Source: Candidatus Niyogibacteria bacterium RIFCSPLOWO2_12_FULL_41_13
GTDB taxonomy: Bacteria; Patescibacteriota; Minisyncoccia; 2-12-FULL-41-13
Assembly (NCBI GenBank): GCA_001821615.1
Contig: MHMS01000022.1
Span: 1 to 42,847 of the forward strand
DNA: 42,847 nucleotides
Direction of reading: 5' to 3'
Shown: piece by piece, positions 1-42,847 of the stretch
Numbering within the stretch: position 1 is the stretch's first letter
How the letters are laid out: each line of letters starts with the position of its first letter
The notes under the pieces: model-generated
What the model was told of the DNA's origin: nothing
The model's database searches: none
Seen by the model: the letters and a program-made list of their open reading frames with translations, nothing else
Made by a program: the position numbers and the translations under genes

Positions 1-2
1 TC

Positions 3-992
3 GCCCTGACAAAAGAAGATTTTCCAAGATTGTTAATCGTTCATCGGCCGGACAAAATAAAAAACGCCGGCAATACCCTCGGTCCATTTACGGACGGAAC
101 TTCTCTTAGGGCCGTTTTGAAAATTCTAAGGAAAATTTTTCCTTTCCGAACCTGTAAAAATCCAATCAATAAGCCTTGTTTATATTATGAACTTGGGCTT
201 TGTCCGGCGCACATTAGAGACGGCAAAGCGCAAATCGCAAATGGCAAATGGCAAATGGCGAATCGCAAAAATCTAAAAAACCAATACGCTAAAAATATAA
301 AAAATCTCTTCTTGATTCTCCGGGGCAAAAAAACGAATTTGATTGAATCTTTAAAAAAAGAAATGGTCTCGCTTTCAAAAAAACAACTGTATGAGAAAGC
401 GAATAAAATAAAAAATCGGCTTCTCTATTTTAAAAATATTTTTGACCACGAAAAAGCGATTAAAGAAGAATTTGTCAAGGCAAAATCCAGCTGGCAAAAA
501 ACCGAAAAAGCGCTCCGAGCGCTTTTGAGGACAAATAAAAAAATAAACAGGATTGAGGGTTTTGATGTTTCAAATATCGGAGAAGAACGCGCTGGAGGCG
601 CGATGAGCGTATTTATTAACGGAAAACCCGCAAAAACAGAATATCGCAAATTTAAAATCCGGCTCAAAACCAAAGACGATTTATCCCGATTAAAGGAAAT
701 TATCGCAAGAAGACTGGCCCACAAAGAGTGGAATTTTCCCCAAGCAATTTTAATTGACGGAGGCAAGGCGCACTTAAATATTCTTTTAAAAATCATTCAA
801 AAATTCGGCTTAAAAAATAAAATCGCGGCTTTGGCTTTGGCAAAAGAAGAGGAAAAACTTTATTTGGCCGATGGAAGAACCTTATCGCTGAAACAAAATC
901 CCGATTTATATCCTGTTTTAGCCAACATTCGCGACGAAGCCCACCGCTTTGCTAAGGATTTTTTGGCGGCAAAATATCGGCCGCTTTTTTAA
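3..992 (+). CDS. uvrC: Excinuclease ABC subunit C (UvrC); N-terminus lies off the left edge of the window
   Basis: The frame is open from nt 3. Motifs present: LGPFTDG, LRKIFPFRTC, CLYYELGLC, and endonuclease-domain RIEGFDVSN / IDGGKAHL / IRDEAHRFA. The ORF stops right after that domain, so there is no C-terminal (HhH)2 region. It carries the in-frame heptamer array at 222-270. Confidence 0.8.
   Translation, partial: ALTKEDFPRLLIVHRPDKIKNAGNTLGPFTDGTSLRAVLKILRKIFPFRTCKNPINKPCLYYELGLCPAHIRDGKAQIANGKWQMANRKNLKNQYAKNIKNLFLILRGKKTNLIESLKKEMVSLSKKQLYEKANKIKNRLLYFKNIFDHEKAIKEEFVKAKSSWQKTEKALRALLRTNKKINRIEGFDVSNIGEERAGGAMSVFINGKPAKTEYRKFKIRLKTKDDLSRLKEIIARRLAHKEWNFPQAILIDGGKAHLNILLKIIQKFGLKNKIAALALAKEEEKLYLADGRTLSLKQNPDLYPVLANIRDEAHRFAKDFLAAKYRPLF
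222..270. repeat. Heptanucleotide tandem array (7 units, sGCAAAT-like) in frame inside uvrC
   Basis: Reads ggcaaag cgcaaat cgcaaat ggcaaat ggcaaat ggcgaat cgcaaaa. Encodes GKAQIANGKWQMANRK. Confidence 0.9.
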
Positions 993-1239
993 GGTCCGCT
1001 TCTTTTTGATTGATTATTTCAATCGCCTTGTTTAAAGCCGCTTTGTTGGGAATTTTAATTCTCGGCTCTGAAGGCGCCGCAATCGGCTTTATTGAAGTCT
1101 TTGAAATTTTTCTGAATTCGTAAACTCCAAACAAGACAACAATTATAAAAAGCGAAAAAATAAAAATCAAAAAATACGACCAATAATAAACCGGACTTTT
1201 TGAAAAAATTTTAAAAAAGTTTTTGAAATAAAATTTCAT
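952..1239 (-). CDS. Small membrane-anchored hypothetical protein; last gene of the pilMNO-like operon
   Basis: 95-aa ORF with one hydrophobic helix (YFLIFIFSLFIIVVLFGV). It lies 8 nt downstream of the PilO-like gene on the same strand. Confidence 0.5.
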   Translation of the reverse strand: MKFYFKNFFKIFSKSPVYYWSYFLIFIFSLFIIVVLFGVYEFRKISKTSIKPIAAPSEPRIKIPNKAALNKAIEIINQKEADLKKAADILPPKNP

Positions 1240-1246
1240 GATTAAA

Positions 1247-1765
1247 TCATAAACTCGTGATAAAACTCAAAATTTTAATCCTGAATTGCCCTTTCCATTT
1301 CTTATCCTTTCCTTCTTTTGTGAGACCCGCCTCGTCAATTTCAAGCTGATAAGGCAAATTTTCCATCAAGGCCATAACTCTAAATATATTTTCAAAATTG
1401 CCGCGAAGTTCAAAATTAAAAACCGGATTTTCTTTCTGTTTTTCCGAAACAAGAGCCGATTGAATTTTAATTTCAACGTTTTCCGCCCCGCTTAACTTTT
1501 CAAGTTCTTCAATGAACTCAACTATTTTCTCGTCGCTTAAAAAAACTTTATCCAGTTTGTCTTTATCCGTCTTTTTTTCTTCCAAGAATTTTTTTAAGCC
1601 CGAAACGCTTTTCTGCTCCGATTCAAGAATCGCAAGTTTTAAATTAAGTTCGGAAAGTTCTTTCGCCTTTTTAGAAATTGTCCGCTGAATCCATGCAAAG
1701 CCAAAAGCGCCTGAAACGATAAGCGATAAAACAAGAATCAAAGTTGTTCCAAATTTCATTTTCAT
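1247..1765 (-). CDS. pilO: Type IV pilus assembly protein PilO-like
   Basis: N-terminal TM helix, then a coiled coil, then a small C-terminal domain. It overlaps the PilN-like gene by 4 nt and follows pilM-pilN in the usual order. Confidence 0.6.
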   Translation of the reverse strand: MKMKFGTTLILVLSLIVSGAFGFAWIQRTISKKAKELSELNLKLAILESEQKSVSGLKKFLEEKKTDKDKLDKVFLSDEKIVEFIEELEKLSGAENVEIKIQSALVSEKQKENPVFNFELRGNFENIFRVMALMENLPYQLEIDEAGLTKEGKDKKWKGQFRIKILSFITSL

Positions 1766-2298
1766 TTAAACTCCGCGACTAAATTAAACTCAAAGTCTTT
1801 TTCGCGCAAAATATTCGCAATCGGAGAATAAACATTCTTTATTGACGAGATTCCGTTCAGAGCGGCAACGAATTTCAAAAATTCCGAGCGCGACGGGCTG
1901 CGACCTCGAATCGTTATTCTTGGAATTTTATTGCTGTTTCCAAAAGATATTGTTTCAATTTTCAAGGAGTCGGGCTTTTGTTCCAAAATCTCTGCGAGAA
2001 AAAAAGAAAGGTTTAAAGCATTGTTTTGATTATCCTGAAATGAAATTAATTTTTGATTAAAATCTTGAATTTCCTTTTCAATGTCCCTGATTTCTTTAAA
2101 AATAGACCCTGCTTTAAACGCTTCAATGGTCCTTTTGATTTCTTTTTGTTGCTCATTCAAATAAACAACGAACGGAATGGATAAAATAATGGAAAAAATC
2201 AAAAATGAAAAAAGAAAAATTCCAAAAACCAAAATAAACCGCCTTACCCTCTCTTTTTCAATTATTTTTTTATGCTCTTTGGAAATGATATTTATCAT
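1762..2298 (-). CDS. pilN: Type IV pilus assembly protein PilN-like (fimbrial assembly family)
   Basis: Short cytoplasmic N-terminus, one TM helix (FILVFGIFLFSFLIFSIILSI), a coiled coil and a periplasmic domain. It sits directly downstream of pilM. Confidence 0.65.
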   Translation of the reverse strand: MINIISKEHKKIIEKERVRRFILVFGIFLFSFLIFSIILSIPFVVYLNEQQKEIKRTIEAFKAGSIFKEIRDIEKEIQDFNQKLISFQDNQNNALNLSFFLAEILEQKPDSLKIETISFGNSNKIPRITIRGRSPSRSEFLKFVAALNGISSIKNVYSPIANILREKDFEFNLVAEFK

Positions 2299-2303
2299 AT
2301 AAA

Positions 2304-3383
2304 TTATTCGCCCTGAAAGCCCCTTAAAGCCAAACCAATGGCGACGCTATAAGCCAGAGATTCACTCTTTCTTATTTCCGGAACATAATCCTCAAAAGAG
2401 CCGACTTTAATCCATGGATTTCCGAGCCGCGCCGGAATCAATAAACGCTGGCTTAAATATTCTGGGAGCCCGCTGAGATTCGCGTCGCCGCCGGCCAAAA
2501 TAATTTCTTTAATGCCGCTTTTTTCTTTCGATTGATGCAATAAATGATTCTGCCAATAATCCTGATGTTTTCTGATTTCATCTTCCAAAGAAGAGAGAAT
2601 CGGCAAAATCGCTTCGTAAATCCCGCCCTTTTTCTTTAATCCCGTTAAACTGAAATCCTTTTTGATTTTTTCGGCCTCAAAAGGATTTACGCCCATCGCT
2701 CTCGCAATCAACTTTTCCAAATCGCGCCCGCCCAAAGGAATGGTTGAAGTAAAACGAAGAGAATGCCCCCTTAAAACGGAAAATGTTGTCCTTGTTTTCC
2801 CGAAATCAATAATTAAAATATTCTCTTTATTGTCTTCCGGAACCAGGCTTCTCGCCAAACTTAATGACTCAAGTTCAATCGCAATCGGCGCAAAGCCGGC
2901 CCTCTCAAAAACTTCGTAATAGTCGTAAACGATATTTTTTGGAAAAGCCAAAAGAAGAACATCAAAATGATCGGATTTAAGAGACGAGGAAGTGATTTCA
3001 AAATCAAAAATAATGTTCTCTTTTTTAAGAGGCACATATTGCTCAATCTGAAAAGAAAGACTGATTTTTATTTCTTCTTCGCTCATTTTAGGAAGTTCAA
3101 CCAAGCTTAAAAAAGCTTTCTCTTCGGGCAAGGAAAAAACAACATGCGTAAAACCGCGAACCTGCCTTATTTTTTTCAAAAAAGAAACGAGTTCCTCTTT
3201 CTTTTTTATTTCGCCGTTAATAATAATTCCCTCTTCTAAAATCTCCTCGCCGAATTTCTTTAATCTTAAGTAACTCTTATTCTTTTCAAATTCAACGAAT
3301 TTTATTGAGCGGTCGGAAACATCAATTCCGACTCCTCTCATCATCAGATATTCCGGCGGAGGAATTAAATCGGTAAGTTTCAT
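2304..3383 (-). CDS. pilM: Type IV pilus assembly ATPase-like protein PilM (actin/HSP70 fold)
   Basis: Motifs GIDVSDRSIKFVE, IIDFGKTRTTFSV and ILAGGDANLSGLPEYL. I start the gene at the internal ATG (MKLTDL) because a TGcTATAAT promoter lies inside the longer 3416 ORF, 6 nt upstream of this ATG. Confidence 0.8.
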   Translation of the reverse strand: MKLTDLIPPPEYLMMRGVGIDVSDRSIKFVEFEKNKSYLRLKKFGEEILEEGIIINGEIKKKEELVSFLKKIRQVRGFTHVVFSLPEEKAFLSLVELPKMSEEEIKISLSFQIEQYVPLKKENIIFDFEITSSSLKSDHFDVLLLAFPKNIVYDYYEVFERAGFAPIAIELESLSLARSLVPEDNKENILIIDFGKTRTTFSVLRGHSLRFTSTIPLGGRDLEKLIARAMGVNPFEAEKIKKDFSLTGLKKKGGIYEAILPILSSLEDEIRKHQDYWQNHLLHQSKEKSGIKEIILAGGDANLSGLPEYLSQRLLIPARLGNPWIKVGSFEDYVPEIRKSESLAYSVAIGLALRGFQGE

Positions 3384-3389
3384 TGATTT

Positions 3390-3398
3390 ATTATAGCA
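3390..3398 (-). promoter_or_regulatory. Extended -10 promoter (TGcTATAAT), probably giving a leaderless pilM mRNA
   Basis: The minus strand reads TTTTTTGCTATAAT-aaatca-ATG. The same 15-mer ATTATAGCAAAAAAT recurs upstream of the archease gene at 7392-7406. Confidence 0.5.
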
Positions 3399-3480
3399 AA
3401 AAATAGCATTTGCCAAAATTGCGAAAATGGCATATAATCGTCAATAAAGGTCGGCAAAATTGGCTTAAATAATTAAATTT

Positions 3481-3735
3481 ATGGAAAAAGAAATTGGAAA
3501 AGTCGTCCATTATTTTGACCATGTCCAAGCGGCGGTGGTGGCTTTGACGGCTGATTTGAAAATCGGGGACACCGTAAAATTCGTAAGGCACGATGAAGAA
3601 GTTTTTCATCAAAAGGTTGAGTCAATGCAGATTGAACACAAAGCGGTAACCGAAGCAAAGGCCGGCGAAGAAACGGCGATTAAAGTTGAACACAAAGTAA
3701 AACAAGGGACGATAGTTTATAAGATTGAGGAATAA
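3481..3735 (+). CDS. Small beta-barrel protein resembling translation elongation factor domain 2
   Basis: 84-aa ORF with a pattern (IGKVVHYF..VAVV.L...LKIGD.V.F......Q.V.SMQ.....V..A..G...AIKV) typical of stand-alone EF-Tu domain-2-like proteins. Confidence 0.5.
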   Translation: MEKEIGKVVHYFDHVQAAVVALTADLKIGDTVKFVRHDEEVFHQKVESMQIEHKAVTEAKAGEETAIKVEHKVKQGTIVYKIEE

Positions 3736-3780
3736 ACAACCGAAGGGTAAGTAAAAAATTTTAAATTCCAAATTTTCAAT

Positions 3781-3856
3781 GGAGACATTGGTGTAGCAGT
3801 CAGCACTGGAACCTGTGGAGTTCCCAGCAGGGGTGCGAATCCCCTATGTCTCCCCA
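3781..3856 (+). tRNA. tRNA-His (anticodon GTG) with encoded G-1 and CCA
   Basis: Hand-folded cloverleaf. G-1 at 3781 pairs with discriminator C3853. Acceptor GAGACAT/ATGTCTC; D stem GTGT/GCAC; anticodon stem GGAAC/GTTCC with loop CTGTGGA; T stem AGGGG/CCCCT. The T loop is TGCGAAT (G at position 55), which is unusual. Confidence 0.85.
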
Positions 3857-3924
3857 AAATAATATCTGCATTCGCTTATTTTTTTTATTAAAAATAAAAT
3901 AGATATGTATAATAGAACACTCTT

Positions 3925-4524
3925 ATGACAAGGGAAAATAAAAGATTGGCGAGTTTTCTTTTTGAAGTTGGAACCATGCGAAAATTGCTTCGAATGCATC
4001 GTCAAACTCTTTTAACCGACGATATGTCTGATAACATAGCTTCTCATTCTTTTCGCGTCGCTATTATTGGCTGGATTTTAGCAAAGAAAGAAATGGTTAA
4101 TCCTTATAAAACAGCAATAATGTGTCTCTTGCATGATTTAGGCGAAATAAGAAGCAATGATCATAATTGGGTGCACAAAAGATATACAAAGGTTTTTGAT
4201 AAACACATAATCAAAGAACAACTCGGTTCATTGCCGTTTGATGATTTTCATAAGCTGGCAAAAGAATATGATGAAAGAAAAAGCAAAGAAGCGATTATTA
4301 CCAAAGATGCCGATTATCTTGACCAATTGCTACTTCTGAAAGAATATGATTGGCAAGGAAATAAAGAAGCTCGCGTATGGCTTCATGGCAAAGGCGGAGA
4401 GAAAACTAATGCCCAATTAAAAAAATTAAAACTTAGATCTTCAAAAGAATTAGGGCAAGCTATTTATAAAGAAATCCCGTCTGGTTGGTGGAATAATCTC
4501 TGGACGAATAAAAACCGCAAATAA
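3925..4524 (+). CDS. HD-domain phosphohydrolase (YfbR-like 5'-nucleotidase family)
   Basis: HSFRVAIIG ... LLHDLGE ... DADYLD metal-binding pattern. A TATAAT at 3908-3913 lies only 11 nt upstream of the ATG. Confidence 0.7.
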   Translation: MTRENKRLASFLFEVGTMRKLLRMHRQTLLTDDMSDNIASHSFRVAIIGWILAKKEMVNPYKTAIMCLLHDLGEIRSNDHNWVHKRYTKVFDKHIIKEQLGSLPFDDFHKLAKEYDERKSKEAIITKDADYLDQLLLLKEYDWQGNKEARVWLHGKGGEKTNAQLKKLKLRSSKELGQAIYKEIPSGWWNNLWTNKNRK

Positions 4525-4542
4525 TTACTTTTTAAAAAATCA

Positions 4543-5067
4543 ATGAAAAAAGTTTTGTTTATTTTGGCAAAAGAAGGATTTCGCGACGAAGAATTCTTCA
4601 CGCCCGCGGAAATTTTGAAAAATGCTGGAAATCAGTTTTTTGTCGCTTCGGACGCGCCAGTCGGCAAAACAGCCGAGGGCGCGAACGGCGGAGATATAAA
4701 AATTGATTTTGATTATAAAAATATAAATCCGGTTGATTTTGATTTAATAGTTTTTGTCGGCGGCCCGGGCGCGCTCAAACATCTGAATAATGAAATAAGT
4801 TATCAAATAGCAAGAAAAACTATTGAGGCCGGCAAAAAACTGGCGGCAATCTGCATCGCGCCGACCATTTTAGCGAGAGCCGGAGTTTTAAAAGGCAAAA
4901 GAGCGACCGCCTGGACTTCGGCTTTAAACAAAAAATCAATTGACATTCTGAAAGAAAACGGCGCGGAATACGTTGATAAACCGGTGGTGGAAGATGAAAT
5001 CATCACCGCCAACGGCCCCGAATCAGCCGAAGAATTCGGCAATGTTCTCAAGAAAATTTTAGAATAA
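4543..5067 (+). CDS. DJ-1/PfpI family protein
   Basis: Class I glutamine-amidotransferase-like fold signature, with the nucleophile elbow AAICIAP and VFVGGPG. Confidence 0.75.
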   Translation: MKKVLFILAKEGFRDEEFFTPAEILKNAGNQFFVASDAPVGKTAEGANGGDIKIDFDYKNINPVDFDLIVFVGGPGALKHLNNEISYQIARKTIEAGKKLAAICIAPTILARAGVLKGKRATAWTSALNKKSIDILKENGAEYVDKPVVEDEIITANGPESAEEFGNVLKKILE

Positions 5068-5556
5068 TTCGCGAAGTTCAAATAAAGCGATTCCGGCCGC
5101 CACGCTTACATTTAAAGATTCTTTTTTTCCAGCCATTGGAATTTCAATAATCGCGTCCGAGACCTTTAAAATATCCGATGAGAGTCCTCGGACTTCGTTG
5201 CCTAAAATTAAAGCCAGGCCGGATTTGGCTTTAATTTTAAAAAAATATTTTTTTGAAAAATCTTTATAAGAATTCGCCTTTTTATGCTGTTCTAATGCAA
5301 TTATAAAAATTTTCTCTTTTTTCAATTTTTCAATCAGTCGGGAGATATTCGCGAATTTTTCAAACGCGATGGATTTTTCCGCTCCGAGAGCGGTTCTACT
5401 CACCTCTTTTCTCGTCCCGCCGAATCTATCGGTCGGGCTCGGAGTGTATCCGGTTAAAAAAACTTTATCCGCTCCCGCTCCTTCGGCGGTTCTCAAAATC
5501 GCCCCTAAATTATAAAGACTGCGGATGTTGTGAAGAATTAAATATAAATTTTTCAT
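5059..5556 (-). CDS. SpoU/TrmH-family RNA 2'-O-methyltransferase
   Basis: SPOUT motifs NLGAILRTAEGAG, LILGNEVRGLS and IPMAGKKESLNVSVAAGIALFE. Confidence 0.75.
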   Translation of the reverse strand: MKNLYLILHNIRSLYNLGAILRTAEGAGADKVFLTGYTPSPTDRFGGTRKEVSRTALGAEKSIAFEKFANISRLIEKLKKEKIFIIALEQHKKANSYKDFSKKYFFKIKAKSGLALILGNEVRGLSSDILKVSDAIIEIPMAGKKESLNVSVAAGIALFELRELF

Positions 5557-5571
5557 CTTGAATCACGAATC

Positions 5572-6972
5572 TCAACCTTTAATTACGGCTATTGGTTTTA
5601 ATCTCGCGACTTTTTTGGCAATGCCGATTTGCGAAACCACATCAACCACTGCTTCAATATCTTTATAGGCAACCGGGGATTCCTCGGCCAAGCCCTTCCA
5701 AGAGCCGCTCCTTATTGCGATTCCTCGCGCTTCCAATTCTTTTTTTAATTCCCCTCCTCTTACTTGGCGCAAAGCGGCATGGCGCGACATTATTCTGCCC
5801 GCGCCATGGCAAGAACTGCCAAAACTTTGTTCCATTGCTTTTTGCCGGCCGATTAAAATATAAGAACTCGTTCCCATTGAACCGGGAATCAAAACCGGTT
5901 GACCCGGAAAAGCCCGGGTCGCGCCTTTGCGGTGAACAATGACTTTTTTTACTCTGCCGTCAACTTGATGGTCTTCTATTTTTGCCAAATTATGAGCAAT
6001 ATCATAAACGACTCGCAAGTCTTCCTTCTTGCCGAAAATCGCCTGCCACGCCTTGCGAACCTCCCAAGTTATTAACTGGCGATTTGCCCAAGCAAAATTG
6101 GCTCCGCAGGACATCGCCTTAAAATAATCCTGGCCTTCTTTAGAATCAAAAGGGCTTCCGGCTAATTCCCGGTCGGGCAAAATTATCCCGTACTTGGGCA
6201 TTACCCTTAACATTATTTTTATATAATCAGTCGCTATTTGATGGCCAAAACCGCGCGAACCAGTATGAATTTGAACCAAGGTTTGATTTTTAAACAAGCC
6301 CAAGGTTTTGGCCGCCCCTTCATCAAAGAGTTCGTCAATTCTTGCGACTTCCACGAAATGATTTCCCGCGCCCATTGTGCCCAGCTGGTCGCGGCCGCGG
6401 TCTTTGGCGCGAAAAGAAACTTTTGAGGCATCCGCGCCCTCAAGCTCTCCTTGAGACTCAATAAATTTTAAATCTTCCGGCTCGCCGTATCCATCTTCAA
6501 CAATTTTCCTCGCTCCTTTTGACAAAACTTCGTCTAATTCTTTGTCGTTTAATTTCAATCTCCCGCTCCGGCCAACGCCGGAAGGCACTTCTTTGTTTAT
6601 TGCGTCGGCCAGTTTTTCCAACTCGGGTTTAACTTCGTCAAAACTTTTGTCGGATTTTAAAATTCTGATCCCGCAGTTGATGTCATAACCCACGGCGCCG
6701 GGTGAAATCAAGCCGTCGGGATATTGAGTCGCAAACACTCCGCCAATCGGCGCGCCGTAACCCTCGTGAACATCGGGCATCGCCAAAACATATTTTTGAA
6801 CGCCGGGCAAAGTCGCGGTATTCACAAGCTGGTTCATTGAAGCGTCTCTTAAAGATTCTTTGAGTATTTTTTCCGAAGCAAAAACACGCGCCGAAACTTT
6901 CATGTCTTTGCGAAAGCTTTTCGGAATTTCCCAAACTAAATCGCTGATTTTATTAAAATCTTCAATTCTCAT
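5572..6972 (-). CDS. rtcB: RNA-splicing ligase RtcB (3'-phosphate/5'-hydroxyl RNA ligase)
   Basis: Full-length match to RtcB signatures: GYDINCGIR, GAGNHFVE, HTGSRGFGHQ, PGSMGTSSY and SSCHGAGR. Confidence 0.92.
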   Translation of the reverse strand: MRIEDFNKISDLVWEIPKSFRKDMKVSARVFASEKILKESLRDASMNQLVNTATLPGVQKYVLAMPDVHEGYGAPIGGVFATQYPDGLISPGAVGYDINCGIRILKSDKSFDEVKPELEKLADAINKEVPSGVGRSGRLKLNDKELDEVLSKGARKIVEDGYGEPEDLKFIESQGELEGADASKVSFRAKDRGRDQLGTMGAGNHFVEVARIDELFDEGAAKTLGLFKNQTLVQIHTGSRGFGHQIATDYIKIMLRVMPKYGIILPDRELAGSPFDSKEGQDYFKAMSCGANFAWANRQLITWEVRKAWQAIFGKKEDLRVVYDIAHNLAKIEDHQVDGRVKKVIVHRKGATRAFPGQPVLIPGSMGTSSYILIGRQKAMEQSFGSSCHGAGRIMSRHAALRQVRGGELKKELEARGIAIRSGSWKGLAEESPVAYKDIEAVVDVVSQIGIAKKVARLKPIAVIKG

Positions 6973-7373
6973 ATGTCAAAAATCAAAATTACTTCAAAAT
7001 TTCCGTCTGTTTTTTTTATTTCCGCTCCGTGGTAAGTAACGGCTTTAATGTCTTTATCAAAACCTTTTTTAACTTTATAACCGAAAATTTTTCCTTTCAA
7101 CTTGTTTTTTTCAAAAACTTCAAACTCAACGGCTTGAAAAACCGCTTTGTTCGCGTAGGCGTCGTATAAAACCTCATTCAAAAAATCAACCAACAAAGAA
7201 GTCTGGTCGGCCGAATCAACCGCGATTTCTTTTAAAATTTTTTCTTTTTCAGGCAATTTCTCTTTCAAAACCTCCGCCATTCCTTTTAGAGCTTGCTTAA
7301 AAAGTTCTTCTTTGTTTTTTGCCAAGACCTTAAGCCGCAAATCGGCGATATGTCCAAGAACTTGATAAGCCAT
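6969..7373 (-). CDS. Archease (RtcB activator)
   Basis: 134 aa with the N-terminal H.AD motif (GHIADLRL) and C-terminal KAVTYHG. It overlaps rtcB by 4 nt. Confidence 0.85.
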   Translation of the reverse strand: MAYQVLGHIADLRLKVLAKNKEELFKQALKGMAEVLKEKLPEKEKILKEIAVDSADQTSLLVDFLNEVLYDAYANKAVFQAVEFEVFEKNKLKGKIFGYKVKKGFDKDIKAVTYHGAEIKKTDGNFEVILIFDI

Positions 7374-7449
7374 AATTAAAAATTTATAATAATTATAGCA
7401 AAAAATCAGCCCTTTAAACTTTTTAAACCCTTAAAACAGGAGGCGGCAA

Positions 7450-7923
7450 ATGAAAACGCTTATCATGTTGATTCTTGCGCTGATTTTAACCGGATGCGCG
7501 AATGACAAAACAATGATTAGAGCAGCCCAGCAAAAGATTGTAAAAACAGGCGATGGCGGACAGAATGAATTAGAAAAAGCTTTTCACACGCTTGACCCGC
7601 ATTTTTATGCTTTTTGTCACCTCGTTGATTCTTACGCGAAATTAATCAAAAAATTGTCTGCTCTTGATGAAACCAAGAAAAGAAGATTTCTCTCGGTGGT
7701 TGAAGAGAACGCCTTAATGGGGCTTGACTTAACTTATCAGGGTTTAAAAACAAGCTATCAAAAACAATGGGAAGATATTGAGGCAAATCCTGACGAAGTT
7801 AGGATTAGGTCCGAAAAAATTCTATCGGATGTTCTTAAAAACACGATAGACATCAAGATGGCTGTAAAATTCGTTGAGAAGATTCTTTCTCAAATTAATC
7901 TTCAAAAAATAAAAATCATTTAA
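7450..7923 (+). CDS. Hypothetical lipoprotein
   Basis: Signal peptide with lipobox LTGC. AGGAGG lies 6 nt upstream of the ATG. The rest is helical with no recognisable family. Confidence 0.6.
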   Translation: MKTLIMLILALILTGCANDKTMIRAAQQKIVKTGDGGQNELEKAFHTLDPHFYAFCHLVDSYAKLIKKLSALDETKKRRFLSVVEENALMGLDLTYQGLKTSYQKQWEDIEANPDEVRIRSEKILSDVLKNTIDIKMAVKFVEKILSQINLQKIKII

Positions 7924-7945
7924 CCCTTCGGGGTTATTTTTTTTT
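7922..7945 (+). terminator. Intrinsic terminator (AACCC-TTCG-GGGTT followed by T9)
   Basis: 5-bp stem with a UUCG loop at 7922-7935, followed by a T run at 7937-7945. It sits between convergent genes. Confidence 0.75.
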
Positions 7946-8915
7946 ATTGGATGATTTTCTTGAATTCCTCAATGAGCGGCGTTTGTTCCGGGTCAACGCC
8001 GTATTCTTCCGCCAAATAATAAGAAGTCCAATCCGCTAAAATCAAAGAAGAGAAAATTTTATGAAAAATATTTTTGTCGTTTAATTCTAAAACCTCAATC
8101 GGCAAATTTTTTTCCTTAAATAATTTTGCCGTTGTTTCCATTCTTTTTTGAATTCTCGGATTATCTTCGTCGTCTTTTAAAAAAATAAAATAAAAATTCC
8201 GCGACAAGTTTTTATTCGTAAAACCGTTCATTTCATTGTGATTCAATTCCGGAAAAACATTGCAAAAAGCCGGGATTTTTGAGGTTTCATTAAATTTGAT
8301 TTTCCAGGCGTAAGCGACCGCGGAATTGCGAGCCGAAGAATAAATAACCGGAATAAAATCTTTTAATTTTTGCGCCAAATTTTTGCCGGCATTTTCACAG
8401 TCTTGAGGATTTAATAAATTTGCCAATTCGCTCGCCTGTTTTAATCCTTCCTTGTCGCCGATTATTTCAAGCAAGGCTTTAATTTGATGGCCAAGCGCCA
8501 TTCTCGGCTGAAGACCGACATTGGGCAGTTGAATAAAAGGAATGGAATTGCCTTTGGCTAGCTCAATAAGCTTTCCTCCGGTTGAAATAACCGCCGCCCG
8601 CAAACTCATTTCCAACGTTTTGTCAAAACTATCAAGGACTTCTTCGGTGTCGCCTGAATAAGAATTTAAAATAACAAGGCGCTCGTTTAAATCAGACAAC
8701 GCCAGCAATCCATAATCGCGATGAATGATTATATCTAAATCCGGTTTAAATATTTTCAGCAATCCGCCGACCAAACCCGACCCTCCCATTCCAACGATAA
8801 CAAGCTTTTTTACGCCCAAAAACCCGCTTGGAAGCTTAGCTTCCAAGCGGACGATTTCCGGCTGCCATTCAAACTGCTTTGAAAAATTTTTAATGATTTC
8901 AGAATAGACTTTCAT
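7944..8915 (-). CDS. Bifunctional phosphoglucose/phosphomannose isomerase (SIS domain family)
   Basis: SIS motif VGMGGSG, and a C-terminal domain with the NHNE..G pattern typical of archaeal/CPR-type PGI/PMI. Confidence 0.75.
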   Translation of the reverse strand: MKVYSEIIKNFSKQFEWQPEIVRLEAKLPSGFLGVKKLVIVGMGGSGLVGGLLKIFKPDLDIIIHRDYGLLALSDLNERLVILNSYSGDTEEVLDSFDKTLEMSLRAAVISTGGKLIELAKGNSIPFIQLPNVGLQPRMALGHQIKALLEIIGDKEGLKQASELANLLNPQDCENAGKNLAQKLKDFIPVIYSSARNSAVAYAWKIKFNETSKIPAFCNVFPELNHNEMNGFTNKNLSRNFYFIFLKDDEDNPRIQKRMETTAKLFKEKNLPIEVLELNDKNIFHKIFSSLILADWTSYYLAEEYGVDPEQTPLIEEFKKIIQ

Positions 8916-8922
8916 TGCGAAT

Positions 8923-9159
8923 TTATTTTATATTCAATAATTCGCCTAATCTTTCCTTGTCAAAACCGATGATAAGCTCGCCGCCAACCTCAATAACCGG
9001 AACGCCCATTTGTTGAGATTTATCAATCATTTCCTGCCGAGACTGCGCGTCGCTGGAAACATCTTTTTCTTCGTAAGAAATGTTATTTTCCTTAAACCAC
9101 TGCTTCGCCATTTTGCAATAAATGCAGGTTGGCGTCGTGTAAATTTTTACTTTGACCAT
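8923..9159 (-). CDS. Glutaredoxin-like (NrdH/YruB-type) thioredoxin-fold protein
   Basis: 78 aa with a CIYC active site after the first beta strand and GVPVIEVGGELIIGFD. Confidence 0.8.
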   Translation of the reverse strand: MVKVKIYTTPTCIYCKMAKQWFKENNISYEEKDVSSDAQSRQEMIDKSQQMGVPVIEVGGELIIGFDKERLGELLNIK

Positions 9160-9169
9160 ATTATTTTAT

Positions 9170-10360
9170 TTATCTTAATTTTATCGCCCACAAAAATTCA
9201 TTGTCCCTGTCTTTAAAATACAGAAAATCTTCGTTCGGCGCAACCTCAATATCCCAGACATCAAACAAACGCTCGTTATAAATCATTTTTGTCTCGCCGG
9301 TTTTAAGATTGATTTTGAAAAATTCGTCTTCCAATTTAACAAGCCCCTGATGCCATTCGTCCGGATATAAAGCCAAAGGGGGATTTTTTGGAACGGCGCA
9401 ATAAACCATATCCGCGTCAATCCGGGAAAACGCGCATTTTTGGGCGAGTCCGGAAAATGTCAGAGCTGAAACTTCTTCTTTTTTTAAATTATAAAATTTC
9501 AAGGTTGGTTTTTGAGAATCGGGGTCATAACCGGAAAACGCGAATTTCTCCCCTTTTGCGTCCCATTTCGCTTCCAATCCGAAAATATCGCCTAAAATTT
9601 TCTTAAAACTTCCGGTTAAAGGATTAAATTGATAAAGAAAACCGGGCGCGATTCCCGACGGCCGCGTCGCCAAGCTCAAAATATCCGACTTTGGAAAAGA
9701 AACGATAAAATCCGCGAAGGGACTGGAATAAATTTCCCGCTGGGATTGATTTTTGTAAGTCGCTCTAATTACCGTTCCGTTTTCCCGATTATCGCCGGTT
9801 GGAATCAGATAAAAAATATTGTCGGAACCGGCGGCATATCCGAAAGAAAAAATGTTTTGAGGCAGGATAAAACCTTTTGTTGAAGTTCCGGAAAATTCCG
9901 CTGAAACTATTTTTGCTTCCTCTCCTTCAAGATATTTAAACAGGGCTTTTTTGCCGTCCTCGCTCCATTTTACTTCAAAAATTTTCGGCAAAGTGGTGTT
10001 GGAAATCAATTCTTTGCCGCCGTTAACCAAGCTTGCTTCAAAAATATGGCCGGTTGCTTTGTCAATGTATCTTGATAAGCCGTCTTTTAACGGCTTAAAG
10101 CCGCTTATCGGTTCGTTCGCGATTTGGATTAACGAGAGAGCCGGCAATTCCTCAATATTTTTTTCTTTGATTTCTTCAATGGCGGTTATTGGAAGAGTCG
10201 GCGGCTCTTGTTTTTTAATTTCTTCGGAGGAAAGGGGCAATTTTGCCGGTTCTTGTTCTTTTTTCAACTGTTCTTGCCCGCCGCGAAAAAAAGAAAAAAG
10301 CATTGTTACGACAATAACGATAATAATTAAAATAATAATGGCGAAATATAACGGCCTCAT
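9170..10360 (-). CDS. Membrane-anchored hypothetical protein (beta-rich, possibly propeller-like ectodomain)
   Basis: N-terminal TM helix followed by about 330 aa rich in beta-strand patterns. It is the last gene of the T4SS-like cluster. Its ATG directly abuts repeat copy 1. Confidence 0.6.
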   Translation of the reverse strand: MRPLYFAIIILIIIVIVVTMLFSFFRGGQEQLKKEQEPAKLPLSSEEIKKQEPPTLPITAIEEIKEKNIEELPALSLIQIANEPISGFKPLKDGLSRYIDKATGHIFEASLVNGGKELISNTTLPKIFEVKWSEDGKKALFKYLEGEEAKIVSAEFSGTSTKGFILPQNIFSFGYAAGSDNIFYLIPTGDNRENGTVIRATYKNQSQREIYSSPFADFIVSFPKSDILSLATRPSGIAPGFLYQFNPLTGSFKKILGDIFGLEAKWDAKGEKFAFSGYDPDSQKPTLKFYNLKKEEVSALTFSGLAQKCAFSRIDADMVYCAVPKNPPLALYPDEWHQGLVKLEDEFFKINLKTGETKMIYNERLFDVWDIEVAPNEDFLYFKDRDNEFLWAIKLR

Positions 10361-10505
10361 ACCCAGTAAGACTAAATCGAATATTTCTTGCTAAATCCGC
10401 AAGTGGATATCCGACTATTTATTATACTTAATTTTAATTTTGCAATAAAACATGTTTATACCACGCAAGAAACTAGATTTAGCATTCGATTTTGTCTTAC
10501 TGGGC
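10361..10505. repeat. 145-bp element with terminal inverted repeats, copy 1 (MITE-like or structured leader cassette)
   Basis: About 96% identical to 12571-12714. Termini CCCAGTAAGACtAAATCGAAT (10362-10382) and ATTCGATTTtGTCTTACTGGG (10484-10504) are inverted repeats. A second helix pairs 10390-10397 with 10476-10483. Confidence 0.9.
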
Positions 10506-11097
10506 ATATTCTTTCAATTAAAACAATTTTCTTGGACGATTCAATTTGCCCTCGCGCGACTTTCAAAATATCCGGATTTATCGTATTGATAATCAGCCAG
10601 GCGGCAAAAGCCAAAATTAATCCGATTATAGCGTTTGTTATCATATCCCTGGCGGCTTTAATTTCCGCTTCGCTTCCCGCGGACGCAACCCAGCGAGCTC
10701 CGGCTATGACAATCATCAAAACCGCCAAAATCGCCGCCGCTGAAAGCATAAAAGGAAAAAGCCACTTATTGAGAAATAAAATAAAACCCACTCTTTCGCC
10801 CCCTTTAATTAAACCGGGCAAGTCGCTTGCGACGCCTGAAGTTTTTGCCCCGCCTTGTCCTCCCTGTTGAATTGTTCCTTTTGATTCTTCGTCCTTCAGT
10901 CTTTGAATTTCCTGCTCCGTTAGTTTAATATCCTCCTCTTTTAAATTTCCGCTTTTTATAATCCTTTCCAATTCTTGAATTATTCCTTGATTGGTTGTTT
11001 GGATTGGGGCATTAACTTCTATTTCATTTCCAAAAACAAAAGACGGGATTAAATAAAAAATCGCAATTATTAAAATTATCGTTGTTTTACTCCACAT
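10456..11097 (-). CDS. Type IV secretion system pilin-like protein (VirB2/TrbC-like, CPR 'T4SS pilin' type)
   Basis: Signal peptide, a Gly-rich linker, then two TM helices flanking AGARWVASAGSEAEIKAARDMITNAIIGL. The last ~16 codons (ICPVRQNRMLNLVSCVV) are encoded by repeat copy 1. Confidence 0.7.
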   Translation of the reverse strand: MWSKTTIILIIAIFYLIPSFVFGNEIEVNAPIQTTNQGIIQELERIIKSGNLKEEDIKLTEQEIQRLKDEESKGTIQQGGQGGAKTSGVASDLPGLIKGGERVGFILFLNKWLFPFMLSAAAILAVLMIVIAGARWVASAGSEAEIKAARDMITNAIIGLILAFAAWLIINTINPDILKVARGQIESSKKIVLIERICPVRQNRMLNLVSCVV

Positions 11098-12088
11098 TGA
11101 TTTTTACATTGGTTTCTTTTGTTTCCAGGGGATTATCATTATTTTCCACTATTAAGTTTAACAAAATGCCGCCCAAAAATCCCTCGCTGATTTTAAGGTT
11201 CAATAAATTAAACGGCGGTTCTTTTTTGGCGGCTACGCCGTTGGCAAACCAGTTATAAACCAAGAAAGGAGAAGAAAAATAATACGGCTCGGCGCGAAAA
11301 TCAATCTGGCTTTGCGAGGTCGCGCTAAAACTCTCCGCGAGCGCCCGGCTGAATTTTGGGCCCTGAAGGGGATGCTCTTCATAAATCAAAACTTTTGAAT
11401 CGCTCGCCGGAATAAATATCGTTTTAACCGCTTTAAATGTTTCTTTTGACGAACTTACCTCAACCCTTGCTTCCTGCCCCTGGAAAGCGATAATCGGAAT
11501 TTGAAATTCAAAACTTTGCCTGCCGAAACCCGATTGCTCCTGAAACAATTCATCGCCTAAAAACCATTTATAAATCAGATTCTTCGGCGAAATTCGCTTG
11601 CCTTCAAGAATAAAATGGGGCTCGGCGACTATTTTGACTTTTGAACGCAAGACGGGAAGCGCCTTGCCGGGATAAAAAACAGGCCTTGAAGTTTTTGCCT
11701 CCCACAATAAATCAACATCGGCGAGAATAAACGAGCGAACCCGTTCCAGCTTGTTTCCCGAAGGAGAAATAACAACTGCTTTTATTGTCTCCTCTCTGCC
11801 AAGCGAACCGGCTTTAAATTGATATTGTTTTTTGCCTGTTCCCTCTAAAACAATTTTGCCGTTATGAATCCAGGTGATTTTTGAACGGTCAAGGTCAAAA
11901 CTATTACTTGCCAAAGAAGCTGAAACTTCCGCGCCGGGAAAAGGAATATCCGGACTGACATCCAATGAAAAATCTTCTCCGGAGAACGAGGATATTGCGG
12001 GAAAACCCATTTGAGCGAAAACAAAAGAAAAGCCGAAAATAATCGCGATAAAAGAAAAAATTAAAACATTTGATATTTGATATTTCAT
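11087..12088 (-). CDS. Secreted hypothetical protein of the T4SS-like cluster
   Basis: N-terminal signal/TM segment and a beta-rich body. It is translationally coupled to its neighbours (ATGA overlap upstream, 11-nt overlap downstream). Confidence 0.6.
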   Translation of the reverse strand: MKYQISNVLIFSFIAIIFGFSFVFAQMGFPAISSFSGEDFSLDVSPDIPFPGAEVSASLASNSFDLDRSKITWIHNGKIVLEGTGKKQYQFKAGSLGREETIKAVVISPSGNKLERVRSFILADVDLLWEAKTSRPVFYPGKALPVLRSKVKIVAEPHFILEGKRISPKNLIYKWFLGDELFQEQSGFGRQSFEFQIPIIAFQGQEARVEVSSSKETFKAVKTIFIPASDSKVLIYEEHPLQGPKFSRALAESFSATSQSQIDFRAEPYYFSSPFLVYNWFANGVAAKKEPPFNLLNLKISEGFLGGILLNLIVENNDNPLETKETNVKINVE

Positions 12089-12570
12089 ATCGGAACCGCT
12101 TTCGCCGCTTTTTCAAGTTTTTCAAGAACTTTTTTGCCAAACAAGTTGTATAAAATAATCACTAAAACCATCGCAATAAAACTCGGAATAAATTCAATGA
12201 CGGGTATTAATTCCGCAATTATACCAGCAAACATCTGAAAGACAAAAGCCGGCGGACGGCTAAGTCCGGCAAGAATCACCCACAACCAAATAACTCCCCA
12301 CATTATAAAATCCAAAATATCGCCCAGAATCGGAATTTGGCCAATCACAAAAATGTCCAAAACATCGTTTGCCGCGGCGAAAAACAGCATCATTAAACCG
12401 GTAACAACTACTATCGCTTTTTTGCTCGCGCCGTCTCCTTCTGATTCTTTCGCTTCCGCCATTGCCAGCGCGCTTTCTCTCTGCTCCAACAAACTCGTCC
12501 TCTGGTCCGACGAACTCAACTTCTGCTCCAATAAGTTCAACGCTCTTTTTTGTTCTAATGGAATTGCCAT
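12085..12570 (-). CDS. Polytopic membrane protein of the T4SS-like cluster (hypothetical)
   Basis: Charged N-terminal 50 aa, then 3-4 hydrophobic helices. Its ATG directly abuts repeat copy 2. Confidence 0.6.
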   Translation of the reverse strand: MAIPLEQKRALNLLEQKLSSSDQRTSLLEQRESALAMAEAKESEGDGASKKAIVVVTGLMMLFFAAANDVLDIFVIGQIPILGDILDFIMWGVIWLWVILAGLSRPPAFVFQMFAGIIAELIPVIEFIPSFIAMVLVIILYNLFGKKVLEKLEKAAKAVPI

Positions 12571-12714
12571 ACCCAGTAAGACTAAATCGAATATTTCTTG
12601 CTAAATCCGCAAGTGGACATCCGATTATTATTATATTTAATTTTAATTTTGCAATAAAACATGTTTATACCACGCAAGAAACTGGATTTAGCATTCGATT
12701 TTGTCTTACTGGGC
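12571..12714. repeat. 145-bp element with terminal inverted repeats, copy 2
   Basis: Same termini and internal sequence as 10361-10505, with about 5-6 differences including one 1-nt indel. It lies between the virB4-like stop (12720) and the next start (12570). Confidence 0.9.
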
Positions 12715-12719
12715 ATAAA

Positions 12720-14558
12720 TTATGTTTTTTCATATTCTTCTTTTGCTTTTTTAATCGCCGCAATTTGGGACGGGTCGGTGGTGATAATCTGGTCTTCGGT
12801 GTAAGAACTGATGATTTTGATGGCGACATGTTTCAATCCGGCGTAAAAAAGCCCTTCGCCGACATCAGATTCAAGAAGCAAGAATTTTTCCTCCTCGGTT
12901 AAATTAAAAGTCTGTTGAACGACATCAATGGAAGCGGGCGACTGTTTCATCAGCAACTGCAAAGAAGAATTGGTCAGGATCGGCTTGCCGTAAGGCGAGT
13001 TCAAAAAATCGCCCACATCCTGGGTAATGGTGGTAAGCCCCAAATAATATTTTCTCGCTCTTTTGGCGATGCCGAACAAAAAAGAAGCGCTGTCTTCGTT
13101 CTTTATCATCCACCACGCCTCGTCAACTATGAGCACTCTTTTTTTAAGCTCGCGGCGAATCGCGTTCCAAACATGATGCATAATCAAAAACATCGCCACC
13201 GGCCGCAATTCGTTCTCCATATCCCGGATGGAAAAAGCGACGAACTTTTTCATCATATCCACATTGGTCGGCTGGTTTAAAAATCCCGCCCAGACTCCCT
13301 GGGTGTATTTTCTAAGCCGCACCGCCAAACTCTCGCCTCCCTCGGTGTTCGTCAAAACCAATTCCAAATCGGAAAGAACCGGAGGAATCGCTTTTGAAAA
13401 ATCGCTCTCCATCGTGATATTTCTCGCCGCGTAAGTTTCGGTGATTGCTGAATCCAAAATGCTGTCTTCTTCGGGAGTAAGACCGCCCAAAAGCAATCTG
13501 AAAAATCCGATGAGGTTGACAATCTGGCTTCGCAAAACATCGGACGGCGATTCGTCTTCTCTCGGCAAAGGAAGGTCAAAAGGATTGATGTGATGGTGGC
13601 TGGCGAGAGAAATGTTGAAATACTGGCCGTCAATCGTTTCGGCCAAATGTTCGTATTCCCGCTCGGGGTCAATAATGATTACTTCCGTGTCAAACATCAA
13701 AGAACGGAGAATTTCCAATTTGACAAAATAGGACTTTCCGCCGCCAGCCACTCCAAGAACAACCGTGTTGAAATTTTCCAGACTGAATCTGTCAAACAAA
13801 ATCAAACTGTTGTTGTGGCGATTAATGCCGTAAAGAATGCCTTTGTTTGAATTCAAATCAAATGAAATAAAAGGAAAAACGCTTGAAATCGGCTGGGTAT
13901 TAAGATTGATATACATTTTAAGAGTGTCCATTCCCAAGGGGAAAACGCTCTCTAGGCCCTCTTTTTGCTGAAACAGAGCCGGCTTTGAATAAATAAGTTT
14001 TGATTCCAGGATTGACCTGATTTCGCTTTCTTCTTTGTCCAACGCCTCTTTGTTGTCGGCATAAATAGTAATGTACAAACCAAACATAAAAAGCCGTTCT
14101 TCGGCTTGCTGAAGCCGGTCTCTTAATTCTTCAAGATTCTGATAAGCGGCGTCCAGCATCGGGTCCCTGACAAACCCTTTTTCTTCCCTTAAATGTATTT
14201 CCGAAAGAACTTCGGCGACTCTTTTTTGAAGCTGGCGCATCATAGCGGCGGTTTCAATCGGATGAATCTGCATTGAAATGTCAAAAACCTTGTCAAGATT
14301 TATTATCGGAAAAAACCAGCCGGTTGAGAGATAGCTCGGATAAGAAAAAATAAAAATCGTCTTGGCTATTTTCTCGCCCAGTTTAAGATAATTGGAACTT
14401 ATCTCCAGGGCCGACGGAGAAATAACATCGTGCAATTCCAAAACCCCGGCCTCGTATATTTCCTCGGGATAAACCGCGATGATTTTCTCCCGCTCTTTAT
14501 CTTCTTCTTTTTTTCCAAAAATTTTGCTTAATATCGCCATAATTTTTAAAATTTTCAA
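12720..14558 (-). CDS. virB4: VirB4/TrbE-family type IV secretion ATPase
   Basis: Walker A GVAGGGKSY and Walker B VLIVDEAW, with a VirB4-type N-terminal domain. The ORF begins at a TTG; the ATG at 14540 (MAILSKIF) is an alternative start. Confidence 0.85.
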   Translation of the reverse strand: MKILKIMAILSKIFGKKEEDKEREKIIAVYPEEIYEAGVLELHDVISPSALEISSNYLKLGEKIAKTIFIFSYPSYLSTGWFFPIINLDKVFDISMQIHPIETAAMMRQLQKRVAEVLSEIHLREEKGFVRDPMLDAAYQNLEELRDRLQQAEERLFMFGLYITIYADNKEALDKEESEIRSILESKLIYSKPALFQQKEGLESVFPLGMDTLKMYINLNTQPISSVFPFISFDLNSNKGILYGINRHNNSLILFDRFSLENFNTVVLGVAGGGKSYFVKLEILRSLMFDTEVIIIDPEREYEHLAETIDGQYFNISLASHHHINPFDLPLPREDESPSDVLRSQIVNLIGFFRLLLGGLTPEEDSILDSAITETYAARNITMESDFSKAIPPVLSDLELVLTNTEGGESLAVRLRKYTQGVWAGFLNQPTNVDMMKKFVAFSIRDMENELRPVAMFLIMHHVWNAIRRELKKRVLIVDEAWWMIKNEDSASFLFGIAKRARKYYLGLTTITQDVGDFLNSPYGKPILTNSSLQLLMKQSPASIDVVQQTFNLTEEEKFLLLESDVGEGLFYAGLKHVAIKIISSYTEDQIITTDPSQIAAIKKAKEEYEKT

Positions 14559-14650
14559 TTTCTAATTTTTATTAAATTTTCAATTTTTTAATTTTCAAAA
14601 TGTTTGTAAATTGGTTCATTGTAAATTGATTGAAAATTGATAATTGAAAA

Positions 14651-15322
14651 TTATTGTATTGATGGCGGCTTCCCCTTCTCCATCTCTCCGGGATTATACA
14701 ATCCGTAAAACAATTCTATCGCTTCTTCGGTGTTTAAAGGAATCGCCCTGACGCTGACGCGGGCCAATCCGGATATTGTTGATTCCATTCTCTGCCAAAG
14801 CTGGCCTCTGTATTCTTCAAATTTCGCTTCTTCTATTCTTTCGGCCCCTTTTTTGCCTGGCCTTAAAAGCTTCATTGCCCCGAAAATTCCTCCCATTATT
14901 CCGCCCGATTTAATTTCCAAAAACGGCGGGGTGTACGGGACGACGACATAAAAAGTTTTGCTGACGATTTTTTCCATCTCAACGAAATTTTTGACGAAAT
15001 CAATGTATTCCTTTGTCTGAATTTTAAGCAAATCGTTAACCTGCTTTTTTTCCGCTTCTCTTAGAAGGTCAAGATACGGCTCAATGTTCAGCCGCCGGGA
15101 AGAAATAAAAATCTGCAAAGAAAAATCCAGAGAATTCAAAAAACTCTGGTAGCCGGCGATAATCGCCTCCTGCTCGTCTCCCGACTTCAAGGCGAAATTA
15201 AGAGCCGAGCACATCAAAATCATCCGGAGAGAGCCGTCTTTTAAAATAATTATTCCGTCCCGAATTTCCTGAATCATAACTATCTCCTGGCTCGGTTTTG
15301 CTTTGGTTGAATCAATAGCCAT
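14651..15322 (-). CDS. T4SS-associated protein resembling the N-terminal domain of Gram-positive VirB4/TcpF-type ATPases
   Basis: The pattern IQEIRDGIIILKDGSLRMILMCSALNFALKSGDEQEAIIAGYQSFLNSL..LQIFISSRR resembles the N-terminus of Tn916 Orf16-like proteins as I remember it. It has no P-loop. Confidence 0.4.
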   Translation of the reverse strand: MAIDSTKAKPSQEIVMIQEIRDGIIILKDGSLRMILMCSALNFALKSGDEQEAIIAGYQSFLNSLDFSLQIFISSRRLNIEPYLDLLREAEKKQVNDLLKIQTKEYIDFVKNFVEMEKIVSKTFYVVVPYTPPFLEIKSGGIMGGIFGAMKLLRPGKKGAERIEEAKFEEYRGQLWQRMESTISGLARVSVRAIPLNTEEAIELFYGLYNPGEMEKGKPPSIQ

Positions 15323-15356
15323 AAATTTAAATTTTAGTCATTGGTCATTTTTTAAT

Positions 15357-15392
15357 TTGGAATTTGATTAGGCATTAGAAATTAGAAATTAG
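15357..15392. repeat. Intergenic heptamer-array module R1 (TTGGAATTTGATTAG-GC-ATTAGAAATTAGAAATTAG)
   Basis: 32/36 identical to 16246-16281. It lies between the PrgI-like stop and the next gene. Confidence 0.9.
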
Positions 15393-15803
15393 TTATTTGC
15401 CCCTGATTTCTTTTTTTATCTCCAGCGACCACGCCAAATCCTTCAACCTGCTTTCCGTCAATTTAGGCAAATTAATCATTCCCTCTTGTTTTGCTCCGGG
15501 AATCTGAATTTCCTTTTTTTCTTTTTTTACCCTTTTCCAGATGTAAAGTTTCGCGCCCGAAGAATAGTCAATCGCGTTGTTTAAAACATTGATAAACGGC
15601 TGGCCGTTCACCTTGTAAAAGGCGAGAGCGACGGCAAATCCGGCAAGCGGAATGACTACGATATAAGCCAGTATTCTGGGAAGAAAAGTCCAGGCGATGA
15701 AAACCAGCGCCCCTCCGCCAATAAGATAAATAAACTGCTTGAATGTAAGCGGCCCGAAAATCTTCGGCTCTACTTCTATGAATTGCGGAACATGGAATCT
15801 CAT
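15393..15803 (-). CDS. PrgI-family (VirB3-like) T4SS membrane protein
   Basis: The N-terminus MRFHVPQFIEVEPKIFGPLTFKQFIYL followed by two TM helices is the PrgI-family signature. Confidence 0.7.
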   Translation of the reverse strand: MRFHVPQFIEVEPKIFGPLTFKQFIYLIGGGALVFIAWTFLPRILAYIVVIPLAGFAVALAFYKVNGQPFINVLNNAIDYSSGAKLYIWKRVKKEKKEIQIPGAKQEGMINLPKLTESRLKDLAWSLEIKKEIRGK

Positions 15804-15810
15804 GTATTTT

Positions 15811-15847
15811 AAATTTCTAATTTCTAATTAACCTAATTTCTAATCAA
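15811..15847. repeat. Intergenic heptamer-array module L, inverted relative to R1/R2
   Basis: Its reverse complement reads TTGATTAGAAATTAGGTTAATTAGAAATTAGAAATTT. Together with 16246-16281 it brackets the four-helix-bundle gene as an inverted repeat. Confidence 0.85.
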
Positions 15848-15874
15848 TAATCAATGATTTAAAATTTTCAATGA

Positions 15875-16246
15875 CTAATTATTTTTGCTGGAACGCACAA
15901 TTGCGTTAAAAATAAGATTTAATTCTTTTGCCTCTTGCCATAATTTCCTTGCTTCTTCTTTTAATTCTAAAATTGTCACCGCTATCATTCTCAGCCAATG
16001 TTTTGTTTCTCTTGCTTCTTTTTTGCAAATTCCAATTTTATGATTAAAATCTTTCTTTGATTCAGCATCATCGGCCTCGCAATAATTAGCTCCTATACTT
16101 GTTCCGGCTTTTACTAACTGATTTATTAATGGTTTTGTAACTTCATTTATTGGAATCTTTTTAGCGAATCTAATTATCTCTTCTCCAAATTTAGCTGTTC
16201 TTTCCTCTAAATCAAAATTCTTTTTTGTTATTTTTTCATTTGGCAT
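15875..16246 (-). CDS. Four-helix-bundle protein (23S rRNA intervening-sequence protein / Avd-like family)
   Basis: Signature LVKAGTSIGANYCEADDAESKKDF..KIGICKKEARETKHWLRM, which matches the S23-IVS family. Confidence 0.8.
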   Translation of the reverse strand: MPNEKITKKNFDLEERTAKFGEEIIRFAKKIPINEVTKPLINQLVKAGTSIGANYCEADDAESKKDFNHKIGICKKEARETKHWLRMIAVTILELKEEARKLWQEAKELNLIFNAIVRSSKNN

Positions 16247-16281
16247 TGGGATTTGATTAGATATTAGAAATTAGGAATTAG
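16246..16281. repeat. Intergenic heptamer-array module R2
   Basis: TTGGGATTTGATTAGATATTAGAAATTAGGAATTAG, a direct repeat of 15357-15392. Confidence 0.9.
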
Positions 16282-16288
16282 TCATTTA

Positions 16289-16915
16289 TTATAAGGTTTC
16301 TCTATACGGGTCCGTTCCGCCGGGATATTTCTCTTCCTTTTTCGCTTGCTCAACTTCTTCTTTTATTTCTCTGTATTGTTTTGGCGCGCGCTGAATTCCA
16401 ATTTCAACAATTTCTTTTTCTTCAGCCGGCTTTTGCTCAATAATCGGAGATTCAACTATCGGAGGTTCAACCAGAGGTTTAACCTCCGAAATTGGTTGCT
16501 GAATTTCCTGCGCTAGGGGCTTAATTTCTTCTTTTATTGTCGGCTTTTCAACCGTCGGAGGTTTAACCTCCGACGGTTCTTCTTCTCCGATTTTATGGAG
16601 TTTTTTGAGCGATTCCCGAACCGGTCCGAAAATCTGCTCATTAACATCTTTGGCGATGCTTTTCGCTTTTTCCGCATCAACCCCCAGCCGTTCAGAAAGA
16701 TTTTTTATAAAATCTTTGGGGTGGGTAAGGCCTAACATCACTCTGCCGATTTCATTACCCAAATCTCCCATTTTGTCAACATATAAGCCGTATTTATTGC
16801 TGATATTCATTATTTTGTCCGTAACTTCTTCGCTAAACATAGCATCCTTTAAATCAGGAGGAAGATTCTTATATCTTTTTATTAATTGTTCTTGGTCAAT
16901 TTGTGGCATATTCAT
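16289..16915 (-). CDS. Hypothetical protein with a helical N-domain and a Pro/Glu/Lys-rich C-terminal region
   Basis: 208-aa ORF within the cluster. The C-terminal half is low-complexity (EVKPPTVEKPTIKEEIKP...). Confidence 0.55.
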   Translation of the reverse strand: MNMPQIDQEQLIKRYKNLPPDLKDAMFSEEVTDKIMNISNKYGLYVDKMGDLGNEIGRVMLGLTHPKDFIKNLSERLGVDAEKAKSIAKDVNEQIFGPVRESLKKLHKIGEEEPSEVKPPTVEKPTIKEEIKPLAQEIQQPISEVKPLVEPPIVESPIIEQKPAEEKEIVEIGIQRAPKQYREIKEEVEQAKKEEKYPGGTDPYRETL

Positions 16916-17037
16916 ATTATTGATTATTTTAATAAATTTTAGTTTTATTGTTTCACACCATATTCATCTCCGCCAAGTCCAGTTTCAGGCTCTCGCATTT
17001 GTGTTCCTTGTTTTTTTGTTTTAACATTGCCGCCAAG

Positions 17038-17119
17038 ATAACTCCCATACAATTCTTCTCCTCTTTTTGTCTTTAGCTAAAATAACTCCCATACAATTCT
17101 TCTCCTCTTTTTGTCTTTA
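17038..17119. repeat. 44-bp tandem duplication at the 3' end of the TrbL/VirB6-like gene
   Basis: ATAACTCCCATACAATTCTTCTCCTCTTTTTGTCTTTA occurs at 17038-17075 and 17082-17119, giving a 44-nt period. Confidence 0.9.
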
Positions 17120-19091
17120 AAAGATTAGCCATACTTTGATTGCCTATGTTTTCAAAAGCATTGGCCGCTGTTTTGATATCGTTAACCGTAACTCCAGCTG
17201 ATTTCCCGATGACGTCAAGGTTCCTTCGGAATCTCGTAAGCGCCTCTCCTCCTTCCTCGGCAACATCAGCTATTGTGCTTGGCCTCATATTCTTAAAAGA
17301 CTTTAGTAATGCCGGAGATTTTGGTTCAGCCCATTGGTATCCCATACGTTCAATAACGCCGGCTGACCTGCCTGCTGATTTCATCTTTTCAATAGATTGC
17401 TCGATATATTTAGAACTCAAGCCAGTCATATCTTTTCTTGAAGCTAAAACTTCCTCAATTGCTATTCTTTCTTCAGGAGTAGTAAGACGTCGTTCGTGTA
17501 TTTTCTTCAGGTCGTAATTGCCGTATTGGTTAAATATTTTACTGCGCTCTTCAATACCTTTCTGAATGCCGCCTCTTATTTCCGCCATTTGACCAGGCGC
17601 CGCCCAACCCAATGTTCTTTCAAGTATTCCGCCTTTATCAATTGCCTTACCCGTTTTTTCATCGAGTTTAAACTTGCCCTTCTCGTCAAGCTCCGCCGGC
17701 CTTGTTATTCTGCCCTTAAGCGCGCCCCATCCTCTTTCTACTCCGTATTGCGGCCAATAACTCGCGCCTTGCCACGCTTTGCCGCCCGCCCACTTGCCCG
17801 CAATCCCCACCTTGCTGTTCATATAGCCCTGGGCTTGGCTCGCGTAAGAATAAATCGCTCCGGTTCCTTTTTCAGCAAGAGATCTCGCGAAAACAAGCGC
17901 GGCGTTAAAAACTATTATTAACAAAATGTATCTTGCAACGAATGTAATCAATCCTTCTTGGGTATTTATCATTGAAATATCCAGAGGGTTGTTCGCAGTA
18001 GGGAAAACATTGTTTATATTTAGCGATAAATGAACCGCAAGACTCAACATAAAAATAAGCACTGGCAAAAATATTGATTGCCTTATAAGAATCATCATCC
18101 ATTCTTTGCCATATCCTTCGGTTGCCGGCAAAGCCCACAAAAATAAAGCTGCCGGAGCAAGAATCATCGCAAGCCAAAGAGTGACTATTCTTAAAAAAAG
18201 CATTATCGCCGCTACTAAAAATGTAATGGCGGCGGTTATAAATACGAAAATCCCTAAAATTGTACCAATGCTGATGCTTGCGGCCGTTGCTATGAAACTT
18301 GCGTTTTGGTCAAGTTTTGCGTCGCGAATTTTCTGAGCAGAAAGTCCTTCCATCATCATGCTGGAAATAGAAACTTTCCTAAGATTTGCATTTACTAATT
18401 TCTCCTCTAGTGTAAGAGTTCTACCAAAAACACTATTGCCAACCCGACCCTCTCTTACCAATCGCGTCTGAAGTTTCTCAATTCTTGTTGTATAAATATA
18501 ATCAGCAAGACTATTTGAAAATTCTATGACATAACGCGAAAACAAAAGAGAAAAATTAATAAGCAAAATTATTATTATCAGGGTGGGCAGGGCTTTTTTA
18601 ACGCCGTAACTTTCCTGGCCAATAATTGTTCCGATGGCGATTATTAAGAGAATGAAAATAAACAATAAATTTACAGTGTCTCTGACATAAGTCCAGCCAG
18701 AATAAACAAATCCGCCAAAATTAATCGGGTCAAAAGTGGTTGGTTCTAAATTAAAATCAAGCACCCAATCAAATACTAGTCCAGCAAGTGCAACCAACCA
18801 ACTCGCAAGCCAGAGAAAAAAAGACAAAAAGTGCGCAAGACCCCAATTAATCCAGTCGCCAACCTCTCCGAGCGCAGCACTTACAACCTTTCCCGGAACT
18901 CCTGCAACCCAATTCCATATTTCCTTAACATTATCCCAAACCCACGACCCAGAATCGTTTTGGGGTGGCGGAGGTTGATTTTGGGGTGGACCTTGGGCAA
19001 AAACGCTAAACGGAAACAAATTGAACAACAAAACAAAAATTAACAAACCGATAATTATCTTTCCGGAAAAAATTTTAGATTTTAAATTCAT
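17073..19091 (-). CDS. TrbL/VirB6-like polytopic T4SS membrane protein
   Basis: 672 aa with a signal/TM segment, a Pro/Gln-rich stretch, at least 6 TM helices and a soluble C-terminal domain. It neighbours the VirB4/PrgI-like genes. The C-terminus is affected by the 44-bp duplication. Confidence 0.65.
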   Translation of the reverse strand: MNLKSKIFSGKIIIGLLIFVLLFNLFPFSVFAQGPPQNQPPPPQNDSGSWVWDNVKEIWNWVAGVPGKVVSAALGEVGDWINWGLAHFLSFFLWLASWLVALAGLVFDWVLDFNLEPTTFDPINFGGFVYSGWTYVRDTVNLLFIFILLIIAIGTIIGQESYGVKKALPTLIIIILLINFSLLFSRYVIEFSNSLADYIYTTRIEKLQTRLVREGRVGNSVFGRTLTLEEKLVNANLRKVSISSMMMEGLSAQKIRDAKLDQNASFIATAASISIGTILGIFVFITAAITFLVAAIMLFLRIVTLWLAMILAPAALFLWALPATEGYGKEWMMILIRQSIFLPVLIFMLSLAVHLSLNINNVFPTANNPLDISMINTQEGLITFVARYILLIIVFNAALVFARSLAEKGTGAIYSYASQAQGYMNSKVGIAGKWAGGKAWQGASYWPQYGVERGWGALKGRITRPAELDEKGKFKLDEKTGKAIDKGGILERTLGWAAPGQMAEIRGGIQKGIEERSKIFNQYGNYDLKKIHERRLTTPEERIAIEEVLASRKDMTGLSSKYIEQSIEKMKSAGRSAGVIERMGYQWAEPKSPALLKSFKNMRPSTIADVAEEGGEALTRFRRNLDVIGKSAGVTVNDIKTAANAFENIGNQSMANLLKTKRGEELYGSYFS

Positions 19092-19097
19092 ATTTCC

Positions 19098-21206
19098 CTA
19101 ATAATTGGGAGAAACATAAAATGTTTGCCTGGCGCAATTATTTTGCTCATTTGATTCGTTTAGCGCTCCTCCCGCGTCGGCGCATATTTCAAAAGCGTTT
19201 AATCCGGGGAACGACGCTTGCCATTTAGGCCAAATTGATACTTTTGTTTCGCCCGGAACGAGTTCGGAAACAGATTGGTCGGGCGATACGATAACATCAA
19301 AGCTCCCGTTATTGCCGGTGTCTATTTTTAATCTTGCCTGGGAAGGGGCGGAGACGGCTTCTCCCTGATTTTTAATCGCGCCGCTAAAAGTTATGTAGTC
19401 GCCCAAGCCGGAATACAAAGGAGAAAAATTGACGGAGGAAACAATTAAGTCGGGTTTCTTTATCACCTTAAAAATCTTGGACGCGCAATTATTGTTTTCG
19501 TTTTCTTCGTTTATCGCATTGTCGGCATCGGCGCAGATTTCAAATTTATGAACGCCTAAACTCGCGGTCCAAACATTTTGCCAGGTCTCGGTTTCCGCTC
19601 CGCCTGAAGTCAATAAACCAGTGTCGGCGATAAAAGTCGTGTCCCAGTTTCCGTTGTTATTAATATCAATTTTAAGTATTGTTTTTGACGCTTCGGAAAC
19701 TTCTCCCGTATTTTTGACCGTTCCGCGAAATGTCATTAGTTCGCCCACGCCCGGAATCGGAGGCGAAAAATCGGCCGATTCAACGGTTAAATCCGGCCGC
19801 AAGCCGGCAAGCTCGGGCGCTTGAAAAAACATATCGGCGCAATTATTGCTCTCGTCCGATTCATTGATTGAATTTTGAGCGTCGGCGCAAATTCTAAACT
19901 TATGATTTCCGGGAACCGCGGTCCAAACATTTTGCCAACTTACCGATTTTGTTTCTCCGGATTGCATAGAACCGACATCGGCAAAAGCGGAAACATCCCA
20001 TGTTCCGTTGTTTCCGGCGTCAATCTTTAATTCCGCTTTGCTCGCCTCGGCCGCAACCGCTCCAAAATTTCCAATATCTCCGTTAAAACTCATAATCTGG
20101 CCTGATTGCGGATTTAGCGGCGAATAGGAGAGAGTTTTAAAAACAGAAATGTCGGGTAGCGAAGTTTGCGTAAACGCGCCCCATGCCGGAGACGGACCGG
20201 ACTGCCATCCGCCAACTCCTTGATTGCCGGTTAAAATTTCAGTTATCAATCTGCTGACAACTGCCGCTATTACTTTATTCAAATCATCGGCGAGCTCCAA
20301 GGAACGGACGCCTGAACCAAGTTGGGTTGAGAGTTGTTCTTCTATTATGCTCCCCGGCGTGGCGATTTTCCCGTCTTTTGTTTTAAACGAAAGAAAACCG
20401 CGGCCGAAAGAAAGTTCGGATTGACTAATGCCAACAGCGGTTGCCTGTCTTCTCATTAGCTCGCTTTGAGCCATAAGATAAGAGCCATAGATATTATTCT
20501 GGGGTTTGGCAAGCTCATTCCAAGCGTCCCATCCGCCCAATAAAAATCCGCCATTCATAAAACCGGTAGTATTATTCACAATATCGCTTAGGGTACAGCG
20601 CGCTCTCTGAAAATAAGGAAAATTCAAACCGCTCTGAAGCGCGTTGTATAGCGGCAATCTAAACGGCGTACACAACAAATTAAAAATCTTCGGGTCCAAA
20701 ACCTGTTCTAAAAAATTGCCGGCGGCGCTGTCGGCTATGCTGGTCATATATCCCCCGATATCATTGACAAACAAAGAGCCGCTTCCTCCGCCGGGATACG
20801 AACCGCCGGTTTGAATCCAATTAACCATTGTCGCCGTTAATGTTCCGATCATCATTTTCATTAACTGATTGGCAAGCTGGTCCCAACTGCCCATCGGCAC
20901 AAACGGAACCGGTCCGACGCTTTTTTGATGCGAACTGGCGATATACTGTCCTGATAAAGTTTCCGTTCCAAGCAAACTGGTTTGAAGTCCAGTTTGCATT
21001 GTGTTTTGCACCGCGTTCTTCGCGGAAGTCGCCTGGATTGCCATCGTGGTTGAAAGAAGAGGCCCTGGTATTTCCTGTACCGGTATCGCTTCGGCTTTTT
21101 TAGGAAAACTTAAAAAACCAAAAGGAAAAATCAAAGCAAATATTAAAATAGCGACGGTAAAATTTTTATATAAATCAGTTTTGGATTTTGAATTGTAATT
21201 TTGCAT
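19098..21206 (-). CDS. Large surface protein: unknown N-terminal domain plus three CARDB-like repeats
   Basis: N-terminal TM/signal segment. There are three ~115-aa repeats, each ending in a Cys pair (ICADAQNSINESDESNNCA, ICADADNAINEENENNNCA, ICADAGGALNESNEQNNCA). Confidence 0.7.
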   Translation of the reverse strand: MQNYNSKSKTDLYKNFTVAILIFALIFPFGFLSFPKKAEAIPVQEIPGPLLSTTMAIQATSAKNAVQNTMQTGLQTSLLGTETLSGQYIASSHQKSVGPVPFVPMGSWDQLANQLMKMMIGTLTATMVNWIQTGGSYPGGGSGSLFVNDIGGYMTSIADSAAGNFLEQVLDPKIFNLLCTPFRLPLYNALQSGLNFPYFQRARCTLSDIVNNTTGFMNGGFLLGGWDAWNELAKPQNNIYGSYLMAQSELMRRQATAVGISQSELSFGRGFLSFKTKDGKIATPGSIIEEQLSTQLGSGVRSLELADDLNKVIAAVVSRLITEILTGNQGVGGWQSGPSPAWGAFTQTSLPDISVFKTLSYSPLNPQSGQIMSFNGDIGNFGAVAAEASKAELKIDAGNNGTWDVSAFADVGSMQSGETKSVSWQNVWTAVPGNHKFRICADAQNSINESDESNNCADMFFQAPELAGLRPDLTVESADFSPPIPGVGELMTFRGTVKNTGEVSEASKTILKIDINNNGNWDTTFIADTGLLTSGGAETETWQNVWTASLGVHKFEICADADNAINEENENNNCASKIFKVIKKPDLIVSSVNFSPLYSGLGDYITFSGAIKNQGEAVSAPSQARLKIDTGNNGSFDVIVSPDQSVSELVPGETKVSIWPKWQASFPGLNAFEICADAGGALNESNEQNNCARQTFYVSPNY

Positions 21207-21217
21207 TTTGAATTTTG
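21183..21217. repeat. Heptamer array (5 units) spanning the start codon of the CARDB protein gene
   Basis: Reads ggatttt gaattgt aattttg cattttg aattttg. Confidence 0.85.
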
Positions 21218-21221
21218 CTTG

Positions 21222-21247
21222 CCCACCGAAGCTTTAGCGAAGGTGGG
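21222..21247. other. G+C-rich hairpin CCCACC-(GAAGCTTTAGCGAA)-GGTGGG
   Basis: 6-bp GC stem. Its 14-nt loop is closely similar to the loop of the 30906-30936 hairpin. It lies between two minus-strand genes. Confidence 0.7.
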
Positions 21248-21256
21248 ATTTTTGAA

Positions 21257-22255
21257 TTATTTCACGATAAACGCTCCTCCCTCGTTTTTCCCGAAAACTA
21301 TCCCGTCTTTTACGGCCAGAATCCTGAAATCTTCTTCAAATTTTTTCCATCTGACCGCTTCATCAAGATACCAGTTCATTCCCAAAACCATTTTAAGCTG
21401 GTCCTGAAAAACCAATTTCATCGCCGCTACGCTTTTTTCCAAATTGTTCATTATATTCATAAGAAGCAAATGCAAGCTTATGTAATTTTTATTCTCGGGA
21501 ACAATCAGATTTTGCAAATCGGAAACGGTTTTCTGGTAAGCGCTTATATAGGGAACAAGCTTTTCCAATTCTTCTTCTTTTCCTTTTGCCAAAGATTCGT
21601 TCAAAATCTCAAATTCGTTTCCTTTTATGTTTTTAAAATTATTTTCCAGAATTTCTCCCAATCTGTTGAGGTAAATTTTTTTATTCTCTTTTGTCGGCTC
21701 AATGAATTTATTCAAATCTTTTTCCGAAAATTCGTCTTTCAGGGTTCGCCCTTCGCTTTGACTTAAAATATCTTTCGCAAGATTATCCGGAGAAATCGCC
21801 GGCGTCTCGCCTTTCCCTTTCTGGGAAAAATATTGGACAATCAATTGGCGGGCGAGTTCTTCGGTTAAATTTTTCGGCGAACTGAAAGTCGGCTCCGGCT
21901 CTTTTGGCAAGGATTGGAATTGCGCCAATTTGTCATCCGGCCCGGGTTTCAAAGGGTCCCGACCTTGTTTTAGTTCTTCGCCGTCTTTTACTCCGTCTCC
22001 GTCGGTGTCGGGATTATTCGGGTCGGTTCCCCAAAGCTTTTCTTCCCAGTCTTTAAGGCCGTCGTTGTCGGAATCAAGCTGGGCTTCCGTGATTTGAGTT
22101 AATCCTCCTTTTTGCGAAATAGTCTCTTTTTGCCCTGTTTTTTCGGTGTTATCGCCCGCTTTCGGCTTTTTAAACAACAAAAAAATAACTCCGGCTATCG
22201 CGAGCCCCGCTATCAATATTATTATAAATTTTCTGGACGGAAACCAGTTCGCCAA
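21257..22255 (-). CDS. Membrane-anchored protein with thrombospondin type-3-like calcium-binding repeats
   Basis: TTG start and an N-terminal TM helix. DSDNDGLKDWEE..DPNNPDTDGDGVKDGEE are Asp-rich repeats. The C-terminal domain is helical. Confidence 0.65.
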   Translation of the reverse strand: MANWFPSRKFIIILIAGLAIAGVIFLLFKKPKAGDNTEKTGQKETISQKGGLTQITEAQLDSDNDGLKDWEEKLWGTDPNNPDTDGDGVKDGEELKQGRDPLKPGPDDKLAQFQSLPKEPEPTFSSPKNLTEELARQLIVQYFSQKGKGETPAISPDNLAKDILSQSEGRTLKDEFSEKDLNKFIEPTKENKKIYLNRLGEILENNFKNIKGNEFEILNESLAKGKEEELEKLVPYISAYQKTVSDLQNLIVPENKNYISLHLLLMNIMNNLEKSVAAMKLVFQDQLKMVLGMNWYLDEAVRWKKFEEDFRILAVKDGIVFGKNEGGAFIVK

Positions 22256-22307
22256 TGCCTTATTTTACAACAATCTTTCCATTATTTATATGTGGATAAC
22301 ACAAAAG

Positions 22308-22335
22308 CTCAAAATTCAAAACGCAAAACGCAAAA
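22308..22335. repeat. Heptamer array (ctcaaaa ttcaaaa cgcaaaa cgcaaaa) in a divergent intergenic region
   Basis: Read directly from the sequence. Confidence 0.85.
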
Positions 22336-22411
22336 TTACATAAGAATTTAATTAAAATGTATGGTAAAATAAATTCAACTATAGAGATTCAACCTCCATA
22401 ATTATAAAACC

Positions 22412-23146
22412 ATGAGAAAAATCATAATTGGAAACTGGAAAATGAATCCGAAGACAACCGAAGAAGCAAAAAAGCTGTTTAGGAAGGCCTCGGAAATCAA
22501 AACAAAAAAATCGGAAATTATCATCGCTCCGCCTTTTATTTATTTGCCCTTGCTTAAATCAAGAAAAATAAAACTTGCCGCCCAAGATGTTTTTTACAAA
22601 CAAGAGGACGCTTATACTGGAGAAATTTCGCCGGCAATGCTGAAATCTTTGGGCGTAAATTACGCGCTCGTTGGCCACAGCGAACGGCGAATGGAAATCG
22701 GCGAAGACGACGAATTGATAAATAAAAAAGTTAAAGCCGGCTTAAAAGCCGGACTTAAAATCATCTTGGCGGTCGGCGAAAAACAAAGAGACGGAGAAGA
22801 GTTTTGGAAATTTTTAAAAAATCAAATAAAAAGCGACCTAAGGGGCGTTCAAAAAAAACTTGCCAAAAATTTAATCATTGCTTATGAGCCAGTTTGGGCG
22901 ATTGGAACAAAAAAACCGATTTATCCCGGAGACCTTTTGGAAACCGCGATTTTTATCCGCCGGACATTGCTTGATATTTTTGGCAGAAAAATAGCTTTGA
23001 CGGTGAAAATTCTTTACGGCGGTTCGGTTGAGCCGGAAAACGCAAGAGAATTTTTAGAAACAGAGGGAATTTCGGGTTTGCTGGTCGGCAACGCGAGTTT
23101 GGACGCGGAAAAATTCAAAAAGATTATCAAAGAAACCGATAAATGA
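22412..23146 (+). CDS. tpiA: Triosephosphate isomerase
   Basis: Motifs GNWKMN, VGHSERR, AYEPVWAIGT and YGGSV. Confidence 0.92.
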   Translation: MRKIIIGNWKMNPKTTEEAKKLFRKASEIKTKKSEIIIAPPFIYLPLLKSRKIKLAAQDVFYKQEDAYTGEISPAMLKSLGVNYALVGHSERRMEIGEDDELINKKVKAGLKAGLKIILAVGEKQRDGEEFWKFLKNQIKSDLRGVQKKLAKNLIIAYEPVWAIGTKKPIYPGDLLETAIFIRRTLLDIFGRKIALTVKILYGGSVEPENAREFLETEGISGLLVGNASLDAEKFKKIIKETDK

Positions 23147-24177
23147 TAAACATAAAAAACAAAAAAGTTCTAATGAGGGTTGATTTCAATCTTCCGATTG
23201 TCAGGGGCAAGGTTCAAGACGATTTTCGCGTCAGGAAAGTCTTGCCTTCAATCAAAAAATTGAACAAACAAGGCGGGAAACTTATTTTAATCAGTCATCT
23301 TAACGTTGAAGGCAGGTATCCTTCTTTGGAAAAAGTCGCCGCGTTTATAAGAAAGAGATATTTGAAAAATCTTATTTTTGTCAAAGATTTGACCGGACCG
23401 AAAGCAAAAAACGCCGTTTTGAACCTTGAATCAGGAGGCATGGTTCTGTTGGAAAATTTAAGAAAATACCGCGGAGAAGAAGGAAACGCTCCGTCCTTCG
23501 CGAAAAAACTCGCAAAACTCGCCGACATTTACATAAACGAGGCGTTTTCCGCGAGCCACCGCCCCCACGCTTCTATCGTCGGCGTTCCAAAATATCTTCC
23601 GAGTTGTTTCGGAGAATTATTCAAAAAAGAAATAAAAAATTTAAGCCGGGCGTTCCGTCCGCCTCATCCGTTTTTGCTGATTTTGGGCGGAAAAAAAATC
23701 AAGACAAAACTTCCTTTGATTGAAAAATTTTTAAACAAAGCCGATTTTATCGCAATCGGCGGAAAACTCGTTTCCGAATTTAAAGCGGAAAAAAATCCGC
23801 CTGAAAAAATAATTTTGCCTGTTGACGCGATTGCGAAAAATAATATAATTTACGACTTGGGACAAAAATCAACGGACAAAATTATTGAATTGGCTCAAGG
23901 AAGCAAATTTGTCTTATGGAACGGGCCATTAGGATGGATTGAAGGCGGGTTTGAAAAAGGAACAAAAAAACTGGCCCGCGCCCTTGCCCGTTCCGATAAA
24001 AAAATCATTGTCGGCGGAGGCGACACAGTCGGCTATTTGGACAAACTCGGATTGCTTCCGAGATTTTCTTTTGTTTCAACCGGCGGAGGGGCGATGCTTG
24101 AATTTTTAGCCAAAGAAACTTTGCCGGGGATAGAAGCCATAGTAAAATCAAATATCAAAAATCAAAATGCAAAATGA
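23143..24177 (+). CDS. pgk: Phosphoglycerate kinase (compact 344-aa form)
   Basis: Motifs RVDFNLP, ISHL, NGPLG..E and VGGGDT. It overlaps tpiA by 4 nt. The last codons (KSNIKNQNAK) are encoded by a heptamer array. Confidence 0.88.
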   Translation: MINIKNKKVLMRVDFNLPIVRGKVQDDFRVRKVLPSIKKLNKQGGKLILISHLNVEGRYPSLEKVAAFIRKRYLKNLIFVKDLTGPKAKNAVLNLESGGMVLLENLRKYRGEEGNAPSFAKKLAKLADIYINEAFSASHRPHASIVGVPKYLPSCFGELFKKEIKNLSRAFRPPHPFLLILGGKKIKTKLPLIEKFLNKADFIAIGGKLVSEFKAEKNPPEKIILPVDAIAKNNIIYDLGQKSTDKIIELAQGSKFVLWNGPLGWIEGGFEKGTKKLARALARSDKKIIVGGGDTVGYLDKLGLLPRFSFVSTGGGAMLEFLAKETLPGIEAIVKSNIKNQNAK

Positions 24178-24206
24178 CAAACCAAAAGTCAAAATGCAAA
24201 GCGAAA
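24144..24206. repeat. Heptamer array (9 units) overlapping the pgk 3' end and stop codon
   Basis: Reads aaaatca aatatca aaaatca aaatgca aaatgac aaaccaa aagtcaa aatgcaa agcgaaa. Confidence 0.9.
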
Positions 24207-24246
24207 AATATAAAATAATAAATTAAAAATATTTTAAATTTAATTT

Positions 24247-25080
24247 ATGAAATCAATTGTTGTTTTATATCACAAAGATTGTCTGGACGGATTTAGCGCG
24301 GCTTGGGCCGCCTACAAAAAATTCAACGGAAAAGCGAAATACATCGGTGTTGAACACCGTTCTATTCCGCCAAAATTGGAAAATAAAGAAATTTATTTTG
24401 TTGATTTTTGCTATAAAGAGCCGGAAATGAAAAAACTTCTTGAAAAAAATCAAAAGGTGGTTGTTATTGACCACCACCAAAGCCAAAAATCGCTTATTAA
24501 AAAATTAATTTCCGAGCATTCATACGACTTAAACCATTCCGGAGCGGTTTTAACCTGGAAATATTTTCATCCGGGAAAACCAGTTCCAAAACTTCTCCTT
24601 TATATTGAAGACAACGACCTGTGGAAATTTAAGCTTGGAAAGACCAGGGAAATAATCAGCGTCTTGGCGTTATACGACTTTAATTTTTCGGTCTGGAACA
24701 AACTTGAAAAAGATTTGGAAAACGCGAAAAAAAGGCAAAAATATATTGGCGACGGAAAATTGCTTTTGAAATATCAGGCGAAAATAATCGCGGACATCGC
24801 CAAAAAAGCTTATCGGGTTGTTTTTAAAAAACATCGTTCTCTCGCGGTAAATTCCTCTTCTTCTCTTCTGCATTCGGAACTCGGAAACGCTTTGGTTAAA
24901 AAGGGTTATCCCATCGGCATTGTTTGGTATCAAATAAAAAACAGGATAAAAGTTTCTTTAAGGTCGGACGGAAAAACCGATGTGGCGAAATTAGCCGAGA
25001 AATACGGCGGAGGAGGGCATAAGGCGGCGGCTGGATTTAGTTTTAAGGTCGGCAAAAAATTTCCCTGGAAACAAATATGA
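24247..25080 (+). CDS. DHH/DHHA1-family phosphoesterase (NrnA/RecJ-like)
   Basis: Motifs HKDCLDG, VVVIDHHQS and the DHHA1 motif GGGGHKAAAGF. Confidence 0.75.
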   Translation: MKSIVVLYHKDCLDGFSAAWAAYKKFNGKAKYIGVEHRSIPPKLENKEIYFVDFCYKEPEMKKLLEKNQKVVVIDHHQSQKSLIKKLISEHSYDLNHSGAVLTWKYFHPGKPVPKLLLYIEDNDLWKFKLGKTREIISVLALYDFNFSVWNKLEKDLENAKKRQKYIGDGKLLLKYQAKIIADIAKKAYRVVFKKHRSLAVNSSSSLLHSELGNALVKKGYPIGIVWYQIKNRIKVSLRSDGKTDVAKLAEKYGGGGHKAAAGFSFKVGKKFPWKQI

Positions 25081-25514
25081 CGATAATTATTTACTGCGAC
25101 GGCGGAAGTTTGGGCAATCCCGGACCGGCGGCGATCGGCGCGGTCATCAAAGACAAAAAAGAAAATCTGCTTAAAAAATACGGAAAAGAAATCGGCGTTA
25201 AAACCAACAATCAGGCGGAATACGAAGCGATTATTTTCGGCTTAAAAAAAGCAAAACAGATTTTTGGCGGAGAAAAAATCAAAAAAATGACGATAGAAAT
25301 TCGCTCGGATTCCGAACTTATCATCAATCAGCTAAACGGAAAATTTAAAATCAAAGAAAAAGATTTAATTCCCCTGTTTATTGAAATCTGGAATTTAAAA
25401 ACAGCTTTGGGCAATGTTGTTTTTAAACAAATCCCGAGAGAACAAAGCGAAGAAGCTCACAACGCGCTTTCCGAAGCATTGACGCAAAATAAAAAAAATG
25501 CTTCACTGTTTTAG
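25077..25514 (+). CDS. rnhA: Ribonuclease HI
   Basis: CDGGSLGNPGPAAIG, NNQAEYEA and SDSELII are the catalytic DEDD pattern. It overlaps the upstream gene by 4 nt. Confidence 0.85.
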   Translation: MTIIIYCDGGSLGNPGPAAIGAVIKDKKENLLKKYGKEIGVKTNNQAEYEAIIFGLKKAKQIFGGEKIKKMTIEIRSDSELIINQLNGKFKIKEKDLIPLFIEIWNLKTALGNVVFKQIPREQSEEAHNALSEALTQNKKNASLF

Positions 25515-25537
25515 ATTCTTTTAGATTCTTAGGGAGT

Positions 25538-25621
25538 CCGGGTGTAGCTTAATTAAGAAGTTCGCGCAAAGCGCCGGAAATATTTCGGAAAATGCGGGTT
25601 CAAATCCTGCCGCCCGGACCA
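25538..25621 (+). tRNA. Atypical tRNA-like gene (canonical acceptor and T arm plus CCA; non-canonical D/anticodon region; identity unresolved)
   Basis: Acceptor CCGGGTG/CGCCCGG (one G.U), discriminator A, encoded CCA. T arm GCGGG-TTCAAAT-CCTGC and a 4-nt variable region. The arm at the anticodon position (25573-25589) has loop AAATATT, and there is an extra GCGC-AAA-GCGC hairpin. An intrinsic terminator follows. Confidence 0.45.
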
Positions 25622-25631
25622 AATCTATTTT

Positions 25632-25669
25632 AAGGGCATTTGGGGACATTTTGCCCTTTTATTTTTTTT
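25632..25669 (+). terminator. Intrinsic terminator after the tRNA-like gene
   Basis: AAGGGCA ... TGCCCTT stem followed by TTTTATTTTTTTT. Confidence 0.75.
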
Positions 25670-25672
25670 AAA

Positions 25673-25693
25673 ATTGGAAATTGGAAATTGGAA
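25673..25693. repeat. Perfect heptamer array (ATTGGAA)x3 immediately upstream of a TATAAT box
   Basis: Read directly from the sequence. A fourth, partial unit runs into the -10 element. Confidence 0.9.
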
Positions 25694-25703
25694 ATTGTAT
25701 AAT
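25674..25703 (+). promoter_or_regulatory. Candidate promoter (TTGGAA-18 nt-TATAAT) for a leaderless amidohydrolase mRNA
   Basis: TATAAT lies at 25698-25703, and the ATG at 25709 is 5 nt further on. The -35-like hexamer is supplied by the heptamer array. Confidence 0.45.
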
Positions 25704-25708
25704 GGGAA

Positions 25709-27286
25709 ATGGCCTTTTATTCTTTAATCATTAGAAACGGAAAAATCATTGACGGCAAAATGGGAGAGCGAGGAATCGGCGACATCGGCATAAACAAAGA
25801 AACAATAGCCAAGGTCGGAGACCTCTCAAACGATATTGCCGATGAAATCATCAACGCCGAGGGAAAATTCGTCTCGCCCGGCTTCATTGATTTAACCTCC
25901 CACTCTGACACGCATTGGACTTTATTCACCGAGCCCGGTCAGGAAAGCGTCTTAACCCAGGGCATCACCACGATTCTGGGAGGAAATTGCGGTTTTTCTC
26001 TCGCCCCTCTCGTTCGCCAGGAAGTCATTGAGGGACTGCGAAAGTGGATTGATGTTTCGGCAATCAACATCAACTGGCAAAGTTTTGACGAATTTCTCGC
26101 CGAACTTGAAAAAAGATTTCTTGCCGTGAATTTCGCGAGTTTAATCGGACTGGGAACGCTTCGTAGAGGCGTTATCGGCAACGCGGGAAGAACCGTAAAC
26201 GACATTGAAGCCAAGGAAATGATTTTTTTACTTGATAGGTCGATGAAAGACGGCGCTTTCGGGCTTTCAACAAGTTTGGGTCGCGTCCATGAAAAAAACG
26301 CCTCGGAAACGGAACTCAAAGAACTGCTTCAAATCATAAAAAATTACGAAGGACTGGCGAAACACCACCTGAAAGACGAAGGAAAAGAAATTATGTCTTC
26401 TCTCGCCCAAATTATCGGACTTGCGAGGGAAAGCGGAGCCAGAACTCAAATTTCCCACTTTAAAATTTTGGGGCGGCAATCCTGGGACAATATCGCCCCG
26501 GCGCTCTCAATGATAGAACACGGCCGCGAAGAAGAAAAACTTGACCTCTGGCTTGACTTCTTTCCTTATGAAAAAACAGGTTCAAATCTTTATTTGCTTC
26601 TTCCTCCCTGGCTTCTTGAAGAAGGAGGAAGGAAAATCATTTCCAGATTAAAAGAGCCGGAAACAAGAAAAAATGTCGCTGATTATTTGAAAAACATGAC
26701 CCTGCATTACGATAAAATGATTCTCGCTTCCACCTTGAGAGACAAAACCGGGCTGGGCAAAACACTTCTAGAACTCTCGCAAAAAACAGGATTGAACCCC
26801 GAAGAGCTTATTATTGAACTTCTTGAAATCAACGAACTTAAGGTTTCCATATTCAACGAAGTAATCAATCCTCAACATTTGATTCAACTTGCCGCGAAGA
26901 AATATTCCCTGTTTGCCACCGACGGCCTGGGGATTTCGGGCAGAAACATTGAAAGCGATTTTCCTCATCCGAGATCTTTCGGCGCGTTTCCAAAATGCGT
27001 TAATCTGTTTGTAAATCAAAAAAGGATTCTAACCCTTGAAGAGGCGATTTATAAAATGACGGGGCTTCCGGCGCGAAATTTGGGGCTCAACGACCGCGGG
27101 ACGATTGAAACGGGCAAAAAAGCCGATTTGGTCGTTTTTGATTTGGATAAAATTGAAGACCGCGCGGATTATCAAAATCCCGTTCAATTCAGCGAAGGAA
27201 TAAATTATGTCCTTGTGAATGGAAAAATCGCGGTTCGGGAAGGAAAACCAACGGCAATAATGGCTGGGAAAGTATTGAGGAAATGA
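25709..27286 (+). CDS. Amidohydrolase-superfamily protein, N-acyl-D-amino-acid deacylase (D-aminoacylase)-like
   Basis: N-terminal IIRNGKIIDG...AEGKFVSPGFIDL and C-terminal GKKADLVVFD...VLVNGK are typical of the family. The first metal-binding HxH motif looks degenerate (TSHSDTH). Confidence 0.65.
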   Translation: MAFYSLIIRNGKIIDGKMGERGIGDIGINKETIAKVGDLSNDIADEIINAEGKFVSPGFIDLTSHSDTHWTLFTEPGQESVLTQGITTILGGNCGFSLAPLVRQEVIEGLRKWIDVSAININWQSFDEFLAELEKRFLAVNFASLIGLGTLRRGVIGNAGRTVNDIEAKEMIFLLDRSMKDGAFGLSTSLGRVHEKNASETELKELLQIIKNYEGLAKHHLKDEGKEIMSSLAQIIGLARESGARTQISHFKILGRQSWDNIAPALSMIEHGREEEKLDLWLDFFPYEKTGSNLYLLLPPWLLEEGGRKIISRLKEPETRKNVADYLKNMTLHYDKMILASTLRDKTGLGKTLLELSQKTGLNPEELIIELLEINELKVSIFNEVINPQHLIQLAAKKYSLFATDGLGISGRNIESDFPHPRSFGAFPKCVNLFVNQKRILTLEEAIYKMTGLPARNLGLNDRGTIETGKKADLVVFDLDKIEDRADYQNPVQFSEGINYVLVNGKIAVREGKPTAIMAGKVLRK

Positions 27287-27292
27287 TGAATT

Positions 27293-28318
27293 ATGAATAA
27301 TGAATTAAGAATTATGGATATCCGGAAACTTGAAAAGCAAACTTTGGAACAAATTGAAAAAACCAGCGATGAAAACGGCTTGCGGATTTTTGAAAAACAG
27401 TGGCTGGGACCAAAAGGAAAAATCAGGGAGCTTTTCCGGGAACTCAAAAATTTTGAGCCGGAAGAAAGAAAAAAAATCGGCGGAGAAATCAATCTTTTAA
27501 AAAAAGAATTAACGGCGGCTCTTGAAAAAAAGAGAACGGGGGCGGAAAAAGAAAAACAGGGATTTGTTTTGGAAAAAGAATGGCTTGACGCGACTCGTCC
27601 GGTAAAACCGGCTGAAATCGGACATATTCATCTTTTAACTTCGGCTCTCAAAGACATCGCTTTAATTTTCAAAAATCTCGGTTTTGATTCGGTCTCCGGC
27701 CCGGATATTGAAACCGAGTGGAATAATTTTGACGCGCTCAATATCCCGGCCTATCACCCCGCCCGGGAAACAGCCGACACTTTTTGGCTAAATCAAATGT
27801 CAAATGTCAAAAGTCAAAAGTTATTATTGCGCACTCACACCAGTCCGAGCCAAATCCGCCATTTATTGTCCCATAAACCTCCCTGCCGAATCGTTTCGCC
27901 GGGAAAAGTCTACCGCTTTGAAGCGATTGACGCGTCCCACAATATTGAATTCTGGCAACTAGAAGGGCTTGCGGTTGACAAAAATATCAATTTCGCCAAT
28001 CTTTTGGACATTCTCCGGACTTTCCTCAAAGAATTTTTCAAGGAAAAAAATTTGAAAATCAGAATACGGCCGAGTTATTATCCGTTCGTTGAACCGGGAA
28101 TAGACATTGACCTCTCTTTTGACGGCAAAAAATGGATTGAAGCGGCGGGCGCGGGAATGGTTCATCCCAATGTTTTAAAAAATACGAAATTAAATCCGGA
28201 GGGTTGGCAGGGCATTGCTTTCGGAATAGGCGTTGACCGCCTGATAATGCTCAAACACAAAATCCCGGACATCCGATTGCTCCACAGCGCCGATTTAAGA
28301 TTTTTAAAACAGTTCTAA
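27293..28318 (+). CDS. pheS: Phenylalanine--tRNA ligase alpha subunit
   Basis: Motifs LLRTHTSPSQ, FRFEAIDASHNIEFWQLEG, GAGMVHPNV and AFGIGVDRL. Confidence 0.92.
   Translation: MNNELRIMDIRKLEKQTLEQIEKTSDENGLRIFEKQWLGPKGKIRELFRELKNFEPEERKKIGGEINLLKKELTAALEKKRTGAEKEKQGFVLEKEWLDATRPVKPAEIGHIHLLTSALKDIALIFKNLGFDSVSGPDIETEWNNFDALNIPAYHPARETADTFWLNQMSNVKSQKLLLRTHTSPSQIRHLLSHKPPCRIVSPGKVYRFEAIDASHNIEFWQLEGLAVDKNINFANLLDILRTFLKEFFKEKNLKIRIRPSYYPFVEPGIDIDLSFDGKKWIEAAGAGMVHPNVLKNTKLNPEGWQGIAFGIGVDRLIMLKHKIPDIRLLHSADLRFLKQF
27791..27818. repeat. Heptamer array (aatcaaa tgtcaaa tgtcaaa agtcaaa) in frame inside pheS
   Basis: Encodes NQMSNVKSQK immediately before the conserved LLRTHTSP motif. Confidence 0.9.
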
Positions 28319-28319
28319 T

Positions 28320-30392
28320 ATGCTTTTCTCATATAATTGGCTTAAGGAATACATTCCAAATCTTCCTTCGCCCGAAAAACTGGCGGAAATTTTAACGCTT
28401 AAAGCTTTTGAGACCGGCAAAATTGAAAAAAAAGGAAACGATTTTCTCTTGGAAATAGATATTCTTCCGAATCGCGCTCCTGATTGCTGGGGTTATCTTG
28501 GTTTAAGCAGGGAAATCGCCTCTTTGCTCAATAAAAAAATAAATGAGACCGTTGTAAAAACAAAAGAAAGCGATGAGGGCGCCGAAAACTTTCCGGGTTT
28601 GGAAATTCAAAACAAAAAAAACTTCAACGCTTATTATTTAAAAATGATAAAGGGAGTAAAGGTGAAATCTTCTCCCCTTTGGCTCAAAAATAAGCTCGCT
28701 TTGCGCGGAATAAATTCCATAAACAATATCGTGGACGCGGCAAATCTGACGATGCTGGAAATCGGTCAGCCAACGCATGTTTTTGATTGCGATAAAATCT
28801 CCGGCAAAAAAATAATCTTGCGGCAAGCGAAACAAGGGGAAAAATTCGTTTCGCTTGAAAACAAAGCATACTCTTTGCCAAGAGGAACCTTGGTCATCGC
28901 CGACGAAAAAGATATTCTTGCTTTAGCCGGAATTAAAGGCGGAAAAAAAGCCGAGGTTGGCGAAAAAACAAAAAACATCGTCGTTGAATCGGCGAATTTT
29001 TCTTCCTCTTTAATTTTAAAAACCGGCAAAGAACTGAATCTTATAACCGATTCTTCCCGCAGATTCGGCGCCGGCCTTTCTCCTTATTTCGCGAAATTAG
29101 GGCTTGGCTTTTGCGCTTTTTGGATTGAAAAGCTCGCCGGAGGGGAAATCTTAAAAAACGCTCCCAAGTTTGAAAATTTTGCGGAAAAACTTCCCGTGCT
29201 TTTGCCGTTTTCAAAAATTGAAAATATTCTCGGCAAAAAAATAAGCGAAAAAGAAATTTTAAAAATTTTAAAAAGCGTTTATTGCGAAATTAAAATAATC
29301 AAAAAAACGAATGAAAAAATAATAGTGGTGGCTCCTCCGCTATGGAGAGAAGACTTAAAGATTCAAGAAGATTTAATTGAAGAAATTGCGAGAATTCACG
29401 GCTTGGAAAAAATCAAACCCCTGCCCCTTGTCTCTGAAATAAAATTGGGCGGAACGGAAGAAAAAAACGTGGCAAGAGAACAAATCAAAGATTCGGCTTT
29501 AAAAGCCGGCTTTAACGAGGTTTATCTTTATTCTTTTGTCGGAGAAAAAGATTTAAATTTCCTAAACTCCCAAACGCTGAAAAAAGTCATTGAAGTTAAA
29601 AATTTTTTCCGTCCGGAATTCCGCTATTTAAGACCCAACCTTTCTGTTTCGCTCCTGAAAGGATTGAGCGAAGCAAAAAAATATTCGCCCAATGTCCGTC
29701 TCTTTGAATTGTCTCCCGTATTCTCCAAAACGGAAAAACCAAAAGACACCGGAGAGCTCCAGGAAGACCGCCTGATTTTTGGATTCGCCGGCGGCGAAAA
29801 AGACGGGGCGTTTTTTGAACTCAAAAAAAGACTATCCGCTGTTTTTGAATCTTTGGGCTTGTTTAAAATTGAATATTCCGACCTGTTGAATGCGGAATGC
29901 GAGCTCGCCAAAGATTTGGGCGGAATCTTTCATCCGTTCAGAACGGCGCTGATTAAATCAAAAAACGAGGTCGTCGGCGTTATCGGCGAACCAAAGGAAG
30001 AGATTAAAAAATATTTTGAATTGAACGGAGAAGTCGCTCTGGCCGAGATTGAAATTGAAAAACTCTTGACGGTGGGCGCGCCGGCAAAAGAATACAGGCA
30101 GATTTCAAAATATCCGGCTTTGTATCGGGATATCGCTCTTTTGGTTCCCAAAAAAACAAAAGCCACTAATGTTCAAAACCTGATAAAAACAGCGGGGGGC
30201 GAATTGCTCGCCGATATTGATTTGTTTGATATTTATGAAAACGAGAAAGTTTTCGCTGAGAAAAAAAATCTGGCTTTTCATTTGATTTTTCAAAGCAAAG
30301 ATAAAACGCTCTCCGACAAAGAAGTGGATGAAATTATGAAAAAAATCGTCAAACAACTGGAAACAAATCCCGAATTTGAAACAAGGCGGTAA
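28320..30392 (+). CDS. pheT: Phenylalanine--tRNA ligase beta subunit (690 aa; short N-terminal region)
   Basis: B3/B4 and B5 domain patterns and a C-terminal anticodon-binding ferredoxin-like domain (NLAFHLIFQSKDKTLSDKEV). It starts 1 nt after the pheS stop. Confidence 0.88.
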   Translation: MLFSYNWLKEYIPNLPSPEKLAEILTLKAFETGKIEKKGNDFLLEIDILPNRAPDCWGYLGLSREIASLLNKKINETVVKTKESDEGAENFPGLEIQNKKNFNAYYLKMIKGVKVKSSPLWLKNKLALRGINSINNIVDAANLTMLEIGQPTHVFDCDKISGKKIILRQAKQGEKFVSLENKAYSLPRGTLVIADEKDILALAGIKGGKKAEVGEKTKNIVVESANFSSSLILKTGKELNLITDSSRRFGAGLSPYFAKLGLGFCAFWIEKLAGGEILKNAPKFENFAEKLPVLLPFSKIENILGKKISEKEILKILKSVYCEIKIIKKTNEKIIVVAPPLWREDLKIQEDLIEEIARIHGLEKIKPLPLVSEIKLGGTEEKNVAREQIKDSALKAGFNEVYLYSFVGEKDLNFLNSQTLKKVIEVKNFFRPEFRYLRPNLSVSLLKGLSEAKKYSPNVRLFELSPVFSKTEKPKDTGELQEDRLIFGFAGGEKDGAFFELKKRLSAVFESLGLFKIEYSDLLNAECELAKDLGGIFHPFRTALIKSKNEVVGVIGEPKEEIKKYFELNGEVALAEIEIEKLLTVGAPAKEYRQISKYPALYRDIALLVPKKTKATNVQNLIKTAGGELLADIDLFDIYENEKVFAEKKNLAFHLIFQSKDKTLSDKEVDEIMKKIVKQLETNPEFETRR

Positions 30393-30435
30393 CATTTGCA
30401 TTTTATTGAAATTTTGCCTAAGCTCTTTTTATGTT

Positions 30436-30804
30436 ATGAATAAAAAAGACCTTGATTATTTCAGCGCAAAATTAAAAGCGGAAAAAGAGCGGCTTGAAAA
30501 AGAACTCTCGGGACTCGCGACGAAAAATCCGGAAAATCCCGAAAACTGGATTCCTTCTTACCCGGATTTCAATCCCCAACTCGCCGATGAAAGCGAAAAA
30601 GCCGATGTCGTTGAAGAATTTGAAATAAAATACAGCGTTGAAACCGTCTTGGAGGAAAAACTAAACGAAGTCAAAGAAGCTCTTCAAAGAATCGCCAAAG
30701 GAACTTACGGCGTATGCGAAGAAGACAAAGAACCGATTTCAAGAGAACGGCTTGAAGCGAATCCCGCGGCAAAATACTGCCAAAAACACGCCCAGTTTAA
30801 ATAG
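30436..30804 (+). CDS. DksA/TraR-family-like protein (coiled coil plus degenerate C-terminal zinc finger)
   Basis: Coiled-coil N-terminal part and C-terminal GTYGVCEEDKEPISRERLEANPAAKYC, with only two of the four usual Cys. I start at the ATG (MNKKDL) rather than the upstream alternative start. Confidence 0.55.
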   Translation: MNKKDLDYFSAKLKAEKERLEKELSGLATKNPENPENWIPSYPDFNPQLADESEKADVVEEFEIKYSVETVLEEKLNEVKEALQRIAKGTYGVCEEDKEPISRERLEANPAAKYCQKHAQFK

Positions 30805-30840
30805 TCTGTATTTGCGGCGAATTATGTTGTAAAAAAACCT

Positions 30841-31195
30841 AGCGTTGTTTACATCTTCCGCGCTGTCCGGCAAATTCGCTAAGAAAACCCTCGCGCAGTC
30901 CGACCCGCTTCGCCGGAGCTTCAGCGAGGCGAGGCGGGCAGGGTACCCCAGCCCTGCCTCTTTCAAGAACCGGTTGTCGCTCGTTCCAGCGACTCGCGCA
31001 ACCTGCCCTCTCGGCGATTTTGTTCCCGCAAAGCGGGAAACCAAGCCAAAATCGCCTGCGAGAGCTTCTTTCAAGAGGCAGGACTGGGGTGAGCGAGGAC
31101 GAGCGGGAGCGCAAATTCCTCGCTGGGGAATTTGATAGCGTGTTTTCGCGCGAATTTGCCGGACAGAAGAAAATATGAAAGAATGTAAACAACGC
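30841..31195. ncRNA. G+C-rich element of about 355 nt built from nested helices (candidate large structured RNA, or a palindromic insertion); strand undetermined
   Basis: Terminal helices 30842-30854/31183-31195 (13 bp) and 30863-30879/31150-31166 (17 bp perfect), then 30946-30960/31075-31089, 31008-31021/31048-31064, an apical hairpin at 31022-31041 and three side hairpins. My hand count gives about 57% G+C, against A+T-rich flanks. Confidence 0.5.
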
Positions 31196-31212
31196 AGCTA
31201 ATTCTTACAAAT

Positions 31213-32733
31213 ATGTCTATCAAAATTTCCTCGGCTCAAATCGTCGGTTTGGAAGGAAAAATTATTGAGATAGAGGTTGATTTAACGCGGGGGCTTCCGG
31301 CTTTCTCCATCGTGGGCCTTCCCGATAAAGCGATTGAAGAATCAAAAGAAAGAATTTCTTCGGCGGTTAAAAACAGCGGTTTTAATCCTCCCCAGAGAAA
31401 AAACCAAAGAGTGACCGTTTCTTTGGCGCCGGCCGACCTTAAAAAGGAGGGGCCGGGTTTTGATTTGGGAATCGCCCTCGGATATCTTCTCGCCTCAAAA
31501 CAGCTCAACTTTAATGCCGATAAAAAATTATTTTTGGGAGAACTCGCTTTAAACGGCTCAATAAGAATAATCAGGGGAGCGCTGGCTTTGGCTCAAAGCG
31601 CCCTCAAAGCCGGTTTTGAAGAAATTTACCTGCCAAAAGGCAACGGCAAAGAAGCGGCTTTTATTGAAGGAATTAAGGTTTACGAAGCGGGCTCGTTGCT
31701 GGAAATTGCCAGCTGGTTTGAAGGAAAAATAAAACCCGAGCCGCTCCCGAAGCAAAAAATTCAAGAAAACGCTTCGGAATATTCCGTTGACCTTTCGGAT
31801 ATTCGCGGCCAAGAGCACGCGAAACGCGCTCTGGAAATAAGCGCGGCCGGAAGCCACAATCTTCTGATGGTTGGGCCCCCGGGCACGGGCAAAACAATGC
31901 TCGCCAAGGCGCTGCCCTCTTTGCTTCCGCCTCTTTCTTTTGAAGAAGCGCTGGAAGCGACCAACATCCATTCAATCGCCGGAACATTGGACAAGCCGCT
32001 TTTAACTTTCCGGCCCTTCCGCAATCCCCATCATACCGCTTCTTATATTTCAATTATCGGAGGAGGAACGATTCCAAGGCCCGGGGAAATAACAATGGCG
32101 CACCGCGGCGTTTTATTTCTGGACGAATTCCCGGAGTTTGACCGGAGAGTGATAGAGTCGTTGCGCCAGCCGATTGAAGACGGCGTAATCGCCATTTCCA
32201 GAGCAAAAGGCGTTATTGTTTTTCCGGCCCGAATAATTCTTGTCTGCGCGATGAATCCCTGTCCTTGCGGCAATCTCGGCTCTAAAAACAAATCTTGCCT
32301 GTGTCCGGCCTCCGCCATTTTCAAGTACCAAAGAAAAATATCGGGGCCTATCGCCGACCGGCTTGACCTTTTTGTTGAGGTCGGTCGGATTGAACACGAA
32401 GAACTTTCAAAGAAAAACTCCGCGCCCACTTCGGCGGAAAAACAAAAATTGATTTTAAAAGCGAGAGAAGTCCAAAAAGAACGTTTTAAAAACCGGAAAA
32501 TTTTAACCAATGCCGAAATGAGTAGCCGCGACTTGGAACAATTCGTTCCCCTGGACCGCGATTCCCAGCGCGCTTTAAATTTGGCGGCAAGCCGCATGGA
32601 CCTCTCTGCCCGCGCTTATCATCGAGTCATTAAAATAGCGAGGACAATCGCCGATTTGGAAAATTCAGAGAGCGTCCGCGAAAACCACATTGCCGAGGCC
32701 TTGCAATATCGGCCAAAACAAAGTTTGATTTAA
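31213..32733 (+). CDS. comM: YifB/ComM-family Mg-chelatase-like AAA+ ATPase
   Basis: Lon-like N-domain (GLPAFSIVGLPDKAIEESKERI), Walker A GPPGTGKTM, Walker B LFLDEFPEF, and the C-terminal RAYHRVIKIARTIADLE helix. Confidence 0.9.
   Translation: MSIKISSAQIVGLEGKIIEIEVDLTRGLPAFSIVGLPDKAIEESKERISSAVKNSGFNPPQRKNQRVTVSLAPADLKKEGPGFDLGIALGYLLASKQLNFNADKKLFLGELALNGSIRIIRGALALAQSALKAGFEEIYLPKGNGKEAAFIEGIKVYEAGSLLEIASWFEGKIKPEPLPKQKIQENASEYSVDLSDIRGQEHAKRALEISAAGSHNLLMVGPPGTGKTMLAKALPSLLPPLSFEEALEATNIHSIAGTLDKPLLTFRPFRNPHHTASYISIIGGGTIPRPGEITMAHRGVLFLDEFPEFDRRVIESLRQPIEDGVIAISRAKGVIVFPARIILVCAMNPCPCGNLGSKNKSCLCPASAIFKYQRKISGPIADRLDLFVEVGRIEHEELSKKNSAPTSAEKQKLILKAREVQKERFKNRKILTNAEMSSRDLEQFVPLDRDSQRALNLAASRMDLSARAYHRVIKIARTIADLENSESVRENHIAEALQYRPKQSLI
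32710..32733 (+). repeat. 24-bp direct-repeat core CGGCCAAAACAAAGTTTGATTTAA (copy at the functional comM end; attL-like)
   Basis: Identical to 34997-35020. Confidence 0.9.
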
Positions 32734-32770
32734 TATTATCGTATAGAATCATAATTAAAATATTTTGCTC

Positions 32771-32799
32771 TTGACATTTTCCTGCGGTTCTGATAATAT
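32771..32799 (+). promoter_or_regulatory. Near-consensus sigma70 promoter (TTGACA-17 nt-TAATAT, with TGn extended -10)
   Basis: TTGACA at 32771-32776, TG at 32791-32792, TAATAT at 32794-32799. Confidence 0.65.
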
Positions 32800-32936
32800 T
32801 TCGGGTAGAAAATCGCACCTTGAGTTACATTTCCACTTCAAAATAGAAAGCGCACAAAACCGAGCTATTGGGGCTCGATGATAGCACATTTTATTAGTTT
32901 TATTAGTTTAAACCCGAAAAAGAAAGAAAGGTGAAT

Positions 32937-33461
32937 ATGATGGGCGATAGAGAAGATTACAAAGAAGATTGCAAAAGAAAAGCTGCCTATGCGCTAGAAC
33001 AGATGAGAAGAGGTACGATTGGTTACCGATTTGCTCTTTGGTGTATTACAGAGAATCTTCGAGAGGGGAGGTGGTTCCTTTTTGAAATAGGAACCAGGCC
33101 GGCTGAACTTAATAAGCTCCGGATAGAAGACTGTAAAAAATCAGTTCAGAGCTGGATAGACGCGTTGCAATTTGGATTTTTTGCTGAACCGGACGAGGCT
33201 ATTAAATATATTAGAAATAGACTCGGGAAGAGCGGTCTTTCACTTTTTGATGCCGTCAACATCAATGAAGAAAAACTAGAAGAGTTCCGGGTTAAAGCTT
33301 GGGAGATGGTTGCTCGCAATGGAGTCGACATTTTTGAAAAACAAAAATGTCCTCTGACCGCTTGTAGTATTCTTAAGGCAGCCGAGAGAGGCGGATTTCC
33401 ACTTTCCAATATTGGTGTCGATGAAAAGGAACTTGAAAAAGTTCTATCCGAATACAGATAA
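32937..33461 (+). CDS. Orphan hypothetical protein (174 aa, predicted all-helical), cargo of cassette 1
   Basis: AAGGTGA Shine-Dalgarno at 32928-32934, then ATG ATG. I recognise no family. An intrinsic terminator follows. Confidence 0.6.
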   Translation: MMGDREDYKEDCKRKAAYALEQMRRGTIGYRFALWCITENLREGRWFLFEIGTRPAELNKLRIEDCKKSVQSWIDALQFGFFAEPDEAIKYIRNRLGKSGLSLFDAVNINEEKLEEFRVKAWEMVARNGVDIFEKQKCPLTACSILKAAERGGFPLSNIGVDEKELEKVLSEYR

Positions 33462-33506
33462 GACGCCAACAAAAAAGAGTCCAATAGTCCTCCAGCCGCA
33501 AATAAA

Positions 33507-33550
33507 GAACCTCTGAGAGAGCATGGCTTCGCCGAGGTTCTCTTTTTTTT
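33507..33550 (+). terminator. Intrinsic terminator of the cassette 1 ORF
   Basis: AGAACCTC ... GAGGTTCT 8-bp stem followed by CTTTTTTTT. Confidence 0.8.
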
Positions 33551-33705
33551 ATTTGAGCGGTGAATAAATAAAAGAATAAGGATTTTCTTAACCATAATAG
33601 TCGAGGCAAGGTTTTCCAGTCTCGGCTATTTTTATTTGTTAATTCACTCATTGCTTTTTCTAATCCTTCCTTTGCTAAACCTCTACTCTCTTCATCCTTC
33701 ATCCA

Positions 33706-33783
33706 ATGGAAAAATCACAAAACATCACTGAAGCCCATATAAGCGAGGCCTTGCAGTATCGGCCAAAGCAGAATTTGATTTAA
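33706..33783 (+). pseudogene. Orphan, diverged comM 3'-end fragment (last ~25 codons)
   Basis: Translates as MEKSQNITEAHISEALQYRPKQNLI*, against the comM C-terminus LENSESVRENHIAEALQYRPKQSLI*. Nucleotide similarity continues about 30 nt past the stop. Confidence 0.8.
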
Positions 33784-33889
33784 AATTATCATATAGAATC
33801 ATAATCAAGATATTTCTGAATAATGTTGATTTGTTTAGGACTTCTAGAAAATTAACTAAGTAGTCCAAAATTCAAATTGGAAATTTTGC

Positions 33890-33918
33890 TTGACAAAAAA
33901 TTATAAAAGAAGTATAAT
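33890..33918 (+). promoter_or_regulatory. Perfect consensus sigma70 promoter (TTGACA-17 nt-TATAAT)
   Basis: TTGACA at 33890-33895 and TATAAT at 33913-33918. Confidence 0.7.
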
Positions 33919-33955
33919 TAAAATAACAAAAGCTCTTTAATACCACTTGCAATTC

Positions 33956-34090
33956 GGTAGTCATAGCCAAAAAATACTCACTCATGGTGTTTTCTGGCTA
34001 TGACTACCATAGCGATGGTCCTTTGGCAATTCTGCCGCATGGCGCGGCCTCTGCTCAATGGGCAGAGAAAAATCCCGACAACAGTCGGAA
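33956..34090 (+). promoter_or_regulatory. Structured 5' leader of the cassette 2 ORF (candidate cis-regulatory RNA)
   Basis: 13-bp perfect stem GGTAGTCATAGCC/GGCTATGACTACC (33956-33968/33996-34008). Mutually exclusive pairings CTGCC/GGCAG and CTCTGC/GCAGAG lie within 34032-34067. Hairpin CCGAC-AACA-GTCGG lies just before the AGGAG. Confidence 0.5.
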
Positions 34091-34101
34091 AGGAGAGAAT
34101 C

Positions 34102-34713
34102 ATGAAGTACTCGAATCTGAACCTTAGAACGATTGAAGCGATAGTGAACAAGCTCGGCGGCATGGACGGCGTGAAGTGTTTTCTGTCAGGCGAGCTTACG
34201 GTTAAGAAGAAGGAGAGAGAATGCATCTTCGCTGTCTGGAAGACCATTAAGCTCGGCACTGGGCTGAAGACCGCCGATAACTTCCGCCGCGCACTCAAAG
34301 CAGAAGGCAATATCATCGGCGACTGGGGGGCGAGCAAGATTCTCGGCAGGAAGGAGTTCACCGTGGCAAAGGAGGAAACCGAAGTGGACCTCGTTGCGGT
34401 GTCTATTGTTGATGATCTCGGCTTCGTGAACGGCGCCACACAGAAGGAGATCTATGAGAAAGCTTTCAAACTTGGTCTGAAGCTTTGCCCCGCCGAAGTC
34501 GGTCCCCAGCTACGATTGCAGTTTAAGAATCAGCCCAAGGGCGAGTGGCTTCTTATTGGTATGGAACCTATCTATGACTCGGATGGCGACCCTTACGTGT
34601 TCTACGTTGGACGCGGCCGTGATGGTCTGTGGTTGGACGGCTATACCGGCGACCCCTACGACTACTGTAACAGCGGCGATAGCTGTTGGGTGTTCGTCCG
34701 TCCTCGCAAGTAG
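34102..34713 (+). CDS. Orphan hypothetical protein (203 aa), G+C-rich, cargo of cassette 2
   Basis: AGGAG lies 6 nt upstream of the ATG at 34102, so the longer ORF from 34000 would run through the leader stem. Two sampled 60-nt lines are about 55% G+C with GC3-rich codons. I recognise no family. Confidence 0.65.
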   Translation: MKYSNLNLRTIEAIVNKLGGMDGVKCFLSGELTVKKKERECIFAVWKTIKLGTGLKTADNFRRALKAEGNIIGDWGASKILGRKEFTVAKEETEVDLVAVSIVDDLGFVNGATQKEIYEKAFKLGLKLCPAEVGPQLRLQFKNQPKGEWLLIGMEPIYDSDGDPYVFYVGRGRDGLWLDGYTGDPYDYCNSGDSCWVFVRPRK

Positions 34714-34769
34714 CACTTAGGACTTTGTTTCTTTGATCTCCTGACCTTTGAAACTGAGTCCTTTGACCT

Positions 34770-34811
34770 CCCCGCATCTTGGCTTCGGCCTTGGCGCGGG
34801 GATTTTCTTTT
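34770..34811 (+). terminator. Intrinsic terminator of the cassette 2 ORF
   Basis: CCCCGC ... GCGGGG stem enclosing GGC-TTCG-GCC, followed by ATTTTCTTTT. Confidence 0.75.
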
Positions 34812-34996
34812 AATAGAATAAAAACGACAGTAGGTGAATATGCGGAAAATCATGGTTTTCCGCTACCGAATCCAGTAGACAAGGAATAGTTTGCCAACTT
34901 ATGGAGATTTAACCTCTATAGTTAATTTTTTGATAATTTGCGGGGTTTACAATAATCCGACTTTTTTTATCCTAGTTTGTTTATAAACCTTACAAT

Positions 34997-35020
34997 CGGC
35001 CAAAACAAAGTTTGATTTAA
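34997..35020 (+). repeat. 24-bp direct-repeat core, orphan copy (attR-like; presumed ancestral comM end)
   Basis: Identical to 32710-32733. Its TAA (35018-35020) overlaps the stop (35017-35019) of the convergent gene. Confidence 0.9.
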
Positions 35021-37248
35021 AGCAGATTATTCACGCTTTCAACGAATTTATCAACTTCCGGCTTTAGTTCCGGCTTTAGTTTTTGCGCTTCTTTGGCGTA
35101 AAAAATCGCCTTGTCTTTGTTTTTTAATTGAGCTTCGGTTTCAGCCGAAAACAACAAAGAATTTATTTGAGTTTCTTTGTCTTTGATTTGAATTGATTCC
35201 CGCAGAGCGATTCTTAAAAACTTTTCCGCTTCTTTCAAATTTCCCTGCTTCAAGCTCTGTCTGCCCCATTTTAAAAATTCCTGGGCCGAGGGCCAAACTC
35301 CAAGCCCGGCGCTCTCTCTGATAACCTGCCAGCTGTTTTCGTATTCGCCGGCCAAAACATAAAAAGTGACAAGAGGGTCGTATAACTGCGGCGAAACGGA
35401 TAAAAATTCAGAAATTTTCTTTCCGGCTTCGCGAGCTTTTCCAATATCCTTTTTTAAAAGATACAGTTCGGCGAGAGCAAGGCGGCTTTGGACATAATTC
35501 GGCCCTATTTCAATCGCCTTTTTGTACGCTGATTCGGATTCATCATAGCCGTTTCCCGCTATCATCGCCCGAATAGCCAAAAGCTTGCCGTAAAAAATCA
35601 GGGGCCTAATGTTTAAAGGGTCGCGCTCGGTTTCTTTTTTCATTTCCAAAATAGAACGGTCAAGCAAAACGCTGAAATATCCTTTATTCAAAACATTGCC
35701 CGAAGCAGAAAGCTGAATCAAAAAATTGCCCAACTGCTCTCTTACTTCGGTCAATCCGAAAGAATTAATATCAAGGGCTTGCTCAAAATTATTGGTTATA
35801 ATTTCCGGAGTCTGTCTCTGGCCCGCGCTTTTTAAAGAAGCAATAATCTTTGATGATTGTTTGAGCGGTTTTAAATTTAAATAAAAAACCAGAAAAATTG
35901 ACATTCCAATCGCTCCAAAAATCAAAACGTATTTAAACGATTCCGGCAGATAAAATTTTATTTCTTGAGCGCGTTCTTTAGCGGTGTAAAAATACAAAAA
36001 TCCAAAAAGCGAGGCTACCAAAAAATAGGTCGCCAAAGAATCAAAAACAAAAAATCCCTGAACAAAATAAGCGGCGAAAAATCCAAAAGCAAGGATAATT
36101 TGGTTATTGTTTAAAATCTTTTCCCGGCGAATTTTCAAGAGCAACAAACCAACGCTAAAAAGAATAAATAAATAAGCAAGAAAGCCCAAAGCCCCCGCCT
36201 CCGCGAGCCACTGCAAAGGAGTATTATGAGTCCTGTCAAACCACGGCTCGTTGCCGTAAAGCCGAGGATTATAATTGCGGGCGAAAGCGTCAATAAAATT
36301 GTCCTGACCCCAGCCGAAAACCGGCTTTTGGGTCCATGATTTAAGAGCCATTTTCCAAATCATAAATCTTGCCTGAACCGTCTGCTCAAAAATTGAAATT
36401 GAAGCGAAGCGATTCAACAGCGGCCTGGATTTTATAAAATCGCTTCCTTGAAAAAAAATCAAAAGAAGAGGAATCAGCAAGGCGGTTAAAAAAATTCCGG
36501 CAAAAATAAACTTTTTTCGCGGCTTTTCCGCCTCAAAAAATTTTAAAAAGAGAATCAAACCAAGGCCGGCTAAAAATCCGAGCATCGCTCCTCTTGTTTC
36601 GGTAAAAAAGAAAATCGGCAATTCAAAAAGAAAAATCGCGCCGTAGGCGATTTTTATTTTCTTGCTTGCGGTTTGTAAATAATAAAAAGCTAAAATAAAA
36701 AAATGAATAAGCAGATAACTCGCCAAATAAATGGGGTTTCCGACAGTTGAAAAAACCCTGCTGTCCGAAGAACCCTGAATCCAGCCGAATTTCTCAAAAT
36801 AACCGTATCCCGCGACAATCAAGCTTACAAAAATTGAAATGTGAAAAAATATGAACCAGTCGCGCGATGTCCTAAAAACCGAAATAAGCATCAAGAAATA
36901 AGCGAGGAGATGCAAATGAAGATTCAATCCTTCCATTCTTTCATAATTAGACCAAAAACTTTTATAAGGATTGGCGCCGAAAATATCGGCTAAAAACAAA
37001 GCAAAAACGAAAATTAAAATCGCGTAAAGCAGGATATTTTTCCGGGGAAGATATTTTGCCGGATTTAAAATCAAAAGTCCCAACCAAAAACCGAATAAAA
37101 TTTCAATCAGAATTCTGAAAAAAAATCCCTTGCCGGTAATGTAAGGGAAAAACATTGAACTGGAAATTATCAAAACCAAAAAAGGCGTTAAAAATAATCC
37201 GCCTTTTACGAGCCAATCAAATGCCGCGATTAAACCTGAATTTCGCAT
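35017..37248 (-). CDS. O-antigen ligase/polymerase-like polytopic membrane protein with a C-terminal TPR domain
   Basis: More than 10 TM helices and a Wzy_C-like loop (RTHNTPLQWLAEAGALGFLAYLF). The C-terminal ~280 aa contain TPR-like repeats. Confidence 0.7.
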   Translation of the reverse strand: MRNSGLIAAFDWLVKGGLFLTPFLVLIISSSMFFPYITGKGFFFRILIEILFGFWLGLLILNPAKYLPRKNILLYAILIFVFALFLADIFGANPYKSFWSNYERMEGLNLHLHLLAYFLMLISVFRTSRDWFIFFHISIFVSLIVAGYGYFEKFGWIQGSSDSRVFSTVGNPIYLASYLLIHFFILAFYYLQTASKKIKIAYGAIFLFELPIFFFTETRGAMLGFLAGLGLILFLKFFEAEKPRKKFIFAGIFLTALLIPLLLIFFQGSDFIKSRPLLNRFASISIFEQTVQARFMIWKMALKSWTQKPVFGWGQDNFIDAFARNYNPRLYGNEPWFDRTHNTPLQWLAEAGALGFLAYLFILFSVGLLLLKIRREKILNNNQIILAFGFFAAYFVQGFFVFDSLATYFLVASLFGFLYFYTAKERAQEIKFYLPESFKYVLIFGAIGMSIFLVFYLNLKPLKQSSKIIASLKSAGQRQTPEIITNNFEQALDINSFGLTEVREQLGNFLIQLSASGNVLNKGYFSVLLDRSILEMKKETERDPLNIRPLIFYGKLLAIRAMIAGNGYDESESAYKKAIEIGPNYVQSRLALAELYLLKKDIGKAREAGKKISEFLSVSPQLYDPLVTFYVLAGEYENSWQVIRESAGLGVWPSAQEFLKWGRQSLKQGNLKEAEKFLRIALRESIQIKDKETQINSLLFSAETEAQLKNKDKAIFYAKEAQKLKPELKPEVDKFVESVNNLL

Positions 37249-37268
37249 TTAAAAATAATAACAAAACG

Positions 37269-38537
37269 CTACAAATAATCCAGAGGATTTAAATAACCTC
37301 CAAGAGGGAGGAACTTGCACCGGCCGCTTGAAGATTCTCCGAATCTTATCGTCCTTGAATCATAAACCGTGAAATGCAAATGCGGGCCGGTGGCGTATCC
37401 GGTCTTGCCGGAATAACCGATAAATCGCCCCCTTAAAACCCGCTCGCCTTTATTAACTTTAATCAAAGAGAGATGGGCGTAAAGAGTCGCCAAATTATTC
37501 TCGTGTTTTATCAATATCCATTTGCCGTATGAACCGCCCGGACAACTCAAATCGGTATTTCCCGTTTCCAAAACTATTCCGTCCTCGGCGCTAAAAACTT
37601 CCGTACCCATTGAAGCGCGAAAATCAACGCCGTTATGAACGCTCTTAAAATAAGCGCCGCTTGATTGCGAAAAAGAAGTCAAACCGAATCCCTGGGTAAC
37701 GGCGACGCTCGCCACGGGATAACCAAGCACGCCCGGGCGCGATTTTGGCAAAGAAGCCGGGTCAATCAATTTCCTGAGCTCTTCTTCAACCGCATCCACT
37801 TCGGCCAATATTTCCTGTTTTTCCTTTTCTTTTTCCGAGAGCAATTTTTGATATTCTTTTTCTTTGTTTTTTGTGATTTTCAAAACAATCTCTTTGTCTT
37901 TTTTGGCGTCCCCTTGGATTATTTTCTTGTCGCTCAATTTGTTTTGATGATTCACCAATTCTTCTTTTTGCCTGGATTTTTCCATTTCTTCTTTTTCCAG
38001 ATTATCCTTGGCTTGCTTCAATTCAACAACCATCAGCCGCATTTTCTCCTGCAAATTTTTTATTTCTTCCAGGCCGTCAAAAAAATCGGAAACAGATTCT
38101 CGGCCCAAAAGAATCTCAACGCTGGAAAAAGAATCCAAATCGTAAATCTCCCTTAAAAATTCCTTCATTATTTCATTCTTTTTTTCAATTTCTCCGCGCG
38201 TTTTTTCTATTTCAATCTCCAACCGTTCCAAAATGAGCAAGGCGGCTTCTATTTGTCCCCGAGTCAAATCAATGTCTTTATTAAGCTTTTTGATTATCAA
38301 ATTAAGGCGGCTGATTTCTCCGCTTAGCGTTTTTGATTCTTTTCCCTTTTTCTCTATCTCGTCCTGATACCTTAAAATTTCTTCCTGTATTGATTTTATT
38401 TTTTGATTTTTCTCTTCTATCGTCTTTTTCAATTCTTCAATTTTTTCAAAATCGGCAAAAACATTTTTCTGGAAAAATGACAGCGATAAAAACGAAAAAA
38501 TAAAAATAATTAAAATTATTCTCCGCATTTTTGCCAA
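37269..38537 (-). CDS. M23-family metallopeptidase with an N-terminal coiled coil (EnvC-like murein hydrolase/activator)
   Basis: Signal/TM segment, a long coiled coil, then M23 motifs HNGVDF and GYSGKTGYATGPHLHF. Confidence 0.8.
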   Translation of the reverse strand: MAKMRRIILIIFIFSFLSLSFFQKNVFADFEKIEELKKTIEEKNQKIKSIQEEILRYQDEIEKKGKESKTLSGEISRLNLIIKKLNKDIDLTRGQIEAALLILERLEIEIEKTRGEIEKKNEIMKEFLREIYDLDSFSSVEILLGRESVSDFFDGLEEIKNLQEKMRLMVVELKQAKDNLEKEEMEKSRQKEELVNHQNKLSDKKIIQGDAKKDKEIVLKITKNKEKEYQKLLSEKEKEKQEILAEVDAVEEELRKLIDPASLPKSRPGVLGYPVASVAVTQGFGLTSFSQSSGAYFKSVHNGVDFRASMGTEVFSAEDGIVLETGNTDLSCPGGSYGKWILIKHENNLATLYAHLSLIKVNKGERVLRGRFIGYSGKTGYATGPHLHFTVYDSRTIRFGESSSGRCKFLPLGGYLNPLDYL

Positions 38538-39622
38538 TTAACGATTATTTCTTGATAGTAATCCTGATGTTTCCCCAAAAATTCCCCCAAATTTTTTCGG
38601 GCGTTGTCAACTATTTTTTTTCTCAATTCTTCTTCGTTTAAAATTCTATCAAGGGCATTGACAAAACCACCCAAATCCCCCGGCTGAACCATCAAGGCGC
38701 TTTCGTTATTCTTTATGATTTCTCCGGCGATTCCGACATCGCTCATCGCGATTGGAAGGCCGAAATAAATCGCCTCAATCAAGCTCATTCCAAATCCTTC
38801 ATACCAGGAGGTCAGAAGAAAAGCATGAGCGCTAAGATAATAAGGAACGAGATTTTTTTGATAACCCTCAAATCTTATTTTAGCTTTTAGCTTGTGGCTT
38901 GCGGCTTGTAGTTCAAGATTTTTCCTTTCCGGGCCGTCTCCGATGATAACCAACCCTGCGTCGGGATTGGTTTTTGAAACTTCGGCGAACGCTTTTATCG
39001 CGAGAGCGATGTTCTTTTCTTTCGCAAGCCGACTTACCATTAAAATCGTTTTTTTAAAACCAAAATCTTTTCGCGAAAAAGACATTCGCGCAAAAGAAAT
39101 GGCGCGCGGATAGCGAATCGTCGGCAAAATGGGGATGAGCGCGATTTTTGAAGAAGAAATTTTCCATTCTTCAATTAAAAATTTTTGAATTCTTTCACTC
39201 ACCACTCTGACGCAAGAAGCTTTTTTGAGCAGAAATTTCGCGAAAAAATACCGAAGCTTGTTTTTAAAAGAATGCTTCCAAAAATAAGGGCTTCCGATAT
39301 CCGTATGAATTTGAGCTTCAAACGGTTTGCCGAGCAAAAAAGCGATTAGGCAATGCTCTATGTCCTGGCAAGCGATTAAATCAACTTTTTCCGTTTTTAA
39401 AATTTTTTGCGCGAGCGATAAAGCCCGAAAAAATCTCAAAAATCCTCCAAAAACAGGAATAATTAAAATTTTATCCGCTCCGGCGGGTAAGGCAGGCAAA
39501 CGATTTGCGATAACTATAACAATCAATTTTTCAACAAGTTCGCCGTACTTTTCTATCCTTTTTCTGACGAAAGAGTCCTTGTCCAAAACCAAAGGGTCGG
39601 AACTTAACATTAAAATTTTCAT
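38516..39622 (-). CDS. Glycosyltransferase family 4 (GT-B fold)
   Basis: C-terminal EX7E-type motif SWYEGFGMSLIEAIYFGLPI. Confidence 0.75.
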   Translation of the reverse strand: MKILMLSSDPLVLDKDSFVRKRIEKYGELVEKLIVIVIANRLPALPAGADKILIIPVFGGFLRFFRALSLAQKILKTEKVDLIACQDIEHCLIAFLLGKPFEAQIHTDIGSPYFWKHSFKNKLRYFFAKFLLKKASCVRVVSERIQKFLIEEWKISSSKIALIPILPTIRYPRAISFARMSFSRKDFGFKKTILMVSRLAKEKNIALAIKAFAEVSKTNPDAGLVIIGDGPERKNLELQAASHKLKAKIRFEGYQKNLVPYYLSAHAFLLTSWYEGFGMSLIEAIYFGLPIAMSDVGIAGEIIKNNESALMVQPGDLGGFVNALDRILNEEELRKKIVDNARKNLGEFLGKHQDYYQEIIVNWQKCGE

Positions 39623-40623
39623 AATTTTTTATAGATATTCAAAAACTCATCGGCGATATCGCTCCAAGAATGAGTAAAGTTGAAATCAGCGACTTTTTCT
39701 TTATATTCATTGTAATTTTCTTCATTGGCTAAAAATAAAATTTTGCTTTTTATGTCCGCCTCGTCAAAAGGGTCAATAAAAACTCCGATGTTTTTTAGTT
39801 TTTCAACCAAGCCGCAATTTTTCGTCAAAATAAAAGGCTTGTTGGCGCTCAATCCTTCCATTATAAAATTGGGAGCGAAATCGCCGATTGAAGGAACAAT
39901 CAAAGCGTAAGAATGGCTTATTTTTTGCTTTAATTCATCTTGAGAAAGATTATCAATGATTTCAAGGACAATGCTCTCGCCTTGTTTTTTAAACTCGTCA
40001 AAAATCTCTTTAATAAGGTTTATATTTTTAAATTTTATTTTCCGGCCGGCAAACAAAAAGTTTTTTTCTCTTGGTTCATAGCTTTCGGTTTTTTCACCGT
40101 AAAAATTTTCAACAACAAAAGTCTTTTTGGGATTCAACCCGTAAACTTTCTCAAAAAAATCTTTCTGCCATAGGCTGTTAAAAACGATTGCCGAGGAATT
40201 GAGAAGGGTGAATTCTTGAAAAGAAAAAATAATTTTATGTTTTAACGGCAAAGCCGGCATTTTTTCATAGAAGTCCTTAAGAGTTATCATCTTTCCGGTT
40301 TTTTCAACATAGGTTTCCCACAAAAAATCTCCGCCAACCCGAAGAATTATTTTTTTGTTAAAAATTTTAGCCGCCAATACCGCGGGAAAACCGGTAGAAA
40401 ACACATCAAGAGCGATTATAAAATCTGTTTTAGGAAGACTCATAATAACTCTTAAAAAATAAAAGATGTGGCGGATAACCGGCGGGAGTTTTTTCTCTAA
40501 CTTATAAGCCAGAACTTTTATTTCAAAGCTACGGCTTTGAAACTCTTTATGCAGATTTTCCGCGTATTTTGCCGGACCGCCTACATCCGGCGGAAAAATC
40601 CCAGTGGCAATCAAAATTTTCAT
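39619..40623 (-). CDS. Glycosyltransferase (GT-B fold, family 4-like)
   Basis: N-terminal MKILIATGIFPPDVGGPAKY and C-terminal SIGDFAPNFIMEGLSANKPFI. It overlaps the downstream GT gene by 4 nt. Confidence 0.7.
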   Translation of the reverse strand: MKILIATGIFPPDVGGPAKYAENLHKEFQSRSFEIKVLAYKLEKKLPPVIRHIFYFLRVIMSLPKTDFIIALDVFSTGFPAVLAAKIFNKKIILRVGGDFLWETYVEKTGKMITLKDFYEKMPALPLKHKIIFSFQEFTLLNSSAIVFNSLWQKDFFEKVYGLNPKKTFVVENFYGEKTESYEPREKNFLFAGRKIKFKNINLIKEIFDEFKKQGESIVLEIIDNLSQDELKQKISHSYALIVPSIGDFAPNFIMEGLSANKPFILTKNCGLVEKLKNIGVFIDPFDEADIKSKILFLANEENYNEYKEKVADFNFTHSWSDIADEFLNIYKKL

Positions 40624-40657
40624 AACTATTCCAATATTCTTAAGAATTTGAGAATAG
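40624..40657. promoter_or_regulatory. Imperfect copy of the ArsR-associated palindrome, between the arsR-like stop and the glycosyltransferase start
   Basis: The first 24 nt (AACTATTCCAATATTCTTAAGAAT) are identical to 40965-40988. The second arm is degenerate (TTGAGAATAG versus ATTGGAATAG). Confidence 0.6.
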
Positions 40658-40904
40658 ATTGGCCCCGTTCGGTCAATTTATGACGGACATTGTTGCCTTC
40701 CGATCTTTTAATCAGCAAACCGGAAATTGCCAATCTCCTTAAATGTTCGGAAGCGGTTTTGAAATTTATATTTAAAACATCGGATATCTCTTCAACCGAA
40801 AGCTCTGGTCTTTGTTTCAGCAATTCCATTATTTCAATTCTTCGGTGATTGGCAAATCCCTTTACAATTCTTTCAAGTTGTCTATTTGTTTTATTTTCCG
40901 CCAT
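40626..40904 (-). CDS. ArsR/SmtB-family winged-helix transcriptional regulator
   Basis: 92 aa; HTH VEEISDVLNINFKTASEHLRRLAISGLL. Confidence 0.75.
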   Translation of the reverse strand: MAENKTNRQLERIVKGFANHRRIEIMELLKQRPELSVEEISDVLNINFKTASEHLRRLAISGLLIKRSEGNNVRHKLTERGQSILKFLRILE

Positions 40905-40964
40905 ATTTATTCCGATGAATAATTGTTTTAATTTATCTTATTTTGAATTATAGCGCATCATTTT

Positions 40965-41000
40965 AACTATTCCAATATTCTTAAGAATATTGGAATAGTT
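40965..41000. promoter_or_regulatory. Perfect 36-bp palindrome (candidate operator) overlapping the -35 of the arsR-like promoter
   Basis: AACTATTCCAATATTCTT|AAGAATATTGGAATAGTT. On the minus strand, TTGGAA (40970-40975) is followed after 17 nt by TATAAT (40947-40952), upstream of the ATG at 40904. Confidence 0.65.
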
Positions 41001-41056
41001 TATATTTAATTTCAAAACATTTTTTAAAATATAATTTTGTTTTCCAACAAATCGTT

Positions 41057-41638
41057 CTAATCTAAACCCAAATCGTCTTTTAATGTATATTCTCCAATCT
41101 TTCTTATTTCGTCTATCAAATGATTCTTTAATCTTTTATTTTGCCGCCAATTTTTGATTTGGTGGTTCGGGGTTTCAACTAACTGTAAAATATATTTTGT
41201 TTGTTTAGATAAATTCTTACCAAGAGTCATAATGGCCCGCCGGCCGTGAAATACCTTGTGAATAACTATTATTTTGAGAGGAATTTTTTTAAAATGCGAT
41301 AAAATAATTTTTTTTGAAAAAACAACATTCTCTTTCATATTGCTAGAAAATTTCTCTATCAAAATTCTTTCTTTGGGGACGCCTAATTTTATTAAGCGTT
41401 GTAAATGCCATTCAGCCTCGGTAATATCTTTAAAAATTTTATCATAGGTTTTGGGAGATCGGGCTTTCCCGCCGGCAATTAAAATATATTCGCAGTGTCT
41501 TTTCTTAAATAGTTTTGCCGCTATATTGGAAAGTTCCGGCCTTGGAAATCTAAAACAAAAACATAAATCAGCTTTTTCTATTTTATCACTTTTAATTATA
41601 AGAAAATCTTCAATGGCTTTTATTGTTGATTTATTCAT
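41057..41638 (-). CDS. DUF218/YdcF-family protein
   Basis: The pattern IAGGKARS...TEAEWHLQRLIKLGVPKERILIEKFSSNMKENV...VIHKVFHGRRA matches the YdcF/SanA-like fold family. Confidence 0.65.
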   Translation of the reverse strand: MNKSTIKAIEDFLIIKSDKIEKADLCFCFRFPRPELSNIAAKLFKKRHCEYILIAGGKARSPKTYDKIFKDITEAEWHLQRLIKLGVPKERILIEKFSSNMKENVVFSKKIILSHFKKIPLKIIVIHKVFHGRRAIMTLGKNLSKQTKYILQLVETPNHQIKNWRQNKRLKNHLIDEIRKIGEYTLKDDLGLD

Positions 41639-42795
41639 AAACTTTCTACTTTCTCAAAAATGTTTTTCATTTGCGTTGAAATTTTATCCCAGGAATATTT
41701 TTCTTCAACTAATTTAAGCCCGTTTTGAATTATTTGTTCCCGCAATTCTTTGTTTTCCAACAGTTCTTTTGTCTTTGCCGCCAAATTTTCCGGGTTGTCA
41801 ATTTCGCAAAACAAACCGGTTTTGCGGTCTTTTAAAAAATCAGGAATGCCGCCAACATTTGTGCCAATTATCGGCAAACCGCAAGCCATTGCTTCAATAA
41901 AAGCGCTTCCTAATCCTTCAGAACGCGACGGCCTTACAAAGACATCGGAAATAAAAAGATATTGATAGACGTCTTCCGGCGGCACTGCGCCCAAAAATAT
42001 TACCGAATCTTTTAATCCCGAGTCTTCGGCTTGTTTTTTTAAGTTTTGTTTTAAACAACCATCTCCGATTATTAAAAATTTTATACTATTTAAAGCGTAT
42101 TTTTGGTGAAGGATTTTTAACGCCGAAATAGTCGCATCAACCGCGTTTTTCTCAACCAATCTTGAAACTGTAATTATAATTTTTTCGTCTTCTTTTATAT
42201 TTAATTCATTTTTTAACCTTGACTTGTAATTTTGAATTTTGAATTTTGAATTTTGAATTTTCTTTAAGTCCGCTCCGTTCGGCGCGATTTCAATAATTTC
42301 CGGCCTTGCTCCGGCTCTAATCGCTTCTTCTTTCAAATAATTGCTGATGGCTTGGATATAATCGGCGCTTTTGACGATTTTTTTTAAAAATAATCCCGCT
42401 AAACCGAATTTTTTATCAGGCGAGTAATCGCCTTCTTGTAGAGTTAATAAAAAAGGAACTTTTTGATAAAATTTTTTGGTCAACCACGCGGCGATTCCGC
42501 CGTAAGAAGCCATTATCGCCCAGATTAAATTAAAGTTGTTGGCTTTTAGGAATGACTTAGCTTTTAGGAATCCAAAAATTGGAAGCAGGTATTTATCAAA
42601 AGAAAAGCCGAATCCCACCCGATAAACTTCAACATTGCCGATTTTCTCGCTTTTAGGCAATTGGCGGTTCATTCGGCTAGTGATGAGAAAAAATCTGTAT
42701 TCCGGCAGGCGGTCGGTAATTTCTTTAACTGCCAATTCCGCTCCGCCAATGAGCGGCAGGTAGGCTGTTGAAAAAATCAACACATTTTTTGCCAT
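41635..42795 (-). CDS. Glycosyltransferase family 4
   Basis: N-terminal STAYLPLIGGAELAV and C-terminal PSRSEGLGSAFIEAMACGLPIIGTNVGG. It contains an in-frame perfect heptamer array. Confidence 0.8.
   Translation of the reverse strand: MAKNVLIFSTAYLPLIGGAELAVKEITDRLPEYRFFLITSRMNRQLPKSEKIGNVEVYRVGFGFSFDKYLLPIFGFLKAKSFLKANNFNLIWAIMASYGGIAAWLTKKFYQKVPFLLTLQEGDYSPDKKFGLAGLFLKKIVKSADYIQAISNYLKEEAIRAGARPEIIEIAPNGADLKKIQNSKFKIQNYKSRLKNELNIKEDEKIIITVSRLVEKNAVDATISALKILHQKYALNSIKFLIIGDGCLKQNLKKQAEDSGLKDSVIFLGAVPPEDVYQYLFISDVFVRPSRSEGLGSAFIEAMACGLPIIGTNVGGIPDFLKDRKTGLFCEIDNPENLAAKTKELLENKELREQIIQNGLKLVEEKYSWDKISTQMKNIFEKVESL
42226..42261. repeat. Heptamer array with four perfect TTTTGAA units (42230-42257) inside the glycosyltransferase gene
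   Basis: Reads gtaa ttttgaa ttttgaa ttttgaa ttttgaa tttt. Encodes KIQNSKFKIQNY on the minus strand. Confidence 0.9.
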
Positions 42796-42847
42796 AATCT
42801 TAAAACATAGCGTAAAATCAAGTAGTTTTCAATTTTTTAGAAATTTT

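Follow-up and report, generated by a model that had tools for sequence, protein, structure and literature searches.

A folded 384-bp element at the start codon of comM in a Candidatus Niyogibacteria contig, probably a MITE of an IS481-like insertion sequence

The locus and the folded element upstream of comM

The window, by which we mean the whole stretch of 42,847 nucleotides that was analysed, carries on its plus strand a gene for a DksA/TraR-type zinc-finger protein of 122 aa (30436 to 30804; called in L001-L004; Pfam zf-dskA_traR, 27 bits, E 4.4e-6) and, 408 nt downstream, comM/yifB (31213 to 32733), which was recognised by ORF and gene calls and by a ComM protein search and codes for a product of 506 aa with ChlI, Mg_chelatase and AAA_5 domains. 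The region between these two genes had been described in a first-pass annotation as an island of about 57% G+C lying directly 5' of comM and made of nested helices. The computed G+C content of 30841 to 31195 is indeed 57.2% versus 39.9% for the whole window, the highest-G+C stretch of 355 nt in the 42.8 kb starts at 30812, and comM starts at 31213. The helices were also recovered, both by a repeat finder and by minimum-energy folding. According to the repeat finder, the helix 30863-30879/31150-31166 is perfect (17 of 17 positions complementary), the pair 30945-30969/31066-31090 extends over 25 nt at 88%, the pair 31013-31022/31047-31056 matches at all 10 positions, and the outer arms 30827-30854/31183-31210 reach 28 nt with 75% complementarity. 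The minimum-energy folds contained the nested helices, the apical hairpin and three side hairpins, with -189.5 kcal/mol for the plus strand (z -11.6) and -195.0 kcal/mol for the minus strand (z -10.5), none of 100 shuffled sequences being as stable in either case. With DNA parameters, the fold of the region gave a z of -11.9.

Although the segment 30841 to 31195 is folded and G+C-rich as described, the real unit is larger. It comprises 384 bp, from 30827 to 31210, and ends in 28-bp terminal inverted repeats of the form TTGTAAGAATT-N4-GCGTTGTTTACAT; the 13-bp helix that had been drawn as the outermost one exists, but it is only the inner part of these repeats. The left repeat (TTGTAAAAAAACCTAGCGTTGTTTACAT, 30827 to 30854, plus strand) shows three mismatches to the family consensus described below, among them a change of GAATT to AAAAA, hence a run of seven T on the minus strand, and its motif was found in 79 metagenome loci. 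The right repeat (31183 to 31210), which reads TTGTAAGAATTAGCTGCGTTGTTTACAT on the minus strand, has no mismatch to the consensus. Outside the repeats lie the two copies of a 5-bp target-site duplication, TTATG on the left (30822 to 30826) and ATATG on the right (31211 to 31215), which are identical at four of five positions. Bases 31213 to 31215 of the right copy are the start codon of comM, and the 3' end of the element is found 2 nt before this ATG.

Inside the terminal repeats, the arms of the perfect 17-bp helix (30863 to 30879 and 31150 to 31166) are followed by GAAAAC (30883 to 30888), which pairs with GTTTTC (31142 to 31147) in the DNA-parameter fold and belongs to a block conserved in the related loci L110, L109 and L132; the 17-bp helix itself is kept paired in L110 and L132. 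A side hairpin at 30904 to 30938, which appears in the fold, is specific to the window and the contig L005, since the alignment has a gap at this place in L110, L109 and L132. The centre of the element is occupied by a three-way-junction core (30946 to 31089, possibly read from the minus strand), which was delimited by a covariance model and by covariation. On its 3' side, a further side hairpin (31111 to 31134) with the sequence GCAAATTCC-TCGCTGG-GGAATTTG forms the most conserved block common to L110 and L132 (86-94% identity by blastn), and its stem occurs in the compensatory variants AAATTCC/GGAATTT, AAATTTC/GAAATTT and AATTTCC/GGAAATT. As its loop TCGCTGG is complementary to the TCCAGCG motif of the core, a loop-loop contact between the two is possible.

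The overlapping ORFs of the region had been ascribed to base composition, and this explanation holds: although three frames are open and a 117-aa minus-strand ORF was called by one gene caller in one assembly (L003), we regard a coding function of this ORF, or of a 96-aa ORF on the plus strand, as practically negligible, for the former, which also served to look for hidden homologues at the DNA level, matched only itself among 5.8 billion proteins, has a low-complexity translation rich in arginine and serine and was left uncalled in four other assemblies of the locus, and the indels between sister elements would break a reading frame, their lengths not being divisible by three.

Insertion at comM and the IS481-like family

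The ComM protein search yielded relatives with 86% (L090) and 75% (L091/L092) identity, and in these genomes the gene order amidohydrolase-pheS-pheT-dksA-like-comM is kept. The gap between the dksA-like gene and comM is only 5 nt in L090 and 19 nt in L091/L092 versus 408 nt in the window. The empty site of L090 is AATTTATGTCT (in a longer reading of the junction, ...TAAAATTTATGTCT) and includes the target TTATG, while the window reads ...AATTATG / TTGTAA...TTACAA / ATATGTCT across the insertion. The comparison of both junctions indicates duplication of a TTATG target that overlapped the start codon of comM (TTATG/ATATG), and the present ATG of comM is supplied by the right-hand copy. The insertion would thus have pushed comM 408 nt away from the dksA-like gene, and due to this displacement transcription of comM would now have to cross the element or begin inside it.

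The same element was also encountered in a second context. In contig L005, whose comM is identical to that of the window, the sequence to the left of 30827 runs into fusA and a small ORF and not into the dksA-like gene, and homology to the window breaks exactly at 30827, where the left repeat begins. Compared with the window, the L005 element shows about 93% identity in its left half and 100% in its right half. A contig of a related genome (L173, 88% nucleotide identity) ends exactly at the fusA/element junction, and it was the only sequence recovered when a full second copy was sought via EF-G. The simplest reading is that a second copy of the element exists 3' of fusA and that L005 stems from recombination between copies or from an assembly join across the repeat. 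In the contigs covered by the analysis, candidate copies at different sites of the same genome are the one in the window and the variant adjoining fusA in the population contig L005. The element occurs in the ENA entries ERZ4903055, ERZ28563660 and ERZ4903125 and in the JGI entries 3300002502 and 3300002105. Since neither a transposase gene nor a second copy of the element is present within the 42.8-kb window, mobility within the source genome rests on L005 and L173 and on the family to which the element belongs.

This family was retrieved with the pattern TTGTAA-N9-GCGTTGTTYACAT of the ends, for which a scan of metagenome contigs gave 79 loci with 63 distinct outer flanks and a consensus end of TTGTAAGA(A/T)(A/T)T-N4-GCGTTGTTTACAT. 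When mismatches were allowed, most loci showed a second, inverted copy of the end. Spacings of about 900-930 bp between paired ends correspond to full elements and those of 90-490 bp to transposase-less derivatives, of which there are dozens. Perfect 5-bp duplications (TTAAT, CTAAA, TTCAT, TTAAA, CTAAG and TTTAG) flank full and short elements, and the 63 distinct ends define the target consensus nTWAn; at position 4 of the duplication, the window has T where this consensus has A. Transposase-encoding elements of about 900 bp with the same repeats were found in L097, L103, L108, L118, L136, L141, L150 and L151. They code for a single protein of 268 aa with Pfam HTH, rve and rve_3 domains above the cut-offs, and the stop codon of the gene lies inside the right repeat. 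The best NCBIfam match of this protein is transpos_IS481 with 189.5 bits (E 8.5e-56), a score below the curated cut-off of 224, versus 75 bits with the IS3 model. The ends of the family are TTGTAAG...CTTACAA, so the TGT/ACA is offset by one base; termini of the form TGT...ACA and duplications of 2-15 bp are given for IS481 in PMC10045372 (citing ISfinder).

Its IS-matching ends, its target duplication and its small size without a transposase identify the element as a MITE, and we conclude that it is probably a MITE of this IS481-like insertion sequence which landed on the comM start codon and whose fold is under selection. The interior does not resemble that of the partner IS and is no remnant of a transposase gene. 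Judging from the sequences, movement would depend on the 268-aa DDE transposase of a full copy acting in trans on the ends. Literature searches found no published description of this IS481-like family and its MITEs, although the kind of element is not new, as stable folds are already known from MITEs and compensatory changes from mobile repeats such as bcr1 and REPINs (PMC3184786, PMC3116915).

The first-pass annotation had left the choice between a novel large ncRNA and a palindromic mobile insertion. The second option is borne out by the terminal repeats, the target duplication, the empty sites, the partner IS with the same ends and the dozens of sister elements, and dispersed copies with target-site duplications, which had been named as the mark of a mobile element, were found at the level of the family. 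The first option fails where it ties an RNA gene or a comM leader to this locus. A resident structured RNA, be it a 5' leader of comM, a riboswitch-like regulator or an independent ncRNA gene that merely looks palindromic, could be suspected from the position directly 5' of comM with the end 2 nt before the ATG and from the strong fold and high G+C in an A+T-rich genome, but the same junction is empty in the two closest syntenic relatives, and the unit has the ends of a transposon and a duplicated target on either side. No homologue was detected by blastn in 80 further, distant comM loci of GTDB species representatives, and the core model described below gave only weak, reduced matches in four of these, none of them at the dksA-like/comM junction; reduced versions of the core in L021, L030 and L061 lie inside palindromic units with other ends. 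One copy of the core, in L112, is intergenic and has no recognisable terminal repeats, as might be expected of a resident RNA gene, but sister elements are found beside unrelated genes in both orientations, and the very same element adjoins fusA in L005. We therefore consider a resident RNA highly improbable.

The conserved core and its covariation

The core is closed by a helix (30946-30962/31073-31089), which is separated by a 2x2 internal loop, TC/TC on the plus and GA/GA on the minus strand, from the 5-bp helix AGAAC/GTTCT (30965-30969/31066-31070). There follow a hairpin (30972 to 31003) with the 7-nt loop TCCAGCG at 30985 to 30991, an inner helix with a CTG bulge (31008-31022/31047-31064), an apical hairpin (31023 to 31039) and a 7-nt bulge, ACCAAGC, at 31040 to 31046.

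Diverged homologues of the interior were found in L110 (also L163/L166), L109 and L132. The L110 element, which is about 72-77% identical to that of the window over the ends alignable by blastn, keeps the whole nested architecture with a z of -10. Its second helix is ATCCCGCAGGCAATAAGC/GCTTATTGCCTGCGGGAT where the window has CTGTCCGGCAAATTCGC/GCGAATTTGCCGGACAG, the closing helix of the core is CCCCAAGGGCTTTCTC/GAGAAAGCCCTTGGGG instead of CCCCAGCCCTGCCTCTT/AAGAGGCAGGACTGGGG, and the inner helix is GCCGAAAAA/TTTTTCGGC instead of GCGATTTTG/CAAAATCGC. The second helix of L132, CGTCGGCCATTCG/CGAATGGCCGACG, is likewise of other sequence and fully paired. The central part is moreover common to shorter MITEs (L148/L161, L144, L096, L130/L155, L137/L152/L158, L134 and L099/L113). 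A covariance model, R1, built from six other elements with the window left out, matched the window at 30947 to 31088 with 82.9 bits (E 2e-17), and a search with R1 recovered the core of about 140 nt in at least 14 distinct elements. The core is absent from the full IS; thus, the partner transposase is independent of it.

Paired cells make up 92.4% of the alignment versus 61% in shuffled controls and 38-50% when partners were slid, double-sided changes were observed in 49 of 54 pairs, and the covariation score is 0.543 versus 0.142 for shuffled and at most 0.122 for slid partners, in an alignment which was fitted by the model and so favours structure, and with a pattern that a folded DNA strand would produce as well. 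Pairing is obvious in the raw sequences too, apart from the model-fitted alignment. While the helices change, the ACCAAGC bulge, the TCCAGCG loop, the junction nucleotides, the TC/TC mismatch and the CTG bulge are conserved. Compensatory pairing together with conserved loops, bulges and an internal-loop mismatch argues that the fold is under selection in a single-stranded form, and the claim that it is more than an effect of chance or composition is supported by the core and the peripheral helices alike.

No known RNA class was recognised. Scanned with Rfam 15 at gathering thresholds, the whole window contained only two tRNAs, both elsewhere, and a permissive scan (E up to 10) gave nothing credible, the best match in the region of the element being mir-3173 with 22 bits versus a gathering threshold of 84, a generic hairpin match. 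The same scans on 14 sister loci found only tRNAs and one RNase P, located elsewhere, and there was no match to the L148 element. A T-box antiterminator, considered for a UGGU beside a hairpin, was dropped after the Rfam scans gave no T-box match, and three other candidates were rejected by eye, namely a hammerhead (junction strands too short), a tRNA-like arm (7-nt loop without U33) and an integron attC site (misfit of the R-box pattern). Helix-motif and core-motif matches in viral contigs are read as chance, since the core model did not confirm them; the 17-mer was absent from viral contigs, and the terminal-repeat pattern found one unrelated locus there. Antisense control of the transposase mRNA was dropped because the loop and bulge motifs or their complements did not recur in the eight full IS copies, bar an isolated ACCAAGC in L103.

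A different explanation accepts the MITE but denies its fold a function of its own. The fold would then be a by-product of palindromic DNA, the arms being homogenised at the DNA level by hairpin or cruciform extrusion with mismatch correction or by short template switches in replication, or selection would favour nothing more than a stable hairpin of any kind, by which transcripts of the neighbourhood are terminated or stabilised. It agrees with this explanation that both strands fold equally well, that the fold stands out as much with DNA as with RNA parameters, that Watson-Crick pairs dominate, with 10 plus 30 wobbles on one or the other strand among 824 cells, that the outer helices are unrelated in sequence between members, as if they had been swapped and had not gradually evolved, and that stable folds are general in bacterial MITEs and REPINs, with compensatory changes in REPIN hairpins (PMC3184786, PMC3116915). 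Homogenising should, however, erase asymmetries, and ACCAAGC, TCCAGCG, TC/TC, CTG and the three-way junction are kept across lineages in which the helices have completely changed. A process blind to the strand should not leave A.C mismatches three times as frequent as G.U (3:1). Nor would a conserved junction be required in a generic terminator or stabiliser, which should moreover be biased in orientation, and no such bias exists, as the core is co-directional with the flanking genes in 8 cases and opposite in 4. We regard a fold without function as rather unlikely. The combination of conserved unpaired parts with changed helices speaks against mere homogenisation of the arms and favours the view that a single strand is recognised in its folded form. 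In that case a protein or an RNA would recognise the conserved junction and loops of the selected fold, which would be more than stabilising hairpins.

As to whether this single strand is RNA or DNA, we lean slightly towards a role at the RNA level. Wobble pairs are rare (about 1-4% of cells), a pattern that a need for pairing in both DNA strands would produce. The non-Watson-Crick cells comprise 30 A.C or C.A, which are G.U on the other strand, versus 10 G.U, these counts being phylogenetically non-independent. Among single substitutions between near-identical copies (the window versus L003 and L005, L096 versus L130, and L137 versus L152), six of seven give G.U only in the minus orientation and one only in the plus orientation. 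The conserved TC/TC loop is GA/GA on the minus strand, and tandem G.A is a stable motif in RNA. In 8 of 10 elements, the minus orientation also folds more stably than the plus orientation. Wobble bias, GA/GA loop, substitutions and fold energies are suggestive of a minus-strand RNA, and if an RNA is formed at all, it is rather likely to be the minus strand of the window.

Such a transcript would start from the right end of the element, which together with the next base reads inward as TTGTAA-N17-TACATT, the T after the terminal repeat being found in 45 of 63 distinct ends. This sequence may be a weak sigma-70-like promoter facing inward; it matches the consensus at 8 of 12 positions, and a scan for consensus promoters did not report it. 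A run of seven T after the structure on the minus strand occurs in this copy only. As a more speculative and, in our judgement, doubtful extension, the core and the peripheral helices might represent a structured, mobile RNA of a new class, which IS481-type MITEs would carry as cargo in Patescibacteria-like genomes, which would sometimes occur without transposon ends and which would be transcribed from the inward-facing end; its loops, CGCUGGA and GCUUGGU on the putative RNA strand, and the GA/GA motif would be bound by a specific partner (a host protein, another RNA or the transposase), with a function beyond selfish spread.

Significance and comparison with known systems

For annotation, the G+C-rich island is to be treated as a mobile-element insertion and not as an RNA gene or a regulator of comM. 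The insertion accounts for the 408-nt gap between genes that are nearly contiguous in relatives, and also for contigs of metagenome bins that break off or are chimeric at such repeats. As far as literature searches show, a widespread and undescribed family of IS481-like elements and their MITEs exists in uncultivated bacteria, and its conserved, covarying junction fold is carried by the MITEs and missing from the autonomous IS. Should the fold work at the RNA level, a structured RNA would be carried by a transposon in organisms whose genomes are very small.

The element resembles GOLLD, ROOL, HEARO/omega RNA, OLE, raiA, RNase P, tmRNA and 6S RNA in size (a few hundred nt), in its covariation and in having nested helices rich in G+C, but, unlike these, the element and 14 sister loci have no match in Rfam 15, and no IscB, TnpB or IS110-type gene lies near the element. 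REPINs are also hairpin-forming, with compensatory changes across the hairpin (PMC3116915), and share with the element its non-autonomous, dispersed nature. They depend, however, on RAYT (HUH/Y1) transposases acting on single strands and lack terminal inverted repeats and target duplications, while the ends and duplications of the element point to transposition of the DDE type.

The partner resembles IS481 in coding for one DDE transposase, in which rve/rve_3 domains follow an N-terminal HTH, in its best family match, in its short terminal repeats and in a 5-bp duplication that lies within the 2-15 bp given for IS481 in PMC10045372. It differs from this family by its very compact size (about 900 bp, 268 aa), by a score below the curated family cut-off, by duplications of 5 bp versus 6 bp in most family members, and by ends that start with TTGT, where PMC10045372 gives TGT.

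Bacterial MITEs such as Correia/NEMIS of Neisseria, Nezha of cyanobacteria, Chunjie of Geobacter and the 288-bp IMU with its 5-bp duplication (PMC3184786) are, like the element, short and transposase-less, with IS-matching terminal repeats, short target duplications and a very stable predicted fold, and they too show empty and filled sites between relatives and insertion beside or overlapping gene starts (PMC3184786). With its 384 bp, the element is larger than most of them. It also differs in having a G+C-rich interior in an A+T-rich genome, in being multi-branched around a conserved three-way-junction module instead of forming a simple long hairpin, in sharing this module with sister MITEs that vary greatly in length and in their outer sequence, and, compared with the MITEs named, in its IS481-like partner.

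A further comparison is offered by bcr1 of the Bacillus cereus group, of about 155 bp. It is unrelated in sequence and host and consists of two independent stem-loops in place of a nested junction, and an autonomous partner with the same ends, as found for the element, is not described in the review PMC3184786. According to this review (citing Klevan et al. 2007), bcr1 is mobile, transcribed and flanked by 5-bp direct repeats, and has a multi-stem RNA fold maintained by compensatory changes. The element at comM thus shares with bcr1 the 5-bp flanking repeats and a fold kept by compensatory base changes.

Size variants of the MITE and its partner IS

The transposase-less MITE at the comM start codon has relatives of differing lengths. 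Among the longer sister MITEs, extra recurring modules were found at L096 3475-3803, L099 481-910, L134 857-1343, L137 318-727 and L144 7402-7750. One of these modules is an end-proximal block, CAGCAGAAAATCTTTTCCCGCCAGC, together with its complement, and another is a second domain with the flanks ..ACGGAAGCGCAG..hairpin..CGTGAGCGG... Structured modules seem to be combined in these elements in mosaic fashion. At the lower end of the size range, some units are hardly more than two or three terminal repeats, either abutting (91-155 bp) or overlapping (L159 2043-2114, L124 3733-3823 and L172 8693-8847). Such units may represent MITEs reduced to a minimum, or else points at which the IS is joined end to end.

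The IS481-like partner IS, at about 900 bp, is itself unusually compact (L097 1172-2096 and seven other full copies). The stop codon of its transposase falls within the right terminal repeat (..CTGTAAACAACGC), and the repeats in effect reach about 40 bp (..ACAT TTTCGGGAT). Directly 5' of the transposase start codon lies a hairpin, which could occlude the ribosome-binding site.

The junction core beyond IS481-like ends

In an intergenic region at L112 8111-8245, the three-way-junction core recurs in diverged form, scoring 51.6 bits. No terminal repeats were recognisable around this copy, which is either a MITE that has decayed or the module in stand-alone form. The junction is also present, reduced in extent, in two contigs carrying a comM locus (L021 4568-4712 and 6430-6570; L030 1319-1417). 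In these, a tetraloop caps the inner helix and the ACCAAGC bulge is absent. As the palindromic units that contain them have ends unlike the IS481-like repeats, the junction module may, judging from these sequences, not be confined to a single family of small palindromic elements. Rfam matches within the window were only two, both of them tRNA genes (3782-3853 and 25538-25618).

A join near fusA

In a population contig (L005 1-1632), fusA and a small ORF are joined to the left end of the MITE, and a contig of a related genome (L173 2780-3048) terminates exactly at this junction. The coincidence suggests that the MITE or IS is present a second time, downstream of fusA, and also that repeats have caused breaks or chimeras in the assembly of bins from the window's lineage.

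The insertion downstream of comM

Within window 32657-35020, about 2.28 kb immediately 3' of comM (32734-35011) is missing in the closest relative, L090, where comM overlaps a convergent Wzy_C gene. This insertion is edged by two perfect 26-bp direct repeats, which correspond to the comM 3' end (32708-32733 and 34995-35020). At 33758-33783, inside a 109-nt repeat of 80% identity, the 26-bp sequence recurs with 88% identity, and the repeats together divide the insertion into two tandem cassettes. Each cassette contains one ORF (32931-33461 and 34000-34713), neither with a Pfam match. No integrase was seen for the insertion, but its arrangement resembles the outcome of site-specific integration into the 3' end of comM.

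Follow-up and report, generated by a model that had tools for sequence, protein, structure and literature searches.

In an uncultivated member of the Patescibacteria, the comM gene of the window, by which the whole analysed stretch of 42.8 kb is meant, is followed by a lineage-specific, composite islet of 2,287 bp (32734-35020) that is inserted within the last 26 bp of comM. The foreign DNA looks like a small decayed insertion. Its two units measure 1,050 and 1,237 bp. At the head of each stands a comM 3' end with the same module of ~32 nt behind it, and beyond a block of 109 nt the two have nothing in common. The preliminary description had likened the arrangement to an integron-like stack of self-expressed orphan genes. 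That picture is not upheld, because unit 2 is a piece broken off a diversity-generating retroelement (DGR) locus and the gene of unit 1 has a remote family; with one of the two genes a DGR leftover, the islet is better described as a small decayed insertion than as a new integron-like system. The features are collected in Table 1.

Table 1. Features of the comM 3' region, in window coordinates.
Feature	Positions	Strand	Remarks
comM (YifB-type Mg-chelatase-like AAA ATPase), intact	31213..32733	+	Pfam
Left 26-nt repeat	32708..32733	+	comM last 7 codons and stop; attL-like core
Module copy 1	32734..32765	+	directly after comM stop; TATTATCGTATAGAATCATAATTAAAATATTT
Promoter-like site, unit 1	32771..32799	+	TTGACA-17-TAATAT with TG; 10/12, extended TG
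ORF1, 174 aa, helical-repeat protein	32937..33461	+	three ~55-aa helical repeats (alignment)
Terminator-like hairpin and T-run after ORF1	33506..33550	+	AGAACCTC...GAGGTTCT; read from sequence
Middle copy, foreign comM 3' end	33707..33783	+	25 codons and stop, (M)EKSQNITEAHISEALQYRPKQNLI*
Module copy 2	33784..33815	+	follows middle copy
Consensus promoter, unit 2	33890..33918	+	TTGACA-17-TATAAT; 12/12
5'-leader hairpin of DGR target genes	33956..34008	+	GTCATAGCC...GGCTATGAC; 22-nt arms
ORF2, 203 aa, read as orphaned DGR variable (target) protein	34102..34713	+	homologues, template/variable comparison
Hairpin CCCCGC...GCGGGG and T-run	34770..34811	+	downstream of ORF2; GC-rich; read from sequence
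DGR-linked structured RNA, first ~52-56 nt (first helix)	34822..34877	+	cut off at 34877
Filler	34878..34994	+	117 nt between DGR breakpoint and right repeat
Right 26-nt repeat	34995..35020	+	ancestral comM end; attR-like
Wzy_C/TPR membrane protein (O-antigen-ligase-like)	35017..37248	-	Pfam Wzy_C 1e-21; convergent

The comM product is full-length (Pfam Mg_chelatase, 5e-92; ChlI; Mg_chelatase_C), and orthologues are present in the syntenic relatives L025 and L026. The Wzy_C gene is the ancestral neighbour of comM. L025, whose comM protein is 86% identical, has an empty site in which the comM and Wzy_C genes overlap by 4 nt, and the islet is therefore a true insertion. The junction of L025 is identical to that at the right copy in the window, where the TAA of the repeat overlaps the stop codon of the Wzy_C gene, and this identifies the right copy as the ancestral comM end, as had been proposed. 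L026 carries other DNA 3' of comM. No case of different cargo between the same repeats was seen. The islet is bracketed by a perfect direct repeat, ATCGGCCAAAACAAAGTTTGATTTAA, reported earlier as 24 bp; its location and perfection hold, and its length is 26 nt. No match of any kind was obtained in 100 shuffles. Terminal inverted repeats are absent at the islet. Nineteen contigs (L001-L019) carry this arrangement with 100% identity; they represent about a dozen samples and several assembly sources (ENA k141 and ANAN16 scaffolds, JGI, an NCBI MAG and Logan). Identity across independently assembled contigs excludes an assembly artefact, and no excised, single-unit or alternative-cargo variant occurred among 24 contigs with identical comM.

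A third, diverged and longer comM end lies between the repeats, in agreement with the preliminary description. The 109-nt block 33707-33815 shares 80% identity with 32657-32765, which covers the final 25 comM codons and ~32 nt downstream, and the comM part by itself (33707-33783 against 32657-32733) also shows 80% nucleotide identity, with 3 mismatches in the last 24 nt (33760-33783). The middle copy starts at an arbitrary point (33706/33707). Of the residues that hardly vary among 117 comM homologues, it keeps all but that of the first codon, which lies at the breakpoint and has Met in place of Leu. In its last 15 codons pS is 0.56 and pN 0.08, a sign of purifying selection from which it follows that the middle end came from the functional comM of another lineage; the 120 closest comM proteins did not include one from the donor lineage. 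The threefold presence of one sequence inside 2.3 kb could also be read as the result of an old tandem duplication, in which the comM end was copied locally and then diverged in place, or as an assembly artefact. This is highly improbable and is already contradicted by the selection on the middle copy, which a dead duplicate would not show, by the empty site in a relative, and by the same sequence in the 19 contigs; in addition, DGR loci in other genomes have homology to unit 2.

The shared module, described earlier as ~35 nt, is confirmed too, with a length of ~32 nt. It follows two of the three comM-end copies, each time beginning exactly 3' of a comM stop codon, and 32735-32765 is 90% identical to 33785-33815. 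Over its 32 positions the module differs at 5. Adjoining synonymous sites of the comM end have diverged by about 0.5 and similarity past the module is roughly 45% (hand count), a contrast which suggests that the module is under constraint. A short inverted repeat, imperfect and read from the sequence, lies in copy 2: ATTATCAT-ATAGA-ATCATAAT. The module is absent in the relatives L025, L026, L112 and L113. The search for further copies that the preliminary description had suggested has given only chance matches, in JGI metagenome and viral contigs. The 90 other loci gave none, and no other searched genome, phage, plasmid or metagenome contig contained the module. The idea of an element family is thus based on two copies from a single strain.

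The near-consensus promoters and intrinsic terminators noted earlier in both units are borne out, the latter as readable hairpins with T-runs, and the hairpin downstream of ORF2 is a terminator or possibly the hairpin flanking the variable region in a DGR. The claim that both ORFs are orphans has failed. ORF2 belongs to a family of Patescibacteria proteins with 1,273 homologues, and ORF1 has 87 matches including itself, its remote relatives being 25-39% identical. ORF1 has no Pfam, PADLOC or PHROG match. Of the profile and structure searches, the ORF1 profile has matched designed helical repeat proteins (PDB), and the top Foldseek matches of the ORF2 model (AF2, pLDDT 79) are C-type lectin domains, with weak scores.

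ORF2 is read as a frozen, orphaned DGR target. The window copy is a relic rather than a functional DGR. Homology to Patescibacteria DGR loci has its left limit at 33890, where the BLAST matches of L044 and L093 start. More than 20 DGR loci are homologous from this -35 box onward, and those reaching that far stop exactly at 34877, inside the RNA gene; past this point the relatives' own sequence goes on as conserved RNA, which shows covariation. The retained stretch 34822-34877 is 80-90% identical to the RNA start in L093, L048, L031 and L100. The ORF2 leader fold has z = -7.55, and its hairpin is conserved upstream of 30 of 80 ORF2 homologues and also in L020. In relatives the order is ORF2-type gene, structured RNA, template repeat, Avd gene and reverse transcriptase, the last ~0.9 kb downstream of the ORF2 homologue in 34 of 79 loci. 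Of 281 template/variable mismatches, 240 are located at template adenines. The variable-region equivalent of ORF2 is at ~34576-34709, and the L031 template repeat aligns at 34576-34709. No template repeat, Avd or reverse transcriptase occurs in the window, diversification of the ORF2 protein from its own locus is no longer possible, and the copy, including the variable-region equivalent, is invariant across the 19 contigs. ORF2 homologues have been found in many unrelated contexts (downstream of argS or of a TsaE-like gene; between NUDIX/DUF2178, VTT-domain/pgk and Cu-oxidase_4/Sua5 genes), which indicates that the gene moves. Complete DGR loci in other Patescibacteria are flanked by imperfect local direct repeats (43 nt, 95% in L053; 52 nt, 92% in L044) with no recombinase between them.

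The chances are about even that the islet represents the remains of two related integrative elements that entered successively by site-specific integration at the comM 3' end. The comM 3' end would be the attachment site, and each element would have brought a surrogate comM end of its own, the adjoining arm being the module. The crossover would lie within the last ~10 bp of comM, inside TTTGATTTAA or directly behind it. At the left junction 26 of 26 native nucleotides are followed by a switch to the module, the middle junction passes from the foreign comM end to the module, and the right junction switches back to the native flank, so every exchange point is placed at the comM end. This is the expected product of two successive crossovers there. 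The insertion and the junction pattern fit the successive integration first proposed; the integron-like cassette picture attached to it is not supported. The Pfam scan of about 42 window ORFs has detected no integrase or transposase domain, nor did the 42.8 kb yield any other type of recombinase; the elements' own recombinase would have been lost since or never present. Unit 2 at least would have suffered an internal deletion or would have captured broken DNA. The present state would be a fixed accessory islet with two genes expressed from their own promoters, and no active cassette system. Points counted against att-integration include the microhomology at the right junction, the lack of a recombinase, the unmatched module, and the lack of a donor and of variants. 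The surrogate gene ends are unequal as well (77 against about 36 nt), which also counts against it and fits a less orderly recombination.

A rival explanation is natural transformation with host recombination and no dedicated recombinase, through either homology-facilitated illegitimate recombination or single crossovers of the Campbell type between circularised fragments and the chromosome. Pieces of related genomes (comM, module, other genes) would have been held in place by homology to the comM end and linked through microhomologies, leaving partial gene-end duplications. This explanation is rather unlikely, although it accommodates the arbitrary start of the foreign middle comM end, the arbitrary end of the DGR piece at 34877 and the unequal repeat lengths (109 against 26 nt). 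The right junction carries the microhomology CCTTRCAAT (about 10 nt), and the ~10 nt at the 3' terminus of the filler (CCTTACAAT) are similar to comM 32698-32709 in alignment; the 117-nt filler has no match in any locus or collection searched. The recombinase-free DGR loci of L053 and L044 with their local repeats are further in keeping with transformation, as is the encoding of competence-/pilus-type genes, PilM and comM, in the window. However, after a crossover inside comM with a donor as diverged as the middle copy, the final 26 nt of the working gene should show altered synonymous sites, and all 26 match the ancestral relic. Both modules begin exactly behind a comM stop, synonymous sites are less conserved than the module, and a prior event would be required to place the module beside comM in at least two lineages.

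A third explanation, improbable in our view, is the preliminary reading in its strong form and holds that the units are intact, active, non-autonomous gene-end cassettes of ~1 kb, comparable to integron cassettes, IMEX elements or pdif modules and mobilised in trans by a chromosomal recombinase (e.g., Xer-like). Tandem stacking, a promoter and terminator in each unit, the precise restoration of comM, the inverted repeat within module copy 2 and the lack of a nearby recombinase would all be in line with it. Nevertheless, the truncated RNA gene and 117-nt filler mark unit 2 as debris and not as a designed cassette. The units share only the 109 nt, all other searched data are without the module, population variation is zero in 19-24 contigs, no attC-like hairpin is present, and a comparison by eye only has not brought out a recognisable 11-6-11 dif architecture.

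Among known systems, genomic islands and integrative elements use gene 3' ends and carry a surrogate gene end, for example at tRNA genes or, for ICESt3, at fda. The islet resembles these in its direct repeats (att core) at both ends, its intact target gene, the empty site in a relative, the element-borne gene end diverged from the native one and the tandem array with hybrid junctions. It differs in that its ends are without an integrase and its units are just 1.0 and 1.2 kb. To our knowledge, no element of this sort has been described at a comM 3' end overlapping a convergent stop, nor from this host phylum. IMEX elements (CTX-phi, TLC, the gonococcal island) and Acinetobacter pdif modules exploit host XerC/D and have at their boundaries 28-bp dif-like sites that combine a XerC and a XerD arm. 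The absence of an own recombinase, the tandem stacking at one chromosomal site and the small modules with self-contained cargo are common to both, whereas the islet shows no recognisable dif architecture by eye and its site is a gene end rather than the terminus dif. Most integron cassettes have no promoter; they terminate in an attC hairpin and adjoin intI and attI. The islet is similar in its single-gene units stacked in order at a fixed site, but has no attC hairpin, intI or attI, and its units have promoters. AbaR-type resistance islands of Acinetobacter baumannii share the target gene, comM; these Tn7-like transposons interrupt it internally with a 5-bp duplication and encode their own transposition genes, whereas here comM is uninterrupted and terminal inverted repeats are lacking. 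The DGRs of Patescibacteria correspond to DGR clade 2, whose targets are without known domains (Roux et al., 2021, PMC8144416). Unlike these, the window copy lacks the template repeat, Avd and reverse transcriptase, is cut in the RNA gene and does not vary in 19 contigs; like them, it has an ORF2, a promoter, a leader hairpin and a downstream RNA start that are homologous to those of bona fide loci.

The islet behind comM is bounded by a perfect direct repeat, ATCGGCCAAAACAAAGTTTGATTTAA, formed on its left side by the last comM codons with the stop codon, and no shuffled window contained a match to it. The preliminary description had reported this repeat as perfect at both islet ends, which holds, and as 24 bp long, whereas its length is really 26 nt. 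comM encodes a complete Mg-chelatase-like ATPase, and the TAA of the right copy overlaps the stop codon of a convergent gene with a Wzy_C domain, as had been noted. The nearest comM relative (protein P0123, 86% identity) is encoded on a 10.5-kb contig, L025, with the gene order of the window, namely pheS, pheT, a dksA-like gene and comM, followed by convergent Wzy_C and M23 peptidase genes. On this contig the end of comM overlaps the Wzy_C gene by 4 nt and no islet lies between them; the junction reads ...CTTGATTTAAAGCAAATTATTCACGC... as compared with ...TTTGATTTAAAGCAGATTATTCACGC... at the right copy of the window. Since the two junctions agree, the 2,287 bp of 32734-35020 were inserted in the window lineage, and the right copy is the relic of the ancestral comM end, as first proposed. 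An att core of direct repeats delimits the islet on either side, and in a relative the site is empty. In a second relative (L026, comM 75% identical) the DNA 3' of comM is unrelated and the contig ends 510 bp on, and relatives beyond it have a different synteny around the gene. The sequence of 32600-35100 recurs with 100% identity in 19 contigs, which stem from about a dozen samples and from several assembly sources, and an assembly artefact is therefore excluded. All 24 contigs with an identical comM carry the full array, and no variant arrays were seen among them. A second insertion specific to the window lineage, 408 bp long, separates the dksA-like gene from comM and is missing in L025 and L026, where this gap measures 5-19 nt. 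It is GC-rich (0.51-0.57) and nearly palindromic, with inverted arms of 17 nt (perfect) and 25-28 nt (imperfect) and a fold z of -9.7 on one strand and -11 on the other. Because three contigs begin inside it and L005 has unrelated DNA upstream, it is possibly a MITE-like element present in several copies.

Coordinates of the features of the islet, the window and the compared loci
Feature	Location	Remarks
T4SS-like cluster	window 10456-19091	minus strand
23S_rRNA_IVP gene	window 15875-16246	inside T4SS-like cluster
tRNA	window 25538-25618	81 nt; Rfam, 42 bits
408-bp insertion	window 30805-31212	
Left comM end	window 32708-32733	perfect repeat, 26 nt
Promoter-like site, unit 1	window 32771	score 10/12 with TG
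ORF1	window 32937-33461	
Terminator hairpin + T-run	window 33506-33550	read from sequence
109-nt block	window 33707-33815	80% identical to 32657-32765
Middle comM end	window 33760-33783	3 mismatches to repeat
Promoter-like site, unit 2	window 33890	score 12/12
Leader hairpin	window 33956-34008; L020:4869-4917, 6949-6997; L084:2125-2171	
Terminator hairpin + T-run	window 34770-34811	read from sequence
Start of ~220-nt RNA	window 34822-34877	reference L093:6585-6805
Right comM end	window 34995-35020	perfect repeat, 26 nt
Convergent Wzy_C gene	window 35017-37248	
Three-gene stack	L020:4758-7770	GCA_964469605.1
Tandem duplication in DGR locus	L049:6274-7209	copies identical
DGR-flanking repeat	L053:5735-5777 / 8596-8638	43 nt, 95%; spans stop of upstream NUDIX gene
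DGR-flanking repeat	L044:9-60 / 3125-3176	52 nt, 92%
DGR-flanking repeat	L065:5571-5700 / 9491-9620	130 nt, 98%; confounded by second glycosyltransferase paralogue

Both units carry a promoter-like site and a terminator-like hairpin, in line with the preliminary description, and a Pfam scan of the ~42 ORFs of the 42.8-kb window agrees with it in finding no integrase, transposase or relaxase and 0 Phage_integrase, resolvase or transposase domains. Rfam searches of the window at the gathering threshold and of 32600-35100 at E-value level revealed no family in the islet. The diverged third comM end between the two perfect copies was recovered inside a 109-nt block corresponding to the last 25 comM codons and ~32 nt 3' of them. 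Compared by codon with the native end, this middle copy has 7 synonymous and 12 non-synonymous changes, and over the last 15 codons, which are conserved, pS is 0.56 and pN 0.08. All residues nearly invariant in 117 comM homologues are kept except at the first codon, where the breakpoint lies and Leu is replaced by Met, and the substituted residues are mostly found naturally at those positions in comM homologues. Because a dead duplicate would not evolve in this manner, the pattern points to a piece of the functional comM of another lineage. That C-terminus was found in 0 of the 120 closest comM proteins, and no ORF2-containing locus has comM upstream of the ORF2 homologue; the closest ORF2 relatives lie downstream of a TsaE-like gene (so named after visual inspection of its P-loop motif) or of a 999-aa gene. 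The two copies of the module, which directly follows the left and middle comM ends, differ at 5 of 32 positions, below the synonymous divergence of the comM end, and past the module similarity drops to ~45% (hand count), so that the module looks constrained. Matches to the module pattern ATTATCRTATAGAATCATAAT, 3 among JGI metagenome contigs and 1 among viral contigs, lie in unrelated contexts and were rejected as chance occurrences; a fuzzy search (<=4 mismatches) of 90 other loci returned nothing relevant, BLAST of 32657-35020 against phage and plasmid collections returned no match, and the module is absent from all comM relatives compared, including L025, L026 and more distant ones.

ORF2, initially taken for an orphan, has 1,273 homologues of ~198 aa, 0 of them with a Pfam domain, and the family is well conserved outside the C-terminal 40 residues. 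A scan of one genome per species yielded 79 loci, nearly all labelled Patescibacteria, and in 34 of them a reverse transcriptase matching RVT_1 is encoded ~0.9 kb 3' of the ORF2 homologue. In homologous loci a second copy of the ORF 3' end sits between the target gene and the reverse transcriptase, and mismatches between this template repeat and the variable region fall at template adenines in 240 of 281 cases over 13 loci (25/25 in L093). A bAvd (PF22296) gene on the opposite strand separates the template repeat from the reverse transcriptase in the loci L093, L053, L065, and L044. By this organization the reverse-transcriptase-bearing loci are canonical diversity-generating retroelements (DGRs), and they match DGR clade 2, which is cellular, CPR-restricted and has targets without known domains (Roux et al., 2021, PMC8144416). 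ORF2 shares 45-66% identity over its full length with targets of complete DGR loci, and thus with proteins that have a proven variable region. By BLAST, homology between the window and these loci starts at the -35 box (33890) and stops exactly at 34877 in >20 loci; 3' of the equivalent position the other loci run on into a conserved ~220-nt RNA preceding the template repeat, of which the window retains the first 52-56 nt. This RNA, located downstream of the DGR target gene and ahead of the template repeat in >20 loci, has its own promoter and compensatory changes in 33 of 51 predicted pairs, and matched no Rfam family; its position 5' of the template repeat distinguishes it from the spacer RNA of the Bordetella phage DGR. 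In the window, tblastn with the L093 reverse transcriptase gave E > 1 only, no ORF contains RVT_1 (Pfam), 34576-34709 (the equivalent of the variable region) has no second copy that could be a template repeat, and no Avd gene occurs near ORF2; a gene of the Avd family (PF05635, 23S_rRNA_IVP) lies 18 kb off with no reverse transcriptase beside it. As these parts are missing and ORF2 is identical in 19 of 19 contigs, ORF2 is best read as an orphaned DGR target, apparently frozen. Cassette 2 is derived from a DGR and is not itself one, since it has no reverse transcriptase, template repeat or Avd. A retro-copy origin of unit 2, with a DGR reverse transcriptase copying a read-through transcript, has also been considered.

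Searches of ORF2 and ORF1 against PADLOC, PHROGs, and Pfam returned nothing, and neither did a PDB sequence-profile search with ORF2; an AlphaFold model of ORF2 (pLDDT 79) ranked C-type lectin domains first, weakly (E ~0.2), so that a C-type-lectin-like fold is weakly indicated by the model. ORF1 has no close relatives, and its designation as an orphan gave way to a remote family: an exhaustive HMMER search collected 87 proteins including ORF1, the remote relatives being 25-39% identical. The ORF1 alignment has three ~55-aa helical repeats (consensus ...LxxLRxGT..Y....L....G.SLxDIGTSEEELExLR), and the ORF1 profile matches designed helical repeat proteins in PDB. Proteins of this undescribed family contain 2 to 5 or more such repeats (...DIGTSEEELExLR...), and one relative is 4,837 aa long.

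ORF2 homologues without an adjoining reverse transcriptase are common. They occur in a three-gene stack that follows argS, behind a TsaE-like gene, and in Cu-oxidase_4/Sua5, NUDIX/DUF2178, and VTT-domain/pgk gene gaps. Position 34877 as a recurrent natural boundary was rejected, as L055 alone breaks <=6 nt away and the other loci of this type break elsewhere. The three-gene stack of L020, directly after the argS stop and followed by convergent alr, consists of an ORF2 homologue, an ORF of 288 aa containing a perfect internal tandem duplication of 225 nt, and an ORF of 213 aa. Its spacers of ~290 nt are 91-92% identical and combine stop-proximal sequence with a terminator, a promoter and the leader hairpin; within 5 kb there is no reverse transcriptase. 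The leader hairpin, GTCATAGCC...GGCTATGAC, is a long structure with a conserved stem sequence that separates the promoter of DGR target genes from their start codon. It precedes 30 of 80 ORF2 homologues as well as ORFs non-homologous to ORF2, and may be either an RNA element or a palindromic operator. In the DGR locus L049, the 3' part of the target and the start of the downstream RNA are tandemly duplicated. Patescibacteria-type DGRs also occur in five loci (L074, L037, L068, L091, and L062) whose MAG titles say Bryobacterales, Gammaproteobacteria or Bacteroidetes, which likely reflects mis-binning or mislabelling. Some DGR loci that are complete, with target, RNA, template repeat, Avd, and reverse transcriptase, lie inside imperfect direct repeats of local DNA. 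Such repeats are clear in only 3 of ~25 reverse-transcriptase loci surveyed, the confounded L065 among them, and hint that whole Patescibacteria DGR loci spread with a slice of their former flank.

The origin of the islet can be approached through its three junctions. The left copy is native in 26/26 nt and then switches to the module; the middle copy is foreign through TTTGATTTAA and continues into the module; the right copy consists of ~10 nt that imitate the comM end poorly and with indels, 26 native nt and the native flank. This places all exchange points within TTTGATTTAA or directly after it, a pattern that would be expected of two successive integrations by related circular elements. 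Such elements would integrate one after another at the comM end, the attachment site of each being a surrogate comM end plus module. Unit 2 could have entered first, followed by unit 1 into the resulting attL, or unit 1 first, followed by unit 2 into attR; both orders work. Unit 2 is not pristine, because it contains a truncated RNA gene and a 117-nt filler, and the units are therefore read as remnants or non-autonomous relatives of an integrative-element family targeting the comM end, a reading on which our judgment is evenly divided. The main rival, which we consider rather unlikely, dispenses with a dedicated enzyme and invokes transformation with homology-facilitated illegitimate recombination; the arbitrary breakpoints at 33706/7 and 34877, the microhomology at the right junction, the unequal repeat lengths and the local repeats around the complete DGR loci L053 and L044 are in its favour, but 0 foreign synonymous changes are found in the final 26 nt of the working comM, and each module starts exactly behind a stop codon. 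Less probable still is a cassette system of integron or IMEX type that remains active, as the module is found nowhere else in the searched data and neither variant arrays nor attC-like structures nor, by eye, convincing dif-like ones were seen; the integron-like stack of the preliminary description is not supported, cassette 2 being a broken DGR piece. Similarly doubtful is the proposal that the comM end plus module is the attachment site of non-autonomous ~1-kb mini-elements of Patescibacteria, each with one self-expressed gene and a surrogate gene end, stacked by a recombinase encoded elsewhere (Xer-like or other); these could take up arbitrary cargo, pieces of DGR loci included.

Elsewhere in the window, a type IV secretion/conjugation-like cluster encodes T4SS pilin, a TraG/VirB4-like ATPase, PrgI, and TrbL/VirB6, and no relaxase or reverse transcriptase was seen in it. 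The tRNA found by Rfam was not reported by ARAGORN; its length of 81 nt may reflect a long variable arm or an unusual structure. The islet documents cleanly, at the level of its junctions, how a tiny and streamlined Patescibacteria genome acquires accessory genes while the end of a conserved gene stays undamaged, and it shows that DGR variable-protein genes can be detached from the retroelement, moved and kept frozen. It also advises caution: cargo should be compared with distant relatives before promoter-bearing "orphan" genes between repeats are called a new cassette system. We know of no attachment site defined so far in the phylum, and the comM end would be the first if a trans-acting recombinase were found.

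Among known systems, integrons have intI, attI, attC hairpins, and mostly promoterless cassettes, whereas the islet has no integrase and no inverted repeat at its unit ends, and both units carry strong promoter-like sites of their own. Transposons, IS elements, and MITEs have terminal inverted repeats, of which there are none at 32734, 33783 or 35020, and short target duplications of fixed length, whereas those of the islet are 26 and 109 nt. IMEX/pdif modules are bordered by dif-like sites with XerC and XerD arms and a 6-8-nt centre; a visual comparison of the islet with the dif consensus of E. coli and B. subtilis, which may not be that of Patescibacteria, gave no convincing match or arms, and the window has no Xer gene. 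The islet is not an integron, not a transposon and not an AbaR-type comM island. Apart from having no integrase of its own, it works like a small genomic island, in tandem form, whose att site is a gene end.
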